Below, piece after piece: positions 1 through 33,221 of a DNA stretch of 33,221 nucleotides (the stretch's first letter is position 1; every line of letters begins with the position of its first letter). Location of the stretch: positions 1-33,221 of the forward strand of contig JBJKSS010000446.1 in assembly GCA_046703745.1 (NCBI GenBank), in the 5' to 3' direction. The stretch is from Spirochaetota bacterium (lineage in GTDB: Bacteria > Spirochaetota > GWE2-31-10 > JAFGQB01). Under the pieces are notes generated by a model. The model was given only the letters and a program-made list of their open reading frames with translations, did no database searches and had not been told where the DNA came from. Position numbers and translations under genes: made by a program.

Positions 1-41
1 AAATGGACGGGCATGACACCGGGGGAATATCATAAATTCAA
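1..41 (+). repeat. Left copy of the 41-nt direct repeat (AraC gene tail) bounding the AT-rich island
   Basis: aaatggacgggcatgacaccgggggaatatcaTaaattcaa versus 14845-14885 aaatggacgggcatgacaccgggggaatatcaGaaattcaa. The repeat may extend upstream beyond the window edge. Confidence 0.85.
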
Positions 42-48
42 ACAATAA
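1..48 (+). CDS. 3' end of an AraC/XylS-family transcriptional regulator gene (partial; continues upstream of the window)
   Basis: Frame 1 reads KWTGMTPGEYHKFKQ*. This is the same HTH tail as the ORF at 14593..14898 (KKWTGMTPGEYQKFNRQV*). Nt 1-41 equal 14845-14885 except for one base. Confidence 0.7.
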   Translation, partial: KWTGMTPGEYHKFKQ

Positions 49-252
49 TTTTAAGTAATCTATGGTAATCAAAATAAATCACATAAATTATTTGTGTTTA
101 ATAATAAAATATCAATCACATATAAAACATGTTTTAGTGATTGTGTAGAGATCCGTCTTTCATTAGGCATGTTTTTTATGTTTTTGTTGGATTTTTTCAT
201 GTTTTTGGGTTAATATCAGCATGGTATAAAAATTATATTTTCAGGATCATTC

Positions 253-2676
253 ATGACAACGAAGAAAAAAGACCTGCCCTTAAACATCGGGCTGGTTTTG
301 GGAGAACTGGATGAGACATATCACAATTTAATCTGGCCTAATTTTGTAAAAATAACAAAAAATTTGAATATAAATCTTTTTTTGATAGTAGGCAGACAGC
401 TTGACTATTCGTTATATGACGAGAAAGAGCAGAATATAATTTACAACTTAATTGATAAAAAAATATTTAACGGATTAATTTTATTTTCCGGTTCTTTGGG
501 ACATTTTATTGATTATAAAGAATTGGAAATTTTCATGGAGAGATTTAAAGACATTCCTGCAGTAGGGATCAATGAAAACATAAAGGGAATTCCCAGTGTT
601 TTAATGAATAGCAAAAAAGGGGAAGAAGAACTGCTGGAGCATTTAATCCATGAGCATGGATATTTAAATTTTGCTTTTATCAGGGGGCCTGAAGGTCATC
701 AAGCAGCTATTGCCAGGTATGATGTCTTTATGGAAACATTAAGAAAATATCATATTCCGCTCGACAATACCCTAGTCTCTACTCCTGGAAATTTTCTTAT
801 GAATTCAGGTGAAAGTGCAGTTAAAGAATTTTTAAGCACAGACAAAAAAATCGATGTGATTGTTTCTGCAAATGATGAAATGGCCATTGGTGCAATCAAT
901 GAATTGAATCGGAACGGCATCAAGGTTCCGGACGATATTGCTGTAGTCGGGTTTGATAATACCGATGAAGCCATTTTTTTTTCGCCGCCGTTAACTACAG
1001 TTAAACAACCGTATTATGAATTGTGCAAGAAAGCGATTGATTTGCTTATGCGTATTATTACCGGGCAAGATATTCCTCAAAATATTGAGGTTCATACAAA
1101 ACTTGAAATTAAACGTTCCTGCGGCTGCGATTATCCCGGCATAAAAAAAATAAAAATGATCAAGGCCATGCAAAATTTATCCCTCCCGGTAGAATATTCT
1201 GCTCTTGTAGAAAACAAAAGTCAGATCATTAATGAGACCCTTGAAATGTCAAATATATCAAGTTACTTGAAACAACAGGTTAGTGACTGGTTTGAAAAAA
1301 TAATCGATGAAATTACTGTCAAAATGAAAAACAAAAATGAAATGAATTTCCTTCTTTATTCATTTATTAATTTCCCGGAAAATATAATTTTTGATTTTTA
1401 TGATTATGAAATACTAAAAGAAATTCTGGATATTTTTATTTCTAATTGTTCAAGATATTTGCATAATCCTGAAGACAAAAAAGCTCTGGTAAATATGCAG
1501 AAAATCGGAAATATTTTGATTGATGAGACAATGAGTCAGAATAAGGCGCTGGAAAGCGTACATTTTAGGAAAAATTCCAAAAAACTCCAGAAAACGAGCC
1601 AATATTTTATTACTTCTTTAAATATTGAAATGCTTACTCGAAGGCTTGCAGAAGAACTTCCACAAATTGGTATTAATAGTTGTTATATCATTCTCTATGA
1701 AAGCAGGGTAGTAAGAAAATCAAAATATGACTGGAGTATTCCACAAAATTCACGTCTCATTTTTGCTTTAGAATCAGGTAAAAATATCAATCTTGATCCG
1801 AATGAGGTAAGATTCAATACTTACGAATTATTACCCGATAAGTTTTTTAAGCAAACAGAAAATATGAATATGATATTAATGCCATTACTATATAAAAATG
1901 AACACTTTGGCTTTATCCTTTTTGAGTTGGGTTCCATAAGAAATCTAATGTATGAGACAATCAGGGCTCAAATCAGTACTACTATTAAAAAAGTTAAGGA
2001 CCACGAGGAAGATAAATATTCTGCATTGGGAATGCTTTTTGGCGGAATCTCTCATGAAATACTCAATCCTTTGGGAGGAGTTTTTGCTCCACTGGAAAAT
2101 TTAAAAATCTGCCTCGAAGAAAGCAATATTAATAATCACGATAAAATCAGTACTTACATAGACAGAATGGAAAACAATCTATTAAGAATAGAAAACCTGA
2201 TCAAAGGATTGCGCACCTTATATCATGACCGGGTGCTTATAAAATCGGAGATAAATCTTTTAGAGGCTGTGAATATTGCAGCAGACAATATAAAAAATGC
2301 GTTGAAGCCATTGATCGAACTAAAACTGAATATTCCCGCAGATACTTATGTAATGGCTAACCACCAGGCACTTGTTATTATTGTTCAAAATTTATTAAAA
2401 AACGCCAATGATGCAATCCCCAAATCAGGTTGTATTGAAATTAATTATAAAACAAAAAGTAATTTTAAATACCTTGTAATAAAAGATAATGGAATCGGGA
2501 TAGAGAATAGCAGGCTCAATGATATTTTTAATGCATTTTATACAACAAAAGAAGTGGGGAAAGGCACAGGTCTGGGCCTGTACCTGGTAAAAGATCTCGT
2601 ATTGAGAATGAACTGGGAAATAAACGTAACCTCAGCAGTAAATCATGGGTCAGAATTTATTTTGGTGATTAAATAA
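253..2676 (+). CDS. Soluble hybrid sensor histidine kinase: LacI/PBP1-type sugar-binding domain, GAF-like middle region, HisKA/HATPase_c
   Basis: 807-aa ORF with AGGA about 7 nt upstream of the ATG. The N-terminal ~290 aa carry the LacI-family ligand-binding signature (VSANDEMAIGAINELNRNGIKVPDDIAVVGFDN...PPLTTVKQP). There is no LacI HTH and no obvious TM or signal segment. The C-terminus has H-box GGISHEILNPLGG, N-box NLLKNANDAI, G1 IKDNGIGI, and F/G2 FNAFYTTK..GKGTGLGLYLV. Confidence 0.85.
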   Translation: MTTKKKDLPLNIGLVLGELDETYHNLIWPNFVKITKNLNINLFLIVGRQLDYSLYDEKEQNIIYNLIDKKIFNGLILFSGSLGHFIDYKELEIFMERFKDIPAVGINENIKGIPSVLMNSKKGEEELLEHLIHEHGYLNFAFIRGPEGHQAAIARYDVFMETLRKYHIPLDNTLVSTPGNFLMNSGESAVKEFLSTDKKIDVIVSANDEMAIGAINELNRNGIKVPDDIAVVGFDNTDEAIFFSPPLTTVKQPYYELCKKAIDLLMRIITGQDIPQNIEVHTKLEIKRSCGCDYPGIKKIKMIKAMQNLSLPVEYSALVENKSQIINETLEMSNISSYLKQQVSDWFEKIIDEITVKMKNKNEMNFLLYSFINFPENIIFDFYDYEILKEILDIFISNCSRYLHNPEDKKALVNMQKIGNILIDETMSQNKALESVHFRKNSKKLQKTSQYFITSLNIEMLTRRLAEELPQIGINSCYIILYESRVVRKSKYDWSIPQNSRLIFALESGKNINLDPNEVRFNTYELLPDKFFKQTENMNMILMPLLYKNEHFGFILFELGSIRNLMYETIRAQISTTIKKVKDHEEDKYSALGMLFGGISHEILNPLGGVFAPLENLKICLEESNINNHDKISTYIDRMENNLLRIENLIKGLRTLYHDRVLIKSEINLLEAVNIAADNIKNALKPLIELKLNIPADTYVMANHQALVIIVQNLLKNANDAIPKSGCIEINYKTKSNFKYLVIKDNGIGIENSRLNDIFNAFYTTKEVGKGTGLGLYLVKDLVLRMNWEINVTSAVNHGSEFILVIK

Positions 2677-2682
2677 AGCCGA

Positions 2683-4071
2683 TTATTTGTACTTATAAAA
2701 TTGATCCTTTTTTATTTTGGTACTTTTTACGGCTTCTGTTACATTCCCGTGAAAATGGTTTAATATTTCCTTTATGACAGATGCCTTGATGTCGGAAAGT
2801 GTTAGCTTTTTATTTATCATGCTGTCCTTAATTATTCTAATAACATCGCTAAACGGCTGATCATCCTCCTCCATTCCTTCCAGCAAAAATTCTATATTTT
2901 CCAGCTTTATTTCATTTTCATTCTTAGACCGGATAACTATTTGCCTGATTATGTTTTCCATCTCTCGTATATTACCCGGCCATTTATAGTTTGTTAACCT
3001 GTGTATAACCAAATCACTAATGCCGGGCTCTTCGATTCCATATTTGTCAGAATGTTTTTTTATAAAATGCTTTAATAAATCAGGAATATCCTGGCGTCTT
3101 TCTCTAAGCGATGGCAAATTTATTGGAAATTCACCAATACGATAAAATAAATCCTTACGAAATAATTTTTCATGAACAGCATTTTTTAAATTGACATTGG
3201 TCGCACAGATTAAATGAAAATCCACATCCATAGGTACAGTGTCACCCAGGCGGTAAACTTTTTTTTCCTGAATAACCCTGAGAAGTTTTGCCTGTAAGTC
3301 CGGTTTTAATTCACCTATTTCATCCAGAAATAAAGTGCCGTTGTTTGCCAGCTCAATTTTCCCCGGCTTATCAACTCTGGCATCTGTAAAAGCTCCCTTT
3401 TTATAGCCAAACAATTCACTTTCAAATAATGAATCCGGAACAGCTGCACAGTTTATTTTTATAAATGGTTGATTTTTTCTCTCGCTAAGATCGTGGATTA
3501 ATTTGGCAGCTAATTCCTTTCCTGTGCCTGTTTCACCGGTAATCAGAACATTGGCAAATCTTTCTGAAACCAATTGAATATTATCAAAAACTGCTTTAAG
3601 CCCCTTATCCAGCCCGATAATATCATACTGATATCCTAACTGTTGCTTTAATACTTCATACTTATATGTGGACAAATTAAACTCATTATCCTTCTTTATG
3701 TCGCTTTTACAGGCTGCTACAGCTTTATCTATGGCATATTTTAAAATTTTTAATTTCAATGGCTTTTCAACAATTTTATCAATCAAACCCCTGTTAATTA
3801 CTGTTTCTAAAAGTGGTTTGTCTATGTATGCACTAAAAAGAATACCGTAATTATAGGCGTTTATTTTTTTTGCTTCAATCAATAACTCCAGCCCTGATAA
3901 CCCTGGCATTTTATAGTCAACAATTAATATTTCATAATTTTTTTTTCGGAGTTCGTTCAGTGCATCAGCAGGGGAAGAAAATGTAGTTAAACTGAATGAT
4001 TTAAAATATTCTTCTATATCCAGCAGAAGAGATTTTTCATCATCAACAACCATTATATTAATATCTTTCAT
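2683..4071 (-). CDS. Sigma-54-dependent response regulator (NtrC family: REC, AAA+ sigma-54 interaction domain, Fis-type HTH)
   Basis: REC domain: IMVVDDEKS...DYKMPGLSGLELL. Walker A: ITGETGTGKELAA. GAFTGA-loop variant: KKGAFTDA. Also FLDEIGEL, RVIQEKKVYRLGD, LFYRI and LPSLRERRQDIPDL. C-terminal HTH: GNVTEAVKSTKIKKDQFYKY. Convergent with the kinase, with a 6-nt gap. Confidence 0.9.
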   Translation of the reverse strand: MKDINIMVVDDEKSLLLDIEEYFKSFSLTTFSSPADALNELRKKNYEILIVDYKMPGLSGLELLIEAKKINAYNYGILFSAYIDKPLLETVINRGLIDKIVEKPLKLKILKYAIDKAVAACKSDIKKDNEFNLSTYKYEVLKQQLGYQYDIIGLDKGLKAVFDNIQLVSERFANVLITGETGTGKELAAKLIHDLSERKNQPFIKINCAAVPDSLFESELFGYKKGAFTDARVDKPGKIELANNGTLFLDEIGELKPDLQAKLLRVIQEKKVYRLGDTVPMDVDFHLICATNVNLKNAVHEKLFRKDLFYRIGEFPINLPSLRERRQDIPDLLKHFIKKHSDKYGIEEPGISDLVIHRLTNYKWPGNIREMENIIRQIVIRSKNENEIKLENIEFLLEGMEEDDQPFSDVIRIIKDSMINKKLTLSDIKASVIKEILNHFHGNVTEAVKSTKIKKDQFYKYK

Positions 4072-4293
4072 ACAATATTCGCCCTAAAATTGAAAAAAGA
4101 TAGTTAAATACCTTGTGGTTATCTAAAAAAAAATTTTAAGATAGGCACAGCATGCTGCATTATTTTCATTCAATCTTTTAAAAAGCGTTTCATTATTCAT
4201 TAATTAATTTTATTTATATATCATATTTATAATAATTATATAACAAAAATAATTAACTATTTTCTAAAAAATAGAAATTATTGTCTAATTTTT

Positions 4294-4322
4294 AGATATT
4301 TTCTATCAGTCAGAAAATATCT
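4294..4322. promoter_or_regulatory. Perfect 11-bp inverted repeat (AGATATTTTCT-N7-AGAAAATATCT); candidate enhancer (UAS) for the NtrC-type activator
   Basis: Read directly from the sequence. It lies about 75-100 bp upstream of the -24/-12 element, the usual distance for bEBP binding sites. Confidence 0.4.
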
Positions 4323-4396
4323 GCCCGCCTGTCCCATGTATGTATTTTATTATATTTCCATGAGTTATGTTCGTTTTTAATTGTTTAATTTTTTTG

Positions 4397-4412
4397 TGGC
4401 ACAATTATTGCT
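4397..4412 (+). promoter_or_regulatory. Sigma-54 (-24/-12) promoter facing the biosynthetic operon
   Basis: TGGCACAATTATTGCT fits the consensus TGGCAC-N5-TTGCW exactly, with GG and GC correctly spaced. It sits in the spacer between the divergent activator gene and the operon. The predicted transcription start is near 4423, giving a ~255-nt leader. Confidence 0.75.
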
Positions 4413-4677
4413 CAACAGGAGTCGGATATAAGAATAAGATATAGATAAATTTTTGTTTCATTTGTCAGTTGTTTCTGGCAGCAAAAACTATCATATCGTT
4501 TTTAGTACATTCTTTCAGAATAAATAATTTATTAATGCAGGGGAAAAATGAGCAAAGACAAATTGGGCTGCTTTGGAAATTCAGGATAAAGTTGTTTTGT
4601 TTTGCAAAAAAATTTTATAGGCGCTATTACAAACTATCTCATATTGATTAGAATTAAACAAAGACAAGGACATTATT

Positions 4678-6054
4678 ATGCAAGGGGAATGCAGGGAGTA
4701 TCCATTATTTCCGTCACAAAAGAGGATTCTAAAAAATATTAATCCTCCTCATCACTGGAATATATCATATATGTTGTTTTTGAAAAGCAGATACAACGCA
4801 TCTGTTTTAAAAAAGGTTTTAGATGATATTGTTGGCAGACATGAAGTTTTTAAATTGCGGTTCATTAAGAAAGGGAATAATTTTGTACAACAGTTTGACC
4901 CGGCACGCACGAATAATTATATTTTTATTGAAACAGAAGTAACTGAAAGTAATAATCAAGAGAAAATCATTCATGATATCATGGAGAGCGTACAGGAATC
5001 TATTAATATTTTTGACGGTCCTTTACTCAGTGTTGGCTTGATTAAAACAGGCATGGGCGATCATCTTTACGTTGTGGTACATCATCTCATTTCGGATGCT
5101 TATTCCTTCAAATTGCTTATATATGATCTGATTTATGGTTATATGGAATTATTAAAAAATAATAAAAAATATACTCCTCCGAAAACTGATTCATTCATTG
5201 AAGCAATTGAAAACCTTTATGCATATTCCAACGGCAAGTTGATTGACGAAGAGGTTAAGTACTGGAAAAAAGTGCTGGGCACGAAATCGAAAGAGCTGCC
5301 CATGGATAATAAAATCACAAGAGAACAAAAAACAGAAATATATAATTCGAATATCAACGAAGCATTATTGGATGAGAAAAAATATGAAGAACTGAAAAAT
5401 ATTTTAAAAAAATTTAAAATCAGTGAATATGAATTTTATTTGTCAATTTTAGGATTAAGCATCTGTGACTGGAAAAAAGATACCACTGCTTTTGTAAAGC
5501 TGGCTTATCATGGCAGAAGTAATTTTAATGGAAGATTGAATTTACACAGGACCCTCGGGCCTTTCTGGGTAACATATCCTGTTGTTTTGGATACAGTAAA
5601 CAGGGATAATACCATCGAAAGAGTCAGAGTAATAAAAGATATGCTGGAAAATATTCCTGGCAAAGGGCGTGGGTATGAAGTTTTAAAGGAAATACTTCTG
5701 GAAAATGATAGGGAATTCATCGAGCTTGACACTACTGTACCCAATATACTATTCAATTATTACGGCAAAATGAATGAAAAAACTCTAATTGATCCGGAGT
5801 TTGGCAATCTGTCCCCGTATTTTCAGGATTTCAACAGGCACAAAAAAGCTCATTGTGACTTTACTCTTATATTTAATTTAAGGGAAATAGATAACTGTCT
5901 AAGATTGCAACTAATTTATAATAAAATTGAATTTAGCGATGATAATATGAATGTTCTGTTTAACTGTTTTCAGAACAATTTATATATATCAATAAATGAA
6001 TTAAAGAATAAATATTTGGATTTAACCCAAATTGTGCTTAAAACCCCGGGTTAA
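4678..6054 (+). CDS. Stand-alone NRPS condensation-superfamily protein, epimerization (E)-domain-like
   Basis: AAGGA lies 8 nt upstream of the ATG. Motifs line up with the GrsA E domain as I recall it. HHWNISYMLF matches HHWNQSYMLY. VVHHLISDAYSFKLL matches HHLVVDGISWRIL. AYHGRS...RTLGPFWVTYPVVLD matches EGHGRE...RTVGWFTSQYPVVLD. IPGKGRGYE matches IPNKGIGYE, and ILFNYYGK matches INFNYLGQ. Confidence 0.85.
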   Translation: MQGECREYPLFPSQKRILKNINPPHHWNISYMLFLKSRYNASVLKKVLDDIVGRHEVFKLRFIKKGNNFVQQFDPARTNNYIFIETEVTESNNQEKIIHDIMESVQESINIFDGPLLSVGLIKTGMGDHLYVVVHHLISDAYSFKLLIYDLIYGYMELLKNNKKYTPPKTDSFIEAIENLYAYSNGKLIDEEVKYWKKVLGTKSKELPMDNKITREQKTEIYNSNINEALLDEKKYEELKNILKKFKISEYEFYLSILGLSICDWKKDTTAFVKLAYHGRSNFNGRLNLHRTLGPFWVTYPVVLDTVNRDNTIERVRVIKDMLENIPGKGRGYEVLKEILLENDREFIELDTTVPNILFNYYGKMNEKTLIDPEFGNLSPYFQDFNRHKKAHCDFTLIFNLREIDNCLRLQLIYNKIEFSDDNMNVLFNCFQNNLYISINELKNKYLDLTQIVLKTPG

Positions 6055-6193
6055 TTTTAATAAAGCATTGCAAGATTAAATCGGGGTATTTTATAGTGAT
6101 GGCAAACGCATAGTAGTTTTGTCATTATAACTGCATGAATGACTTGTTTGTTGCCTGTTGTTAAAAATATATTAGTGAGGGGCATAATATTAA

Positions 6194-7267
6194 ATGACTA
6201 TTGCATCATTTCCTAAAATGGATGACGGATCCCGTAATCCATATCTGTTTTTGCTAAAAAACAGCTTAGAAAAAAACAAGCTGAAGATTGAGTCTTCCAA
6301 TCCAAATCATTTGTCATTTAAATGGCTAATCAAAAACAGGAAAAAAGTAAGCATATTACATTTGCACTGGATACAATATCATTACATCAATATAGATAAA
6401 AAACGACTTTCAGTCAGGCTGTTATTAAATTTTATTTTAAATCTATTTGTTGCACGTATAATGAGTTATAAAATAGTTTGGACCATGCATAATGTTCATC
6501 CGCATGAAAACAAGTACCCTGTAATTGATTTTTTAATCAGATTAGTGCTGACCAAATTAACAAATGCTATCATAACTCACTGTAATTATGGGAAAGAATA
6601 TCTTTTGAAAAAATATAAACGAAAGGAAAATGTTGCTGTTATACATCATCCTAATTATATTAACGTTTATCCGGATCGGATATCCAGGGAGAGTGCCAGA
6701 CAAAAGTTGGGAATCCCACTCGGGAGTTTGGTATTTTTATTTCTGGGGGAAATTCGAAATTATAAAGGGCTAAATTCTCTCATTGAGACATTCAAAGCAT
6801 ATAAAAATAATAATTCACATTTGATAATTGCAGGGCATCCGCTTTTTTCGTGGACAGAAAACGAATTGGTTAAACTGATTAATAATGATAGACGAATCAT
6901 CGCCAATTTTATGTTTATTCCCGATAATGATTTACAAGTTTATTTTAAAGCCTCTGATGTTATGATACTCCCATTCACAAATATCACAATGTCAGGATCG
7001 TTGTTACTTGGAATGTCTTTTGGTAAGCCGATTGTTGCACCGGCTATTGGCGGCATTAATGAATACATAAAGGATGATTCAGGTATTTTATATTATCCGG
7101 GAGACACAAAAAATCTTCTTGAGGCTTTACAAAAATGTGAAAATCAAGACCTGTCCGGCATGGGTTATAACGGGTATCAATCCGTGAAAAATTATACATG
7201 GGATAATTTGGCTGAAAAAATAATCCAGATTTATACATCATTTATGAAAGAGAAAAAAACGATATGA
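6194..7267 (+). CDS. Glycosyltransferase, GT-B fold (GT4 / group 1 family)
   Basis: 357 aa. The C-terminal half is typical of group-1 GTs (FLFLGEIRNYKGLNSLIETF, ASDVMILPF...SGSLLLGMSFGKPIVAPAIGGINEYI). The N-terminal half has the HLHW / VWTMHNVHPHE pattern common in polysaccharide GTs. Confidence 0.75.
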   Translation: MTIASFPKMDDGSRNPYLFLLKNSLEKNKLKIESSNPNHLSFKWLIKNRKKVSILHLHWIQYHYINIDKKRLSVRLLLNFILNLFVARIMSYKIVWTMHNVHPHENKYPVIDFLIRLVLTKLTNAIITHCNYGKEYLLKKYKRKENVAVIHHPNYINVYPDRISRESARQKLGIPLGSLVFLFLGEIRNYKGLNSLIETFKAYKNNNSHLIIAGHPLFSWTENELVKLINNDRRIIANFMFIPDNDLQVYFKASDVMILPFTNITMSGSLLLGMSFGKPIVAPAIGGINEYIKDDSGILYYPGDTKNLLEALQKCENQDLSGMGYNGYQSVKNYTWDNLAEKIIQIYTSFMKEKKTI

Positions 7268-8415
7268 AAATTGCATTGGTTAGCAGGTATTATAATAAAC
7301 ATCAGGGTATTCCGCATGATGTTGTAGAATTAGCAGAAAGATTTGTGAAAAAACATGAAGTCCATGTTTTTTCACAGACATGGCAGTGTGGAGGCGGTAC
7401 GAATATCATCTTCCATAAAATACCTGCGATTGCACCGAAGAGCTTTATTAATGAGCTTTTCTTCTTTTTTATGGCGGGCATAATCCTTAGAAAACATAAG
7501 TTTGATGTGGTCAATTTTCATGACCCATGCTGGTACCCAGGTGGAATTTTTACCTGTCATGCTTTCCCTGAAGCAGGCATTAAAATCATAAAGGAATTTA
7601 ATAAAAAAATAAACATGGGCATTAATCCCCTTTTATTCCTGCCGTTTACACTTTTATATCCCATATCAAACTTTAATATGAAATCAAGTAAAGTCAAAAA
7701 AATAATTTCTGTCTCCAGCTTCATAAAAGAAAAGATCAAAGAAATATTACACAGATCAGAGAATACGATTGAGGTTATTCCAAACGGCATTGATATTGCC
7801 AGATTTAACCCTGGTATAAAAAGAATATATAAATCAGACATTATGAAAAAGCACAATTTGAAAGATAGTGACTTTATCATATTGTTTGTTGGATATTATC
7901 ATTTGAGAAAAGGGTTACATCTTTTGATTCAGGCCATGTCTTTGATAAAAAATAAAAACGCAAAAGTGCTGGTTGTAGGTGATGATGATTTCGGCAAGAA
8001 ATATATTCATTCTATTATCAGAGAGCATGGGCTGGAAAACAGGATAATATATGCCGGAGATCAGCCTGAAGTTTACCGGTATTTTTCTGTAGGAAATCTG
8101 CTTGCCCTGCCGACTCTTTACGAGCCTTTTGGAAATGTTGTTTTAGAAGCCATGGCATGCGGATTGCCTGCTATTGTTTCAAAATTGGCGGGAGTCTCGG
8201 ATTTGATAGAGGATGGTAAAAATGGATTTTTAATTAATGATCCAGCCAATACAAAAGAAATCGCGCTAAAAATACAAACCATAATGGATAATAAAAATCG
8301 ATACAAACAAATTGCTGATAATGCATGCAGCACTGCTCAAAAGTATACATGGGATATCATAGCAGTGCAAACACTTTTACTCTTTGAAAAAACAGTATCC
8401 AGAAAAAATAAATAA
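7264..8415 (+). CDS. Glycosyltransferase family 4 (group 1)
   Basis: ATGA overlap with the upstream gene indicates translational coupling. It has the classical GT4 EX7E region YEPFGNVVLEAMACGLPAIVSKLAGVSDLIEDGKNGFL. Confidence 0.85.
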   Translation: MKIALVSRYYNKHQGIPHDVVELAERFVKKHEVHVFSQTWQCGGGTNIIFHKIPAIAPKSFINELFFFFMAGIILRKHKFDVVNFHDPCWYPGGIFTCHAFPEAGIKIIKEFNKKINMGINPLLFLPFTLLYPISNFNMKSSKVKKIISVSSFIKEKIKEILHRSENTIEVIPNGIDIARFNPGIKRIYKSDIMKKHNLKDSDFIILFVGYYHLRKGLHLLIQAMSLIKNKNAKVLVVGDDDFGKKYIHSIIREHGLENRIIYAGDQPEVYRYFSVGNLLALPTLYEPFGNVVLEAMACGLPAIVSKLAGVSDLIEDGKNGFLINDPANTKEIALKIQTIMDNKNRYKQIADNACSTAQKYTWDIIAVQTLLLFEKTVSRKNK

Positions 8416-8488
8416 CCAGAATTTTGATTCACTATCGAGAGTCGAAATTCTGTTAATAATATAAATTTTAAAACAAAGGATGATTTTT

Positions 8489-9214
8489 ATGTCAGACAAC
8501 AAAATATACGAAGAAGTTGAAAAGTACTTCGATAAATGTGCACCACTGTACAGTAAAATTCATATTGATATGCCTTCAATTGATAACTGGCAGTTTGGTA
8601 ATTTGTTTAATGAGATGGATTTAACGAAAACCCCGACAGTACTGGATCTTGGAACAGGAGACGGGAATTTACTTCTTCATATAGGAAAATGGAACAGGGA
8701 ATGCAAATTGATCGGCATTGATCTTTCTGAAAAAATGATTGAAGTGGCAAGGGATAACCTTTTAAAGGAGGGGCTGAGTGCCAGATTTTTAAAGGCAAAT
8801 ATGGAAAAAATCGATCTTGAAACTGATTCCATAGATTATGTAGTCAGTAATGGAGCTCTTCATCATGTAAAGGACAAACAATCGCTGTATTCCGAAATAT
8901 TCAGGGTTTTAAAAAAAGGCGGCAAGCTGATTGTTATTGATGGATTTGATATTCTTGATGATGAGTACAGAAATTTACAAAAAGAACTAAAGGAAAAAGA
9001 TCCGGTTTTCTGGGTAAGCTATATAGATGATAACAACAGGTATCAGGAGTTTCTCAAAAAAGAAACCCCTGCGGATCTTATAGATCATCCCGTTGAATAT
9101 CATTTGTCACCTTTTCAATTAAAGAGGTTATTGGAGGATATTGGTTTCGTAAATGTCAGGATTATAGCAAGTCCTCTCAATTTTGCCATATATATAGGTG
9201 AGAAGTCTGTTTAA
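8489..9214 (+). CDS. Class I SAM-dependent methyltransferase
   Basis: Motif I VLDLGTGDGNL, then GALHHV, then LKKGGKLIVID. The ORF track starts at 8480, but the ATG at 8489 has AAGGA 8 nt upstream, so it is the more likely start. Confidence 0.85.
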   Translation: MSDNKIYEEVEKYFDKCAPLYSKIHIDMPSIDNWQFGNLFNEMDLTKTPTVLDLGTGDGNLLLHIGKWNRECKLIGIDLSEKMIEVARDNLLKEGLSARFLKANMEKIDLETDSIDYVVSNGALHHVKDKQSLYSEIFRVLKKGGKLIVIDGFDILDDEYRNLQKELKEKDPVFWVSYIDDNNRYQEFLKKETPADLIDHPVEYHLSPFQLKRLLEDIGFVNVRIIASPLNFAIYIGEKSV

Positions 9215-9254
9215 AAAATGTGCATATGCATAAAATAGCAGAAGGATAAACTTA

Positions 9255-10331
9255 ATGCAAAAAATACTTCCGGTGAATCTGGATACAAAAATTACAACCG
9301 AAATTTACAATCATATCCGCCTGGCTGCTATTCTCAGTGAGGAAGGTTTCCTTCCCTGGTTTATCGAGAGATTTATTGTATTATACATGGATGAAAACTA
9401 TTTTTTCTCCAATTATTATATGTACGGCTCGCTTTCTGCAAGATATGTATATGATGAGGTTTTATTGTCGTTCCCCGTATCATGTAAAAGCAATATTATT
9501 GATGAAATAAAAAAACATATAGACAACCATGGGTATGTACAAATTTTATGTGATAAGTATTATATAGAAGGAAGTACATTTTATCAAAAATCACACTTTT
9601 TTCACGATCTTATGCTAATAGGGTATGCAGATAATCCATCCTTGTTTTTCTTCGTAGACTTGAATATTAATAAAAAACTCACCGGTGTGCACTCTATCAG
9701 CGAAGGAAGTTTGCTAAGTTCCTGGGATGCAACATTAAAATTCATAAAAGGAAAAAAGCCGGAAGAATTATATAATCTGTCTTTTATGCAGTTTGATTTT
9801 CCTGTTTCGGCGTTTTATTTACGCAAGGAAAATACGAGAAAATTACCCAATCTTAACTATATCTATTATTCACTCCAGTATTGCCAGAATAATCCTGTTT
9901 ATCAGACAAACTTTTGTGGATTAACATCAATAAACAGGATTGGTTCAGCCATATACCGGATATACTATGAAAATCTTTATCAACGGCTTCAGGAGGAAAA
10001 ATATAAAAATATTTTGCTGGAACATGATGGCGTTATCCTTATTAGCCTTAAAAGGCTCATAGAAAATAAAATGGGGATGCATTTCAGGCTTAATTACTTG
10101 ATGGGGAAAAAAATGATTGCAGAAGATTTACTTCTTCTGGATAAAATGTATCTTGTAAAAGAAAATCTGGAATATGCATTTAATTGCCTGGTAAAATATG
10201 CCTGTACATTTGATTTTGAACTTCTTGAAGAAGCGATGACTATTTTCAAAGAAACACAAAAAATTGATGCTGAAAATCTGGATAAAAGCCTGCAGCTTGT
10301 AGGCAAGACCATACAACAAGGTTATTGCTAA
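9255..10331 (+). CDS. Hypothetical protein of unknown function (possible papain-fold / BtrH-N-like acyltransferase relic)
   Basis: 358-aa ORF embedded in the operon with short gaps on both sides. I recognise no family with confidence. The only hint is an HFFHDLMLIGYAD segment, resembling the His strand of C39/BtrH_N-type papain-fold proteins. No matching N-terminal Cys is evident. Confidence 0.7.
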   Translation: MQKILPVNLDTKITTEIYNHIRLAAILSEEGFLPWFIERFIVLYMDENYFFSNYYMYGSLSARYVYDEVLLSFPVSCKSNIIDEIKKHIDNHGYVQILCDKYYIEGSTFYQKSHFFHDLMLIGYADNPSLFFFVDLNINKKLTGVHSISEGSLLSSWDATLKFIKGKKPEELYNLSFMQFDFPVSAFYLRKENTRKLPNLNYIYYSLQYCQNNPVYQTNFCGLTSINRIGSAIYRIYYENLYQRLQEEKYKNILLEHDGVILISLKRLIENKMGMHFRLNYLMGKKMIAEDLLLLDKMYLVKENLEYAFNCLVKYACTFDFELLEEAMTIFKETQKIDAENLDKSLQLVGKTIQQGYC

Positions 10332-10356
10332 GCAAGAAAAGGAGAAAAATCTGAAC

Positions 10357-12753
10357 ATGAATAATAACAGGGACTGCCTTTTTTGCCTGGAAACCGGCCA
10401 TAAAAACAAATTGGAAGATCTGGCAAATAAAGAAAATATTTTTACTTCACACATAATTCTAGCAATGATTGATGTTCTCCTTTCCCGTTACTGGTTTCAG
10501 GAGAAAATAAGCATGGGCATTGTCACTTCTAATTCCCTTCTTCCTGTTACGACAAGCCTGGTTGAAAATGACGGATTTTTAACCCTATGCCGTAATCTGG
10601 CAAACAAATTGAATAATATCAATGAAACTTTCAGAGAAAATACGAGCAGTCACGAGCAGTCAGAATATTCCGAGCCGGATGCATGCAATGTGATATTTAC
10701 CGATTGTGATGAGCAGACCGAGATGGGAACTATTCTGAAATGGAGTCAAGATAAAATTGTTTTTTTTATTTCTTATAAAAATAACCAGATTCAGATAAGA
10801 GTAAAAAATGAAATTAAAGCCCGGTTTTTTCCTGAATTCGAACTGTTCATAAATCATTTTATTACATTTTTAAATGTAATTCTTGTTGACCCGCTTACTC
10901 CCATCCATGAAATTGAAATAATTTCCGGGCGGGAAAAAGATACTCTTATCCATCAATTCAATGATACCCATGTTGGCCGGGATGAAACATGCCTGGTGCA
11001 GATGTTTCAAAAAATTGTGGATAAATATCCACGTAACGATATGATTGTGTTTGGCGGTCAGAGAATATCCTACGAATTTATTAACAAAAAATCCAATCAG
11101 CTTGCCCGGTATTTACGGGAAACGTTGAGGGTCAGACCCGGCGTAATTGTGGCTTTACATACGGATGTTTCTGTTGAGATGGTTATTGGAATATTCGGCA
11201 TATTAAAATCCGGGGGCATATATTTGCCCCTGTCACCCGATAACCCGGAAGAAAGGAATGAGCTCATTACACATGAGAGTAAGGCAAAAATAATCCTTCA
11301 AAACAGCAAACATAATGTATGCTTTCATGACAAAACTGTACTCGATATTTCTCTCGGTTATGAGGATATTTACACAGGGGATGACTCTAATGTTGAAGTT
11401 ATCCATCAGAGTTCTGATATTGCATATATCATTTATACTTCCGGAACCTCCGGGAAACCCAAAGGTGTCATGATAAAACACGGGGGCATAGCCAATTCAC
11501 TTCTGTGGAGAATAAATGAATACGGGTTTACAACCAGCGATACCATTTTGCAGCTATTCTCCCATGTTTTTGACGGATTCATTACCAGTTTTTTTACTCC
11601 TGTCCTGTCTGGTGCAACTTTGATTCTTACGAATAAAGAACAAATCACTGATCCGGGATTTATGACGGAAACCTTACGGCTAAACAGGGTCACTTCTTTT
11701 TTATGTATACCTCCTCTTTTTCAGGCAATCCAGGAGCTAATGGATGTTGAAATTGCAAAAAATATAAGATGCATTACATTAGCCGGAGATCAAGTTGACA
11801 AAAAAAGCATTGAGAATTTCAATAAAAAATACCCGTGGATAGAAATTATTAATGAATACGGCCCTACGGAGAATAGTGTTGTTTCTACTATCAAACGTAA
11901 TTTACAGGATGACGAAGTGGTCACCATAGGGAAACCCATTGCCAATACCAGAGTATTCATATTAAATCAAAAAGGTAAACTTGTGCCTGTTGGAGCTCCG
12001 GGCGAAATATGTTTATCAGGAAGAGGTCTGTCCCCGGGATATCTTAACCGTCCTGATCTGAATGAAAAATATTTTGTTCCAAATTCATACATTGACAATG
12101 AACCAATGTATAAAACAGGTGACCTGGGGCGCTGGCGATTCGACGGAAACATAGAATTTCTTGGCAGATTGGATTTTCAGGTTAAAATCAGGGGATTCCG
12201 GATAGAATTAAATGAAATCGAAAATTCCATTTTACAACATCCAAAAATTGATGAAGTGGTAGTCGTTGCATCCGGAAAATCCAGTCAAAACAGATATTTG
12301 TGTGCATTTTACAAAAACAAGAACAATGAAGACGCCAGTAATTTACAGGATTGGTTGAAAACGAAACTTCCTGACTATATGATACCGTCTTTTTTTATGC
12401 AGATGAGCACTTTCCCCCTGACAGATACCGGCAAAACAGACAGGAAAAAACTTGTTGAAACAGGAAATGATTTTGTCACAAACAAAAACACGGAAAAACC
12501 CTTAACCGGGATAGAGTCTCAAATTTGTGAAATATGGAAGCAGCTCCTAAAAACTGATCGGATAGGAACGGACGATGATTTTTTTTCACTGGGTGGTGAT
12601 TCGATTTCGATAATACAGATGCAGGTAGCCGTTGAGAAATTGTTTAACATTCGGTTAAGTGTCAAAAAACCGGAGGAATATTCCACTATTAGATCGTTGT
12701 CGGGGATTGTCGGCAATATTCTGAAAAAAGCGCCAAAGGAGTCTTCCTGTTGA
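10357..12753 (+). CDS. NRPS module: C-terminal lobe of a condensation domain, adenylation domain, peptidyl carrier protein; no TE domain
   Basis: The N-terminal ~190 aa resemble only the second half of a C domain (TSHIILAMIDVLLSRYWFQEKISMGIVTS) and have no HHxxxDG motif. A-domain motifs: A3 AYIIYTSGTSGKPKGV, A5 NEYGPTE, A7 YKTGDLGRW, A8 GRLDFQVKIRGFRIEL, A9 LPDYMIPS, A10 TGKTDRKKL. PCP motif: FFSLGGDSISIIQM. Confidence 0.9.
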   Translation: MNNNRDCLFCLETGHKNKLEDLANKENIFTSHIILAMIDVLLSRYWFQEKISMGIVTSNSLLPVTTSLVENDGFLTLCRNLANKLNNINETFRENTSSHEQSEYSEPDACNVIFTDCDEQTEMGTILKWSQDKIVFFISYKNNQIQIRVKNEIKARFFPEFELFINHFITFLNVILVDPLTPIHEIEIISGREKDTLIHQFNDTHVGRDETCLVQMFQKIVDKYPRNDMIVFGGQRISYEFINKKSNQLARYLRETLRVRPGVIVALHTDVSVEMVIGIFGILKSGGIYLPLSPDNPEERNELITHESKAKIILQNSKHNVCFHDKTVLDISLGYEDIYTGDDSNVEVIHQSSDIAYIIYTSGTSGKPKGVMIKHGGIANSLLWRINEYGFTTSDTILQLFSHVFDGFITSFFTPVLSGATLILTNKEQITDPGFMTETLRLNRVTSFLCIPPLFQAIQELMDVEIAKNIRCITLAGDQVDKKSIENFNKKYPWIEIINEYGPTENSVVSTIKRNLQDDEVVTIGKPIANTRVFILNQKGKLVPVGAPGEICLSGRGLSPGYLNRPDLNEKYFVPNSYIDNEPMYKTGDLGRWRFDGNIEFLGRLDFQVKIRGFRIELNEIENSILQHPKIDEVVVVASGKSSQNRYLCAFYKNKNNEDASNLQDWLKTKLPDYMIPSFFMQMSTFPLTDTGKTDRKKLVETGNDFVTNKNTEKPLTGIESQICEIWKQLLKTDRIGTDDDFFSLGGDSISIIQMQVAVEKLFNIRLSVKKPEEYSTIRSLSGIVGNILKKAPKESSC

Positions 12754-12806
12754 TAAATCAAAATTTGTTTTGAATTAAATTATAATTATCGGGAGAAAGA
12801 TTAGAA

Positions 12807-14564
12807 ATGAAAAAAAGAAATTACATTGGTCTGGCTACAACGTTCCATGATAGTGCAATAGCAATTATTAATCCGGAGGGCAAAGTTGTTTTTGCAGAAG
12901 CAAGTGAACGTTATATGCAGGATAAGCGGGGGTATAACCAGATACCTGACCATATATTCAGGTCGGGGAAATTAATCAAAAAATATTGTGATCCCGATGC
13001 TGATTTTGTGTTGTCCCAGTCATGGTTAAAGCCGGATCAGGAAGCCGAAATAAAAGGCTTGAAGGAAATGAGAGAAAACAATGACATGATTCTAAAACAA
13101 ATTGGGCAGAATGATTTTTATATACGCAGAGCTATAAGCAATATGGAGTATCTTGCAACATTTATGACGCATAATATCCACAACGCAGGGCATGCTCTAA
13201 AAAGGCAACTTGGCATCAATAAAAAATTTCATAATGCCAATATTATTACGAAGCATTACGACCATCATCTTGCACATGCCGCGACAGCATGTTTTACCAG
13301 TCCGTTTGATGAAGCGGCCTGTCTTATCATAGACGCCGGTGGAGAAGCCGAGAAAAGTTATGGAATATTTCATTATAGTAATGGGAAAATAACAGAAGTC
13401 GATGCTTCTCCGAAAAAAGCAACCGGAAGCCTGGGTATATTTTTTTCATGGGTCTGCCAGACCTGTGGTTTTGACCTGATGGCCAATGAAGAATGGAAAG
13501 TAATGGGTCTGGCTCCTTATGGCAAGCTTGACAATAAGATATACAAAATTTTTAAAGATTTCATCAAGATCGAAGGTTTTACAATACCGCCCTGGAGCTT
13601 TGACCATATCCGGAATTTTTTAAAAAAATGTTCTGAAATAGAACCGACGGATGATATGACGCCTTATGATGTAGCAGATACAGCCTATACAGGGCAAATG
13701 GTATTTGAAGAATTATATTTCGACCTTATTAATAAGGTACATGCATTGGGGCTTTCTGAAAATCTGGTCATGGGCGGAGGCTGCAGTCTTAATTCTACTG
13801 CAAATGGGAAAATAACGGAGAATACCCCGTTTAATAAAGTGCATATATACAGCGCACCGGCCGATGATGGGAATGCATTGGGTGCAGCATGGTTATCCTA
13901 TTTTGAGGATCATCCTGAAAAGCGCATAACCCCGGAGCTGTTTACTCCATATCTGGGCTCGACTATTAAAACAGAGTCTTTTAAAAACTTTAAACGTTTC
14001 GCAAAAATAAAGAATATGAAAGAACATAATGGTGATGTACATATCCGGGCCGCAGAATTGTTGGCACAAAATAAAATTATCGGCTGGGTGCAGGGAGCTG
14101 CCGAGTTTGGCCCGCGCGCACTGGGTAACCGTTCCATTCTCGCCAGTCCTGCATATCCTGATATTAAGAATCAAATTAATGCGCGGGTGAAATTCCGTGA
14201 AGAGTTCAGGCCCTTTGCACCATCCATCCTACATGAACACGGTCCGGAATATTTTATAAATTATGAAGAATCTCCATATATGGAACGTACATTAAAATTT
14301 TATGATGAAGTCAAGGATAAAATACCCGGGGTAGTACATGCAAACAATTCCGGCAGGCTGCAAACAGTAAAGCGTGAGTGGAACGAAAGATATTACGACC
14401 TGATTAATCATTTTTATAAATTGACAGGTATCCCTATATTATTGAATACCAGCTTTAACATAATGGGTAAGCCAATTATACATTCCATAGAAGATGCTCT
14501 GGCATTTTTTTATACCACGGGTCTCGATGCACTTGTGGTTGAAGACATTATTATAGAAAAATAA
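12807..14564 (+). CDS. Carbamoyltransferase, NodU/CmcH/TobZ family
   Basis: 585 aa with GGAGA upstream. N-terminus IGLATTFHDSAIAIINPEGKVVFAEASERY, then HHLAHAATACFTSPF, GGGCSLNSTANGKI and APADDGNALGAAW. The C-terminal domain has GPRALGNRSIL and FNIMGKPII. Confidence 0.9.
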   Translation: MKKRNYIGLATTFHDSAIAIINPEGKVVFAEASERYMQDKRGYNQIPDHIFRSGKLIKKYCDPDADFVLSQSWLKPDQEAEIKGLKEMRENNDMILKQIGQNDFYIRRAISNMEYLATFMTHNIHNAGHALKRQLGINKKFHNANIITKHYDHHLAHAATACFTSPFDEAACLIIDAGGEAEKSYGIFHYSNGKITEVDASPKKATGSLGIFFSWVCQTCGFDLMANEEWKVMGLAPYGKLDNKIYKIFKDFIKIEGFTIPPWSFDHIRNFLKKCSEIEPTDDMTPYDVADTAYTGQMVFEELYFDLINKVHALGLSENLVMGGGCSLNSTANGKITENTPFNKVHIYSAPADDGNALGAAWLSYFEDHPEKRITPELFTPYLGSTIKTESFKNFKRFAKIKNMKEHNGDVHIRAAELLAQNKIIGWVQGAAEFGPRALGNRSILASPAYPDIKNQINARVKFREEFRPFAPSILHEHGPEYFINYEESPYMERTLKFYDEVKDKIPGVVHANNSGRLQTVKREWNERYYDLINHFYKLTGIPILLNTSFNIMGKPIIHSIEDALAFFYTTGLDALVVEDIIIEK

Positions 14565-14592
14565 ATTTGAATAAATAATTGCGGGCAAAACG

Positions 14593-14898
14593 ATGCATAT
14601 AATAAACACGATGCTTTCAAAAGGCGAGAGGCCGTCAATAGAAAAGGCCGCAGCAGAGTTTGCAATGAGCGTCAGGAACCTCCAGAATAAACTGAAGGAG
14701 GAGAAGGCTTCATATCAGGGTATCCTTGAAAATTTGAGGAAGAAAATCGCAGTGGAATACCTGAAAAACCCGGGTGCATCGATCTGTGAAATCACGTTCC
14801 TCCTCGGGTTCTCGGAGCAGAGCTCATTCAACCATGTATTCAAAAAATGGACGGGCATGACACCGGGGGAATATCAGAAATTCAACCGGCAGGTTTAG
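14593..14898 (+). CDS. AraC/XylS-family HTH domain only (about 100 aa); probably a 5'-truncated gene remnant
   Basis: It encodes just the C-terminal dual-HTH region (SIEKAAAEFAMSVRNLQNKLKEE...ICEITFLLGFSEQSSFNHVFKKWTGMTPGEY). There is no ligand or dimerisation domain and no convincing RBS. The ORF begins exactly at the composition break. Confidence 0.6.
   Translation: MHIINTMLSKGERPSIEKAAAEFAMSVRNLQNKLKEEKASYQGILENLRKKIAVEYLKNPGASICEITFLLGFSEQSSFNHVFKKWTGMTPGEYQKFNRQV
14845..14885 (+). repeat. Right copy of the 41-nt direct repeat (AraC gene tail)
   Basis: 40 of 41 bases identical to nt 1-41. Confidence 0.85.
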
Positions 14899-14951
14899 GT
14901 GAATCTCGGGGATTTCACCGCCGGAAAAGCTCATCTGCTGACGAACCGCCG

Positions 14952-14961
14952 GACAATTGTC
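14952..14961. repeat. GACAATTGTC palindrome, copy 1 (intergenic, about 60 bp upstream of the mgtA -35)
   Basis: Read directly from the sequence. The flanks are ccgccgGACAATTGTCaagccg. Confidence 0.9.
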
Positions 14962-15018
14962 AAGCCGAAAACCCGGGATAAAAAAGAGAAAATAATTGTA
15001 TTATATTTTCCAATTTTC

Positions 15019-15047
15019 TTGACATTATTATTTTTAATCTATATATA
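15019..15047 (+). promoter_or_regulatory. Candidate sigma-70 promoter for mgtA
   Basis: TTGACA (15019-15024), a 17-nt spacer, then TATATA (15042-15047), which overlaps TATAAT at 15044-15049. Confidence 0.45.
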
Positions 15048-15178
15048 ATTAAATTGCTGCTAATACCATGATCAGGCATATATGATTATATAAGGGTTTT
15101 ACAAATATCAGGGGTTCTTATATCAGCATAAATGCTTGGGGTATCCGGCTATACCTTTAATCACAAGCTGTTGATCTT

Positions 15179-17824
15179 ATGAAGAATAAAATTAAACTTT
15201 CAAACAGAAACGACAAAAATTATCAAAAATTGTTCGAGCTTTGCAATTCAAAGGAAGATGAAGCCGTTGCAAGGATGAATTCCTCGGCAAGCGGGCTCTC
15301 CGGCGAAGAAGCCGAGGACAGGCTCAGGGAATTCGGAAGCAACCTTCTGTTCAGGGGGAAAAAGCATAATATTGCCATCGATCTTCTTTTAAGATTCAAG
15401 AACCCTCTCGTCATACAGCTTCTCGTGATATGCGTAGTTTCGCTTGTAATGGCCGACTTCAGATCGGCAACGGTTGTCGGCGGTATGATCTTCTTAAGTG
15501 TTTTTCTTGCATTCTTCCAGGAAAAAATGTCGGACAGGGCAGCAGAGGAGCTCCAGAAGCTCGTTCAGACAACGACAATTGTCATTCGTGAAGGCATTGA
15601 AGAGGAAATAATCATAAGGGACGTGGTTCCGGGCGACGTCGTGGTGCTTCAGGCAGGATCGATCATCCCCGCCGATTCGAGAATACTACAGGCAAAAGAT
15701 TTTTTCGTGAGTCAGTCCGCCTTGACCGGCGAGTCGATGCCGGTTGAAAAATTTGCCGCACCAAACAATCTTGATCTGAGGGAGCCGCTTTCATTCTCAA
15801 ACGCCTGTTTCCAGGGAAGCAATGTGGTGAGCGGCTCAGCGAAGGCACTGATAGTAAACACAGGGCAGAATACATTCCTCGGCGCCATTTCATCGACCCT
15901 CACGGAAGGAAAGGAAAAGACGAGCTTTGACAAGGGCGTAAAATCTTTCGTCTGGCTGATGATGAGGTTCATGATGGTCATGGTCACAGCCGTATTCATG
16001 ATCGTGGGGTTCACGAAATTTTCGAGCGCTAATCCCTGGCAGTCATGGATAAACGCTCTTTTATTCGCACTTTCCGTGGCGGTCGGCCTTACCCCCGAAA
16101 TGCTTCCCATGATAATAACGGTCTGCCTTTCGAAGGGCACGATTGCCATGTCCAAAAAAAAGGTAATCGTCAAAAAGCTTAAAGCCATACAGAATTTCGG
16201 CGCCATGAACATACTCTGCACGGACAAGACCGGCACGCTTACGCAGGACAACATAGTGCTTGAGAGGTATGTAGATGTCACCAACAGGAAAAGCGAGGAT
16301 GTCTTAAGATACGCATACATGAACAGTTTTTACCAGACCGGCCTGAAGAACCTGCTCGACAAATCGATCCTCTCCCACGAAGAGCTTGATGTCGAGAAAA
16401 CATGCAGGAAGGTGGACGAACTCCCGTTTGATTTCGTGAGAAAAAAAATGTCTGTCATAATCGAATACGAAGGCACAAATGTCATGATCTGCAAGGGTGC
16501 GGTTGAGGAAATATACTCGGTCTGCGACAGGTACCAGATCGATGACGATATTTATCCGCTTATTGATGTTATTAAAAACGACCTTTTCGAGGAATACCAG
16601 GAGTTAAGCGCCGATGGATACCGCGTGCTGGCAATAGCGTACAAGGAATTCCCCAGGACAAAGGATCTCTTTTCATCAGCCGATGAAAAGAACATGATTT
16701 TGCTCGGATACCTTGCGTTCTTCGATCCGCCCAAGGATTCTTCAAAAAAGGCCATAAAGGCCCTGAAAAATTCCGGCGTTGAAGTTAAAATTTTGACCGG
16801 CGACAACGAGCTGGTTACCAGAAAAGTCTGCCGCGATGTCGATATTGAAATAACAAACATGGTGACAGGCAGACAATTGTCGGAAATGGATGACGGGAAG
16901 TTCCGGGAGACCGTTAAGACATCGAATGTATTCGCAAGGCTCACGCCGTCCCAGAAAGAAAAGATCATCCAGACCCTGCGCGAGATGGGGAACGTGGTCG
17001 GATTCATGGGGGACGGGATAAACGACGCACCTGCGATGAAGGAGGCGGATGTGGGCATTTCGGTTGACACTGCTGTCGACATTGCAAAGGAATCCGCAGA
17101 CATAATTCTCCTCGAAAAGAGCCTCCTCGTGCTGGAGGACGGAATAATCGAAGGCAGAAAAATATTTTCCAATATAATCAAGTATATCAAGATGGGCGCA
17201 AGTTCGAATTTCGGCAACATGTTCAGTGTGGTTGGCGGCAGCTATTTCCTGCCGTTTTTGCCCATGGCGCCGATCCAGATATTGATCAACAACCTTCTTT
17301 ATGATTTTTCGCAGACCGGCATTCCCACGGATAATGTCGATGACGAATTCGTCAAGAAGCCGCACAAATGGAACATAAAATTCATCCGGAAGTTCATGAT
17401 TTTTATAGGACCGATAAGCTCGATTTTCGATTATGCGACTTTTTTCCTGATGCTGTATTTTTTCAACTGCATACTGTTTAAAAGCCCGGATACTTCGCCT
17501 GCAATGAAGGTGTTTTATGAAAAGCTTTTTCATACAGGATGGTTCGTCGAGTCACTTTTGACCCAGACGCTTATCGTACATATTATCAGGACAAACAGGG
17601 TTCCATTCTTCCAGAGCAGGGCAAGCGTCCTCATGACATTGTCCACCGTGGTTGTAATGGCAGCAGCGGTTATCCTGCCGTATTCACCGGCTGCTTCATA
17701 TATAGGGCTTGTGCCGCTTCCGATGATTTACTGGGCGTGGATCGCGGGATTCCTGACCGCTTACGGCATTCTCACGCACCTTGTGAAAACCTTTTTCAAC
17801 CGCAAAATTGATACCGGAGAATAA
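15179..17824 (+). CDS. mgtA: Magnesium-translocating P-type ATPase
   Basis: 881 aa. N-terminus GLSGEEAEDRLREFGSN, phosphorylation site CTDKTGTLTQ, TGDN, hinge MGDGINDAPAMKEADVGISV, and the MgtA-type FDFVRKKMSV segment. Confidence 0.9.
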   Translation: MKNKIKLSNRNDKNYQKLFELCNSKEDEAVARMNSSASGLSGEEAEDRLREFGSNLLFRGKKHNIAIDLLLRFKNPLVIQLLVICVVSLVMADFRSATVVGGMIFLSVFLAFFQEKMSDRAAEELQKLVQTTTIVIREGIEEEIIIRDVVPGDVVVLQAGSIIPADSRILQAKDFFVSQSALTGESMPVEKFAAPNNLDLREPLSFSNACFQGSNVVSGSAKALIVNTGQNTFLGAISSTLTEGKEKTSFDKGVKSFVWLMMRFMMVMVTAVFMIVGFTKFSSANPWQSWINALLFALSVAVGLTPEMLPMIITVCLSKGTIAMSKKKVIVKKLKAIQNFGAMNILCTDKTGTLTQDNIVLERYVDVTNRKSEDVLRYAYMNSFYQTGLKNLLDKSILSHEELDVEKTCRKVDELPFDFVRKKMSVIIEYEGTNVMICKGAVEEIYSVCDRYQIDDDIYPLIDVIKNDLFEEYQELSADGYRVLAIAYKEFPRTKDLFSSADEKNMILLGYLAFFDPPKDSSKKAIKALKNSGVEVKILTGDNELVTRKVCRDVDIEITNMVTGRQLSEMDDGKFRETVKTSNVFARLTPSQKEKIIQTLREMGNVVGFMGDGINDAPAMKEADVGISVDTAVDIAKESADIILLEKSLLVLEDGIIEGRKIFSNIIKYIKMGASSNFGNMFSVVGGSYFLPFLPMAPIQILINNLLYDFSQTGIPTDNVDDEFVKKPHKWNIKFIRKFMIFIGPISSIFDYATFFLMLYFFNCILFKSPDTSPAMKVFYEKLFHTGWFVESLLTQTLIVHIIRTNRVPFFQSRASVLMTLSTVVVMAAAVILPYSPAASYIGLVPLPMIYWAWIAGFLTAYGILTHLVKTFFNRKIDTGE
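15574..15583. repeat. GACAATTGTC palindrome, copy 2 (inside mgtA)
   Basis: Read directly from the sequence (acaacGACAATTGTCattcg). Confidence 0.9.
16872..16881. repeat. GACAATTGTC palindrome, copy 3 (inside mgtA)
   Basis: Read directly from the sequence (aggcaGACAATTGTCggaaa). It shares the 14-mer CAGACAATTGTCGG with copy 5. Confidence 0.9.
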
Positions 17825-17826
17825 TT

Positions 17827-18630
17827 ATGAAAAGCCTGCTCAACGCTTTGCATGAGGGAAGACTCGTGGAACTTCCAACGAACAACAAGGAAGAAGTTCT
17901 CGAATACCTCGCCCTGCTCATAGAAGCCATACCGGATATCGGTACTGGCGAAGATCTTGTCAAGGCGATTAATTTGAGGGAATCCCAGGCAAACACCGCA
18001 CTCGGTTTGGGCGTGGCATGCCCGCATGTGAGGACGAAGCAGGAAGGGGAATTATTGTGCGCCGTCGGATGGTCGCCTGAAGGCATCGATTACAACGCCC
18101 CTGACGGCAAAAGGGTGCATCTTGTAATAATGTATTATATTCCCGAATCACAGAAAAACTCCTATTTGAAGGAGCTCTCCGGGCTTGCAAAGGCCATAAA
18201 GGAAACAAACGGCATACAAATTTCTTCCAATATAATTGACATTCAAAGTATAAGAAACAAGCTTCTCGACTGGGTGGAGCTGGCCATAGACAAGGCGATC
18301 CCGGACTCAAAGGCGAGGATGATCAAGCTTGAAGAAAAAAATGCCGCCATGGAAAACCTTGTCAAACCACCGGGCGTTATGGAAGCATTAAAATCAAAAA
18401 TAGCCGTGATTCCCTTTTCGGTGTTCATCCTCGATGACATGAAATTTTATGTGCTTTCAAAAAATCAGGAGATTATCGATGTGCTTGAGCAGACAAAAGA
18501 CATTGCCAGACAGTTTAACGGCGGCGGCGTTTTCAATTACAGGGATTACCAGATATCTGTTGTTTCAAATTCCCTGTATTCAAAAAACAGGATGGTGTAC
18601 GATTGTATAGCCGTTAAATTCAGCCTGTAA
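17827..18630 (+). CDS. PTS EIIA type-2 (PtsN/EIIA-Ntr-like) domain protein with an uncharacterised ~110-aa C-terminal extension
   Basis: It starts 2 nt after the mgtA stop codon, with GGAGAA upstream. The N-terminal ~150 aa have the EIIA-2 layout and a candidate phospho-His motif (ALGLGVACPHVR). I do not recognise the C-terminal part. Confidence 0.7.
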   Translation: MKSLLNALHEGRLVELPTNNKEEVLEYLALLIEAIPDIGTGEDLVKAINLRESQANTALGLGVACPHVRTKQEGELLCAVGWSPEGIDYNAPDGKRVHLVIMYYIPESQKNSYLKELSGLAKAIKETNGIQISSNIIDIQSIRNKLLDWVELAIDKAIPDSKARMIKLEEKNAAMENLVKPPGVMEALKSKIAVIPFSVFILDDMKFYVLSKNQEIIDVLEQTKDIARQFNGGGVFNYRDYQISVVSNSLYSKNRMVYDCIAVKFSL

Positions 18631-18648
18631 AACGGGGTTCGTTTTTTT
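18629..18648 (+). terminator. Weak candidate intrinsic terminator after the mgtA/EIIA operon
   Basis: AAAACG-gggtt-CGTTTT followed by a T run. The stem is short and AU-rich. Confidence 0.3.
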
Positions 18649-18708
18649 GCCGCCGGGGGACAAAGGTAAATTCATGTTGGTATTAATAAATTTTGACAAG
18701 GATCTAAA

Positions 18709-19683
18709 ATGAAAACAGTAGAATTCAAAAAGGGACTTCACCTTATCAAAAAAGGCATTTATGCCTATCTTCAACCGGACGGTTCATACGGATTAAGCAA
18801 TGCCGGTCTCGTTACAAGCGGCGGTAAAACATTACTTGTGGACACCCTTTATGATTTAAAACATACAGGCGAAATGCTCGACTTAACCGACAGGATTTCG
18901 GTCAAAATAGACCGTCTTGTAAACACTCATGCCCATGGCGATCATTATTTCGGCAACCAGCTTGTCAGGGGCGCAGAAATCATCATGACAAAAAAAAATG
19001 CCGATGAAATTTTCAGGATAACCCCTGCCGCAATGTCCATGCTTGTCAATCTTTCCAAAATCATGTTCGGATTCGGAAAATATCTTCAAAAATCTGTGGG
19101 AAGATTCAGCTTCAGGGACATTTCAATAATCAGGCCCGACATAACATTTGAGAACGAGTTGAATTTCGCCGTTGGACACAGGAAAGTCAAACTGATCGAA
19201 GTGAAAAACGCCCATTCCAAAAGCGATGTTCTCGTTTTATTGCCCGATGACAGGGTATTATTCGCAGGGGACATTGCTTTCATAGATGTAACGCCTGTAA
19301 TATGGGAGGGGCCTGTAAGCAACTGGATCAAAGCCTGCGATATGATCCTCAAAATGAATGTTGATTTAATCGTTCCAGGCCATGGTCCGGTTTCTGACAA
19401 GAGGGGCATAAGGCTCCTCAGGAAATATTTCGAATACACTCATGACGAGGCTAAAAAACGCTATAACAAGGGCATGACATTTTATGAAGCGGCAGTTGAT
19501 ATTGACCTGAAGGAATTCGCAGAATGGAGGGTGCCTGAAAGGATTGTGTCCAATGTTTTCGTTTATTACCAGGAATTCACGAAAGGCAATTCCAGGCTGC
19601 ATCCGTTGAAAATGTTTTATCTTATGTCCAGATATTTGAAAGATAAAAATATCCGGTGGATGAAAAAAGCCGACGTTTTATGA
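18709..19683 (+). CDS. MBL-fold metallo-hydrolase
   Basis: HxHxDH motif VNTHAHGDHYFGN, with later conserved His/Asp positions (VKNAHSKSD, AGDIAF, VPGHGP). AAGGA lies 7 nt upstream. Confidence 0.8.
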   Translation: MKTVEFKKGLHLIKKGIYAYLQPDGSYGLSNAGLVTSGGKTLLVDTLYDLKHTGEMLDLTDRISVKIDRLVNTHAHGDHYFGNQLVRGAEIIMTKKNADEIFRITPAAMSMLVNLSKIMFGFGKYLQKSVGRFSFRDISIIRPDITFENELNFAVGHRKVKLIEVKNAHSKSDVLVLLPDDRVLFAGDIAFIDVTPVIWEGPVSNWIKACDMILKMNVDLIVPGHGPVSDKRGIRLLRKYFEYTHDEAKKRYNKGMTFYEAAVDIDLKEFAEWRVPERIVSNVFVYYQEFTKGNSRLHPLKMFYLMSRYLKDKNIRWMKKADVL

Positions 19684-19706
19684 TCCGGCCGGATTATATC
19701 CTCATA

Positions 19707-20312
19707 TCAATTGTGTGTCACGACCACTTTGGAATGCAGCAGCTTGATCCCTTCCTGCCTTGCCTGTAAAATCTGCGATATGGAAACATTTGTCATCTCT
19801 TCATGTTTCAGTATGGTATCTTCCAGTGAGCCCCTGTATATGAAATATTCATCTTTTTCGGATATGTTCGGAATGACTTTTTTGGTGAACAGGAAATGAT
19901 TTATTGGCCGGTTTTTTCCGTTGTTGTTGCCTTCGGTCAGATCGACACGGTGATTTTCATAAACAAGGAAGCAGTGGATCATCGGCAGATATGGCAGGTT
20001 GTATTTTGCCAGTATTGATGCCGTTCCTGTTACAATCTCTTCATTCATCGCGTAAACGCCGACCATTTTGCCGATTGGGACAGAAAGCTCCTGCGCAAGG
20101 GTTGCGATTACCGCATGTTTTGTGGTGCATGAGCCATGACCCTCCCTGAAGAGTATCAGTATATCATCCCGTGTCGAGTTGTAGCCGTAAGGCATTTCAT
20201 GAACATACAGACACGCTTCATGCAGGGCTTTTATGCCCAGGCTCAGGAATTTTTCAGTGACAATCCCCTCCCCTCTGATCTGCGCATCAGGAAAGACTTT
20301 ATAATTATCCAT
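19707..20312 (-). CDS. Hypothetical protein, transglutaminase-like (Cys-His-Asp papain-fold) candidate
   Basis: GHGSCTTKHAVIATLAQELSVP...MIHCFLVYENHRVDLTEG fits the Cys...His...Asp spacing of the transglutaminase core. The ATG at 20312 has AAAGAGGTG upstream. The ORF-track start at 20321 is a GTG inside that RBS. Confidence 0.5.
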   Translation of the reverse strand: MDNYKVFPDAQIRGEGIVTEKFLSLGIKALHEACLYVHEMPYGYNSTRDDILILFREGHGSCTTKHAVIATLAQELSVPIGKMVGVYAMNEEIVTGTASILAKYNLPYLPMIHCFLVYENHRVDLTEGNNNGKNRPINHFLFTKKVIPNISEKDEYFIYRGSLEDTILKHEEMTNVSISQILQARQEGIKLLHSKVVVTHN

Positions 20313-20427
20313 TTGACCCACCTCTTTAATTTAATTATATACAACGTGATGGTTAAATTTCTGTTAATTTACCTTTTTTATTTATGAATTTTTGATTTGT
20401 GATATTATGCCGGGGTTAACCAAAAGC

Positions 20428-20437
20428 GACAATTGTC
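20428..20437. repeat. GACAATTGTC palindrome, copy 4 (divergent promoter region)
   Basis: Read directly from the sequence (aaaagcGACAATTGTCaattta). Confidence 0.9.
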
Positions 20438-20500
20438 AATTTAAATATGCAGTAAGCTTTTTATGTGCGATTCTTCTGATTTCGCTAGATTCATATTGAC

Positions 20501-20521
20501 TTACATAACAATGTTATGTAA
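20501..20521. promoter_or_regulatory. 21-bp perfect palindrome TTACATAACAaTGTTATGTAA overlapping a TTGACT hexamer; candidate TetR-type operator
   Basis: 10-bp arms around a single central base. It shares the core TAACAATGTTAT with the site upstream of the TetR gene at 24168-24179 (opposite strand). Confidence 0.5.
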
Positions 20522-20621
20522 CACTAATTAAACAAGTCATATTTCAAAACATCAACTATTTGAGTCAATTGGATTTCAATCTTTGACGATTGGAATATTT
20601 TTATGTGGAAGCGTAAAGAGT

Positions 20622-22736
20622 ATGGAAACATTTGATGATTTCAAACATGAAAAAATAAATCCGCCCGGCAAGAAAAGCGGCGCCCGCTATCTCGTTCTCT
20701 ATTTTTTAATTGCATTCATCTGGTCCTGGGCGGCCTGGTGCCCGCTGGTTCTTTCGGGGCTGAAGATCATTCCAATGCCTGACAAAATTTTGAAGATAAT
20801 CACTTATCCTGCTGCACTGATCGGTGTTTTTGGGCCGATGATAGGGGCTCTTTTCGCATTATCCAGGGAAAAGGGCAAGGGTGCCATAAAGGAATACCTG
20901 AAAAGTTTCCTGGATTTTCGTCTCGGATGGAAGGCTTACCTGTTCCCGTTTTTAATACTCGGCGGATGTTCGGCCATCGCATGGATACTTCCCGAACTGT
21001 TCGGAGAGAAAAGGATGCCGATGTTGATGCCTGTCTGGGCCTTTGTCCCGTATTTACTGATAATGATCCTGTTGGGCGGCGGCCAGGAAGAATTGGGCTG
21101 GAGGGGTTATGCTCTTCCCAGACTTGAAAAAAAACTGGGCATCTGGCCGGCCAATGCATTGCTCGGCATTATATGGGCATGCTGGCATTTGCCGTTGTGG
21201 TTCATCCCCGGCAGCTTTCAAACATACATGAATTTCGGAGGTTTTGTTCTGTTGACTCTCGGCTATTCTTACATTTTTTCATGGATACGCGATATCTCAG
21301 GGGATAAATCCTTTGTCGGCCCTTTTGTGCACGGCCTGGCATATTTGTACGGCCTGAAATTCCTGAATGATGAAAATCCTATATTCAGTTCATCGGTATC
21401 ATTCGGCGGCCCGGATAATACGATACCGGGACAATTGCAGGCGGTACGGGGTCTTTATTTGATAAATAAAAATCTCTGGAAATCATATACAGGAGAAGAA
21501 TACATCTGGACGAATGATTATGCAAAGAGTTTTGTTAAAAACAGCATAAAAAAACTCAATGATATAAATGCGGATAATTCCAAATTCACATTGAGCGTTT
21601 TCCTCTGGGCATGGTGCTGGGACATGACAAAACAGGATGAGAACGATACAACTATAATTGATAATCTTGGTATACCGGATGACGGGAGAGGCTATAACGG
21701 AGGAGATGGGGGATGTCATTTGAGTGAAGCCGGGTGCAAGAGGCTTGCAAAAGCGATGTGGTGGTTATTGGCCCGTATTGCGGGGTGGGATGGACATCCT
21801 GGGGTAATAGTTGCGAACCATCCGCCGGTGCTCGACGATATCCCGGATAAAACTGTTACAACAGGGCAAGAATTAACTTTTACCGTTTCTGCAACTGATC
21901 CTGACAGCCAAAATTTAACTTATTCATCTTCAGTGCTGCCGGACGGCGCAACTTTTAACCCTTTGTCAGGTACCTTCAGATGGACACCGTCAGCGTCCGG
22001 CACTTATAACATCAGTTTCCTGGTATCCGACGGTGAATTAACGGATACACAAGACTTGACTATTACAGTGAAAGATCCTGTTGTTATTCAACCTGAAGCC
22101 GGGCTGCAGGTATATTACAAATTCGATGAAATTAAGAATAACACCGTCACCGATTATTCGGAGAACAATCTCAACGGTGCGGTTCACGGCTCCCCCGAAT
22201 TGACACAGGGTAAATCGGGTAAAGCCTTGAATTTCGGTGGTGTAGATGATTACATCGACCTTGGAATCAGTGATTTCAATATGTCAAAGACGAACGAATT
22301 GACTATAACATTCTGGTTATATATAGATCCCGCAAATCCTGCCGGCATTGTGCCGATAATACAGCGGGGCGCATATGTTTATCCTTTCCAGGTAGCTATC
22401 GAGAATAACAACTTGTTAATATTCAAAACAAGAACATCGACATCAACCGGTTCGATAACTTCATGGCTGTATTCAAAAAGGTTAAATGTCGGGCAATGGT
22501 ATCATGTAGCTGTAACTTATGCTTCAGGAACCAGACATATTTATATCGACGACGATAATACTCTCGGAAATTACGACAATTGGACAGGTGATTTATTTTT
22601 TTATTACAATAATTATAATACGAATATGGCAACGGGTAACGTGACCCCGCCCTATTTCAGGGGAATGATCGACGAATTGAGAATATACAACAAGGCGTTG
22701 AGCTCGGATGAAATCAAGGCTATCTACAATCAATAA
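20622..22736 (+). CDS. Fusion protein: CPBP-family intramembrane glutamic protease, unassigned linker domain, Ig/cadherin-like domain, LamG (concanavalin-A-like lectin) domain
   Basis: CPBP motifs: GGGQEELGWRGYALPRL and ACWHLPLWF. The Ig-like segment is PPVLDDIPDKTVTTGQELTFTVSATDPDSQNLTYSS...GTFRWTPSASGTYNISFLVSDGELTD. LamG_3-type end: KALNFGGVDDYIDLG...WYHVAVTY...FRGMIDELRIYNKALSSDEI. The ORF track starts at a TTG (20583); the first in-frame ATG is at 20622. Confidence 0.75.
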   Translation: METFDDFKHEKINPPGKKSGARYLVLYFLIAFIWSWAAWCPLVLSGLKIIPMPDKILKIITYPAALIGVFGPMIGALFALSREKGKGAIKEYLKSFLDFRLGWKAYLFPFLILGGCSAIAWILPELFGEKRMPMLMPVWAFVPYLLIMILLGGGQEELGWRGYALPRLEKKLGIWPANALLGIIWACWHLPLWFIPGSFQTYMNFGGFVLLTLGYSYIFSWIRDISGDKSFVGPFVHGLAYLYGLKFLNDENPIFSSSVSFGGPDNTIPGQLQAVRGLYLINKNLWKSYTGEEYIWTNDYAKSFVKNSIKKLNDINADNSKFTLSVFLWAWCWDMTKQDENDTTIIDNLGIPDDGRGYNGGDGGCHLSEAGCKRLAKAMWWLLARIAGWDGHPGVIVANHPPVLDDIPDKTVTTGQELTFTVSATDPDSQNLTYSSSVLPDGATFNPLSGTFRWTPSASGTYNISFLVSDGELTDTQDLTITVKDPVVIQPEAGLQVYYKFDEIKNNTVTDYSENNLNGAVHGSPELTQGKSGKALNFGGVDDYIDLGISDFNMSKTNELTITFWLYIDPANPAGIVPIIQRGAYVYPFQVAIENNNLLIFKTRTSTSTGSITSWLYSKRLNVGQWYHVAVTYASGTRHIYIDDDNTLGNYDNWTGDLFFYYNNYNTNMATGNVTPPYFRGMIDELRIYNKALSSDEIKAIYNQ

Positions 22737-22892
22737 ATTTGTTGATTTGTCTGCAATTCAATCTGAATAGTTGGCCAAAAAACATTTCCGGGCAAGGTTA
22801 ATGATATTTTATCCTTGCCCAACTATTATAGGAATTATATAATGTTTACTATAACACAATGAACATGAAGTAATGTTCCTTAAGGAAGATTT

Positions 22893-23654
22893 ATGACGGC
22901 ATTTCTAAACATTCTAAAAATATTGATTGCCCTTGTTGTTTTTTCAATGCTGACATCCTGCAGCAACGAACCGGAAATACATAAAGCTGCGGGAAAAGGC
23001 GATCTTGTCAAGCTCGAAGAGCTGATAAAGGCTGGCACATCCATTGATGCTACGAATGATTATAATGAAACGCCTTTACATATAGCCGCTGCAAAAAGCA
23101 GGTCCGAAGCGGTCAGGCTGTTGTTGTCAAAAGGCGCTGATATAAATGCCAGGGATGAGTTTGGCAACACTCCCCTTATAAATGCTGTTTCTGTAATCTC
23201 GAACAGAGAATCCCAGGAAGAAGTTATAAAAATACTGCTTGATAACAAAGCCGATATTCATGCAAAAAACAGGCATTACGGAGAAGTCGCATTGCACAGG
23301 GCTGCAATGAACGGGCATAAGGAAGCGGTTATTTATTTTTTAAACAACGGTATTGATCCTGATATAAGGGATAAAAAGGGCCAAACGCCATTATATGACG
23401 CAAGTTTGTGGGGACATCTCGATATAGTTAAAATCCTGATTGAAAAAAAGGCGGATATCAATGCTGTCAATATTGATGGTAATACTCCACTGCATGGTGC
23501 GGCGCTGTTTGACCGTCTTGATGTGGCGGAGTATTTGATAAAGGCAGGTGCCGATATAAAAAAGACTAACAATAAAAATGAAACACCAATGGATGTTGCA
23601 AAAAATGCAGAGAGCAAAAAAATAACGGAACTGTTAAAAAATCGTAAACAATGA
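22893..23654 (+). CDS. Ankyrin-repeat lipoprotein
   Basis: Signal peptide with lipobox LTSC, followed by about 6 ANK repeats (NETPLHIAAAKSRSEAVRLLLSKGADINARDEFGNTPL...). Confidence 0.85.
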   Translation: MTAFLNILKILIALVVFSMLTSCSNEPEIHKAAGKGDLVKLEELIKAGTSIDATNDYNETPLHIAAAKSRSEAVRLLLSKGADINARDEFGNTPLINAVSVISNRESQEEVIKILLDNKADIHAKNRHYGEVALHRAAMNGHKEAVIYFLNNGIDPDIRDKKGQTPLYDASLWGHLDIVKILIEKKADINAVNIDGNTPLHGAALFDRLDVAEYLIKAGADIKKTNNKNETPMDVAKNAESKKITELLKNRKQ

Positions 23655-23828
23655 AAATTGGGATTGCAAACAGACATTTTATAAACCAATCCTCAATAAA
23701 TCGGGAAGAAACTAAACGACAAAAAGTGTAAACGGGTTTAATTTGAAAGGAAAAAAGGCTCATTGCGAAGAGTTATTAAAAGATTGGGAATTAAACAGTA
23801 TATCGAGCCTTTAAAGTGAGTAAAATAT

Positions 23829-23993
23829 ATGATAAATGAAATAGTACAAGCAATACCGGCAAAAGATTACAAAGTATATATATATTTTGTTAATGGTAAA
23901 ATCAAATTGTATGATACTCTGCCTCTTTTGGAAAAGGGTGTTTTTCGAAAATTATACAATTCTTTATTCTCATCTGTTAAAATACAAAATTGA
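23829..23993 (+). pseudogene. Truncated DUF2442-family gene (54 codons; C-terminal third missing)
   Basis: My own translation is MINEIVQAIPAKDYKVYIYFVNGKIKLYDTLPLLEKGVFRKLYNSLFSSVKIQN*. This matches the DUF2442 N-terminal pattern (..dy.l.v.F.nG....yD..pll..g.F..L.....F..V.v) but stops before the conserved W...D segment. It falls below the ORF-track length cutoff. Confidence 0.45.
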
Positions 23994-24140
23994 TAATTTT
24001 CCACATTTTGTTCCTTCCGCTCTCACCATATTACACTTTAATTTTAAAAGTCAAACCGAATTTCATGCCCGCGTCGACCTTCGGTGTTCACCCCCAACAT
24101 TAAAAAACTAACCCTCATCTTTCATTATCAGAGAATTAAT

Positions 24141-24179
24141 TTGACTATTTATAACAACGATGTTATTATAACATTGTTA
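24141..24179 (+). promoter_or_regulatory. Candidate promoter and operator of the TetR gene
   Basis: TTGACT (24141-24146), a 17-nt spacer, then TATTAT (24164-24169). Overlapping half-sites are ATAACA-acga-TGTTAT-t-ATAACA-t-TGTTA. Confidence 0.5.
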
Positions 24180-24205
24180 AGTTAAAGATTTACGGGAATG
24201 ATGTT

Positions 24206-24793
24206 ATGAGAGCCGCCAATCCAGGCCTGGTAAAAAAAATCAAGTCAATCACTATTAAAGAAATTTCAAGAAGCGGTGTTGAAAGCATTTCCATGAGAAA
24301 CATTGCAAGGCTTGCAGAAATAACTCCAACTACAATTTATTATTATTTCAGGGATAAAATGGCTCTTTTTGAAAGCATAAAAAAAGACGCTTTTGAAAAA
24401 CTGAATGATTTTGTTTTATCCCGTATTAATCCGGGCGATTCATTCTCAAAACAGACAGAAAGCCTTGTCAGGGCTTTTACCATTTGGCTAATCGACAACC
24501 GCAGAATCTCCGAGCTGATTTTCGACAAACTACCGCCGAATATCAAAGCAAATGAAGAAACAATGGCCCATTATTATATCCTTAGCAATAAGGTGCTTGA
24601 AATCATTAATCAAGGCAGGGAAACAGGAGAATTCAAATTCGATGATGCAGAGGTGGAGGCCAATGTGGGCCTGGGAATGATTTTCGGCATCGTAAAGCTC
24701 CATTTTAACAAACGTCTTTCTCCCAGGTTCTGGGATGACATAGAGCCTCTGGTTGAAAGAATGACACAGATCATTCTGAATTCTTTAAAATAA
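24206..24793 (+). CDS. TetR/AcrR-family transcriptional regulator
   Basis: N-terminal HTH ISMRNIARLAEITPTTIYYYFRDKMALF, followed by a helical C-terminal ligand domain of typical length (195 aa in total). Confidence 0.85.
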   Translation: MRAANPGLVKKIKSITIKEISRSGVESISMRNIARLAEITPTTIYYYFRDKMALFESIKKDAFEKLNDFVLSRINPGDSFSKQTESLVRAFTIWLIDNRRISELIFDKLPPNIKANEETMAHYYILSNKVLEIINQGRETGEFKFDDAEVEANVGLGMIFGIVKLHFNKRLSPRFWDDIEPLVERMTQIILNSLK

Positions 24794-24816
24794 AATATTA
24801 TTAAGGATAAACAAAC

Positions 24817-25515
24817 ATGAAAAAAATTATCGCAGTTGTAATACTCACAATCATGCCTGTTTTGATATTCGGGGTAGTCAATAAGAAAATTTCAATTGAG
24901 CTCGATGCAGGCAAGAATTACAGGCATGCATACAATTACGCCGGGTTGAAAATTTATCTTATTCCCCAGATCGCAGTCTGGATCGAAGATGAAAAAGGCA
25001 ATTATATCGACACGGTTTACGTCACCTACAGGTCTGCAAAATCCAGGTGGCGAGGCGGATTCAACCTCAGAAGGCCGTCTGCTCTTCCCGTTTGGTCGCA
25101 CAAGAGGGGGATAAAATATAAAGACGGTATGTACATGCCAACTACGAATGATCCGCTTCCTGACGCCATGACCGGTGCAACGCCTCCCGGTTCATTCAAA
25201 AAGGAATGGATCGTGCCCGAAGGATTCAAATTTACAAAAATTGTAATCAGGGTTGAAGTAAACAACTCCTTTGATTATAATGAAAATTACAGGAAGGATC
25301 TGCCGAATGACAGTCCCTTTTACAACGATGTAAACGGTCAGCCATCGATAGTTTATGAAGGCAAAATTGATTTGTCAGACAATAAGGCACAGGTGATTCC
25401 TTCGCCTGCGGGGCATGGTGATGCTGCGGGCAGGAATGGCGAGTTGACAAATGATCTTGCAAACATTACTGATGCTTTGCAGATCATGGAAGGAATAAAG
25501 GTTAGTGTGGAATGA
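24817..25515 (+). CDS. Secreted protein, DUF2271-like
   Basis: N-terminal signal/TM segment. PQIAVWIEDEKGNYIDTVYV...RRPSALPVWSHK and MTGATPPGSF resemble the DUF2271 pattern as I recall it. The family assignment is tentative. Confidence 0.6.
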   Translation: MKKIIAVVILTIMPVLIFGVVNKKISIELDAGKNYRHAYNYAGLKIYLIPQIAVWIEDEKGNYIDTVYVTYRSAKSRWRGGFNLRRPSALPVWSHKRGIKYKDGMYMPTTNDPLPDAMTGATPPGSFKKEWIVPEGFKFTKIVIRVEVNNSFDYNENYRKDLPNDSPFYNDVNGQPSIVYEGKIDLSDNKAQVIPSPAGHGDAAGRNGELTNDLANITDALQIMEGIKVSVE

Positions 25516-25527
25516 TTATAAAGCAAT

Positions 25528-26163
25528 TTGATCGGCGGCATGAAGGAATTCTCCTACATAATCGGTTGTGAAAAAACAGGCGATGCAGCCGTGATAGACC
25601 CGGGGGGCGAGGTTGAAAGAATCATCGAAGAGGCAAAAAAAGCCGGATTATCAATTAAATACATCTTTAATACCCATTACCATGCGGATCATACATGCGG
25701 CAACGGTAAATTGAAGAAAAAAACCGGGGCAAAAATCCTGATCCACAGACTGGATTTGAAACAACTCGTTCAGCCTGTAAATCTGGTAAAAATCGGGACT
25801 TTCATGTTCCAGCAGTCACCCAAACCCGATATAATAATCGACAAGGATGAATTCATCAGTGTAGGAGAAATTAAAACAAGGATAATTCACACGCCGGGTC
25901 ACACGAGGGGCGGGATATGCTTCCTTGCGGGGAGCAATCTTTTCACAGGGGATACGCTTTTCGTGGGCGACAGCGGGAGGACGAACCTACCCGAGGGGGA
26001 CAGGGCCGCACTGGGCGCATCGATCCGCATGCTGATGAACACCCTGCCTGACGACACGATTGTCTGGCCCGGGCATGATTACGGACCCACACCGCATTCC
26101 ACGCTGGCCTGGGAAAAACGGAACAACATAAATGCAGTGGAGTACGGATTTTATTCAGATTGA
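25528..26163 (+). CDS. MBL-fold metallo-hydrolase (glyoxalase II / hydroxyacylglutathione hydrolase-like); the N-terminus may be frameshifted
   Basis: Motifs: FNTHYHADHTCGN, HTPGHTRGG, GDTLFVGDSGRTNL, PGHDYG. The ORF-track start is a TTG. See the finding on the out-of-frame ATG at 25512. Confidence 0.8.
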   Translation: MIGGMKEFSYIIGCEKTGDAAVIDPGGEVERIIEEAKKAGLSIKYIFNTHYHADHTCGNGKLKKKTGAKILIHRLDLKQLVQPVNLVKIGTFMFQQSPKPDIIIDKDEFISVGEIKTRIIHTPGHTRGGICFLAGSNLFTGDTLFVGDSGRTNLPEGDRAALGASIRMLMNTLPDDTIVWPGHDYGPTPHSTLAWEKRNNINAVEYGFYSD

Positions 26164-26334
26164 GCCACAAGTTGAATCATTGAAAAAGGTAACCATGTTA
26201 TCAGGCGTTGATTTTACAATTATCTTGTAAAATGTATCTTTTTATTTTATATTTAAAAGCAACCCTGACTTATCGGGATAGAATTTAATTAACCTATCAA
26301 TGCATTCCATTATAATTAACCTGAGGAAACATTT

Positions 26335-27087
26335 ATGGACATGAACAATATTAAGACACTGCTTCAAAATGTGAAGGACAACAGGGTCTCAATAGATGAG
26401 GCCCTGACAAAATTGCGGGATTTCCCTTTCAAGGATCTGGATTTTGTCAAACTCGATTACCACAGGACTCTCAGAAAGGGATTCGGCGAGGTGATTTACT
26501 GCAAGAGCAAAACTTTGGAACAGATCGGGGCGATTGCGAAAGAGCTCAAGGCTTCCGGTAAAACCGGGATACTCTATACCAGGGTCGATAATGTAAAGGC
26601 CAAACTGCTACTCTCCATTGACAGCAGCCTGGAATACAACCCGGAAGCATCTATGGTTTTTAAAAAACTCGACTGTACCGGCAATGGCAAACCTATACTG
26701 GTTTTAACGGGCGGTACTTCGGACATTCCGATTGCAGAGGAGGCATTCTGCACCGCATCGAGCATGGGCTGCAATGTGGAGAAACACTATGACGTTGGCG
26801 TTGCGGGCATACACAGGCTCTTCGCCATTTACGACAGGCTCCAGGAGGCCGGAGTGATCATAGCGATCGCCGGTATGGAAGGTGCACTCGCCTCGGTTGT
26901 TGCCGGGCTGGTAAGCGTACCGGTAATTGCGGTACCCACATCGATTGGCTATGGCGCAAATTTCCAGGGGTTGTCCCCGCTTCTTTCGATGCTCAATTCA
27001 TGCAGCCCGGGAATAGCGGTTGTGAACATTGACAACGGATTCGGCGCGGGGTATCTTGCGTCTATGATTTTGAATAATAATGAATAA
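26335..27087 (+). CDS. larB: Nickel-pincer cofactor biosynthesis protein LarB (PurE-like carboxylase/hydrolase)
   Basis: LVLTGGTSDIPIAEEA...GVAGIHRL...AIAGMEGALASVVAGLVSVPVIAVPTSIGYGANFQGLSPLLSMLNSCSPGIAVVNIDNGFGAG is the LarB/AIR-carboxylase-like core. GAGGAA RBS upstream. Confidence 0.85.
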   Translation: MDMNNIKTLLQNVKDNRVSIDEALTKLRDFPFKDLDFVKLDYHRTLRKGFGEVIYCKSKTLEQIGAIAKELKASGKTGILYTRVDNVKAKLLLSIDSSLEYNPEASMVFKKLDCTGNGKPILVLTGGTSDIPIAEEAFCTASSMGCNVEKHYDVGVAGIHRLFAIYDRLQEAGVIIAIAGMEGALASVVAGLVSVPVIAVPTSIGYGANFQGLSPLLSMLNSCSPGIAVVNIDNGFGAGYLASMILNNNE

Positions 27088-27231
27088 TTGCTATTGCCAA
27101 AAATTTCATGAAAGAATATATTTGATACACAATAATCCTTCAATTAAAGCCGTCATTATTTAATGAGGAGAATGCTTAAAGCGGTTTTTAAGACAGACAA
27201 TTGTCGGTCATTATTGTGACATCAATAGCAA
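27088..27231 (+). other. larB-larC spacer with two nested 9-bp perfect complementary pairs (candidate structured RNA leader or MITE-like insert)
   Basis: TTGCTATTG (27088-27096) pairs with CAATAGCAA (27223-27231). CACAATAAT (27128-27136) pairs with ATTATTGTG (27210-27218). GACAATTGTC copy 5 lies inside. Confidence 0.4.
27196..27205. repeat. GACAATTGTC palindrome, copy 5 (36 nt upstream of the larC start)
   Basis: Read directly from the sequence (aagacaGACAATTGTCggtcat). Confidence 0.9.
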
Positions 27232-27240
27232 GGATAAAAA

Positions 27241-28461
27241 ATGAAAATTTTATACATAGACGGATTCTCCGGATTAAGCGGGGACAAACTGGCTGCGGGC
27301 TTGCTTGCCATTACCGACAATGCAGAATCATTGAAGCAAAAATTGAATTCCTTAAGCATAAACGGCGAGTTTGAGATCAAGGTTTCTGAAAAAAGCGTCA
27401 TGGGGATCAACTCCCTCAAATTCGATGTTATTCTCAAAAATCATCACGATCATTCCCATGACGACGGGCATCATCATGAGCACCACCACAGGGGCTTGAG
27501 GGAAATCACCGACATTATAAACGGCTCGAGCCTCGATGAAAAGGTAAAAAGCGACGCGATTAATGTATTCACGATCCTGGGCAGGGCAGAATCAAAAGTG
27601 CACAATGTCGACATCAAGAAAATCCATTTCCATGAAGTCGGTGCAGTCGACTCGATTGTAGATATAGTTTCTGCATGCATTCTCATGAACGAAATAAAAC
27701 CCGACAAAATTTATTCTTCGCACATCGCTTTGGGAAGCGGCTTTGTAAATGCGGCGCACGGGAAGCTTCCTGTGCCCGCACCGGCAACCGCCGAGATACT
27801 GGCCGGCGTGCCTGTTTGCAGCACGGACGTAAAGGGAGAGCTTACCACCCCTACAGGCGCAAGCATTATCAAATATTATGCGAAGGAATACGGCCTGATG
27901 CCCGACATGACGGTTGAAAAAACAGGGTACGGCGCGGGCACAAAGGATTTCGAAATACCCAATGTTGTGAGAATCCTCCTCGGCAGCGCGGAGGAAAACA
28001 ATGGTAATGTCGAGACGATCGTAAAGATTGAAACCAACATAGATGACGCAACCCCGGAACAGACCGGGTTTTTGTTCGACAGGCTCTTTAAAAAGGGAGC
28101 GCTCGACGTGTTCATAACCCCGATAGTCATGAAAAAAAACCGGATGGCCCAGCTTTTAACCGTCTTGTGCAAACCCGGGGACAGAGCCCTGTTTGAGAGT
28201 GAAATATTCAATAATTCCACGACTTTCGGCATAAGAAGCACCAGTTACCGTCGTGTGATCCTCGGCCGCGAGGAAAAAATTGTCAACGTCGACGGCATCG
28301 ACATTAGGGTAAAGCTCGGTTTCCTCGAAGGAAGGCTCGTGCGTACATCCGTGGAATATGAATCGGTCAGAGAATTCACGGAAAAAACGGGACTGTCCTA
28401 CAACGACGCGAGTGAAAGGATCAACCTTGCAATCGCCGCCAAATTTAAAACTGGAGTTTAA
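27241..28461 (+). CDS. larC: Nickel insertion protein LarC (DUF111 family, CTP-dependent nickel chelatase of the NPN cofactor)
   Basis: N-terminus MKILYIDGFSGLSGDKLAAGLL, His-rich tract HHDHSHDDGHHHEHHH, and HFHEVGAVDSIVDIV. The length of 406 aa is typical. AAGGA RBS upstream. Confidence 0.88.
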   Translation: MKILYIDGFSGLSGDKLAAGLLAITDNAESLKQKLNSLSINGEFEIKVSEKSVMGINSLKFDVILKNHHDHSHDDGHHHEHHHRGLREITDIINGSSLDEKVKSDAINVFTILGRAESKVHNVDIKKIHFHEVGAVDSIVDIVSACILMNEIKPDKIYSSHIALGSGFVNAAHGKLPVPAPATAEILAGVPVCSTDVKGELTTPTGASIIKYYAKEYGLMPDMTVEKTGYGAGTKDFEIPNVVRILLGSAEENNGNVETIVKIETNIDDATPEQTGFLFDRLFKKGALDVFITPIVMKKNRMAQLLTVLCKPGDRALFESEIFNNSTTFGIRSTSYRRVILGREEKIVNVDGIDIRVKLGFLEGRLVRTSVEYESVREFTEKTGLSYNDASERINLAIAAKFKTGV

Positions 28462-30390
28462 ATGAACAAACTGAGGAAAATGCCCCTTTATAAAAACATG
28501 TTCAGATTCACACTGGGCAAACGCCTCACGCTTTACTTCATCGTATTCGGATTTATTCTCGGCTACATAGTATTCACAATGGCATCGATGTTTTCCACCC
28601 ATAACACGGTTTACTTCATGAGCAGTATGATAGTAAAAAAGGAACTGAAAGAAGTTTTTGCATCGACAAGGCCCGACCTTTTTTTGACCCTTCTTGAGAA
28701 TAACGACAGGGCCTTGATGGAAAAATTCCGGATAATCAAAAACATACCGAAGGATTACAGCCAGGTTGCAAGAACGAGCCTTTACTATTTTGACAATGTT
28801 TATTACCGATGGAAAGAGTTGACTCTCAACAAAAGCGGCACCAGGGTTATATCAGAAGAGCTTTCAAAACCGGATGAGAAAAACCTCATGCATTATATCA
28901 AGTCGAATGGAATGATTGCTGACAGGCTTATGTCCCAAACCGAATCGATCTATATAAATCTGACCAGGCCTGTTGACAGGACAAAATATCTTTTGAGACT
29001 TGAAATCAAACGGGAAAGCATTCTGTCATTCATAAAGGAAAACAGGGTGCCGTTCGTTGCATTCGATATTTTCATCCTCTTAATATCAGCACTGCTGGGG
29101 AAATTTTTTACACGCAAGGTCACGAAGCCGATCAGGGAAATTACAATTGGTGCGGCACATATTGCTTCGGGGAAATACGAATACAGCCTGAAGATCCCCA
29201 GCCGTGACGAGATCGGTATACTTGCGAATTCCATGAACACTATGGCGGGCAAGGTACAGTCGAATATCGATGAAATCAGCAGGCATTTGAATACGATGCA
29301 GACAATGAACCGCATCGACAAGGCCGTGCTCTCCAGCATATCGCGCAAGGATCTGATGGGAAGGGTCGTGGGCATAGTAAGATCGCTTTTTAAGGATGTG
29401 GAAATCATCATATTGCTTCGGAATGAAAAAAAGGCCGGTTTCGATATTCTTTCTTTCAATACATGGAAAAAGCCTACACTGATGGACAATGAGCCGTGCA
29501 TTTTCGATTCTGATATTTTCAGGGAATATCTGGGCAGGATGAATAAAGCCTTCCAGATTACGAGGGACAGCGCCAACGGTGAAGTTTTCGATTATATTAC
29601 ACGCCTGGCATCCACATACGCAGGGATAAATAAAATAGGCTCGCTTTTGAACATTCCGATGACGATGCAGGAAAAAAGCATCGGAGTGATCCTCATAATA
29701 AAAAATGACATCTCGGGATTCGACTCGTCCCAGGTTGAAGCGGCAAAAATGCTTGCCGATCAGGTTTGTGTAGCGTTCCAGAGCGTAAAAATTTTTGAAG
29801 AAAAAGAATCGCTTTTATTCGGCATATTGCTGGCGCTCACCAACTCAATAGATGCCAAGTCAAAATGGACGGCCGGCCACAGCGAGAGGGTTGCGATGTA
29901 CTCGGAACAGCTTGCCATGCATCTTGATTTTAATGAACAAACCATGAGAGAGCTTACAATCTCCGCGGTGCTCCATGACATAGGGAAAATCGCCGTGCCC
30001 GAGGCGATCCTCGACAAGCCGTCAAAATTGACCGCAGAGGAATTTGACATTATAAAACAGCATCCGGCAGTTGGAGCAAATATAATAAGCAACATCCCTT
30101 CGTACGACTCCATACTCCCCGGGATTCTCTACCATCACGAGCACTGGGACGGAAGCGGCTACCCGCAGGGATTGAAAGGCGTGGAAATACCCTTAAGCAG
30201 CAGGATAATAACAATAGCGGATGTTTTTGATGCAATCACGGAAGAAAGGCCGTATCGAAAGGGAATGCGGGCAGATGAAGCCATTTCATTCATGGAGGAT
30301 CAGAAGAAAAAACTCTTTGATGCCGAACTTGCCGGCATTTTCATCAACAAGGTTGCAATGAACATCGCCGTGTCAAAAAAGTTATCATAG
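28462..30390 (+). CDS. Membrane-anchored HAMP, GAF-like, HD-GYP domain signalling protein (putative c-di-GMP phosphodiesterase)
   Basis: The ATG directly abuts the larC stop codon. There are two TM segments (LTLYFIVFGFILGYIVFTMASMF and FVAFDIFILLISALLGKFF). The HAMP region is KPIREITIGAAHIASGKYEY...DEIGILANSMNTMAGKV. The HD-GYP core is HDIGKIAVP...YHHEHWDGSGYPQGL...IADVFDAITEERPYRKG. Confidence 0.88.
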   Translation: MNKLRKMPLYKNMFRFTLGKRLTLYFIVFGFILGYIVFTMASMFSTHNTVYFMSSMIVKKELKEVFASTRPDLFLTLLENNDRALMEKFRIIKNIPKDYSQVARTSLYYFDNVYYRWKELTLNKSGTRVISEELSKPDEKNLMHYIKSNGMIADRLMSQTESIYINLTRPVDRTKYLLRLEIKRESILSFIKENRVPFVAFDIFILLISALLGKFFTRKVTKPIREITIGAAHIASGKYEYSLKIPSRDEIGILANSMNTMAGKVQSNIDEISRHLNTMQTMNRIDKAVLSSISRKDLMGRVVGIVRSLFKDVEIIILLRNEKKAGFDILSFNTWKKPTLMDNEPCIFDSDIFREYLGRMNKAFQITRDSANGEVFDYITRLASTYAGINKIGSLLNIPMTMQEKSIGVILIIKNDISGFDSSQVEAAKMLADQVCVAFQSVKIFEEKESLLFGILLALTNSIDAKSKWTAGHSERVAMYSEQLAMHLDFNEQTMRELTISAVLHDIGKIAVPEAILDKPSKLTAEEFDIIKQHPAVGANIISNIPSYDSILPGILYHHEHWDGSGYPQGLKGVEIPLSSRIITIADVFDAITEERPYRKGMRADEAISFMEDQKKKLFDAELAGIFINKVAMNIAVSKKLS

Positions 30391-30468
30391 ATTGTAAAAA
30401 AAACGATCCGCCTCAAATGGTTCCAAAATGTAAAAATAAATTTAACCCCTTTGTTTCCAGGACAATTT

Positions 30469-30477
30469 TGATATAAT
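30469..30477 (+). promoter_or_regulatory. Extended -10 promoter element (TGaTATAAT) upstream of the second ankyrin gene
   Basis: Read directly from the sequence. A weak TTGTTT lies 15 nt upstream. Confidence 0.35.
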
Positions 30478-30505
30478 CTGTTGATTTTTATTTTACGGGA
30501 AAATT

Positions 30506-31594
30506 ATGCTTAAAAAAACCGTTTCTGTCATTATTTTATTAATTTTAGCCAACGGATTGATCTTCTGTAAGGCAGATGATTCCCTGATTTCGGCTGCAGG
30601 CAACAACGATCTGGCAGGGTTGAAGTCCGCACTTGACAATGGAGCGGAAATTAATACAAAAGATGATGAAGGCTGGACAGCCCTGATGTGGGCAAGCGAC
30701 AAAGGTTATGAAAAAATCGCCGAATACCTTGTGTCCCGGGGCGCGGATATAAATGCCAGGGACAATTACGGTTGGACGGCTCTTATGTATGCCTGTGCGT
30801 TCGGGCGGGTGGAAATCGTCAAGCTTCTCGTAACCCACAATGCCAATGAAAATACAACTTCTGCCAGGAAGCAAACCATTATCGACAAATTTTATCCCAG
30901 GGGCACCACTGCATTCCGCATTGCGAAAATCAGCGGCAATAACGATTTGACAAGGCTCCTCGGGAACAATGCAGTTTCTATGAGACGCTTTCATCCATTT
31001 GGAAAACGGGTGCCGGCTTCTGCACTGAAAAAAGAATTTTTTGATGCTGTCATCAACATGGATATCGAAGGGGTAAACTCAGCTTTGAAAAAAGGAATCG
31101 ACGTTAATTCTACCGATATCAACGGCTGGACGGCACTGATGATCACAAGTGAAAACGGTGACACGAAAATGGCAGAACTGCTTTTATCCGGCGGGACCAA
31201 CATAAATGCAAAGGATCAATACGGAAAAAATTCCCTGATCATAGCCTGTCTTCACGGCCATGAGGAATTGGCAAGGCTCCTGATATCAAAAGGTGCGGAT
31301 GTTAATGTAAAAGACAATAACGGATACACGCCGTTGATGTGGACGGACAGCAGCGGCATAGCCGGGCTGCTGATATCAAAAGGTGCCGATAGTAATGCAA
31401 AGGGTAAAAACTGCACGACGGCGCTGATGATCGCCTGTGAAAACGGCAAACAGGAATTGGCAGAATACCTCATCGGTAAAGGCGCCGATATGAACATAAA
31501 AAATAATGACGGCTATACCGCGCTTGATCTGGCAGATATTAATGGTTTTGATGATATTGTCAACATGCTGATCAAAGATGGTACAAAAAAATAA
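30506..31594 (+). CDS. Secreted ankyrin-repeat protein
   Basis: N-terminal signal peptide (VSVIILLILANGLIFCKA), then two blocks of ANK repeats (DDEGWTALMWASDKGYEKIAEYLVSRGADINARDNYGWTALM...). Confidence 0.85.
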   Translation: MLKKTVSVIILLILANGLIFCKADDSLISAAGNNDLAGLKSALDNGAEINTKDDEGWTALMWASDKGYEKIAEYLVSRGADINARDNYGWTALMYACAFGRVEIVKLLVTHNANENTTSARKQTIIDKFYPRGTTAFRIAKISGNNDLTRLLGNNAVSMRRFHPFGKRVPASALKKEFFDAVINMDIEGVNSALKKGIDVNSTDINGWTALMITSENGDTKMAELLLSGGTNINAKDQYGKNSLIIACLHGHEELARLLISKGADVNVKDNNGYTPLMWTDSSGIAGLLISKGADSNAKGKNCTTALMIACENGKQELAEYLIGKGADMNIKNNDGYTALDLADINGFDDIVNMLIKDGTKK

Positions 31595-31612
31595 ATTTTC
31601 AATAAATTCGAC

Positions 31613-31651
31613 AGGCTTAATAATTGAAGGATCCCAAAGCCTTTTCTTTTT
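31613..31651 (+). terminator. Candidate intrinsic terminator after the ankyrin gene
   Basis: AGGCTT-N18-AAGCCT followed by ttttctttttg. The stem is short and the loop long, so this is weak. Confidence 0.3.
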
Positions 31652-31725
31652 GCCAATGAAAAAAACATGATTATTAAAAAATCTTGTCAAGAATTGTCCT
31701 GTATAAAAATGGAGAAAAAATATCA

Positions 31726-32322
31726 ATGACAAAAATCAAGTCCGATGAATTACTTGACAGCAATAATGATTTAATGAAATTCATAACCGCAATAATTTTG
31801 CATTTTTTTATTTTCAGCCTGCTTCTGGGTTTACTTGAAAACATAGCAGTCACGATTTTTATCCTGTTGAATAAAAATTTGAATATCGCATTTTACAGCA
31901 AACTTTTGGGAATTTTTATCGGTTTTAAAGAAGGCACCGGGGTTTATTCTTTTCAAATTTTTGATTTTGCCATTAAATGTTTTAATTTAGCCGTATTTAT
32001 CGTTGCGCTTTTTTTAATTTTTGTTTTCATTGACAGAATAGTCAAATATTACATCATTCCTTATGCGGTAAAGGGCGTATTTGTCCATGCCGGCTTGCTG
32101 TTTTTCACTCCGATACTTTTTTTTGTGAATACTGCCCTGCATTTTCTGCAAATCAATCTGATTGCACATTATTCACAAATGGCCCTTGTTTCATCCAATA
32201 TTTTGTTGCAGGTGTTTTATTTTTTCTTTATCACTGCCAAATTCATAATTTTCGTTTTTTTTATCATAGTGATTTTTCTGATTAAATATCCCAAGCATAA
32301 GGATTGTTCTGCCGTGGAATAA
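31726..32322 (+). CDS. Hypothetical multi-pass membrane protein (AT-rich gene)
   Basis: 4-5 hydrophobic segments rich in F/I/L. GGAGAA lies about 7 nt upstream of the ATG at 31726; the ORF-track start at 31684 is a TTG. I recognise no family. Confidence 0.6.
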   Translation: MTKIKSDELLDSNNDLMKFITAIILHFFIFSLLLGLLENIAVTIFILLNKNLNIAFYSKLLGIFIGFKEGTGVYSFQIFDFAIKCFNLAVFIVALFLIFVFIDRIVKYYIIPYAVKGVFVHAGLLFFTPILFFVNTALHFLQINLIAHYSQMALVSSNILLQVFYFFFITAKFIIFVFFIIVIFLIKYPKHKDCSAVE

Positions 32323-32327
32323 TTTTT

Positions 32328-32370
32328 ACCGTAACGCCGGATCGTTGAGGAAAGATTCCAACTGGCATGA
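32328..32370 (+). repeat. Orphan copy of the DUF2442-gene 3' end (direct repeat of 32908-32949)
   Basis: accgtaacgccggatcgttgaggaaagattccaactggcatga versus accgtaacagggatcgttgagggaagattccaactggcatga. They differ by a few substitutions and a 1-nt indel that breaks the frame. Confidence 0.8.
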
Positions 32371-32465
32371 AAATTGAAAGATTTTTGTGATATTATGTAA
32401 AACATAATAAATTTGTTACTATGTTTAAAATATGTTATTATTAAAAAAAGATTAGGTTTGAACAA

Positions 32466-32949
<484 letters not shown>

Positions 32950-33221
32950 TTATTTTTCTATTACCCCGATCAGTTCATTCGCAATGTTCGGGCTTTCGAG
33001 CCGCATGATGCTTTCTTCGGAATAACCGAAACTCAAAAGGTTTATGCTCCCGTACCAGACTATTCTTTGATCGATGACAGCGAATTTCTGGTGGATTTTG
33101 GGTTTGAATATCAGGTTGACCGGCAGGTTTTTTAAAATTTCATAAGTCTCATCGTTCAAGGCGGCTCTGCCGGGCACTCCAGGCACAAAGTGCTCGGCTC
33201 TGTCCCCATTTTTGAATTCTT
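32950..33221 (-). CDS. C-terminal part of a phospholipase-D-superfamily (HKD-motif) protein, probably a nuclease; partial at the window edge
   Basis: HQKFAVIDQRIVWYGSINLLS is a canonical HxK(x)4D(x)6GSxN motif. The frame stays open to the last base of the window, upstream of the GTG given in the ORF track. Confidence 0.7.
   Translation of the reverse strand, partial: EFKNGDRAEHFVPGVPGRAALNDETYEILKNLPVNLIFKPKIHQKFAVIDQRIVWYGSINLLSFGYSEESIMRLESPNIANELIGVIEK

Follow-up and report, generated by a model that had tools for sequence, protein, structure and literature searches.

A 14.5-kb AT-rich biosynthetic insert bracketed by near-identical AraC-type gene 3' ends upstream of mgtA in a Spirochaetota bacterium

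Introduction

In Escherichia coli K-12, the cryptic prophage e14 (like phage 21) occupies the 3' end of icd and leaves an icdC pseudogene (PMC13626634). Our re-measurement of e14 gave a duplicated icd 3' end of 165 nt, with 92.7% identity between copies that flank 15.2 kb. A regenerated target together with a displaced fragment is also the principle by which Islander maps tyrosine-integrase islands that target tRNA and tmRNA genes (PMC4383910). In this study, we analyzed 33,221 nt of a contig of a Spirochaetota bacterium (JBJKSS010000446.1, positions 1-33,221, referred to below as the window), in which an AT-rich block lies between two copies of the 3' end of an AraC-type gene. The bracketed arrangement is a known, ordinary type of feature and involves no new principle.

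The locus resembles e14 in size and site, an insert of roughly 15 kb lying toward the 3' end of a protein-coding gene. In both cases one border holds a displaced C-terminal fragment that is oriented like the target, and the copies are near-identical rather than identical. The locus differs from e14 in several respects. At its other border, e14 has an intact icd gene that ends within the insert, whereas the left AraC equivalent is seen for 41 nt only. The stop codon is the same in both icd copies, while the last 4-6 codons of the AraC tails differ. The displaced AraC fragment would be roughly 305-318 nt, about twice as long as that of e14. Finally, e14 carries intE, xisE and phage genes, whereas the AraC-bracketed insert has neither recombinase nor phage genes. 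The likeness to the islands mapped by Islander lies in a direct-orientation gene fragment at one end of a block of foreign composition and a matching gene end at the other. Here the target is a protein-coding AraC gene rather than a tRNA or tmRNA gene, and there is no integrase gene, which Islander requires.

A third model is the Campbell-type insertion, in which one crossover within a cloned internal fragment of a gene brings in a circular DNA, the route used to disrupt genes by insertion. No dedicated recombinase is required, and the model predicts exactly two break points that bound one internal gene segment, with a left copy lacking the native tail and a right copy lacking the 5' part. The insert described here, in contrast, has no vector or plasmid functions, and a natural circle carrying an AraC fragment of about 305 nt is hypothetical.

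Results

Two AraC 3' ends in direct orientation bracket the insert

The first-pass annotation had pointed out that positions 1-41 and 14845-14885 are the same apart from one base. The two copies, which are in direct orientation, indeed match at 40 of 41 positions, the sole difference being a T versus a G at position 33, and positions 1-32 form an exact stretch common to both tails. This identity is far above chance: a second match to the repeat was found in 0 of 100 dinucleotide shuffles, even with 3 mismatches tolerated. Both copies had been taken for the ends of AraC reading frames, and they are in-frame C-termini, the left one reading ...KWTGMTPGEYHKFKQ and the right one ...KWTGMTPGEYQKFNRQV, each followed by a stop codon. 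The visible part of the left AraC-type gene comprises 15 codons and the stop (1-48, + strand), the gene body lying beyond the window; tblastn with AraC homologues of about 340 aa also matched 1-45, weakly. Across the 13 codons of the shared peptide, all synonymous sites are identical (11/11), which points to recent shared ancestry and not to a conserved motif. The shared 32-mer had no match in genome, metagenome or viral collections, and exact look-ups of three proteins of the window likewise gave no match.

The two tails part exactly at the onset of the AT-rich DNA. The left one ends in ...HKFKQ and the right one in ...QKFNRQV, so that the last 4-6 codons are wholly different, and past position 41 no significant similarity was detected (local alignment score of 22, against a shuffle mean of 23.4). 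An extended repeat of 56 nt with 86% identity was also considered and was rejected as homology: 7 of its last 15 positions mismatch, each with A/T on the left and G/C on the right.

The right-hand copy is a 5'-truncated gene remnant

The right-hand copy had been described as a displaced gene fragment that encodes only a helix-turn-helix domain and lacks a credible ribosome-binding site. All three points agree with our analysis. The 101-aa ORF at 14593-14898 matches HTH_18/HTH_AraC alone; upstream of it there is no Shine-Dalgarno-like sequence, and an in-frame stop lies at 14572-14574; homologue lengths and tblastn placement show that the gene is truncated at its 5' end. Homology to the relatives of about 340 aa begins at 14581, which makes the ATG at 14593 an internal Met codon and corrects the earlier start. 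The remnant, of AraC/XylS type (Arabinose_bd + HTH_18), thus extends over 14581-14898 (+ strand), holds the right repeat copy and corresponds to the last ~105 of ~340 codons. In tblastn, homologue residues 239-341 fell on 14581-14892, and the AraC N-terminal domain had no match anywhere in the window. Most of the nearest homologues (51-60% identity) have about 335-345 aa, and the alignment covers solely their last 95-100 residues or so. A word-index search returned one homologue of the AraC fragment, at 42% identity. Since it lies directly 3' of an Arabinose_bd ORF, this homologue derives from a split full-length gene. The possibility that the 101-aa ORF is a stand-alone MarA/SoxS-like protein was rejected, because homology precedes its ATG, its closest relatives have about 340 aa and it has no ribosome-binding site.

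As annotated, mgtA adjoins the right AraC copy. This P-type Mg2+ ATPase gene and a PTS EIIA-2-like gene (15179-18630, + strand) form the right flank; nothing else in the window is conserved in the nearest relatives. The closest mgtA relative shares 86% amino acid identity (82% for EIIA) and belongs to a genome of 29% GC, with a GC3 of 0.17-0.31; synteny with it covers mgtA-EIIA alone, and that locus has neither the AraC gene nor the island. An empty site was not found: 0 of 87 mgtA loci with 10-kb flanks hold a homologue of the AraC fragment, conservation among them being limited to mgtA-EIIA, and at 86% mgtA identity even the nearest relative is too distant for a useful comparison.

Codon usage changes at the truncation point

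The insert was delimited at 42-14580 (about 14.5 kb; no strand is assigned), with the divergence of the AraC tails as its left limit and the start of AraC homology as its right limit. The DNA between the copies had been called AT-rich, and its GC in windows is indeed 0.28-0.40, compared with values of mostly 0.41-0.48 on the right-hand side. It had also been stated that composition flips exactly at 14593. This holds for codon usage, where GC3 rises from 0.367 to 0.608, and fails for raw GC, which climbs in two steps and has its strongest change-point at about 10,885. The reason is that the last two island genes are intermediate: the GC of the insert is 0.32 to about 10.3 kb and 0.38-0.40 beyond.

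The codon-usage analysis that the first-pass annotation had recommended revealed a sharp break between the insert and the remnant/mgtA. For every one of the nine left-hand genes GC3 is 0.30-0.37, compared with 0.61 for the AraC remnant and 0.60 for mgtA. The leave-one-out log-likelihood ratio of synonymous codons is negative for all nine island genes and positive for the remnant (+0.28 bits per codon) and mgtA (+0.24); codon usage in the remnant is the same as in mgtA. The switch falls inside 14565-14580, the 16 nt between the stop of the carbamoyltransferase gene (14564) and the remnant. As in a compositional island, codon usage is therefore unlike that of the flank and the border is sharp, the left flank consisting of 41 nt only. 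The polarity is less clear-cut: the first 10.3 kb of the insert and the 29% GC genome of the nearest mgtA relative have similar tetranucleotide profiles (r = 0.98), and the right-hand block is itself patchy in composition.

The insert encodes a biosynthetic module with its own regulators

Domain content was assigned with Pfam and NCBIfam. The insert opens with a predicted soluble sensor histidine kinase (253-2676, + strand), which combines a LacI-type sugar-binding fold with HisKA and HATPase domains and has no predicted transmembrane segment. It is followed by a sigma-54-dependent response regulator with a receiver domain, an AAA+ domain and a lid (2683-4071, - strand). A sigma-54 promoter consensus, TGGCAC-N5-TTGCT (4397-4412, + strand), faces the biosynthetic operon and is the only zero-mismatch match in the window. 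The genes downstream, all on the + strand, encode a stand-alone NRPS condensation-domain protein (4678-6054), two GT4 glycosyltransferases whose genes overlap (6194-7267 and 7264-8415), a SAM-dependent methyltransferase (8480-9214), a 358-aa protein of no recognisable family (9255-10331), an NRPS adenylation-thiolation (A-T) protein with an N-terminal extension of about 215 aa (10357-12753) and a NodU/CmcH-type carbamoyltransferase (12807-14564), whose gene is complete and the last of the insert. By these assignments, the insert is a self-contained module with its own sensor kinase, sigma-54 activator, promoter and biosynthetic operon. Having its own regulators and promoter, it is a portable unit.

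The content of stand-alone condensation and A-T proteins, glycosyltransferases and a NodU/CmcH carbamoyltransferase is that of small NRPS-like tailoring clusters, from which the insert departs by its unusual sigma-54 two-component control with a soluble LacI-fold kinase. The closest public relative of the A-T protein shares 44% identity, and its best relatives (39-44%) are located in ordinary multimodular NRPS or PKS loci. The sensor kinase had a single match among metagenome contigs, at 28% identity. Compared with the 86% of mgtA, these low values fit accessory, imported DNA. A second occurrence of the island, or an orthologous cluster, was not found in public data.

Mobility functions were not found in the window

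The first-pass annotation had seen no integrase, transposase or tRNA, and searches of the whole 33-kb window likewise detected none, nor any tmRNA. Of the nine ORFs between the repeats, eight have regulatory or biosynthetic domains and one is family-less. A recombinase was found neither by Pfam or NCBIfam in the nine ORFs, nor by PHROGs in the three insert ORFs scanned, nor in the rest of the window. Searches for excisionase, replication, transfer, mobilisation and partition genes found none in the insert; excisionase, replication and transfer genes were also absent from the 33 kb as a whole. At the inner ends of the insert, the longest inverted match was 11 nt and the longest direct match 9 nt (shuffle mean 8.8, maximum 13). 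Both lengths fall within the shuffle range. A transposon or IS-bounded composite element would have a transposase, terminal inverted repeats and a short target-site duplication; no transposase was present, and the terminal repeats did not exceed chance.

The 358-aa protein was considered as a hidden recombinase and set aside; it has no match in Pfam, NCBIfam, PHROGs or PDB, and its single-sequence AlphaFold model was unusable (pLDDT 33). A phage origin was also rejected. Among nine window proteins scanned with PHROGs (three from the insert), only the carbamoyltransferase, in an auxiliary-metabolic family, and the sensor kinase, through generic domains, had matches, which were not counted as phage evidence.

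Discussion

A proposed single crossover through a carried AraC segment

The arrangement had been proposed to be the scar of site-specific integration into a gene 3' end or of a Campbell-type crossover. The layout, the displaced fragment, the difference in codon usage and the divergence of the tails at the onset of the AT-rich DNA support this proposal. The absence of a recombinase from the island speaks against its site-specific form, and a short att core of 41 nt does not fit. Our preferred reading, which we hold tentatively and with slightly less than even confidence, is that an imported 14.5-kb biosynthetic module lodged by single crossover in the 3' part of an AraC/XylS regulator gene upstream of mgtA. 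The incoming circular DNA would have carried a copy, about 305 nt long, of the AraC 3' segment (14581-14885), and one reciprocal crossover would have joined it to the chromosomal AraC gene. The left product would be a full-length AraC gene whose last codons come from the insert (...HKFKQ), and the right product a promoterless, 5'-truncated and displaced fragment in which the native ending (...QKFNRQV) is retained. Two kinds of enzyme could have catalysed the crossover: an integrase that was supplied in trans or was lost afterwards, in an event resembling e14/icd, or RecA, in a Campbell-type event. As no recombinase is left, the insert is probably now fixed in place.

Several features of the locus agree with such an event. 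In the visible sequence, the right AraC copy lacks its 5' part and the left one the native tail, which would be complementary truncations, and the break points at 14581 and 14885/41 enclose a single stretch from within the gene, the pattern that one crossover by way of a carried fragment predicts. An AraC remnant in the same orientation lies at one end, as expected of an island inserted in a gene 3' end, and an att-like block of identity covers the visible span (40/41 nt). A recombinase gene within the element and the replicon or vector functions expected of a Campbell insert, in contrast, are lacking. Because the codon-usage border lies at about 14581 and not at 14845, any duplication must span about 305 nt; this length is an extrapolation, since 41 nt of the left copy are visible.

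A bolder version of the single-crossover reading, which we regard as a long shot, is an integrase-less island that targets the host regulator through its captured fragment of about 300 nt, entering and perhaps leaving by homologous single crossover in a natural parallel to the insertion of a suicide vector, or one that uses an unrecognised recombinase such as the 358-aa protein (9255-10331).

Other explanations of the bracketing repeat

AraC-family genes are commonly present in several copies. The two tails may accordingly belong to recent paralogues, in tandem or nearby. An insertion of the module, or a deletion, would then have one end near the stop of the first gene and the other midway through the second, and the 41-nt identity would be a leftover of paralogy or a product of gene conversion rather than a duplication created by the insertion. 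This explanation requires no recombinase, which matches the absence of one, and it accommodates a documented identity of 41 nt only, followed by wholly different tails. The repeat of a DUF2442 gene end (see below) also shows that 3' remnants of paralogous cassettes arise in this window without a visible integrase. However, synonymous-site identity across 13 codons implies a very recent duplication or conversion, and two independent breaks in homologous genes are needed, one of them in the last five codons of the first paralogue and at the very onset of the AT-rich DNA. On balance, we consider two paralogues unlikely, if a serious competitor.

The position of the repeat at the edge of the sequence raises the question of an assembly artefact. 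On this reading, the window would be an entire contig that stops in the repeat; an intact AraC-mgtA chromosome might coexist with AT-rich DNA that has the AraC segment in common with it (another replicon, another locus or a strain variant), or the two might be mis-joined at the repeat. The proteins of the window are recorded on a contig of 33,221 nt, the same length as the window, a figure that may only mirror its registration in the database. The window begins exactly 32 nt before the first base that separates the copies, the offset that we infer for a de Bruijn unitig boundary at k = 33, and an arbitrary start inside the 41-nt repeat would be a coincidence of about 1 in 800. In an assembly graph, the integrated form and the free-plus-empty forms would look alike, each giving the repeat two incoming and two outgoing edges. 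In addition, the tetranucleotide profile of the first 10.3 kb of the insert resembles that of the 29% GC genome of the nearest mgtA relative (r = 0.98). Against this, the contig runs through the right copy and through the junction at 14565-14581, which is no repeat within the window, whereas the shared 32-mer, 264 nt farther downstream, is where a mis-join ought to lie. The insert also has no replication genes and so is not a plausible free replicon. An artefact therefore seems rather improbable to us.

The polarity could also be reversed, with an AT-rich block native to a low-GC host, an imported AraC remnant, mgtA and downstream region, and a stray fragment in the 41 nt on the left. The closest mgtA-EIIA relative does lie in a 29% GC genome of low GC3, its synteny is limited to these two genes, and the occurrence of mgtA relatives in several phyla suggests a mobile gene. 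However, the GC-type AraC tail at the left end places GC-type sequence on both sides of the AT-rich block, and the right block is mostly housekeeping-like while the AT-rich block is an accessory biosynthetic cluster, which leaves this explanation with a small probability.

Classical site-specific integration with the 41-nt repeat as att core, in which the island (42-14844) would carry a 252-nt HTH-coding stretch, is the least credible explanation: a direct repeat at a gene 3' end, a few tens of nt long and like the one observed here, is a typical att scar (PMC4383910), but 14581-14844 has the codon usage of mgtA and not of the insert and is in frame with the repeat as a single gene remnant, and no integrase is present.

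If the duplication is real and spans about 305 nt, the single-crossover reading would make the locus a clean example of a biosynthetic island without recombinase in a protein-coding regulator gene, of use to methods for mapping islands, which at present depend on tRNA targets and integrases. Should the bracketing be due to a contig ending at a repeat, the locus would instead warn against taking contig-edge repeats for att sites. The cargo of NRPS-like, glycosyl- and carbamoyl-transfer functions under sigma-54 control lacks close relatives in public data, and its product may be a small molecule not yet described.

Further features of the right-hand block

Relatives of mgtA are scattered across several phyla. 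Upstream of mgtA, no M-box/Mg2+ riboswitch was detected, as Rfam at gathering thresholds gave no match. The 18.6-kb right-hand block contains mostly housekeeping-like genes (LarB, LarC, mgtA). It is compositionally patchy, with AT-rich genes at 22893-23654, 31684-32322 and 32644-32949. The same window has a second, smaller repeat of a gene end: a copy of the final ~45 nt of a DUF2442 gene occurs 579 nt farther upstream, immediately preceding a DUF4160-DUF2442 pair.

Near-identical 3' ends of AraC-type reading frames

Positions 1-41, which form the last codons of an AraC-type gene (1-48, +) running off the window edge, and positions 14845-14885, inside an AraC remnant (14581-14898, +), differ only at position 33 (T on the left, G on the right). 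The first-pass annotation had described these near-identical gene ends, and the observation holds: allowing up to three mismatches, the 41-mer occurs at two sites only in the window, and a second match appeared in none of 100 dinucleotide-preserving shuffles. Both copies encode, in frame, the conserved end of an AraC-type regulator (...KWTGMTPGEYHKFKQ followed by the stop on the left, ...KWTGMTPGEYQKFNRQV followed by the stop on the right). Synonymous sites are identical throughout the 13 shared codons, so a conserved peptide motif is insufficient to explain the identity of the repeat. From position 42 onward the copies show no relation (local alignment score of 22 vs a shuffle mean of 23.4), and at all mismatches within the first 56 nt the left base is A/T and the right base G/C.

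The open reading frame at 14593-14898 (101 codons) has domain matches to HTH_18/HTH_AraC only and aligns with the final ~90 residues of regulators of 280-340 aa, such as GliR and QhpR. Its best matches among 1.84 billion representative proteins show 51-60% identity; most of them are 335-345 aa long, with the aligned part limited to residues ~243-337. When these proteins were compared with the window by tblastn, homologue residues 239-341 mapped to 14581-14892. Homology thus begins 5' of the ATG at 14593, making it an internal Met codon, and no part of the N-terminal domain (~240 residues) was detected at any position of the window. The sole word-index homologue of the fragment is a 119-aa ORF located directly behind an Arabinose_bd ORF, indicating a split full-length gene. 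An in-frame stop (14572-14574) precedes the remnant, and no ribosome-binding site was found upstream of it. Taken together, the start of homology, the long relatives, the missing N-terminal part, the stop and the lack of a ribosome-binding site support the reading of the right copy as a 5'-truncated fragment of a longer AraC-type regulator gene. The earlier description of a displaced, HTH-only fragment devoid of a credible ribosome-binding site is therefore retained, with its start moved from 14593 to 14581. A stand-alone MarA/SoxS-like regulator was rejected given the long relatives, the homology 5' of the ATG and the missing ribosome-binding site.

Composition and gene content of the insert

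GC3 is 0.30-0.37 across all nine genes of the insert (253-14564), against 0.608 in the AraC remnant and 0.601 in mgtA. The leave-one-out synonymous-codon likelihood ratio is negative in nine of nine insert genes (-0.07 to -0.19 bits per codon) and positive for the remnant (+0.28) and mgtA (+0.24). Both measures place the codon-usage break within 16 nt, between the carbamoyltransferase stop and 14581. A compositional flip exactly at the right AraC fragment had been proposed; this stands for codon usage (break at 14565-14580) but not for raw GC, which rises in two steps. Entropy-based segmentation of raw GC has its strongest change-point near 10,885, reflecting the intermediate GC (0.38-0.40) of the last two insert genes. 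AT-rich genes are also present in the right-hand part (22893-23654, 31684-32322 and 32644-32949), and the sole indication that GC-type DNA resumes leftward comes from the AraC tail of this type at the left edge. We regard the locus as a real compositional island adjoining a displaced gene fragment, a familiar sort of arrangement.

Gene products of the insert include a soluble sensor kinase (253-2676), LacI-type in its binding fold and without a predicted transmembrane segment, and a divergently oriented sigma-54 response regulator (2683-4071). In the 606-nt gap between this divergent activator gene and a biosynthetic operon (4072-4677) lies a perfect sigma-54 promoter consensus, TGGCAC-N5-TTGCT (4397-4412, +), the only zero-mismatch match in 33 kb. 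Between this promoter and the gene for the condensation domain, a 13-codon ORF with a GGGGA ribosome-binding site (4549-4590, +) reads MSKDKLGCFGNSG followed by a stop; it may encode a leader peptide or have arisen by chance. The tightly spaced operon encodes a stand-alone condensation domain, two GT4 glycosyltransferases, a SAM methyltransferase, a family-less 358-aa protein, an adenylation-thiolation protein and a NodU-type carbamoyltransferase. The 358-aa protein (9255-10331, +) had no match in Pfam, NCBIfam, PHROGs or PDB, and its single-sequence structure model was too poor to use (pLDDT 33). No relative of the adenylation-thiolation protein exceeds 44% identity, and these relatives sit in ordinary multimodular NRPS or PKS loci; the sensor kinase had a single match (28%) among metagenome contigs. 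Domain, family and tRNA searches agreed with the first reading that no integrase, transposase or tRNA is visible: no tRNA, Rfam family, or integrase, transposase, replication or transfer gene was found in the window, and no terminal repeats above chance at the inner ends of the insert.

Possible origin of the repeated gene end

The break points at 14581 and 14885 (equivalent to 41 on the left) bound one internal segment of the AraC gene, the outcome expected from a single reciprocal crossover. In such an event, incoming circular DNA carrying ~305 nt copied from the 3' segment of the AraC gene would recombine with the chromosomal gene; on the left, the resulting copy would retain its 5' part and receive its last codons from the insert, and the right copy would keep the native tail and lose its 5' part. 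We propose this crossover tentatively, giving it slightly less than even weight. A short att core of 41 nt is inconsistent with the codon-usage border, which lies at ~14581 rather than at 14845. Among documented layouts, the closest is that of e14, which is located between icd and the pseudogene icdC (PMC13626634); our re-measurement in MG1655 gave 15.2 kb flanked by a duplicated 3' end of 165 nt (92.7% identity). These 15.2 kb include intE and xisE, whereas the insert has no recombinase gene. The AraC/island layout also agrees with the principle of a regenerated target and a displaced fragment (PMC4383910). Since the defining recombinase was searched for and is absent, the locus shares the footprint only and was not assigned to the integrase-island family. 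The suggested scar of site-specific or Campbell-type integration is partly supported: the displaced fragment and the island composition are upheld and the layout resembles that of e14, but no recombinase is present.

Alternatively, the two ends could come from AraC paralogues of recent origin, separated by an insertion or deletion. Such a history requires no recombinase and has a smaller echo in the same window: the final ~45 nt of a DUF2442 gene (32907-32954) are repeated 579 nt upstream (32327-32375; 37 nt at 92% identity), directly before a DUF4160-DUF2442 pair, which gives a second, smaller instance of a cassette lying between two copies of a gene's 3' end. The compositional polarity could also be reversed. 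The closest MgtA relative has a 29% GC genome (GC3 0.17-0.31) whose tetranucleotide profile correlates with the first 10.3 kb of the insert (r = 0.98), so that the native block is not proven from the window alone. Finally, the bracketing may be an assembly artefact: the window, possibly a whole contig, starts exactly 32 nt before the first base separating the copies, as would be expected of a unitig boundary at k = 33, and the integrated and free-plus-empty forms give the same graph. An argument against this is that the contig runs across the 14565-14581 junction, whose sequence is not repeated.

Comparison with related loci

The nearest mgtA-EIIA relative (L001-L006, JGI/Logan contigs carrying P0004, up to 256 kb) shares with the window only mgtA (86% amino acid identity) and the EIIA-like gene (82%); over this pair (15179-18630, +) nucleotide identity is 75%, and mgtA GC3 is 0.30 vs 0.60 in the window. 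Strains of this relative differ in the genes that precede mgtA, pointing to either a variable spot or mobility of the mgtA-EIIA pair. The public data available for an empty-site comparison comprised this relative, which has no AraC gene, and 87 mgtA loci, none of which carries an AraC homologue of the fragment within 10-kb flanks; no close comparator is among them.

Further right in the window, two ankyrin-repeat protein genes (22893-23654 and 30506-31594) show DNA similarity at the repeat level, the first being AT-rich with insert-like codon usage. Adjacent LarB-like (AIR carboxylase family) and LarC-like (nickel insertion protein) genes (26335-28461), in the host-type block, point to synthesis of the nickel-pincer cofactor. 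A PLD-like (PLDc_2) gene (32950-33221, -) continues past the right window edge.

Follow-up and report, generated by a model that had tools for sequence, protein, structure and literature searches.

The closest known systems include NtrB-NtrC at glnAp2, in which a soluble kinase and a REC-AAA+-HTH activator work with two upstream dyads (about -110 to -150) and a -24/-12 promoter, an arrangement that the locus studied here resembles. The best fold match of its activator is Aquifex aeolicus NtrC1 (PDB 1NY5; NtrC1/DctD class) in the inactive state, with which it shares a long coiled-coil linker that follows the receiver. The sensor differs from that of NtrB-NtrC, as it combines a LacI-type periplasmic binding protein (PBP) domain with helical and alpha/beta domains rather than using PAS. 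Unlike in both NtrB-NtrC and NtrC1/DctD, the two genes are convergent, the L1 loop reads GAFTDA, and the short HTH tail scores below the Pfam threshold. The target is a biosynthetic operon, not nitrogen or C4-dicarboxylate genes.

Spirochete HK-REC-HK systems (P0125-P0182; loci L016, L018, L022, and L050) are also similar, with activators 44 to 55% identical to this one and kinase cores 41 to 46% identical. The tail motif GN[VI]xxAVxxTGIxK[DN][RK]FY is common to this activator and those linked to HK-REC-HK kinases. However, the HK-REC-HK kinases are membrane bound, have a periplasmic sensor, carry a first kinase and a receiver before the homologous core, and are encoded on the same strand as the activator. 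The dyad motif described below is absent at the HK-REC-HK orthologue loci. Neighboring genes were listed for two metagenome activator orthologues (P0125 and P0126), and these adjoin TonB-ExbB-ExbD or TonB-dependent receptor clusters, not biosynthetic genes.

The kinase sensor (aa 11 to 290) belongs to the same fold and sequence family as the cytoplasmic LacI/GalR repressors (PurR, CcpA, LacI, RbsR, and CelR). In contrast to these, it lacks an N-terminal HTH, is connected to a histidine kinase output by additional domains of about 290 residues, and is followed by an invariant SCGC. Hybrid two-component systems of Bacteroides, such as the fructose sensor BT1754, likewise fuse a type I PBP fold to a histidine kinase and sense carbohydrate. 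Those sensors are periplasmic, are flanked by transmembrane (TM) segments, and have their own receiver and AraC output, whereas this kinase is soluble with a separate sigma-54 activator.

Secondary-metabolite clusters are under sigma-54-type control by activators in Myxococcus. A -24/-12 promoter before a carrier-protein-based biosynthetic operon also has parallels in polyketide synthase (PKS) and nonribosomal peptide synthetase (NRPS) clusters, 69% of 180 of which were predicted to have putative sigma-54 promoters (PMC3665592). Given this precedent, sigma-54 control of an NRPS-type locus is not unusual, as the first-pass annotation had held it to be. Of the response regulators in cluster-linked two-component systems, 2% are of the sigma-54 type (PMC10663231).

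Results

The window, by which we mean the whole 33,221-nucleotide stretch of DNA analyzed, comes from an uncultured spirochete and contains the following features.

253-2676, plus strand: soluble histidine kinase, 807 aa (Pfam, AF2, Foldseek, and motifs)
4071-2683, minus strand: NtrC-type bacterial enhancer-binding protein, 462 aa (Pfam, alignments, and AF2)
4258-4280, unstranded: distal dyad TATTTTCT-N7-AGAAATTA, centered near -154, candidate second enhancer site
4294-4322, unstranded: proximal perfect dyad AGATATTTTCT-N7-AGAAAATATCT, centered near -115, candidate enhancer (UAS)
4397-4412, plus strand: sigma-54 promoter TGGCACAATTATTGCT (TGGCAC-N5-TTGCT), predicted from sequence
4423-4677, plus strand: predicted leader, 255 nt, AT rich, starting at the predicted transcription start
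4678-14564, plus strand: target operon, seven genes (ORFs and Pfam)
14593-14898, plus strand: AraC HTH fragment, 101 aa, after the operon on the same strand

The operon encodes, in order, a free-standing condensation-type domain, two GT4 glycosyltransferases, a SAM methyltransferase, a 358-aa protein without a Pfam match, an A-PCP protein, and a carbamoyltransferase, and the gaps between its genes contain no convincing terminator. Kinase, activator, and operon share a low GC content (0.30 to 0.35, versus 0.42 to 0.47 in the flank). The same-genus genome G001 has no close counterpart of any of the three, and gene order in common with it begins only at a P-type ATPase. Among 5.8 billion proteins, the first operon gene has only two homologues (47% and 37% identity), with no sigma-54 promoter and no activator gene upstream of either. 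A related operon (L047) has the same order of condensation domain and two glycosyltransferases; a TTGACA hexamer (205-210) lies upstream of it, with no sigma-54 element.

The kinase matches Peripla_BP_3 (93 bits), Peripla_BP_1, Peripla_BP_4, and HATPase_c in Pfam, and HisKA reaches 26.7 bits against a cutoff of 26.9. The LacI/GalR-type PBP effector domain (aa 11 to 290; nt 283 to 1122) leads into the SCGC motif (aa 289 to 292; S289-C290-G291-C292), which is invariant in 65 diverse family members. A disordered linker (aa 296 to 312), a helical bundle (aa 316 to 453), and an alpha/beta domain (aa 458 to 558) follow. A long signaling helix then runs into the DHp domain with its H-box (SHEILNPL, His601), and the CA domain (aa 705 to 806) has N, G1, F, and G2 boxes. 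Sequence searches of the PDB matched LacI, CcpA, and PurR (E = 1e-26). All of the top 50 Foldseek matches of the AF2 model (pLDDT 86.9) were LacI-family effector domains (E = 1e-17; target-normalized TM-score, 0.7 to 0.87), and the best matches by sequence and fold were the effector domains of LacI, PurR, CcpA, RbsR, and CelR. No LacI HTH was matched in the Pfam search, and no TM segment is predicted, as the top 19-residue Kyte-Doolittle average (1.1) is under the membrane-spanning level. The LacI-type PBP fold of the first-pass description is thus borne out by HMM and structure searches, and the lack of an HTH match and of a predicted TM segment also agrees with that description. Such sensing is not unusual, however: PBP signaling proteins of this type are found widely, and this genome alone has at least 17 paralogues.

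The same annotation called the kinase a carbohydrate sensor that suggests a concrete inducing condition, which goes further than the fold allows, as effector domains of the LacI family bind not only sugars but also purines (PurR) and a phosphoprotein (CcpA). We give somewhat less than an even chance to a circuit that works as proposed but with a ligand other than a free sugar (a sugar phosphate, nucleobase, or nucleoside, an intermediate or product of the pathway, or a partner protein) or with SCGC as a redox or metal sensor. Neighbors such as PurR (hypoxanthine) and CcpA (HPr-Ser-P), which stand beside sugar binders, the invariance of SCGC, and a c-di-GMP review (PMC8846402) that lists the PBP domain among uncharacterized sensory domains are consistent with this possibility. 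On the other hand, close matches include RbsR with ribose, CelR with cellobiose, and a fucose-bound LacI ancestor, and the two glycosyltransferases of the operon make a sugar signal physiologically sensible. Sugars or their derivatives are the ligands of most characterized LacI/GalR effector domains.

The activator has Pfam matches to Response_reg, Sigma54_activat (222 bits), and AAA_lid_14. Its receiver (aa 6 to 114, with Asp52) is joined by a coiled-coil linker helix (aa 107 to 144) to the sigma-54 AAA+ domain (aa 151 to 317; Walker A GETGTGKE, Walker B LFLDE), followed by the lid domain, and alignments show all catalytic motifs intact. GAFTDA replaces GAFTGA in the L1 loop (aa 226 to 231; nt 3379 to 3396), as annotated, and the loop keeps its Phe and Thr. 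We do not regard this as remarkable, since GAFTDA is a common natural variant that is shared by 13 of the 69 activator clade members, including the closest homologue, and is listed for Desulfovibrio vulgaris DVU2106 (PMC4641369). The C terminus is a short Fis-like HTH tail (aa 425 to 462) in which the turn glycine is replaced (TKIK where TGIS is expected) and HTH_8 stays under the Pfam threshold (13.1 bits; E = 0.08). The AF2 model (pLDDT 90.6) has a confident C-terminal helix-turn-helix; its top Foldseek matches are NtrC1, NtrX, NtrC4, and LuxO, and it aligns at full length to NtrX and NtrC1. The assignment as a REC-AAA+-HTH activator divergent to the operon therefore stands for REC, AAA+, orientation, and the modeled HTH, with the qualification that the HTH is short, of a divergent Fis type, and below the Pfam threshold.

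The kinase and activator genes converge, their stop codons separated by 6 bp, and so are not cotranscribed and do not form an operon. The kinase core (aa 565 to 807) shares 41 to 46% identity with kinases from other families of the order, each encoded directly upstream of an orthologue of the activator, and those orthologues are 44 to 48% identical to the activator in the window. The best other kinase in the same genome has at most 30% identity to the core (79 bits versus about 185 bits). These comparisons, new to this analysis, back the annotated partnership and make the two probable partners. It is unlikely that the promoter and activator are real while the PBP kinase serves another regulator or is an orphan, with the activator phosphorylated by a distant kinase or small phosphodonors. 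Convergence is compatible with such a separation, PBP kinases of other lineages adjoin stand-alone REC proteins rather than sigma-54 activators, and other kinases may be unseen in a genome that is 86% complete. The core identities argue against it, as do the AT-rich island common to both genes and their status as the sole two-component genes on the 33-kb contig. The kinase has the look of a chimera: the sensor half appears to belong to a lineage-expanded PBP module, and the core seems to descend from the second kinase in the HK-REC-HK proteins, which elsewhere act as partners of this activator clade.

The -24/-12 element is consensus perfect, as first described, with GG at 4398-4399 (-25/-24) and GC at 4410-4411 (-13/-12), and its position predicts a transcription start near 4423. 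Nowhere else in the window is TGGCAC-N5-TTGCW matched perfectly, and matches with one or two mismatches are at chance level there (14 versus 15.3 expected). Genome-wide, TGGCAC-N5-TTGCT occurs six times (an order-1 Markov model predicts 1.3), and all six sites are intergenic (outside long open frames, which make up 91% of the genome) and co-oriented with the downstream ORF; the 281 nt from this promoter to the operon ATG is the longest spacing of the six. The genome encodes rpoN, for which a check had been proposed, on contig C373 with an RpoN box and in the arrangement rpoN-hpf-hprK, together with at least 11 sigma-54 activators. In the leader, no significant structure was found (RNA fold z = +1.0), nor any meaningful match in the Rfam search, in which one match to a Caenorhabditis snoRNA model, at 26.5 bits below the gathering threshold of 80, fell outside it at 4707-4824. 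The leader holds a 13-codon ORF, MSKDKLGCFGNSG, at 4548-4589, with AGGGGA 5' of it.

The perfect 11-bp inverted repeat was also found as annotated. When the 606-bp spacer is shuffled by dinucleotides, 2.1% of the shuffles contain a perfect repeat of at least 11 bp, so that the repeat is only modestly unusual alone. The distal dyad lies upstream at a spacing of 39 bp, and the motif (at most one mismatch) has only two matches in the 3.3-Mb genome, both in this spacer. On these sequence grounds, the second copy and the genome-wide uniqueness strengthen the proposed wiring. It is quite improbable that the operon is transcribed mainly from a sigma-70-type promoter in the spacer, with the sigma-54 element silent, auxiliary, or due to chance and the dyads serving as an autoregulatory operator of the activator or a site for another factor: although the L047 hexamer, the long leader with a weak -35/-10 match downstream of the sigma-54 element (4626-4654), weak minus-strand promoter matches over the dyads (4305-4277 and 4287-4259), and the near-expected count of the shorter form TGGCAC-N5-TTGC (7 versus 5.6 genome-wide) would fit, sigma-70-like matches are no more frequent in the spacer than chance predicts (12 versus 13.9 expected), the TTGCT form is enriched and always intergenic and gene oriented, the spacing of dyads and promoter fits an enhancer, and the neighboring gene encodes a sigma-54 AAA+ regulator whose L1 loop keeps its Phe and Thr.

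Discussion

The locus probably constitutes a self-contained, island-borne NtrBC-style circuit that drives the biosynthetic operon from a sigma-54 promoter. Overall, the first-pass interpretation holds for the promoter, the enhancer-like site near -115, the divergent activator, the soluble PBP kinase, and rpoN, but not for the claims of unusualness; a sugar is a candidate ligand.

In the proposed circuit, the soluble kinase would sense a cytoplasmic small molecule through its N-terminal LacI/GalR-type venus-flytrap domain, and the fold suggests a signal path through the helical bundle, the alpha/beta domain, and the long helix to the DHp/CA core. Co-inheritance points to Asp52 of the neighboring activator as the residue that the kinase would phosphorylate. 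Both the length of the linker helix and the closest structural match suggest that phosphorylation would free the AAA+ domain from receiver inhibition, as in NtrC1/DctD. The activator may then assemble on the dyads TATTTTCT-N7-AGAAAWTA near -115 and -154, to which their uniqueness and position point. ATP hydrolysis would remodel the sigma-54 holoenzyme at the promoter, whose sequence, like rpoN, is present in the genome, and transcription would proceed from about 4423 through the leader into the seven genes.

In contrast to the PKS/NRPS clusters with predicted sigma-54 promoters (PMC3665592), the circuit is directly readable here, because a dedicated activator, a candidate enhancer, and a candidate kinase adjoin the cluster on one island. 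We conclude that this circuit, with its uncharacterized sensor module, is well supported but ordinary.

Organization of the locus

The locus is of NtrBC-type design with an unusual, uncharacterized sensor, and it is not a new kind of system. We regard the whole chain, from sensor to operon, as well supported and probable. The window, 33,221 bp long, is the entire contig C446 of a 3.3-Mb metagenome-assembled genome that is 86% complete, and the named homologues are nearly all from Spirochaetales or Spirochaetota metagenome-assembled genomes.

Features of the locus, in order along the contig
253-2676, + strand: kinase gene, 807 aa
4071-2683, - strand: activator gene, 462 aa
Between the activator gene and the operon: AT-rich spacer of 606 bp (GC 0.275 for 4001-5000, which contains it)
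4397-4412, + strand: sigma-54 promoter TGGCACAATTATTGCT, predicted, 0 mismatches to TGGCAC-N5-TTGCW
4678 onward, + strand: operon genes, in order (Pfam), a free-standing condensation-type domain, two GT4 glycosyltransferases, and a methyltransferase
Continuing to 14564, + strand: a 358-aa protein with no Pfam hit, an A-PCP protein, and a carbamoyltransferase (Pfam)
3' of the operon, + strand (same as operon): AraC HTH fragment, 101 aa

The kinase and activator genes are convergent, with stop codons 6 bp apart. A terminator-like hairpin was not found between their ends (2676-2683), and antisense read-through is possible there. Kinase, activator, and operon share a GC content of 0.30 to 0.35, versus 0.42 to 0.47 rightward. 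In G001, a genome of the same genus, all three lack a close counterpart, and gene order shared with that genome starts only at a P-type ATPase, at ~15188. The 101-aa AraC-HTH ORF has its 3' end duplicated exactly in the first 32 nt of the contig (window 1-48 and 14846-14898), and the AT-rich block from 1 to ~14600 sits between the two copies. The ORF itself consists of the HTH only and appears truncated.

The sigma-54 promoter and its candidate enhancer

The first-pass annotation had placed a consensus-perfect -24/-12 element upstream of the operon, and this stands. The GG (4398-4399) and GC (4410-4411) dinucleotides of TGGCACAATTATTGCT are exactly 10 bp apart, and their positions predict a transcription start near 4423. 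It is the sole perfect match in the window, where looser matches occur at chance level. Genome-wide, TGGCAC-N5-TTGC is not enriched (7 found versus 5.6 expected); the form TGGCAC-N5-TTGCT is (6 versus 1.3). All six sites of the latter form lie outside long open frames and are directed at a downstream ORF. Because they are enriched, and are all intergenic and gene directed even though frames of at least 100 codons cover 91% of the genome, these sites, taken as a class, are probably real promoters. The genome also encodes the sigma factor, for whose presence a check had been proposed: rpoN is found on contig C373 (Sigma54_DBD, 174.9 bits; RpoN box ARRTVAKYR), where the contig end truncates it and hpf and an hprK-like gene come next. 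At least 11 sigma-54 AAA+ activators are encoded as well.

The ATG lies 281 nt from the promoter, the longest spacing among the six genome sites, which implies a leader of 255 nt. A riboswitch or structured leader was rejected on a fold z-score of +1.0 (no significant predicted structure) and on the absence of an Rfam match in the leader, the only Rfam hit being a below-threshold snoRNA downstream, inside the first operon gene. The predicted leader carries a 13-codon ORF, MSKDKLGCFGNSG (4548-4589), behind an AGGGGA Shine-Dalgarno-like motif, and a 38-codon ORF from 4535 overlaps it.

Conservation is unusable as evidence for the promoter, since a search of 5.8 billion proteins returned only two homologues of the first operon protein, both on short contigs whose upstream sequence lacks a sigma-54 element, a dyad, and an activator gene. 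One of these two operon relatives has a TTGACA hexamer where the sigma-54 element would be. Scanning the first operon protein against the genome contigs gave no match, and 401 genomes of the phylum yielded distant NRPS condensation domains only.

The perfect 11-bp inverted repeat described at 4294-4322 was confirmed, as was its enhancer distance, with a center at ~-115 relative to the predicted start. By itself such a repeat is only modestly improbable; dinucleotide shuffling of the spacer produces an arm of at least 11 bp in 2.1% of cases, and the genome contains 475 inverted repeats with such arms. A second dyad, TATTTTCT-N7-AGAAATTA at 4258-4280, lies 39 bp upstream with an identical 7-bp spacer and a center at ~-154, and both positions would fall in the classic enhancer range. 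Genome-wide, with up to 1 mismatch allowed, TATTTTCT-N7-AGAAAATA matched the two spacer sites only, and this uniqueness suggests a regulator dedicated to this single promoter. The alternative that the inverted repeat is an intrinsic terminator was rejected, as the stem is AT rich, no T-run follows it on either strand, and the scan did not call it. When a dyad or sigma-54 site was sought beside activator orthologues at 13 loci of relatives and at the metagenome loci L049 and L050, no shared motif emerged, and matches to the dyad half-site at the orthologue loci were at chance level.

The activator

Pfam bears out two of the three parts of the REC-AAA+-HTH architecture that had been assigned to the activator. 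The receiver (Response_reg, PF00072) scores 46.9 bits, with D10, D11, D52, and K103 invariant in the alignment, and is followed by Sigma54_activat (PF00158, 222 bits) and AAA_lid_14. Walker A (GETGTGKE) and Walker B (LFLDEIGE) are intact, as are the arginine-finger region and sensor II, with FRKDLFYRI and PGNIREMEN present. The third part, the HTH, falls below the HTH_8 threshold (13.1 bits versus a cutoff of 22; 16.6 bits in an orthologue), and a profile of the tail had no match in the PDB. The tail motif GN[VI]xxAVxxTGIxK[DN][RK]FY is kept across the clade, the tail shades into canonical HTH_8 sequences among remoter homologues, and the AF2 model (pLDDT 90.6) places helices at 425-439, 444-451, and 455-461 with pLDDT ~93. 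The putative C-terminal HTH is thus settled only at the level of predicted structure. Foldseek aligns the model over its full length to NtrX, and its top hit is NtrC1 in the inactive state. The long helix after the receiver (107-144) resembles the coiled-coil linker of NtrC1/DctD, and from this likeness we infer that the unphosphorylated receiver would exert negative control.

The L1 loop reads GAFTDA, with the Phe and Thr retained. This had been singled out as an oddity, which it is not: among 69 homologues, GAFTGA occurs in 33, GAFTDA in 13, GAFSNA in 7, and GAFSGA in 7, and the closest homologue (55% identity) likewise has GAFTDA. In the Desulfovibrio vulgaris regulome, GAFTDA (DVU2106) is listed among the variants compatible with activation (PMC4641369). 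A variant loop might instead mark independence from sigma-54, as in VpsR or Caulobacter NtrC, but we reject this because GAFTDA is common in the clade and DVU2106 has sigma-54-dependent operons listed as its targets (PMC4641369).

The kinase and its sensor

For the kinase, a LacI-type periplasmic-binding-protein (PBP) domain without HTH, signal peptide, or transmembrane segment had been proposed, and HMM and structure searches both recover the domain as a two-lobe venus-flytrap fold. Residues 11 to 290 match Peripla_BP_3 (93.3 bits), Peripla_BP_1 (69.7 bits), and Peripla_BP_4. The kinase is not a LacI repressor, since the LacI HTH (PF00356) has no match in it and the PBP domain begins at residue 11. 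No transmembrane segment or signal peptide is predicted, because the maximum 19-residue hydropathy average, 1.1, is below membrane-spanning level. In a phmmer search of the PDB, the PBP domain matches a LacI ancestor (E 7e-26), and all top 50 Foldseek hits are of the LacI family. By sequence and fold, the nearest solved structures are the LacI ancestor, CcpA, PurR, RbsR, and CelR. The sensor is closest to the cytoplasmic LacI/GalR effector domains, not to periplasmic binding proteins. The structures near it bind sugars, purines, or HPr-Ser-P; LacI-family pockets in general hold mostly sugars, and also purines or a phosphoprotein.

The catalytic end includes HATPase_c (69.4 bits) and a marginal HisKA (26.7 against a cutoff of 26.9). 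The H-box of the DHp and the N, G1, F, and G2 boxes of the CA domain are present (SHEILNPL, LLKNANDAI, DNGIGI, FNAFYTTK, and GKGTGLGLY), and a DHp hairpin and CA fold are modeled. Neither Pfam nor a PDB sequence search matched the middle region (aa 293-585), and its description comes from the AF2 model (pLDDT 86.9): after a disordered linker come a helical bundle (316-453) and an alpha/beta domain (458-558), and an uninterrupted helix extends into the DHp.

Partnership of kinase and activator

Gene orientation does not show that the two proteins are partners; co-inheritance suggests that they are. In five genomes of relatives (G008, G010, G012, G013, and G014), activator orthologues (44 to 48% identical) lie directly downstream of large membrane kinases with HK-REC-HK architecture, and the metagenome orthologue P0126 is arranged likewise. 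The C-terminal core of these kinases is 41 to 46% identical to residues 565 to 807 of our kinase, versus 29 to 30% for the best other match in its own genome (79 bits versus ~185 bits). For this reason the kinase looks like a graft, in which a PBP sensor module of the lineage would have been joined to a core that coevolved with the activator clade.

PBP kinases elsewhere partner stand-alone receiver proteins, not sigma-54 activators, and among the metagenome orthologues with neighbors listed, the two closest (P0125 and P0126) lie beside TonB-ExbBD clusters. The combination of a PBP kinase with a sigma-54 activator is therefore particular to this genome.

At L016, L018, L022, and L050, the kinases that partner the activator clade are ~1000-aa HK-REC-HK proteins, each of which combines a periplasmic sensor, two full kinase cores, and an internal receiver. 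At L050 the pair adjoins a TonB-ExbB-ExbD and Plug-receptor cluster; L049, which carries the closest activator homologue, likewise adjoins a TonB-ExbB-ExbD cluster. L023 (G019:C91) resembles this locus in its layout of activator and sigma-54 promoter, with TGGCACGGTATTTGCA (~6720, - strand) divergent from the activator gene and directed into the partner kinase gene. Its activator is a more distant relative (41% identity) with the canonical GAFTGA.

The PBP sensor family

The PBP-plus-middle module has at least 17 paralogues in this genome (contigs C486, C414, C315, C30, C24, C281, C410, C158, C448, C247, C186, C305, C438, C516, C428, and C164), with kinase, hybrid kinase, GGDEF, HD-GYP, MCP, HisKA_3, and AraC outputs; two AraC-type paralogues have N-terminal membrane segments. 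In metagenomes it is widespread in Spirochaetales, Anaerolineae, and other groups. The motif SCGC that closes the PBP domain (kinase aa 289-292, window 1117-1128) is invariant in 65 diverse PBP-signaling proteins, and this invariance suggests an undescribed metal, redox, or structural role. In a review, the domain appears among the uncharacterized sensory domains of c-di-GMP enzymes (PMC8846402). In other lineages the family seems to feed branched phosphorelays. On a contig of GCA_964518005.1, three tandem PBP kinase genes precede those for a receiver that stands alone and for a multi-GAF hybrid protein.

Implications

Current understanding is not overturned by this circuit, which is a clean example and not a surprise; the rarity once claimed for GAFTDA and for sigma-54 at an NRPS-type locus did not hold when set beside the clade and published work. 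Within 14.5 kb, the sensor kinase, activator, enhancer, promoter, and operon make a complete circuit that is directly testable, and it is part of an orphan gene cluster of glycoside type in an uncultured spirochete. Provided that the circuit is wired as proposed, a phosphomimetic or receiver-deleted activator plus sigma-54 could turn on the silent cluster in a heterologous host with no need to know the signal. A promoter-reporter would provide a functional assay for a widespread, uncharacterized LacI-type cytoplasmic sensor module. The locus would also illustrate how signaling is rewired through domain grafting, with a lineage-specific sensor joined to a core inherited alongside its activator.

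A bolder reading, which we put forward tentatively and consider rather unlikely, is that, in a large and uncharacterized cytoplasmic sensor family, the kinase is the first member whose output can be read, with its sensor recently grafted onto an NtrC-partner core and in control of an acquired glycoside pathway. The family so conceived combines a LacI-type PBP domain, the invariant SCGC, the helical bundle, and the alpha/beta domain, and its outputs are of the kinase, GGDEF, HD-GYP, MCP, AraC, or phosphatase type; it has at least 17 copies in this genome and is widespread in Spirochaetota, Anaerolineae, and others. Were this reading true, a horizontally acquired glycoside pathway would answer to a cytoplasmic metabolite, possibly its own sugar substrate or product.

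Follow-up and report, generated by a model that had tools for sequence, protein, structure and literature searches.

The 10-bp palindrome GACAATTGTC is a genome-wide over-represented word in the 3.3-Mb spirochaete MAG (G000) to which the window, the whole stretch of 33,221 nucleotides analysed here, belongs. It occurs 106 times in this genome, at a density of one per 31 kb, while Markov models of orders 0–5 predict 3.7–8.6 copies, so that the excess is about 20-fold (17- to 28-fold). Genome-wide over-representation had been one of several candidate explanations in a first-pass annotation of the window, and it is the one that the genome supports. GACAATTGTC is the top palindromic 10-mer of G000, and a control word with the same letters in backward order occurs four times. 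Furthermore, the word co-occurs with a multi-copy, order-restricted family of genes encoding proteins of ~180 aa. We consider it somewhat probable that GACAATTGTC is a HIP1-like word specific to this lineage, and a docking site for this candidate tandem ribbon-helix-helix (RHH) family.

The word is strict. Variants with one mismatch in the inner eight positions, which include GACATTTGTC and GACAACTGTC, are at chance in G000 (107 vs 92 expected), and the outer positions alone tolerate change, their variants being 4.3-fold over-represented. For the CAATTG core alone there is no enrichment (1.15-fold at order 3, 0.65-fold at order 1). The possibility that the copies are parts of a longer dispersed repeat, raised in the annotation, is ruled out in G000, where the flanks, unlike those of a REP, BIME or MITE, are unique at 106 of 106 sites. 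Short-range clustering of the sites in this genome is not significant below 3 kb and reaches only ~2-fold at the 7-kb scale. In the literature, the matches listed for the 10-mer are primers, eukaryotic sites and one Pseudomonas LysR site, none of them a genomic word.

The five exact copies reported for the window were borne out, including their placement relative to genes. Dinucleotide-preserving shuffles of the window lead to an expectation of 0.05 copies, with at least five in 0 of 100 shuffles. The copies are located as follows:

14952..14961: exact copy of GACAATTGTC, intergenic, 53 nt past a truncated AraC-type ORF and 217 nt ahead of mgtA
15574..15583: exact copy of GACAATTGTC, within mgtA (P-type ATPase), read as acG ACA ATT GTC (Thr-Thr-Ile-Val)
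16872..16881: exact copy of GACAATTGTC, within mgtA, read as aGA CAA TTG TCg (Arg-Gln-Leu-Ser)
20428..20437: exact copy of GACAATTGTC, in the gap 20322-20582, from which a 204-aa ORF of unknown function (minus strand) and a CPBP/LamG gene (plus strand) diverge
27196..27205: exact copy of GACAATTGTC, 35 nt ahead of a LarC-type (Ni_insertion) nickel-insertion gene and 108 nt past a LarB-like (AIRC) gene

The two 8/10 variants are also present, GACAATTGCA at 21430 and GACAATTGGA at 22575, the latter one base off the coordinate first given; as a class, two-mismatch variants are at chance in the window (19 vs 18.9 expected). The AT-rich block at 1–14.9 kb of the window is devoid of the word, as had been noted, and the accompanying idea of a host-genome feature that is absent from AT-rich blocks holds genome-wide, with sites being rarer in AT-rich, foreign-looking DNA. 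The two GC-richest quintiles of G000 hold 66 of the 106 sites and the two poorest 19, where base composition predicts the same site frequency across quintiles.

The annotation had further proposed an operator, bound by a dimeric regulator that might link mgtA and larC in a metal-related regulon. It is true that intergenic copies make up three of the five in the window and that two of these lie ahead of metal-related genes, but the genome-wide distribution, with 106 copies of which 83% are coding, already contradicts an operator for a metal-responsive dimeric regulator that couples the two genes. The neighbours of the 18 sites in non-coding DNA are functionally unrelated, and the copy upstream of mgtA is positioned ~60 nt upstream of the TTGACA −35-like hexamer that precedes this gene. 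Moreover, the congener G001 does not share the mgtA sites: footprinting, a check suggested in the annotation, found 0 of 3 mgtA-associated copies kept, although MgtA is 86% identical. The 14952 copy has no alignable counterpart in G001, the place aligned to the 15574 copy reads ATA ACT ACT GTT (Ile-Thr-Thr-Val), and at the 16872 copy G001 has GACAACTGTC, one synonymous Leu change away. Footprinting of larC retrieved no close orthologue, the best match being 41% identical and from another phylum, and an exact-protein look-up was empty. The metal operator is thus scarcely credible. The window copies are ordinary members of the genome-wide set that lie close together by chance in a GC-richer native stretch, and they form no local regulatory circuit. 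For annotation, the lesson is that copies near mgtA and larC are no evidence of a common regulon.

According to gene calls made with a simple in-house ORF caller, 88 of the 106 G000 sites (83%) are in coding DNA. The remaining 18 are intergenic or at gene edges, vs 11.4% expected (P=0.055), and the promoter enrichment for which the annotation proposed a check is therefore not supported. One frame, xxG-ACA-ATT-GTC, is shared by 69 of the 88 coding sites and is also that of the 15574 copy. Thr-Ile-Val tripeptides in G000 are spelt ACA ATT GTC in 100 of 295 cases, vs 7.1 expected, and 69 of these 100 spellings are preceded by G, vs 1.6 expected. An artefact of codon usage or peptide content was ruled out, as the tripeptide is only 1.2-fold and its ACA-ATT-GTC spelling 14-fold over expectation. 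Codon pairs, ACAATT among them, occur about as often as expected, and enrichment of the word is also seen in the other two frames and in intergenic DNA. Since exactly this spelling accounts for one third of the Thr-Ile-Val tripeptides, it is on the DNA that the word is imposed, and its origin lies at the DNA level and not at the peptide level.

Sites are retained in excess between congeners, at ten times the rate of neighbouring 10-mers. In the one genome pair used for this test, G000 and G001, 5 of 15 alignable G001 sites are exact in G000, vs 3.3% for control 10-mers taken from these alignments (P=9e-5). Site conservation was not seen in three cross-family comparisons; between families, the sites are at different places while their number is kept. 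Among 301 sampled genomes of the phylum, seven are enriched (defined as 20 or more GACAATTGTC sites), all of them from a single order of 20 species, within its families f1 and f4, and the remaining sampled genomes have 10 or fewer sites each. The phyletic pattern is patchy, with enrichment being on or off between close relatives.

The ~180-aa family matches no Pfam or NCBIfam model and is present in 11 of the order's 20 genomes and in 0 of 281 outside it. Two of its G000 members are at C309:566-1102 and C168:2222-2746. Its multi-copy state is confined to six of the seven enriched genomes, given here together with the seventh, G013:

G000: 19 family copies, 106 sites
G001: 6 family copies, 24 sites
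G003: 10 family copies, 31 sites
G006: 9 family copies, 139 sites
G009: 142 family copies, 135 sites
G017: 13 family copies, 45 sites
G013: no family gene detected, 20 sites; completeness of this genome is 87%, and repeats are often lost in assembly

Since the enriched genomes are kin, belonging to two families, this co-occurrence represents few independent events. The word is also placed in and near the family genes. A conserved Gln-Leu is spelt CAATTG in 11 of 13 G000 paralogues, vs 11.7% of Gln-Leu dipeptides elsewhere, and the exact 10-mer stands at this place in 7 of 10 G003 copies. Seven exact sites in G000 are at most 1.5 kb from family genes, vs 1.5 expected (P=9e-4), and those in or beside family genes within 600 bp are only 3 of 106. 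The 142 copies in G009 constitute a near-identical repeat of ~790 bp, with the word neither inside nor nearby. In one G003 copy, the 3' end of the family gene is joined to unrelated DNA exactly at the word. Co-occurrence and site placement together suggest the family as a candidate reader of GACAATTGTC.

An AlphaFold (AF2) model of the protein (pLDDT 76.5) contains two beta-alpha-alpha units, E10-17/H19-32/H36-57 and E74-81/H82-92/H97-115. The best folds in the PDB according to Foldseek are F-relaxosome chains of TraY size (prob 1.0-0.8), followed by VirC2 and single-chain Arc; the E-values are weak (no lower than 0.035), and the TM is 0.58-0.60 on target length. The family is thus predicted to adopt a single-chain double (tandem) ribbon-helix-helix fold similar to TraY of the F plasmid and VirC2 of the Ti plasmid, with which it would share two beta-alpha-alpha units in one chain. 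It differs from these proteins in lacking sequence similarity to them, in having up to 142 chromosomal copies, and in the extra C-terminal helix and three-stranded module of its model. A role as conjugative relaxosome accessory in the manner of TraY or VirC2 was rejected, as neither of the two partner families searched for was found in the order: the T4SS coupling protein PF02534 was found in 0 of its 20 genomes, and the relaxase PF03432 in 0 of 20 over the cut-off. The idea of a HUH nuclease, with H-x-H after the second strand, was dropped, since the paralogues do not conserve these histidines and the modelled fold is of the RHH type.

In the explanation that we favour, the word would be written into genes by codon choice and an occasional amino-acid change, and each RHH pseudo-dimer would dock on one 10-bp dyad. 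The sites might then be maintained because binding itself, or some process that it sets off, is favoured; candidate outcomes are chromosome organisation, recombination and element maintenance. A further-reaching proposal, which we put forward only tentatively, is that the palindrome and the ~180-aa tandem-RHH gene are one system, a self-multiplying single-gene element whose protein docks on a word sown through host genes. The word may in that case also serve as a recombination joint, as in the 3'-end fusion in G003. If this is true, no HIP-like genomic word before GACAATTGTC would have had its reader identified, and a chromosome-wide address would co-evolve with a mobile gene family. No agreement on a reader or a function has been reached in the three decades since over-represented palindromes such as HIP1 became known. 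A signal of this kind in an uncultured spirochaete order is sparse (~100 sites) and hence tractable, and the function of such words becomes an experimental question if the link to the reader holds.

HIP1 (GCGATCGC) is the highly iterated palindrome of cyanobacteria and is described in passages of two reports as 15- to 300-fold over-represented (PMC5861425, PMC4390886). As far as these passages describe it, the likeness to GACAATTGTC is extensive: both are short perfect palindromes with an order-of-magnitude excess in and between genes, both are kept at the DNA level and not as a peptide or promoter motif, with related genomes conserving them beyond background, and both are lineage-restricted with exceptions among relatives (PMC5861425, PMC4390886). 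GACAATTGTC differs in its length of 10 bp, its AT-rich core and its occurrence in Spirochaetota. It is also ~30 times sparser, at one per 31 kb, and falls short of the near one-per-gene abundance of HIP1. Among four Pfam families in five incomplete MAGs, no cognate methyltransferase was found for GACAATTGTC, which is instead accompanied by a candidate reader family that carries the word in its own genes.

Three other readings were weighed against docking by the RHH family. The annotation had considered a methylation or restriction-related site with a CAATTG core, which finds no support and is weakened, as CAATTG is not enriched and no methyltransferase of four Pfam families tracks the word. 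In the corresponding rival, an orphan methyltransferase or repair nuclease would recognise a CAATTG-core sequence, the word accumulating via this activity or via selection for methylatable sites, and the RHH family would be a bystander. Its strictness makes the word resemble an enzyme site, with one-mismatch variants of the inner positions at chance, and the patchy phyletic pattern would suit a mobile driver. In addition, near-cognate words are depleted in G006, where the site-bearing contigs have 62 two-mismatch words vs 88.5 expected and every ACAATTGT is part of the full 10-mer. HIP1 offers a precedent, as two methyltransferases are stated to recognise its internal sequences in the portions consulted of two papers (PMC4390886, PMC13756078). 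Against this stand the lack of enrichment of the core and the failure of any methyltransferase of the four Pfam families to track enrichment in five incomplete MAGs. For PF01555, PF02086 and PF02384, no enzyme is common to G000, G006 and G009 yet absent from G002 and G011, all incomplete MAGs, and no PF00145 enzyme co-occurs with the word among the five. Because no C5 methyltransferase match was obtained in G000 and G009, a drive by Vsr-type T:G repair would be without a partner there. On its contig C501, G000 has a decayed BamHI-like R-M pair whose intact counterpart in G006 shares 71% identity with it; since G009 lacks this pair, the pair is not the driver of the word. We also know of no type II enzyme with a 10-bp palindromic site, and on balance judge the methylation or repair rival rather unlikely.

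A DNA uptake or transfer signal, similar to DUS/USS or to scattered oriT-like sites, which would favour the uptake or mobilisation of DNA bearing it and be spread through the core genome by recombination as a molecular drive, is a distinctly improbable origin of GACAATTGTC. The DUS of Neisseria and the USS of Pasteurellaceae are not symmetrical and have a density of about one per kb, with a competence pilin or the uptake machinery as receptor. GACAATTGTC resembles them as a genome-wide, lineage-specific word that occupies the most tolerant gene frame, is scarcer in foreign, recently acquired AT-rich DNA and turns over between lineages, the families having different sites but keeping the number of them. 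Transfer would also suit the folds closest to that of the linked protein, which are those of the relaxosome accessory proteins TraY and VirC2, and a HIP1-T4SS correlation was reported in 2026, in the part of the source consulted (PMC13756078). On the other hand, GACAATTGTC is palindromic, as known uptake sequences are not, its density of one per 31 kb is ~30 times below that of DUS/USS, and neither PF02534 coupling proteins nor PF03432 relaxases were found in the order's 20 genomes. Unlikely, too, is a site for a protein that organises the chromosome, comparable to Noc/NBS, SlmA/SBS, MatP/matS or ParB/parS, with the RHH family merely containing the word. Such sites number tens to ~100, are 12-16 bp long and degenerate, and are read by dimeric DNA-binding proteins, namely conserved single-copy proteins of the ParB, TetR or MatP type. 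GACAATTGTC likewise has ~100 scattered palindromic sites per chromosome, mostly in genes and with promoters disregarded. Its density is uneven, with nine sites in 38 kb on contig 1 of G009, five in 12 kb in the window, and none on the largest G006 contigs, C1 and C2 (327 kb), vs ~15 expected, where assembly bias is possible. HIP1 has, moreover, been linked to nucleoid structure in the consulted passages of one report (PMC5861425). However, GACAATTGTC is exact where the sites of known organisers are degenerate, its range is patchy within one order while such core functions are rarely gained or lost between genera of one family, and the protein proposed to read it is multi-copy and of the RHH type. 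The great length of the site-free G006 contigs may also be due simply to their lack of the repeat arrays in which most G006 sites are found. Their G000 counterparts are not clearly site-poor, with 3.1-3.7 sites per 100 kb vs 2.3-4.3 for the site-bearing contigs, and a conserved site-free domain finds no support accordingly.

The arrangement of sites differs among the relatives of G000. About 13 of 18 sampled G006 sites lie within tcgataacgcgcGACAATTGTCgcataaaaatt, in arrays of TGACACATATG units that form longer mosaic intergenic repeats, and different genomes may thus owe their counts to different processes. In G003 and G009, sites are arranged in ways that resemble protein sites. Three tandem pairs in G003, TACGACAATTGTCGTA-n-GTAAGACAATTGTCGT, have a centre-to-centre spacing of 20-21 bp. 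MetJ, an RHH dimer, reads the short palindromic met-box (AGACGTCT), and its boxes can form tandem arrays along a single helical face, which the G003 pairs resemble; met-boxes, in contrast to the ~100 coding sites of GACAATTGTC, are found in the promoters of one regulon. No shared gene was found beside intergenic sites across the genomes, save for generic ABC ATPase similarity. The intergenic sites of G009 are extended to ATAsGACAATTGTCsTAT, and a TetR gene on contig C213 has a site 46 nt upstream.

Five exact copies of the palindromic 10-mer GACAATTGTC are present at 14952, 15574, 16872, 20428 and 27196, as the first-pass annotation had claimed, against 0.05 expected in the window; none of 100 dinucleotide-preserving shuffles reached five. 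Three copies are indeed intergenic and two lie within mgtA, and Pfam scans agree with the MgtA-like and LarC gene names used in that annotation:

15179-17824, P-type cation ATPase (MgtA-like)
26335-27087, AIRC (LarB-like) protein
27241-28461, Ni_insertion (LarC) protein

The reported absence from AT-rich DNA also holds, as the 28-35% G+C block (1-13 kb) contains no copy and all five are found in a stretch of 41-47% G+C. Two 8/10 variants that had been listed do exist, but the two-mismatch class as a whole occurs at chance level (19 versus 18.9 expected).

The source genome (G000) is a 3.32-Mb metagenome-assembled genome of 526 contigs and 40% G+C, and the five FlaA sheath proteins it encodes identify it as a spirochaete. 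The genome-wide Markov count suggested as a check gives 106 copies, whereas models of orders 0-5 predict 3.7-8.6, which upholds the earlier proposal of an over-represented genomic word. Among palindromic 10-mers GACAATTGTC ranks first in over-representation, and it is the third word family overall. No two of the 106 sites share flanks, which excludes a longer repeat built around the word in this genome. Order-1 enrichment grows across the word, from 0.65-fold for CAATTG through 3.6-fold for the 8-mer ACAATTGT to 28-fold for the 10-mer. One-mismatch variants number 107 versus 92 expected for the inner eight positions and are 4.3-fold enriched for the outer two; the word is strict at its inner positions. 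Clustering is mild: within about 7 kb, close neighbours are roughly twice as frequent as expected (five sites on one contig, P ~0.012). The window's five copies therefore represent a locally dense stretch of native DNA and no special array.

With genes called by our own ORF-based caller (3,174 genes, 88.6% coding), 88 sites are coding and 18 intergenic or at gene edges. This excess over the 11.4% non-coding fraction is not significant (P=0.055), so the suggested promoter enrichment is not borne out, and positions along genes are uniform. The coding sites are read as xxG ACA ATT GTC in 69 cases, xGA CAA TTG TCx in 13 and GAC AAT TGT Cxx in six. Thr-Ile-Val (TIV) tripeptides are spelt ACA ATT GTC in 100 of 295 cases, compared to 7.1 from codon usage, and 69 of these 100 are preceded by G (1.6 expected). 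As this spelling is so biased while the tripeptide itself is just 1.2-fold over-represented, the force acts on DNA, using the most tolerant reading frame and occasionally altering a residue. A promoter operator is thereby ruled out as a general explanation. Local composition also matters: 66 of the 106 sites fall in the two G+C-richest quintiles and 19 in the two poorest, whereas base composition alone predicts equal frequency at 34% and 46% G+C.

MgtA of the same-genus genome G001 is 86% identical to that of G000, but G001 preserves not one of the three sites associated with mgtA. Footprinting upstream of mgtA yielded no alignment; the counterpart of 15574 reads ACT ACT GTT (Thr-Thr-Val), and that of 16872 is GACAACTGTC, a single synonymous Leu change. 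The metal-regulon operator proposed for mgtA and larC is therefore rejected, given the 88/106 coding sites, a DNA-level signal mostly in coding frames and the lack of conservation of the mgtA sites. Conversely, 15 of the 24 G001 sites can be aligned to G000 and five of these are exact there, whereas just 3.3% of the other 10-nt windows of these alignments match exactly (P=9e-5). Sites thus turn over, yet their retention or regain exceeds that of the surrounding sequence about tenfold. Three coding sites of G009 lie in genes that have G000 orthologues, and none of them is common to both genomes, from which it follows that the lineages acquired most of their sites independently.

Among 301 genomes sampled across the phylum, seven contain at least 20 copies: G000 (106), G001 (24), G003 (31), G006 (139), G009 (135), G017 (45) and G013 (20). 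All belong to two families, f1 and f4, of one order represented by 20 species; both families include unenriched members (G002; G011 and G015). The remaining genomes have at most 10 copies each, no more than the reversed word used as a control. In G009 the flanks differ from site to site, and 9 of 15 sampled sites occupy the TIV frame of real genes, while intergenic ones are extended to ATA(C/G)GACAATTGTC(G/C)TAT. Three intergenic modules of G003 carry two copies each, TACGACAATTGTCGTA-nnn-GTAAGACAATTGTCGT, with centres 20-21 bp, or two helix turns, apart, a spacing characteristic of proteins that bind cooperatively. Of 18 G006 sites sampled, about 13 lie within a longer element, tcgataacgcgcGACAATTGTCgcataaaaatt, in arrays of TGACACATATG / CGACGCATATGCG units, and the others are TIV-frame gene sites.

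Intergenic G006 DNA (e.g. C5:28.5 kb, C8:5.9-6.8 kb) also contains GAC...GTC palindrome arrays, TGACACATATGTGTCA and GACGCATATGCGTC, around GCGACAATTGTCGC units; these arrays are a BIME-like mosaic repeat family. The two largest G006 contigs, C1 and C2 (327 kb in total), have no site against ~15 expected. In the 200 kb of them sampled, the tetranucleotide signature equals that of site-bearing contigs, orthologues of G000 genes are present, and ACAATTGT occurs once versus ~7 from composition; on site-bearing contigs each ACAATTGT is a full 10-mer. C1 and C2 may be long because they lack the repeat arrays.

Two of the 18 non-coding G000 sites lie ~100 nt upstream of paralogous genes for ~175-aa proteins (C309, C168). 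Searching one paralogue across the order returned 19 matches in G000, 6 in G001, 10 in G003, 9 in G006, 142 in G009 and 13 in G017; G018 and G019 gave a single weak match apiece, and the remaining 12 genomes gave no match. A 16-member profile finds the family in 11 of the 20 genomes of the order and in none of the 281 other sampled genomes of the phylum, with multiple copies only in six enriched genomes. Sequence searches against Pfam, NCBIfam and the PDB return no match for the family; a large protein collection holds just eight relatives, one labelled 'predicted DNA-binding protein'. The AlphaFold model (pLDDT 76.5, pTM 0.66) contains two consecutive strand-helix-helix units followed by a helix and three strands. 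Its top Foldseek matches in the PDB are ~100-120-residue F-plasmid relaxosome chains, presumably TraY, with probability 1.0-0.8, E-values from 0.035 and TM 0.58-0.60 on the target, followed by VirC2, DndE and single-chain Arc. The predicted fold is accordingly modelled as a single-chain ribbon-helix-helix (RHH) pseudo-dimer. RHH units of the MetJ, Arc and CopG type read one short dyad of 8-10 bp.

A ~60-nt block, TTTGTAAAsGATTyCCnnGTTTTnGGCGTTTAATATATAnAAGGAG, precedes 13/13 full-length G000 family genes (e.g. C309:490-565) and the G009 copies, and its conservation exceeds that of the genes themselves, so that a leader or a promoter whose spacer is under constraint may lie here. In G009 the family takes the form of a ~790-bp repeat with ~142 copies at 87-93% identity (e.g. 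C15:24710-25228, C17:8460-8987; loci L123, L131, L137, L143, L148), whose sole ORF encodes the predicted tandem-RHH protein and in which no transposase or clear terminal repeats were found. In G003, C109:1-85 and C124:1-85 (L060, L061) are identical and hold the final 85 nt of a family gene, ending with the palindrome. Past it, the family gene goes on in one contig whereas unrelated DNA follows in the other; recombination at the word could explain this, as could the assembly.

Several observations tie the family to the word. A conserved Gln-Leu ~430 nt into the gene is spelt CAATTG, usually within ACAATTGT, in 11 of 13 full-length G000 paralogues (30-67% identity), compared to 11.7% of such dipeptides elsewhere. 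Exact or one-off 10-mers occupy this place in 7 of 10 G003 copies and in copies from G001, G006 and G017. The core lies 27-55 nt upstream of the strongly conserved promoter-like block in 4 of 13 G000 copies, and seven exact sites fall within 1.5 kb of G000 family genes (1.5 expected, P=9e-4). Against the link, the 142 G009 family copies contain no copy of the word, and G013 has 20 sites without a family gene detected by the profile. Moreover, the enriched genomes are related to one another, which leaves few independent events of co-occurrence. The word is probably a docking site of this lineage-specific, predicted tandem-RHH family. A TetR-family regulator gene with the palindrome 46 nt upstream (G000 C213:1530) is an alternative candidate reader.

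The word is best explained as a DNA-level genomic word similar to HIP1, the highly iterated palindrome of cyanobacteria and the closest published phenomenon; among the listed papers containing the 10-mer, none describes GACAATTGTC as a genomic word. HIP1 exceeds expectation 15-300-fold, is conserved both inside ORFs and between them, has been linked to nucleoid structure and is devoid of a peptide, RNA or regulatory role (PMC5861425). The likeness extends to over-representation, conservation within and between ORFs and the lack of such roles; sequence, phylum and density differ. Two other reports link HIP1 to methyltransferases and, recently, gene transfer (PMC4390886, PMC13756078). Unlike HIP1, the spirochaete word has so far no methyltransferase partner among the PF01555, PF02086, PF02384 and C5 enzymes looked at, and a candidate reader is at hand.

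Methylation or repair as the driver is opposed by CAATTG alone not being enriched, by the absence of a C5 methyltransferase from G000 and G009, and by there being no PF01555, PF02086 or PF02384 enzyme that G000, G006 and G009 share but G002 and G011 lack. The TraY-like fold might instead be read as a conjugative transfer function, but 0/20 genomes of the order encode a T4SS coupling protein or PF03432 relaxase. An uptake sequence fits poorly, as the word is a palindrome and ~30-fold too sparse. A further rival makes the word the site of a chromosome organiser.

A decayed BamHI-like restriction-modification pair of G000 was considered and is unrelated to the word. It comprises a truncated SPPY-type N4/N6 methyltransferase and a fragmented BamHI/BglII-like endonuclease of type II (C501:9755-13279, L064), the methyltransferase being 71% identical to that of an intact pair in G006 C33.

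G000 contains further dispersed words. The non-palindromic 11-mer GGGGACAGAGC has 66 copies with unique flanks (e.g. C3:705, C19:7344, C19:9181, C87:308), one abutting a palindrome site (C216:21755); its 10-mer cores are 32-35-fold over order-3 expectation, above the palindrome, and it is a second dispersed word, possibly strand-oriented like Chi or KOPS. Words of the TTGAGAATGCA and TGAGAATGA type, a third, have at least ~60 copies with unique flanks, 8-11-fold over expectation (e.g. C2, C26:321, C72:389). The hairpin element GGAAACAAGGGGTTgnaAACCCCTTGTTTCC, whose 14-nt stem is perfect, is dispersed over C7:978, C78:9673, C93:2460 and ~45 other places and resembles REP- or terminator-type repeats.
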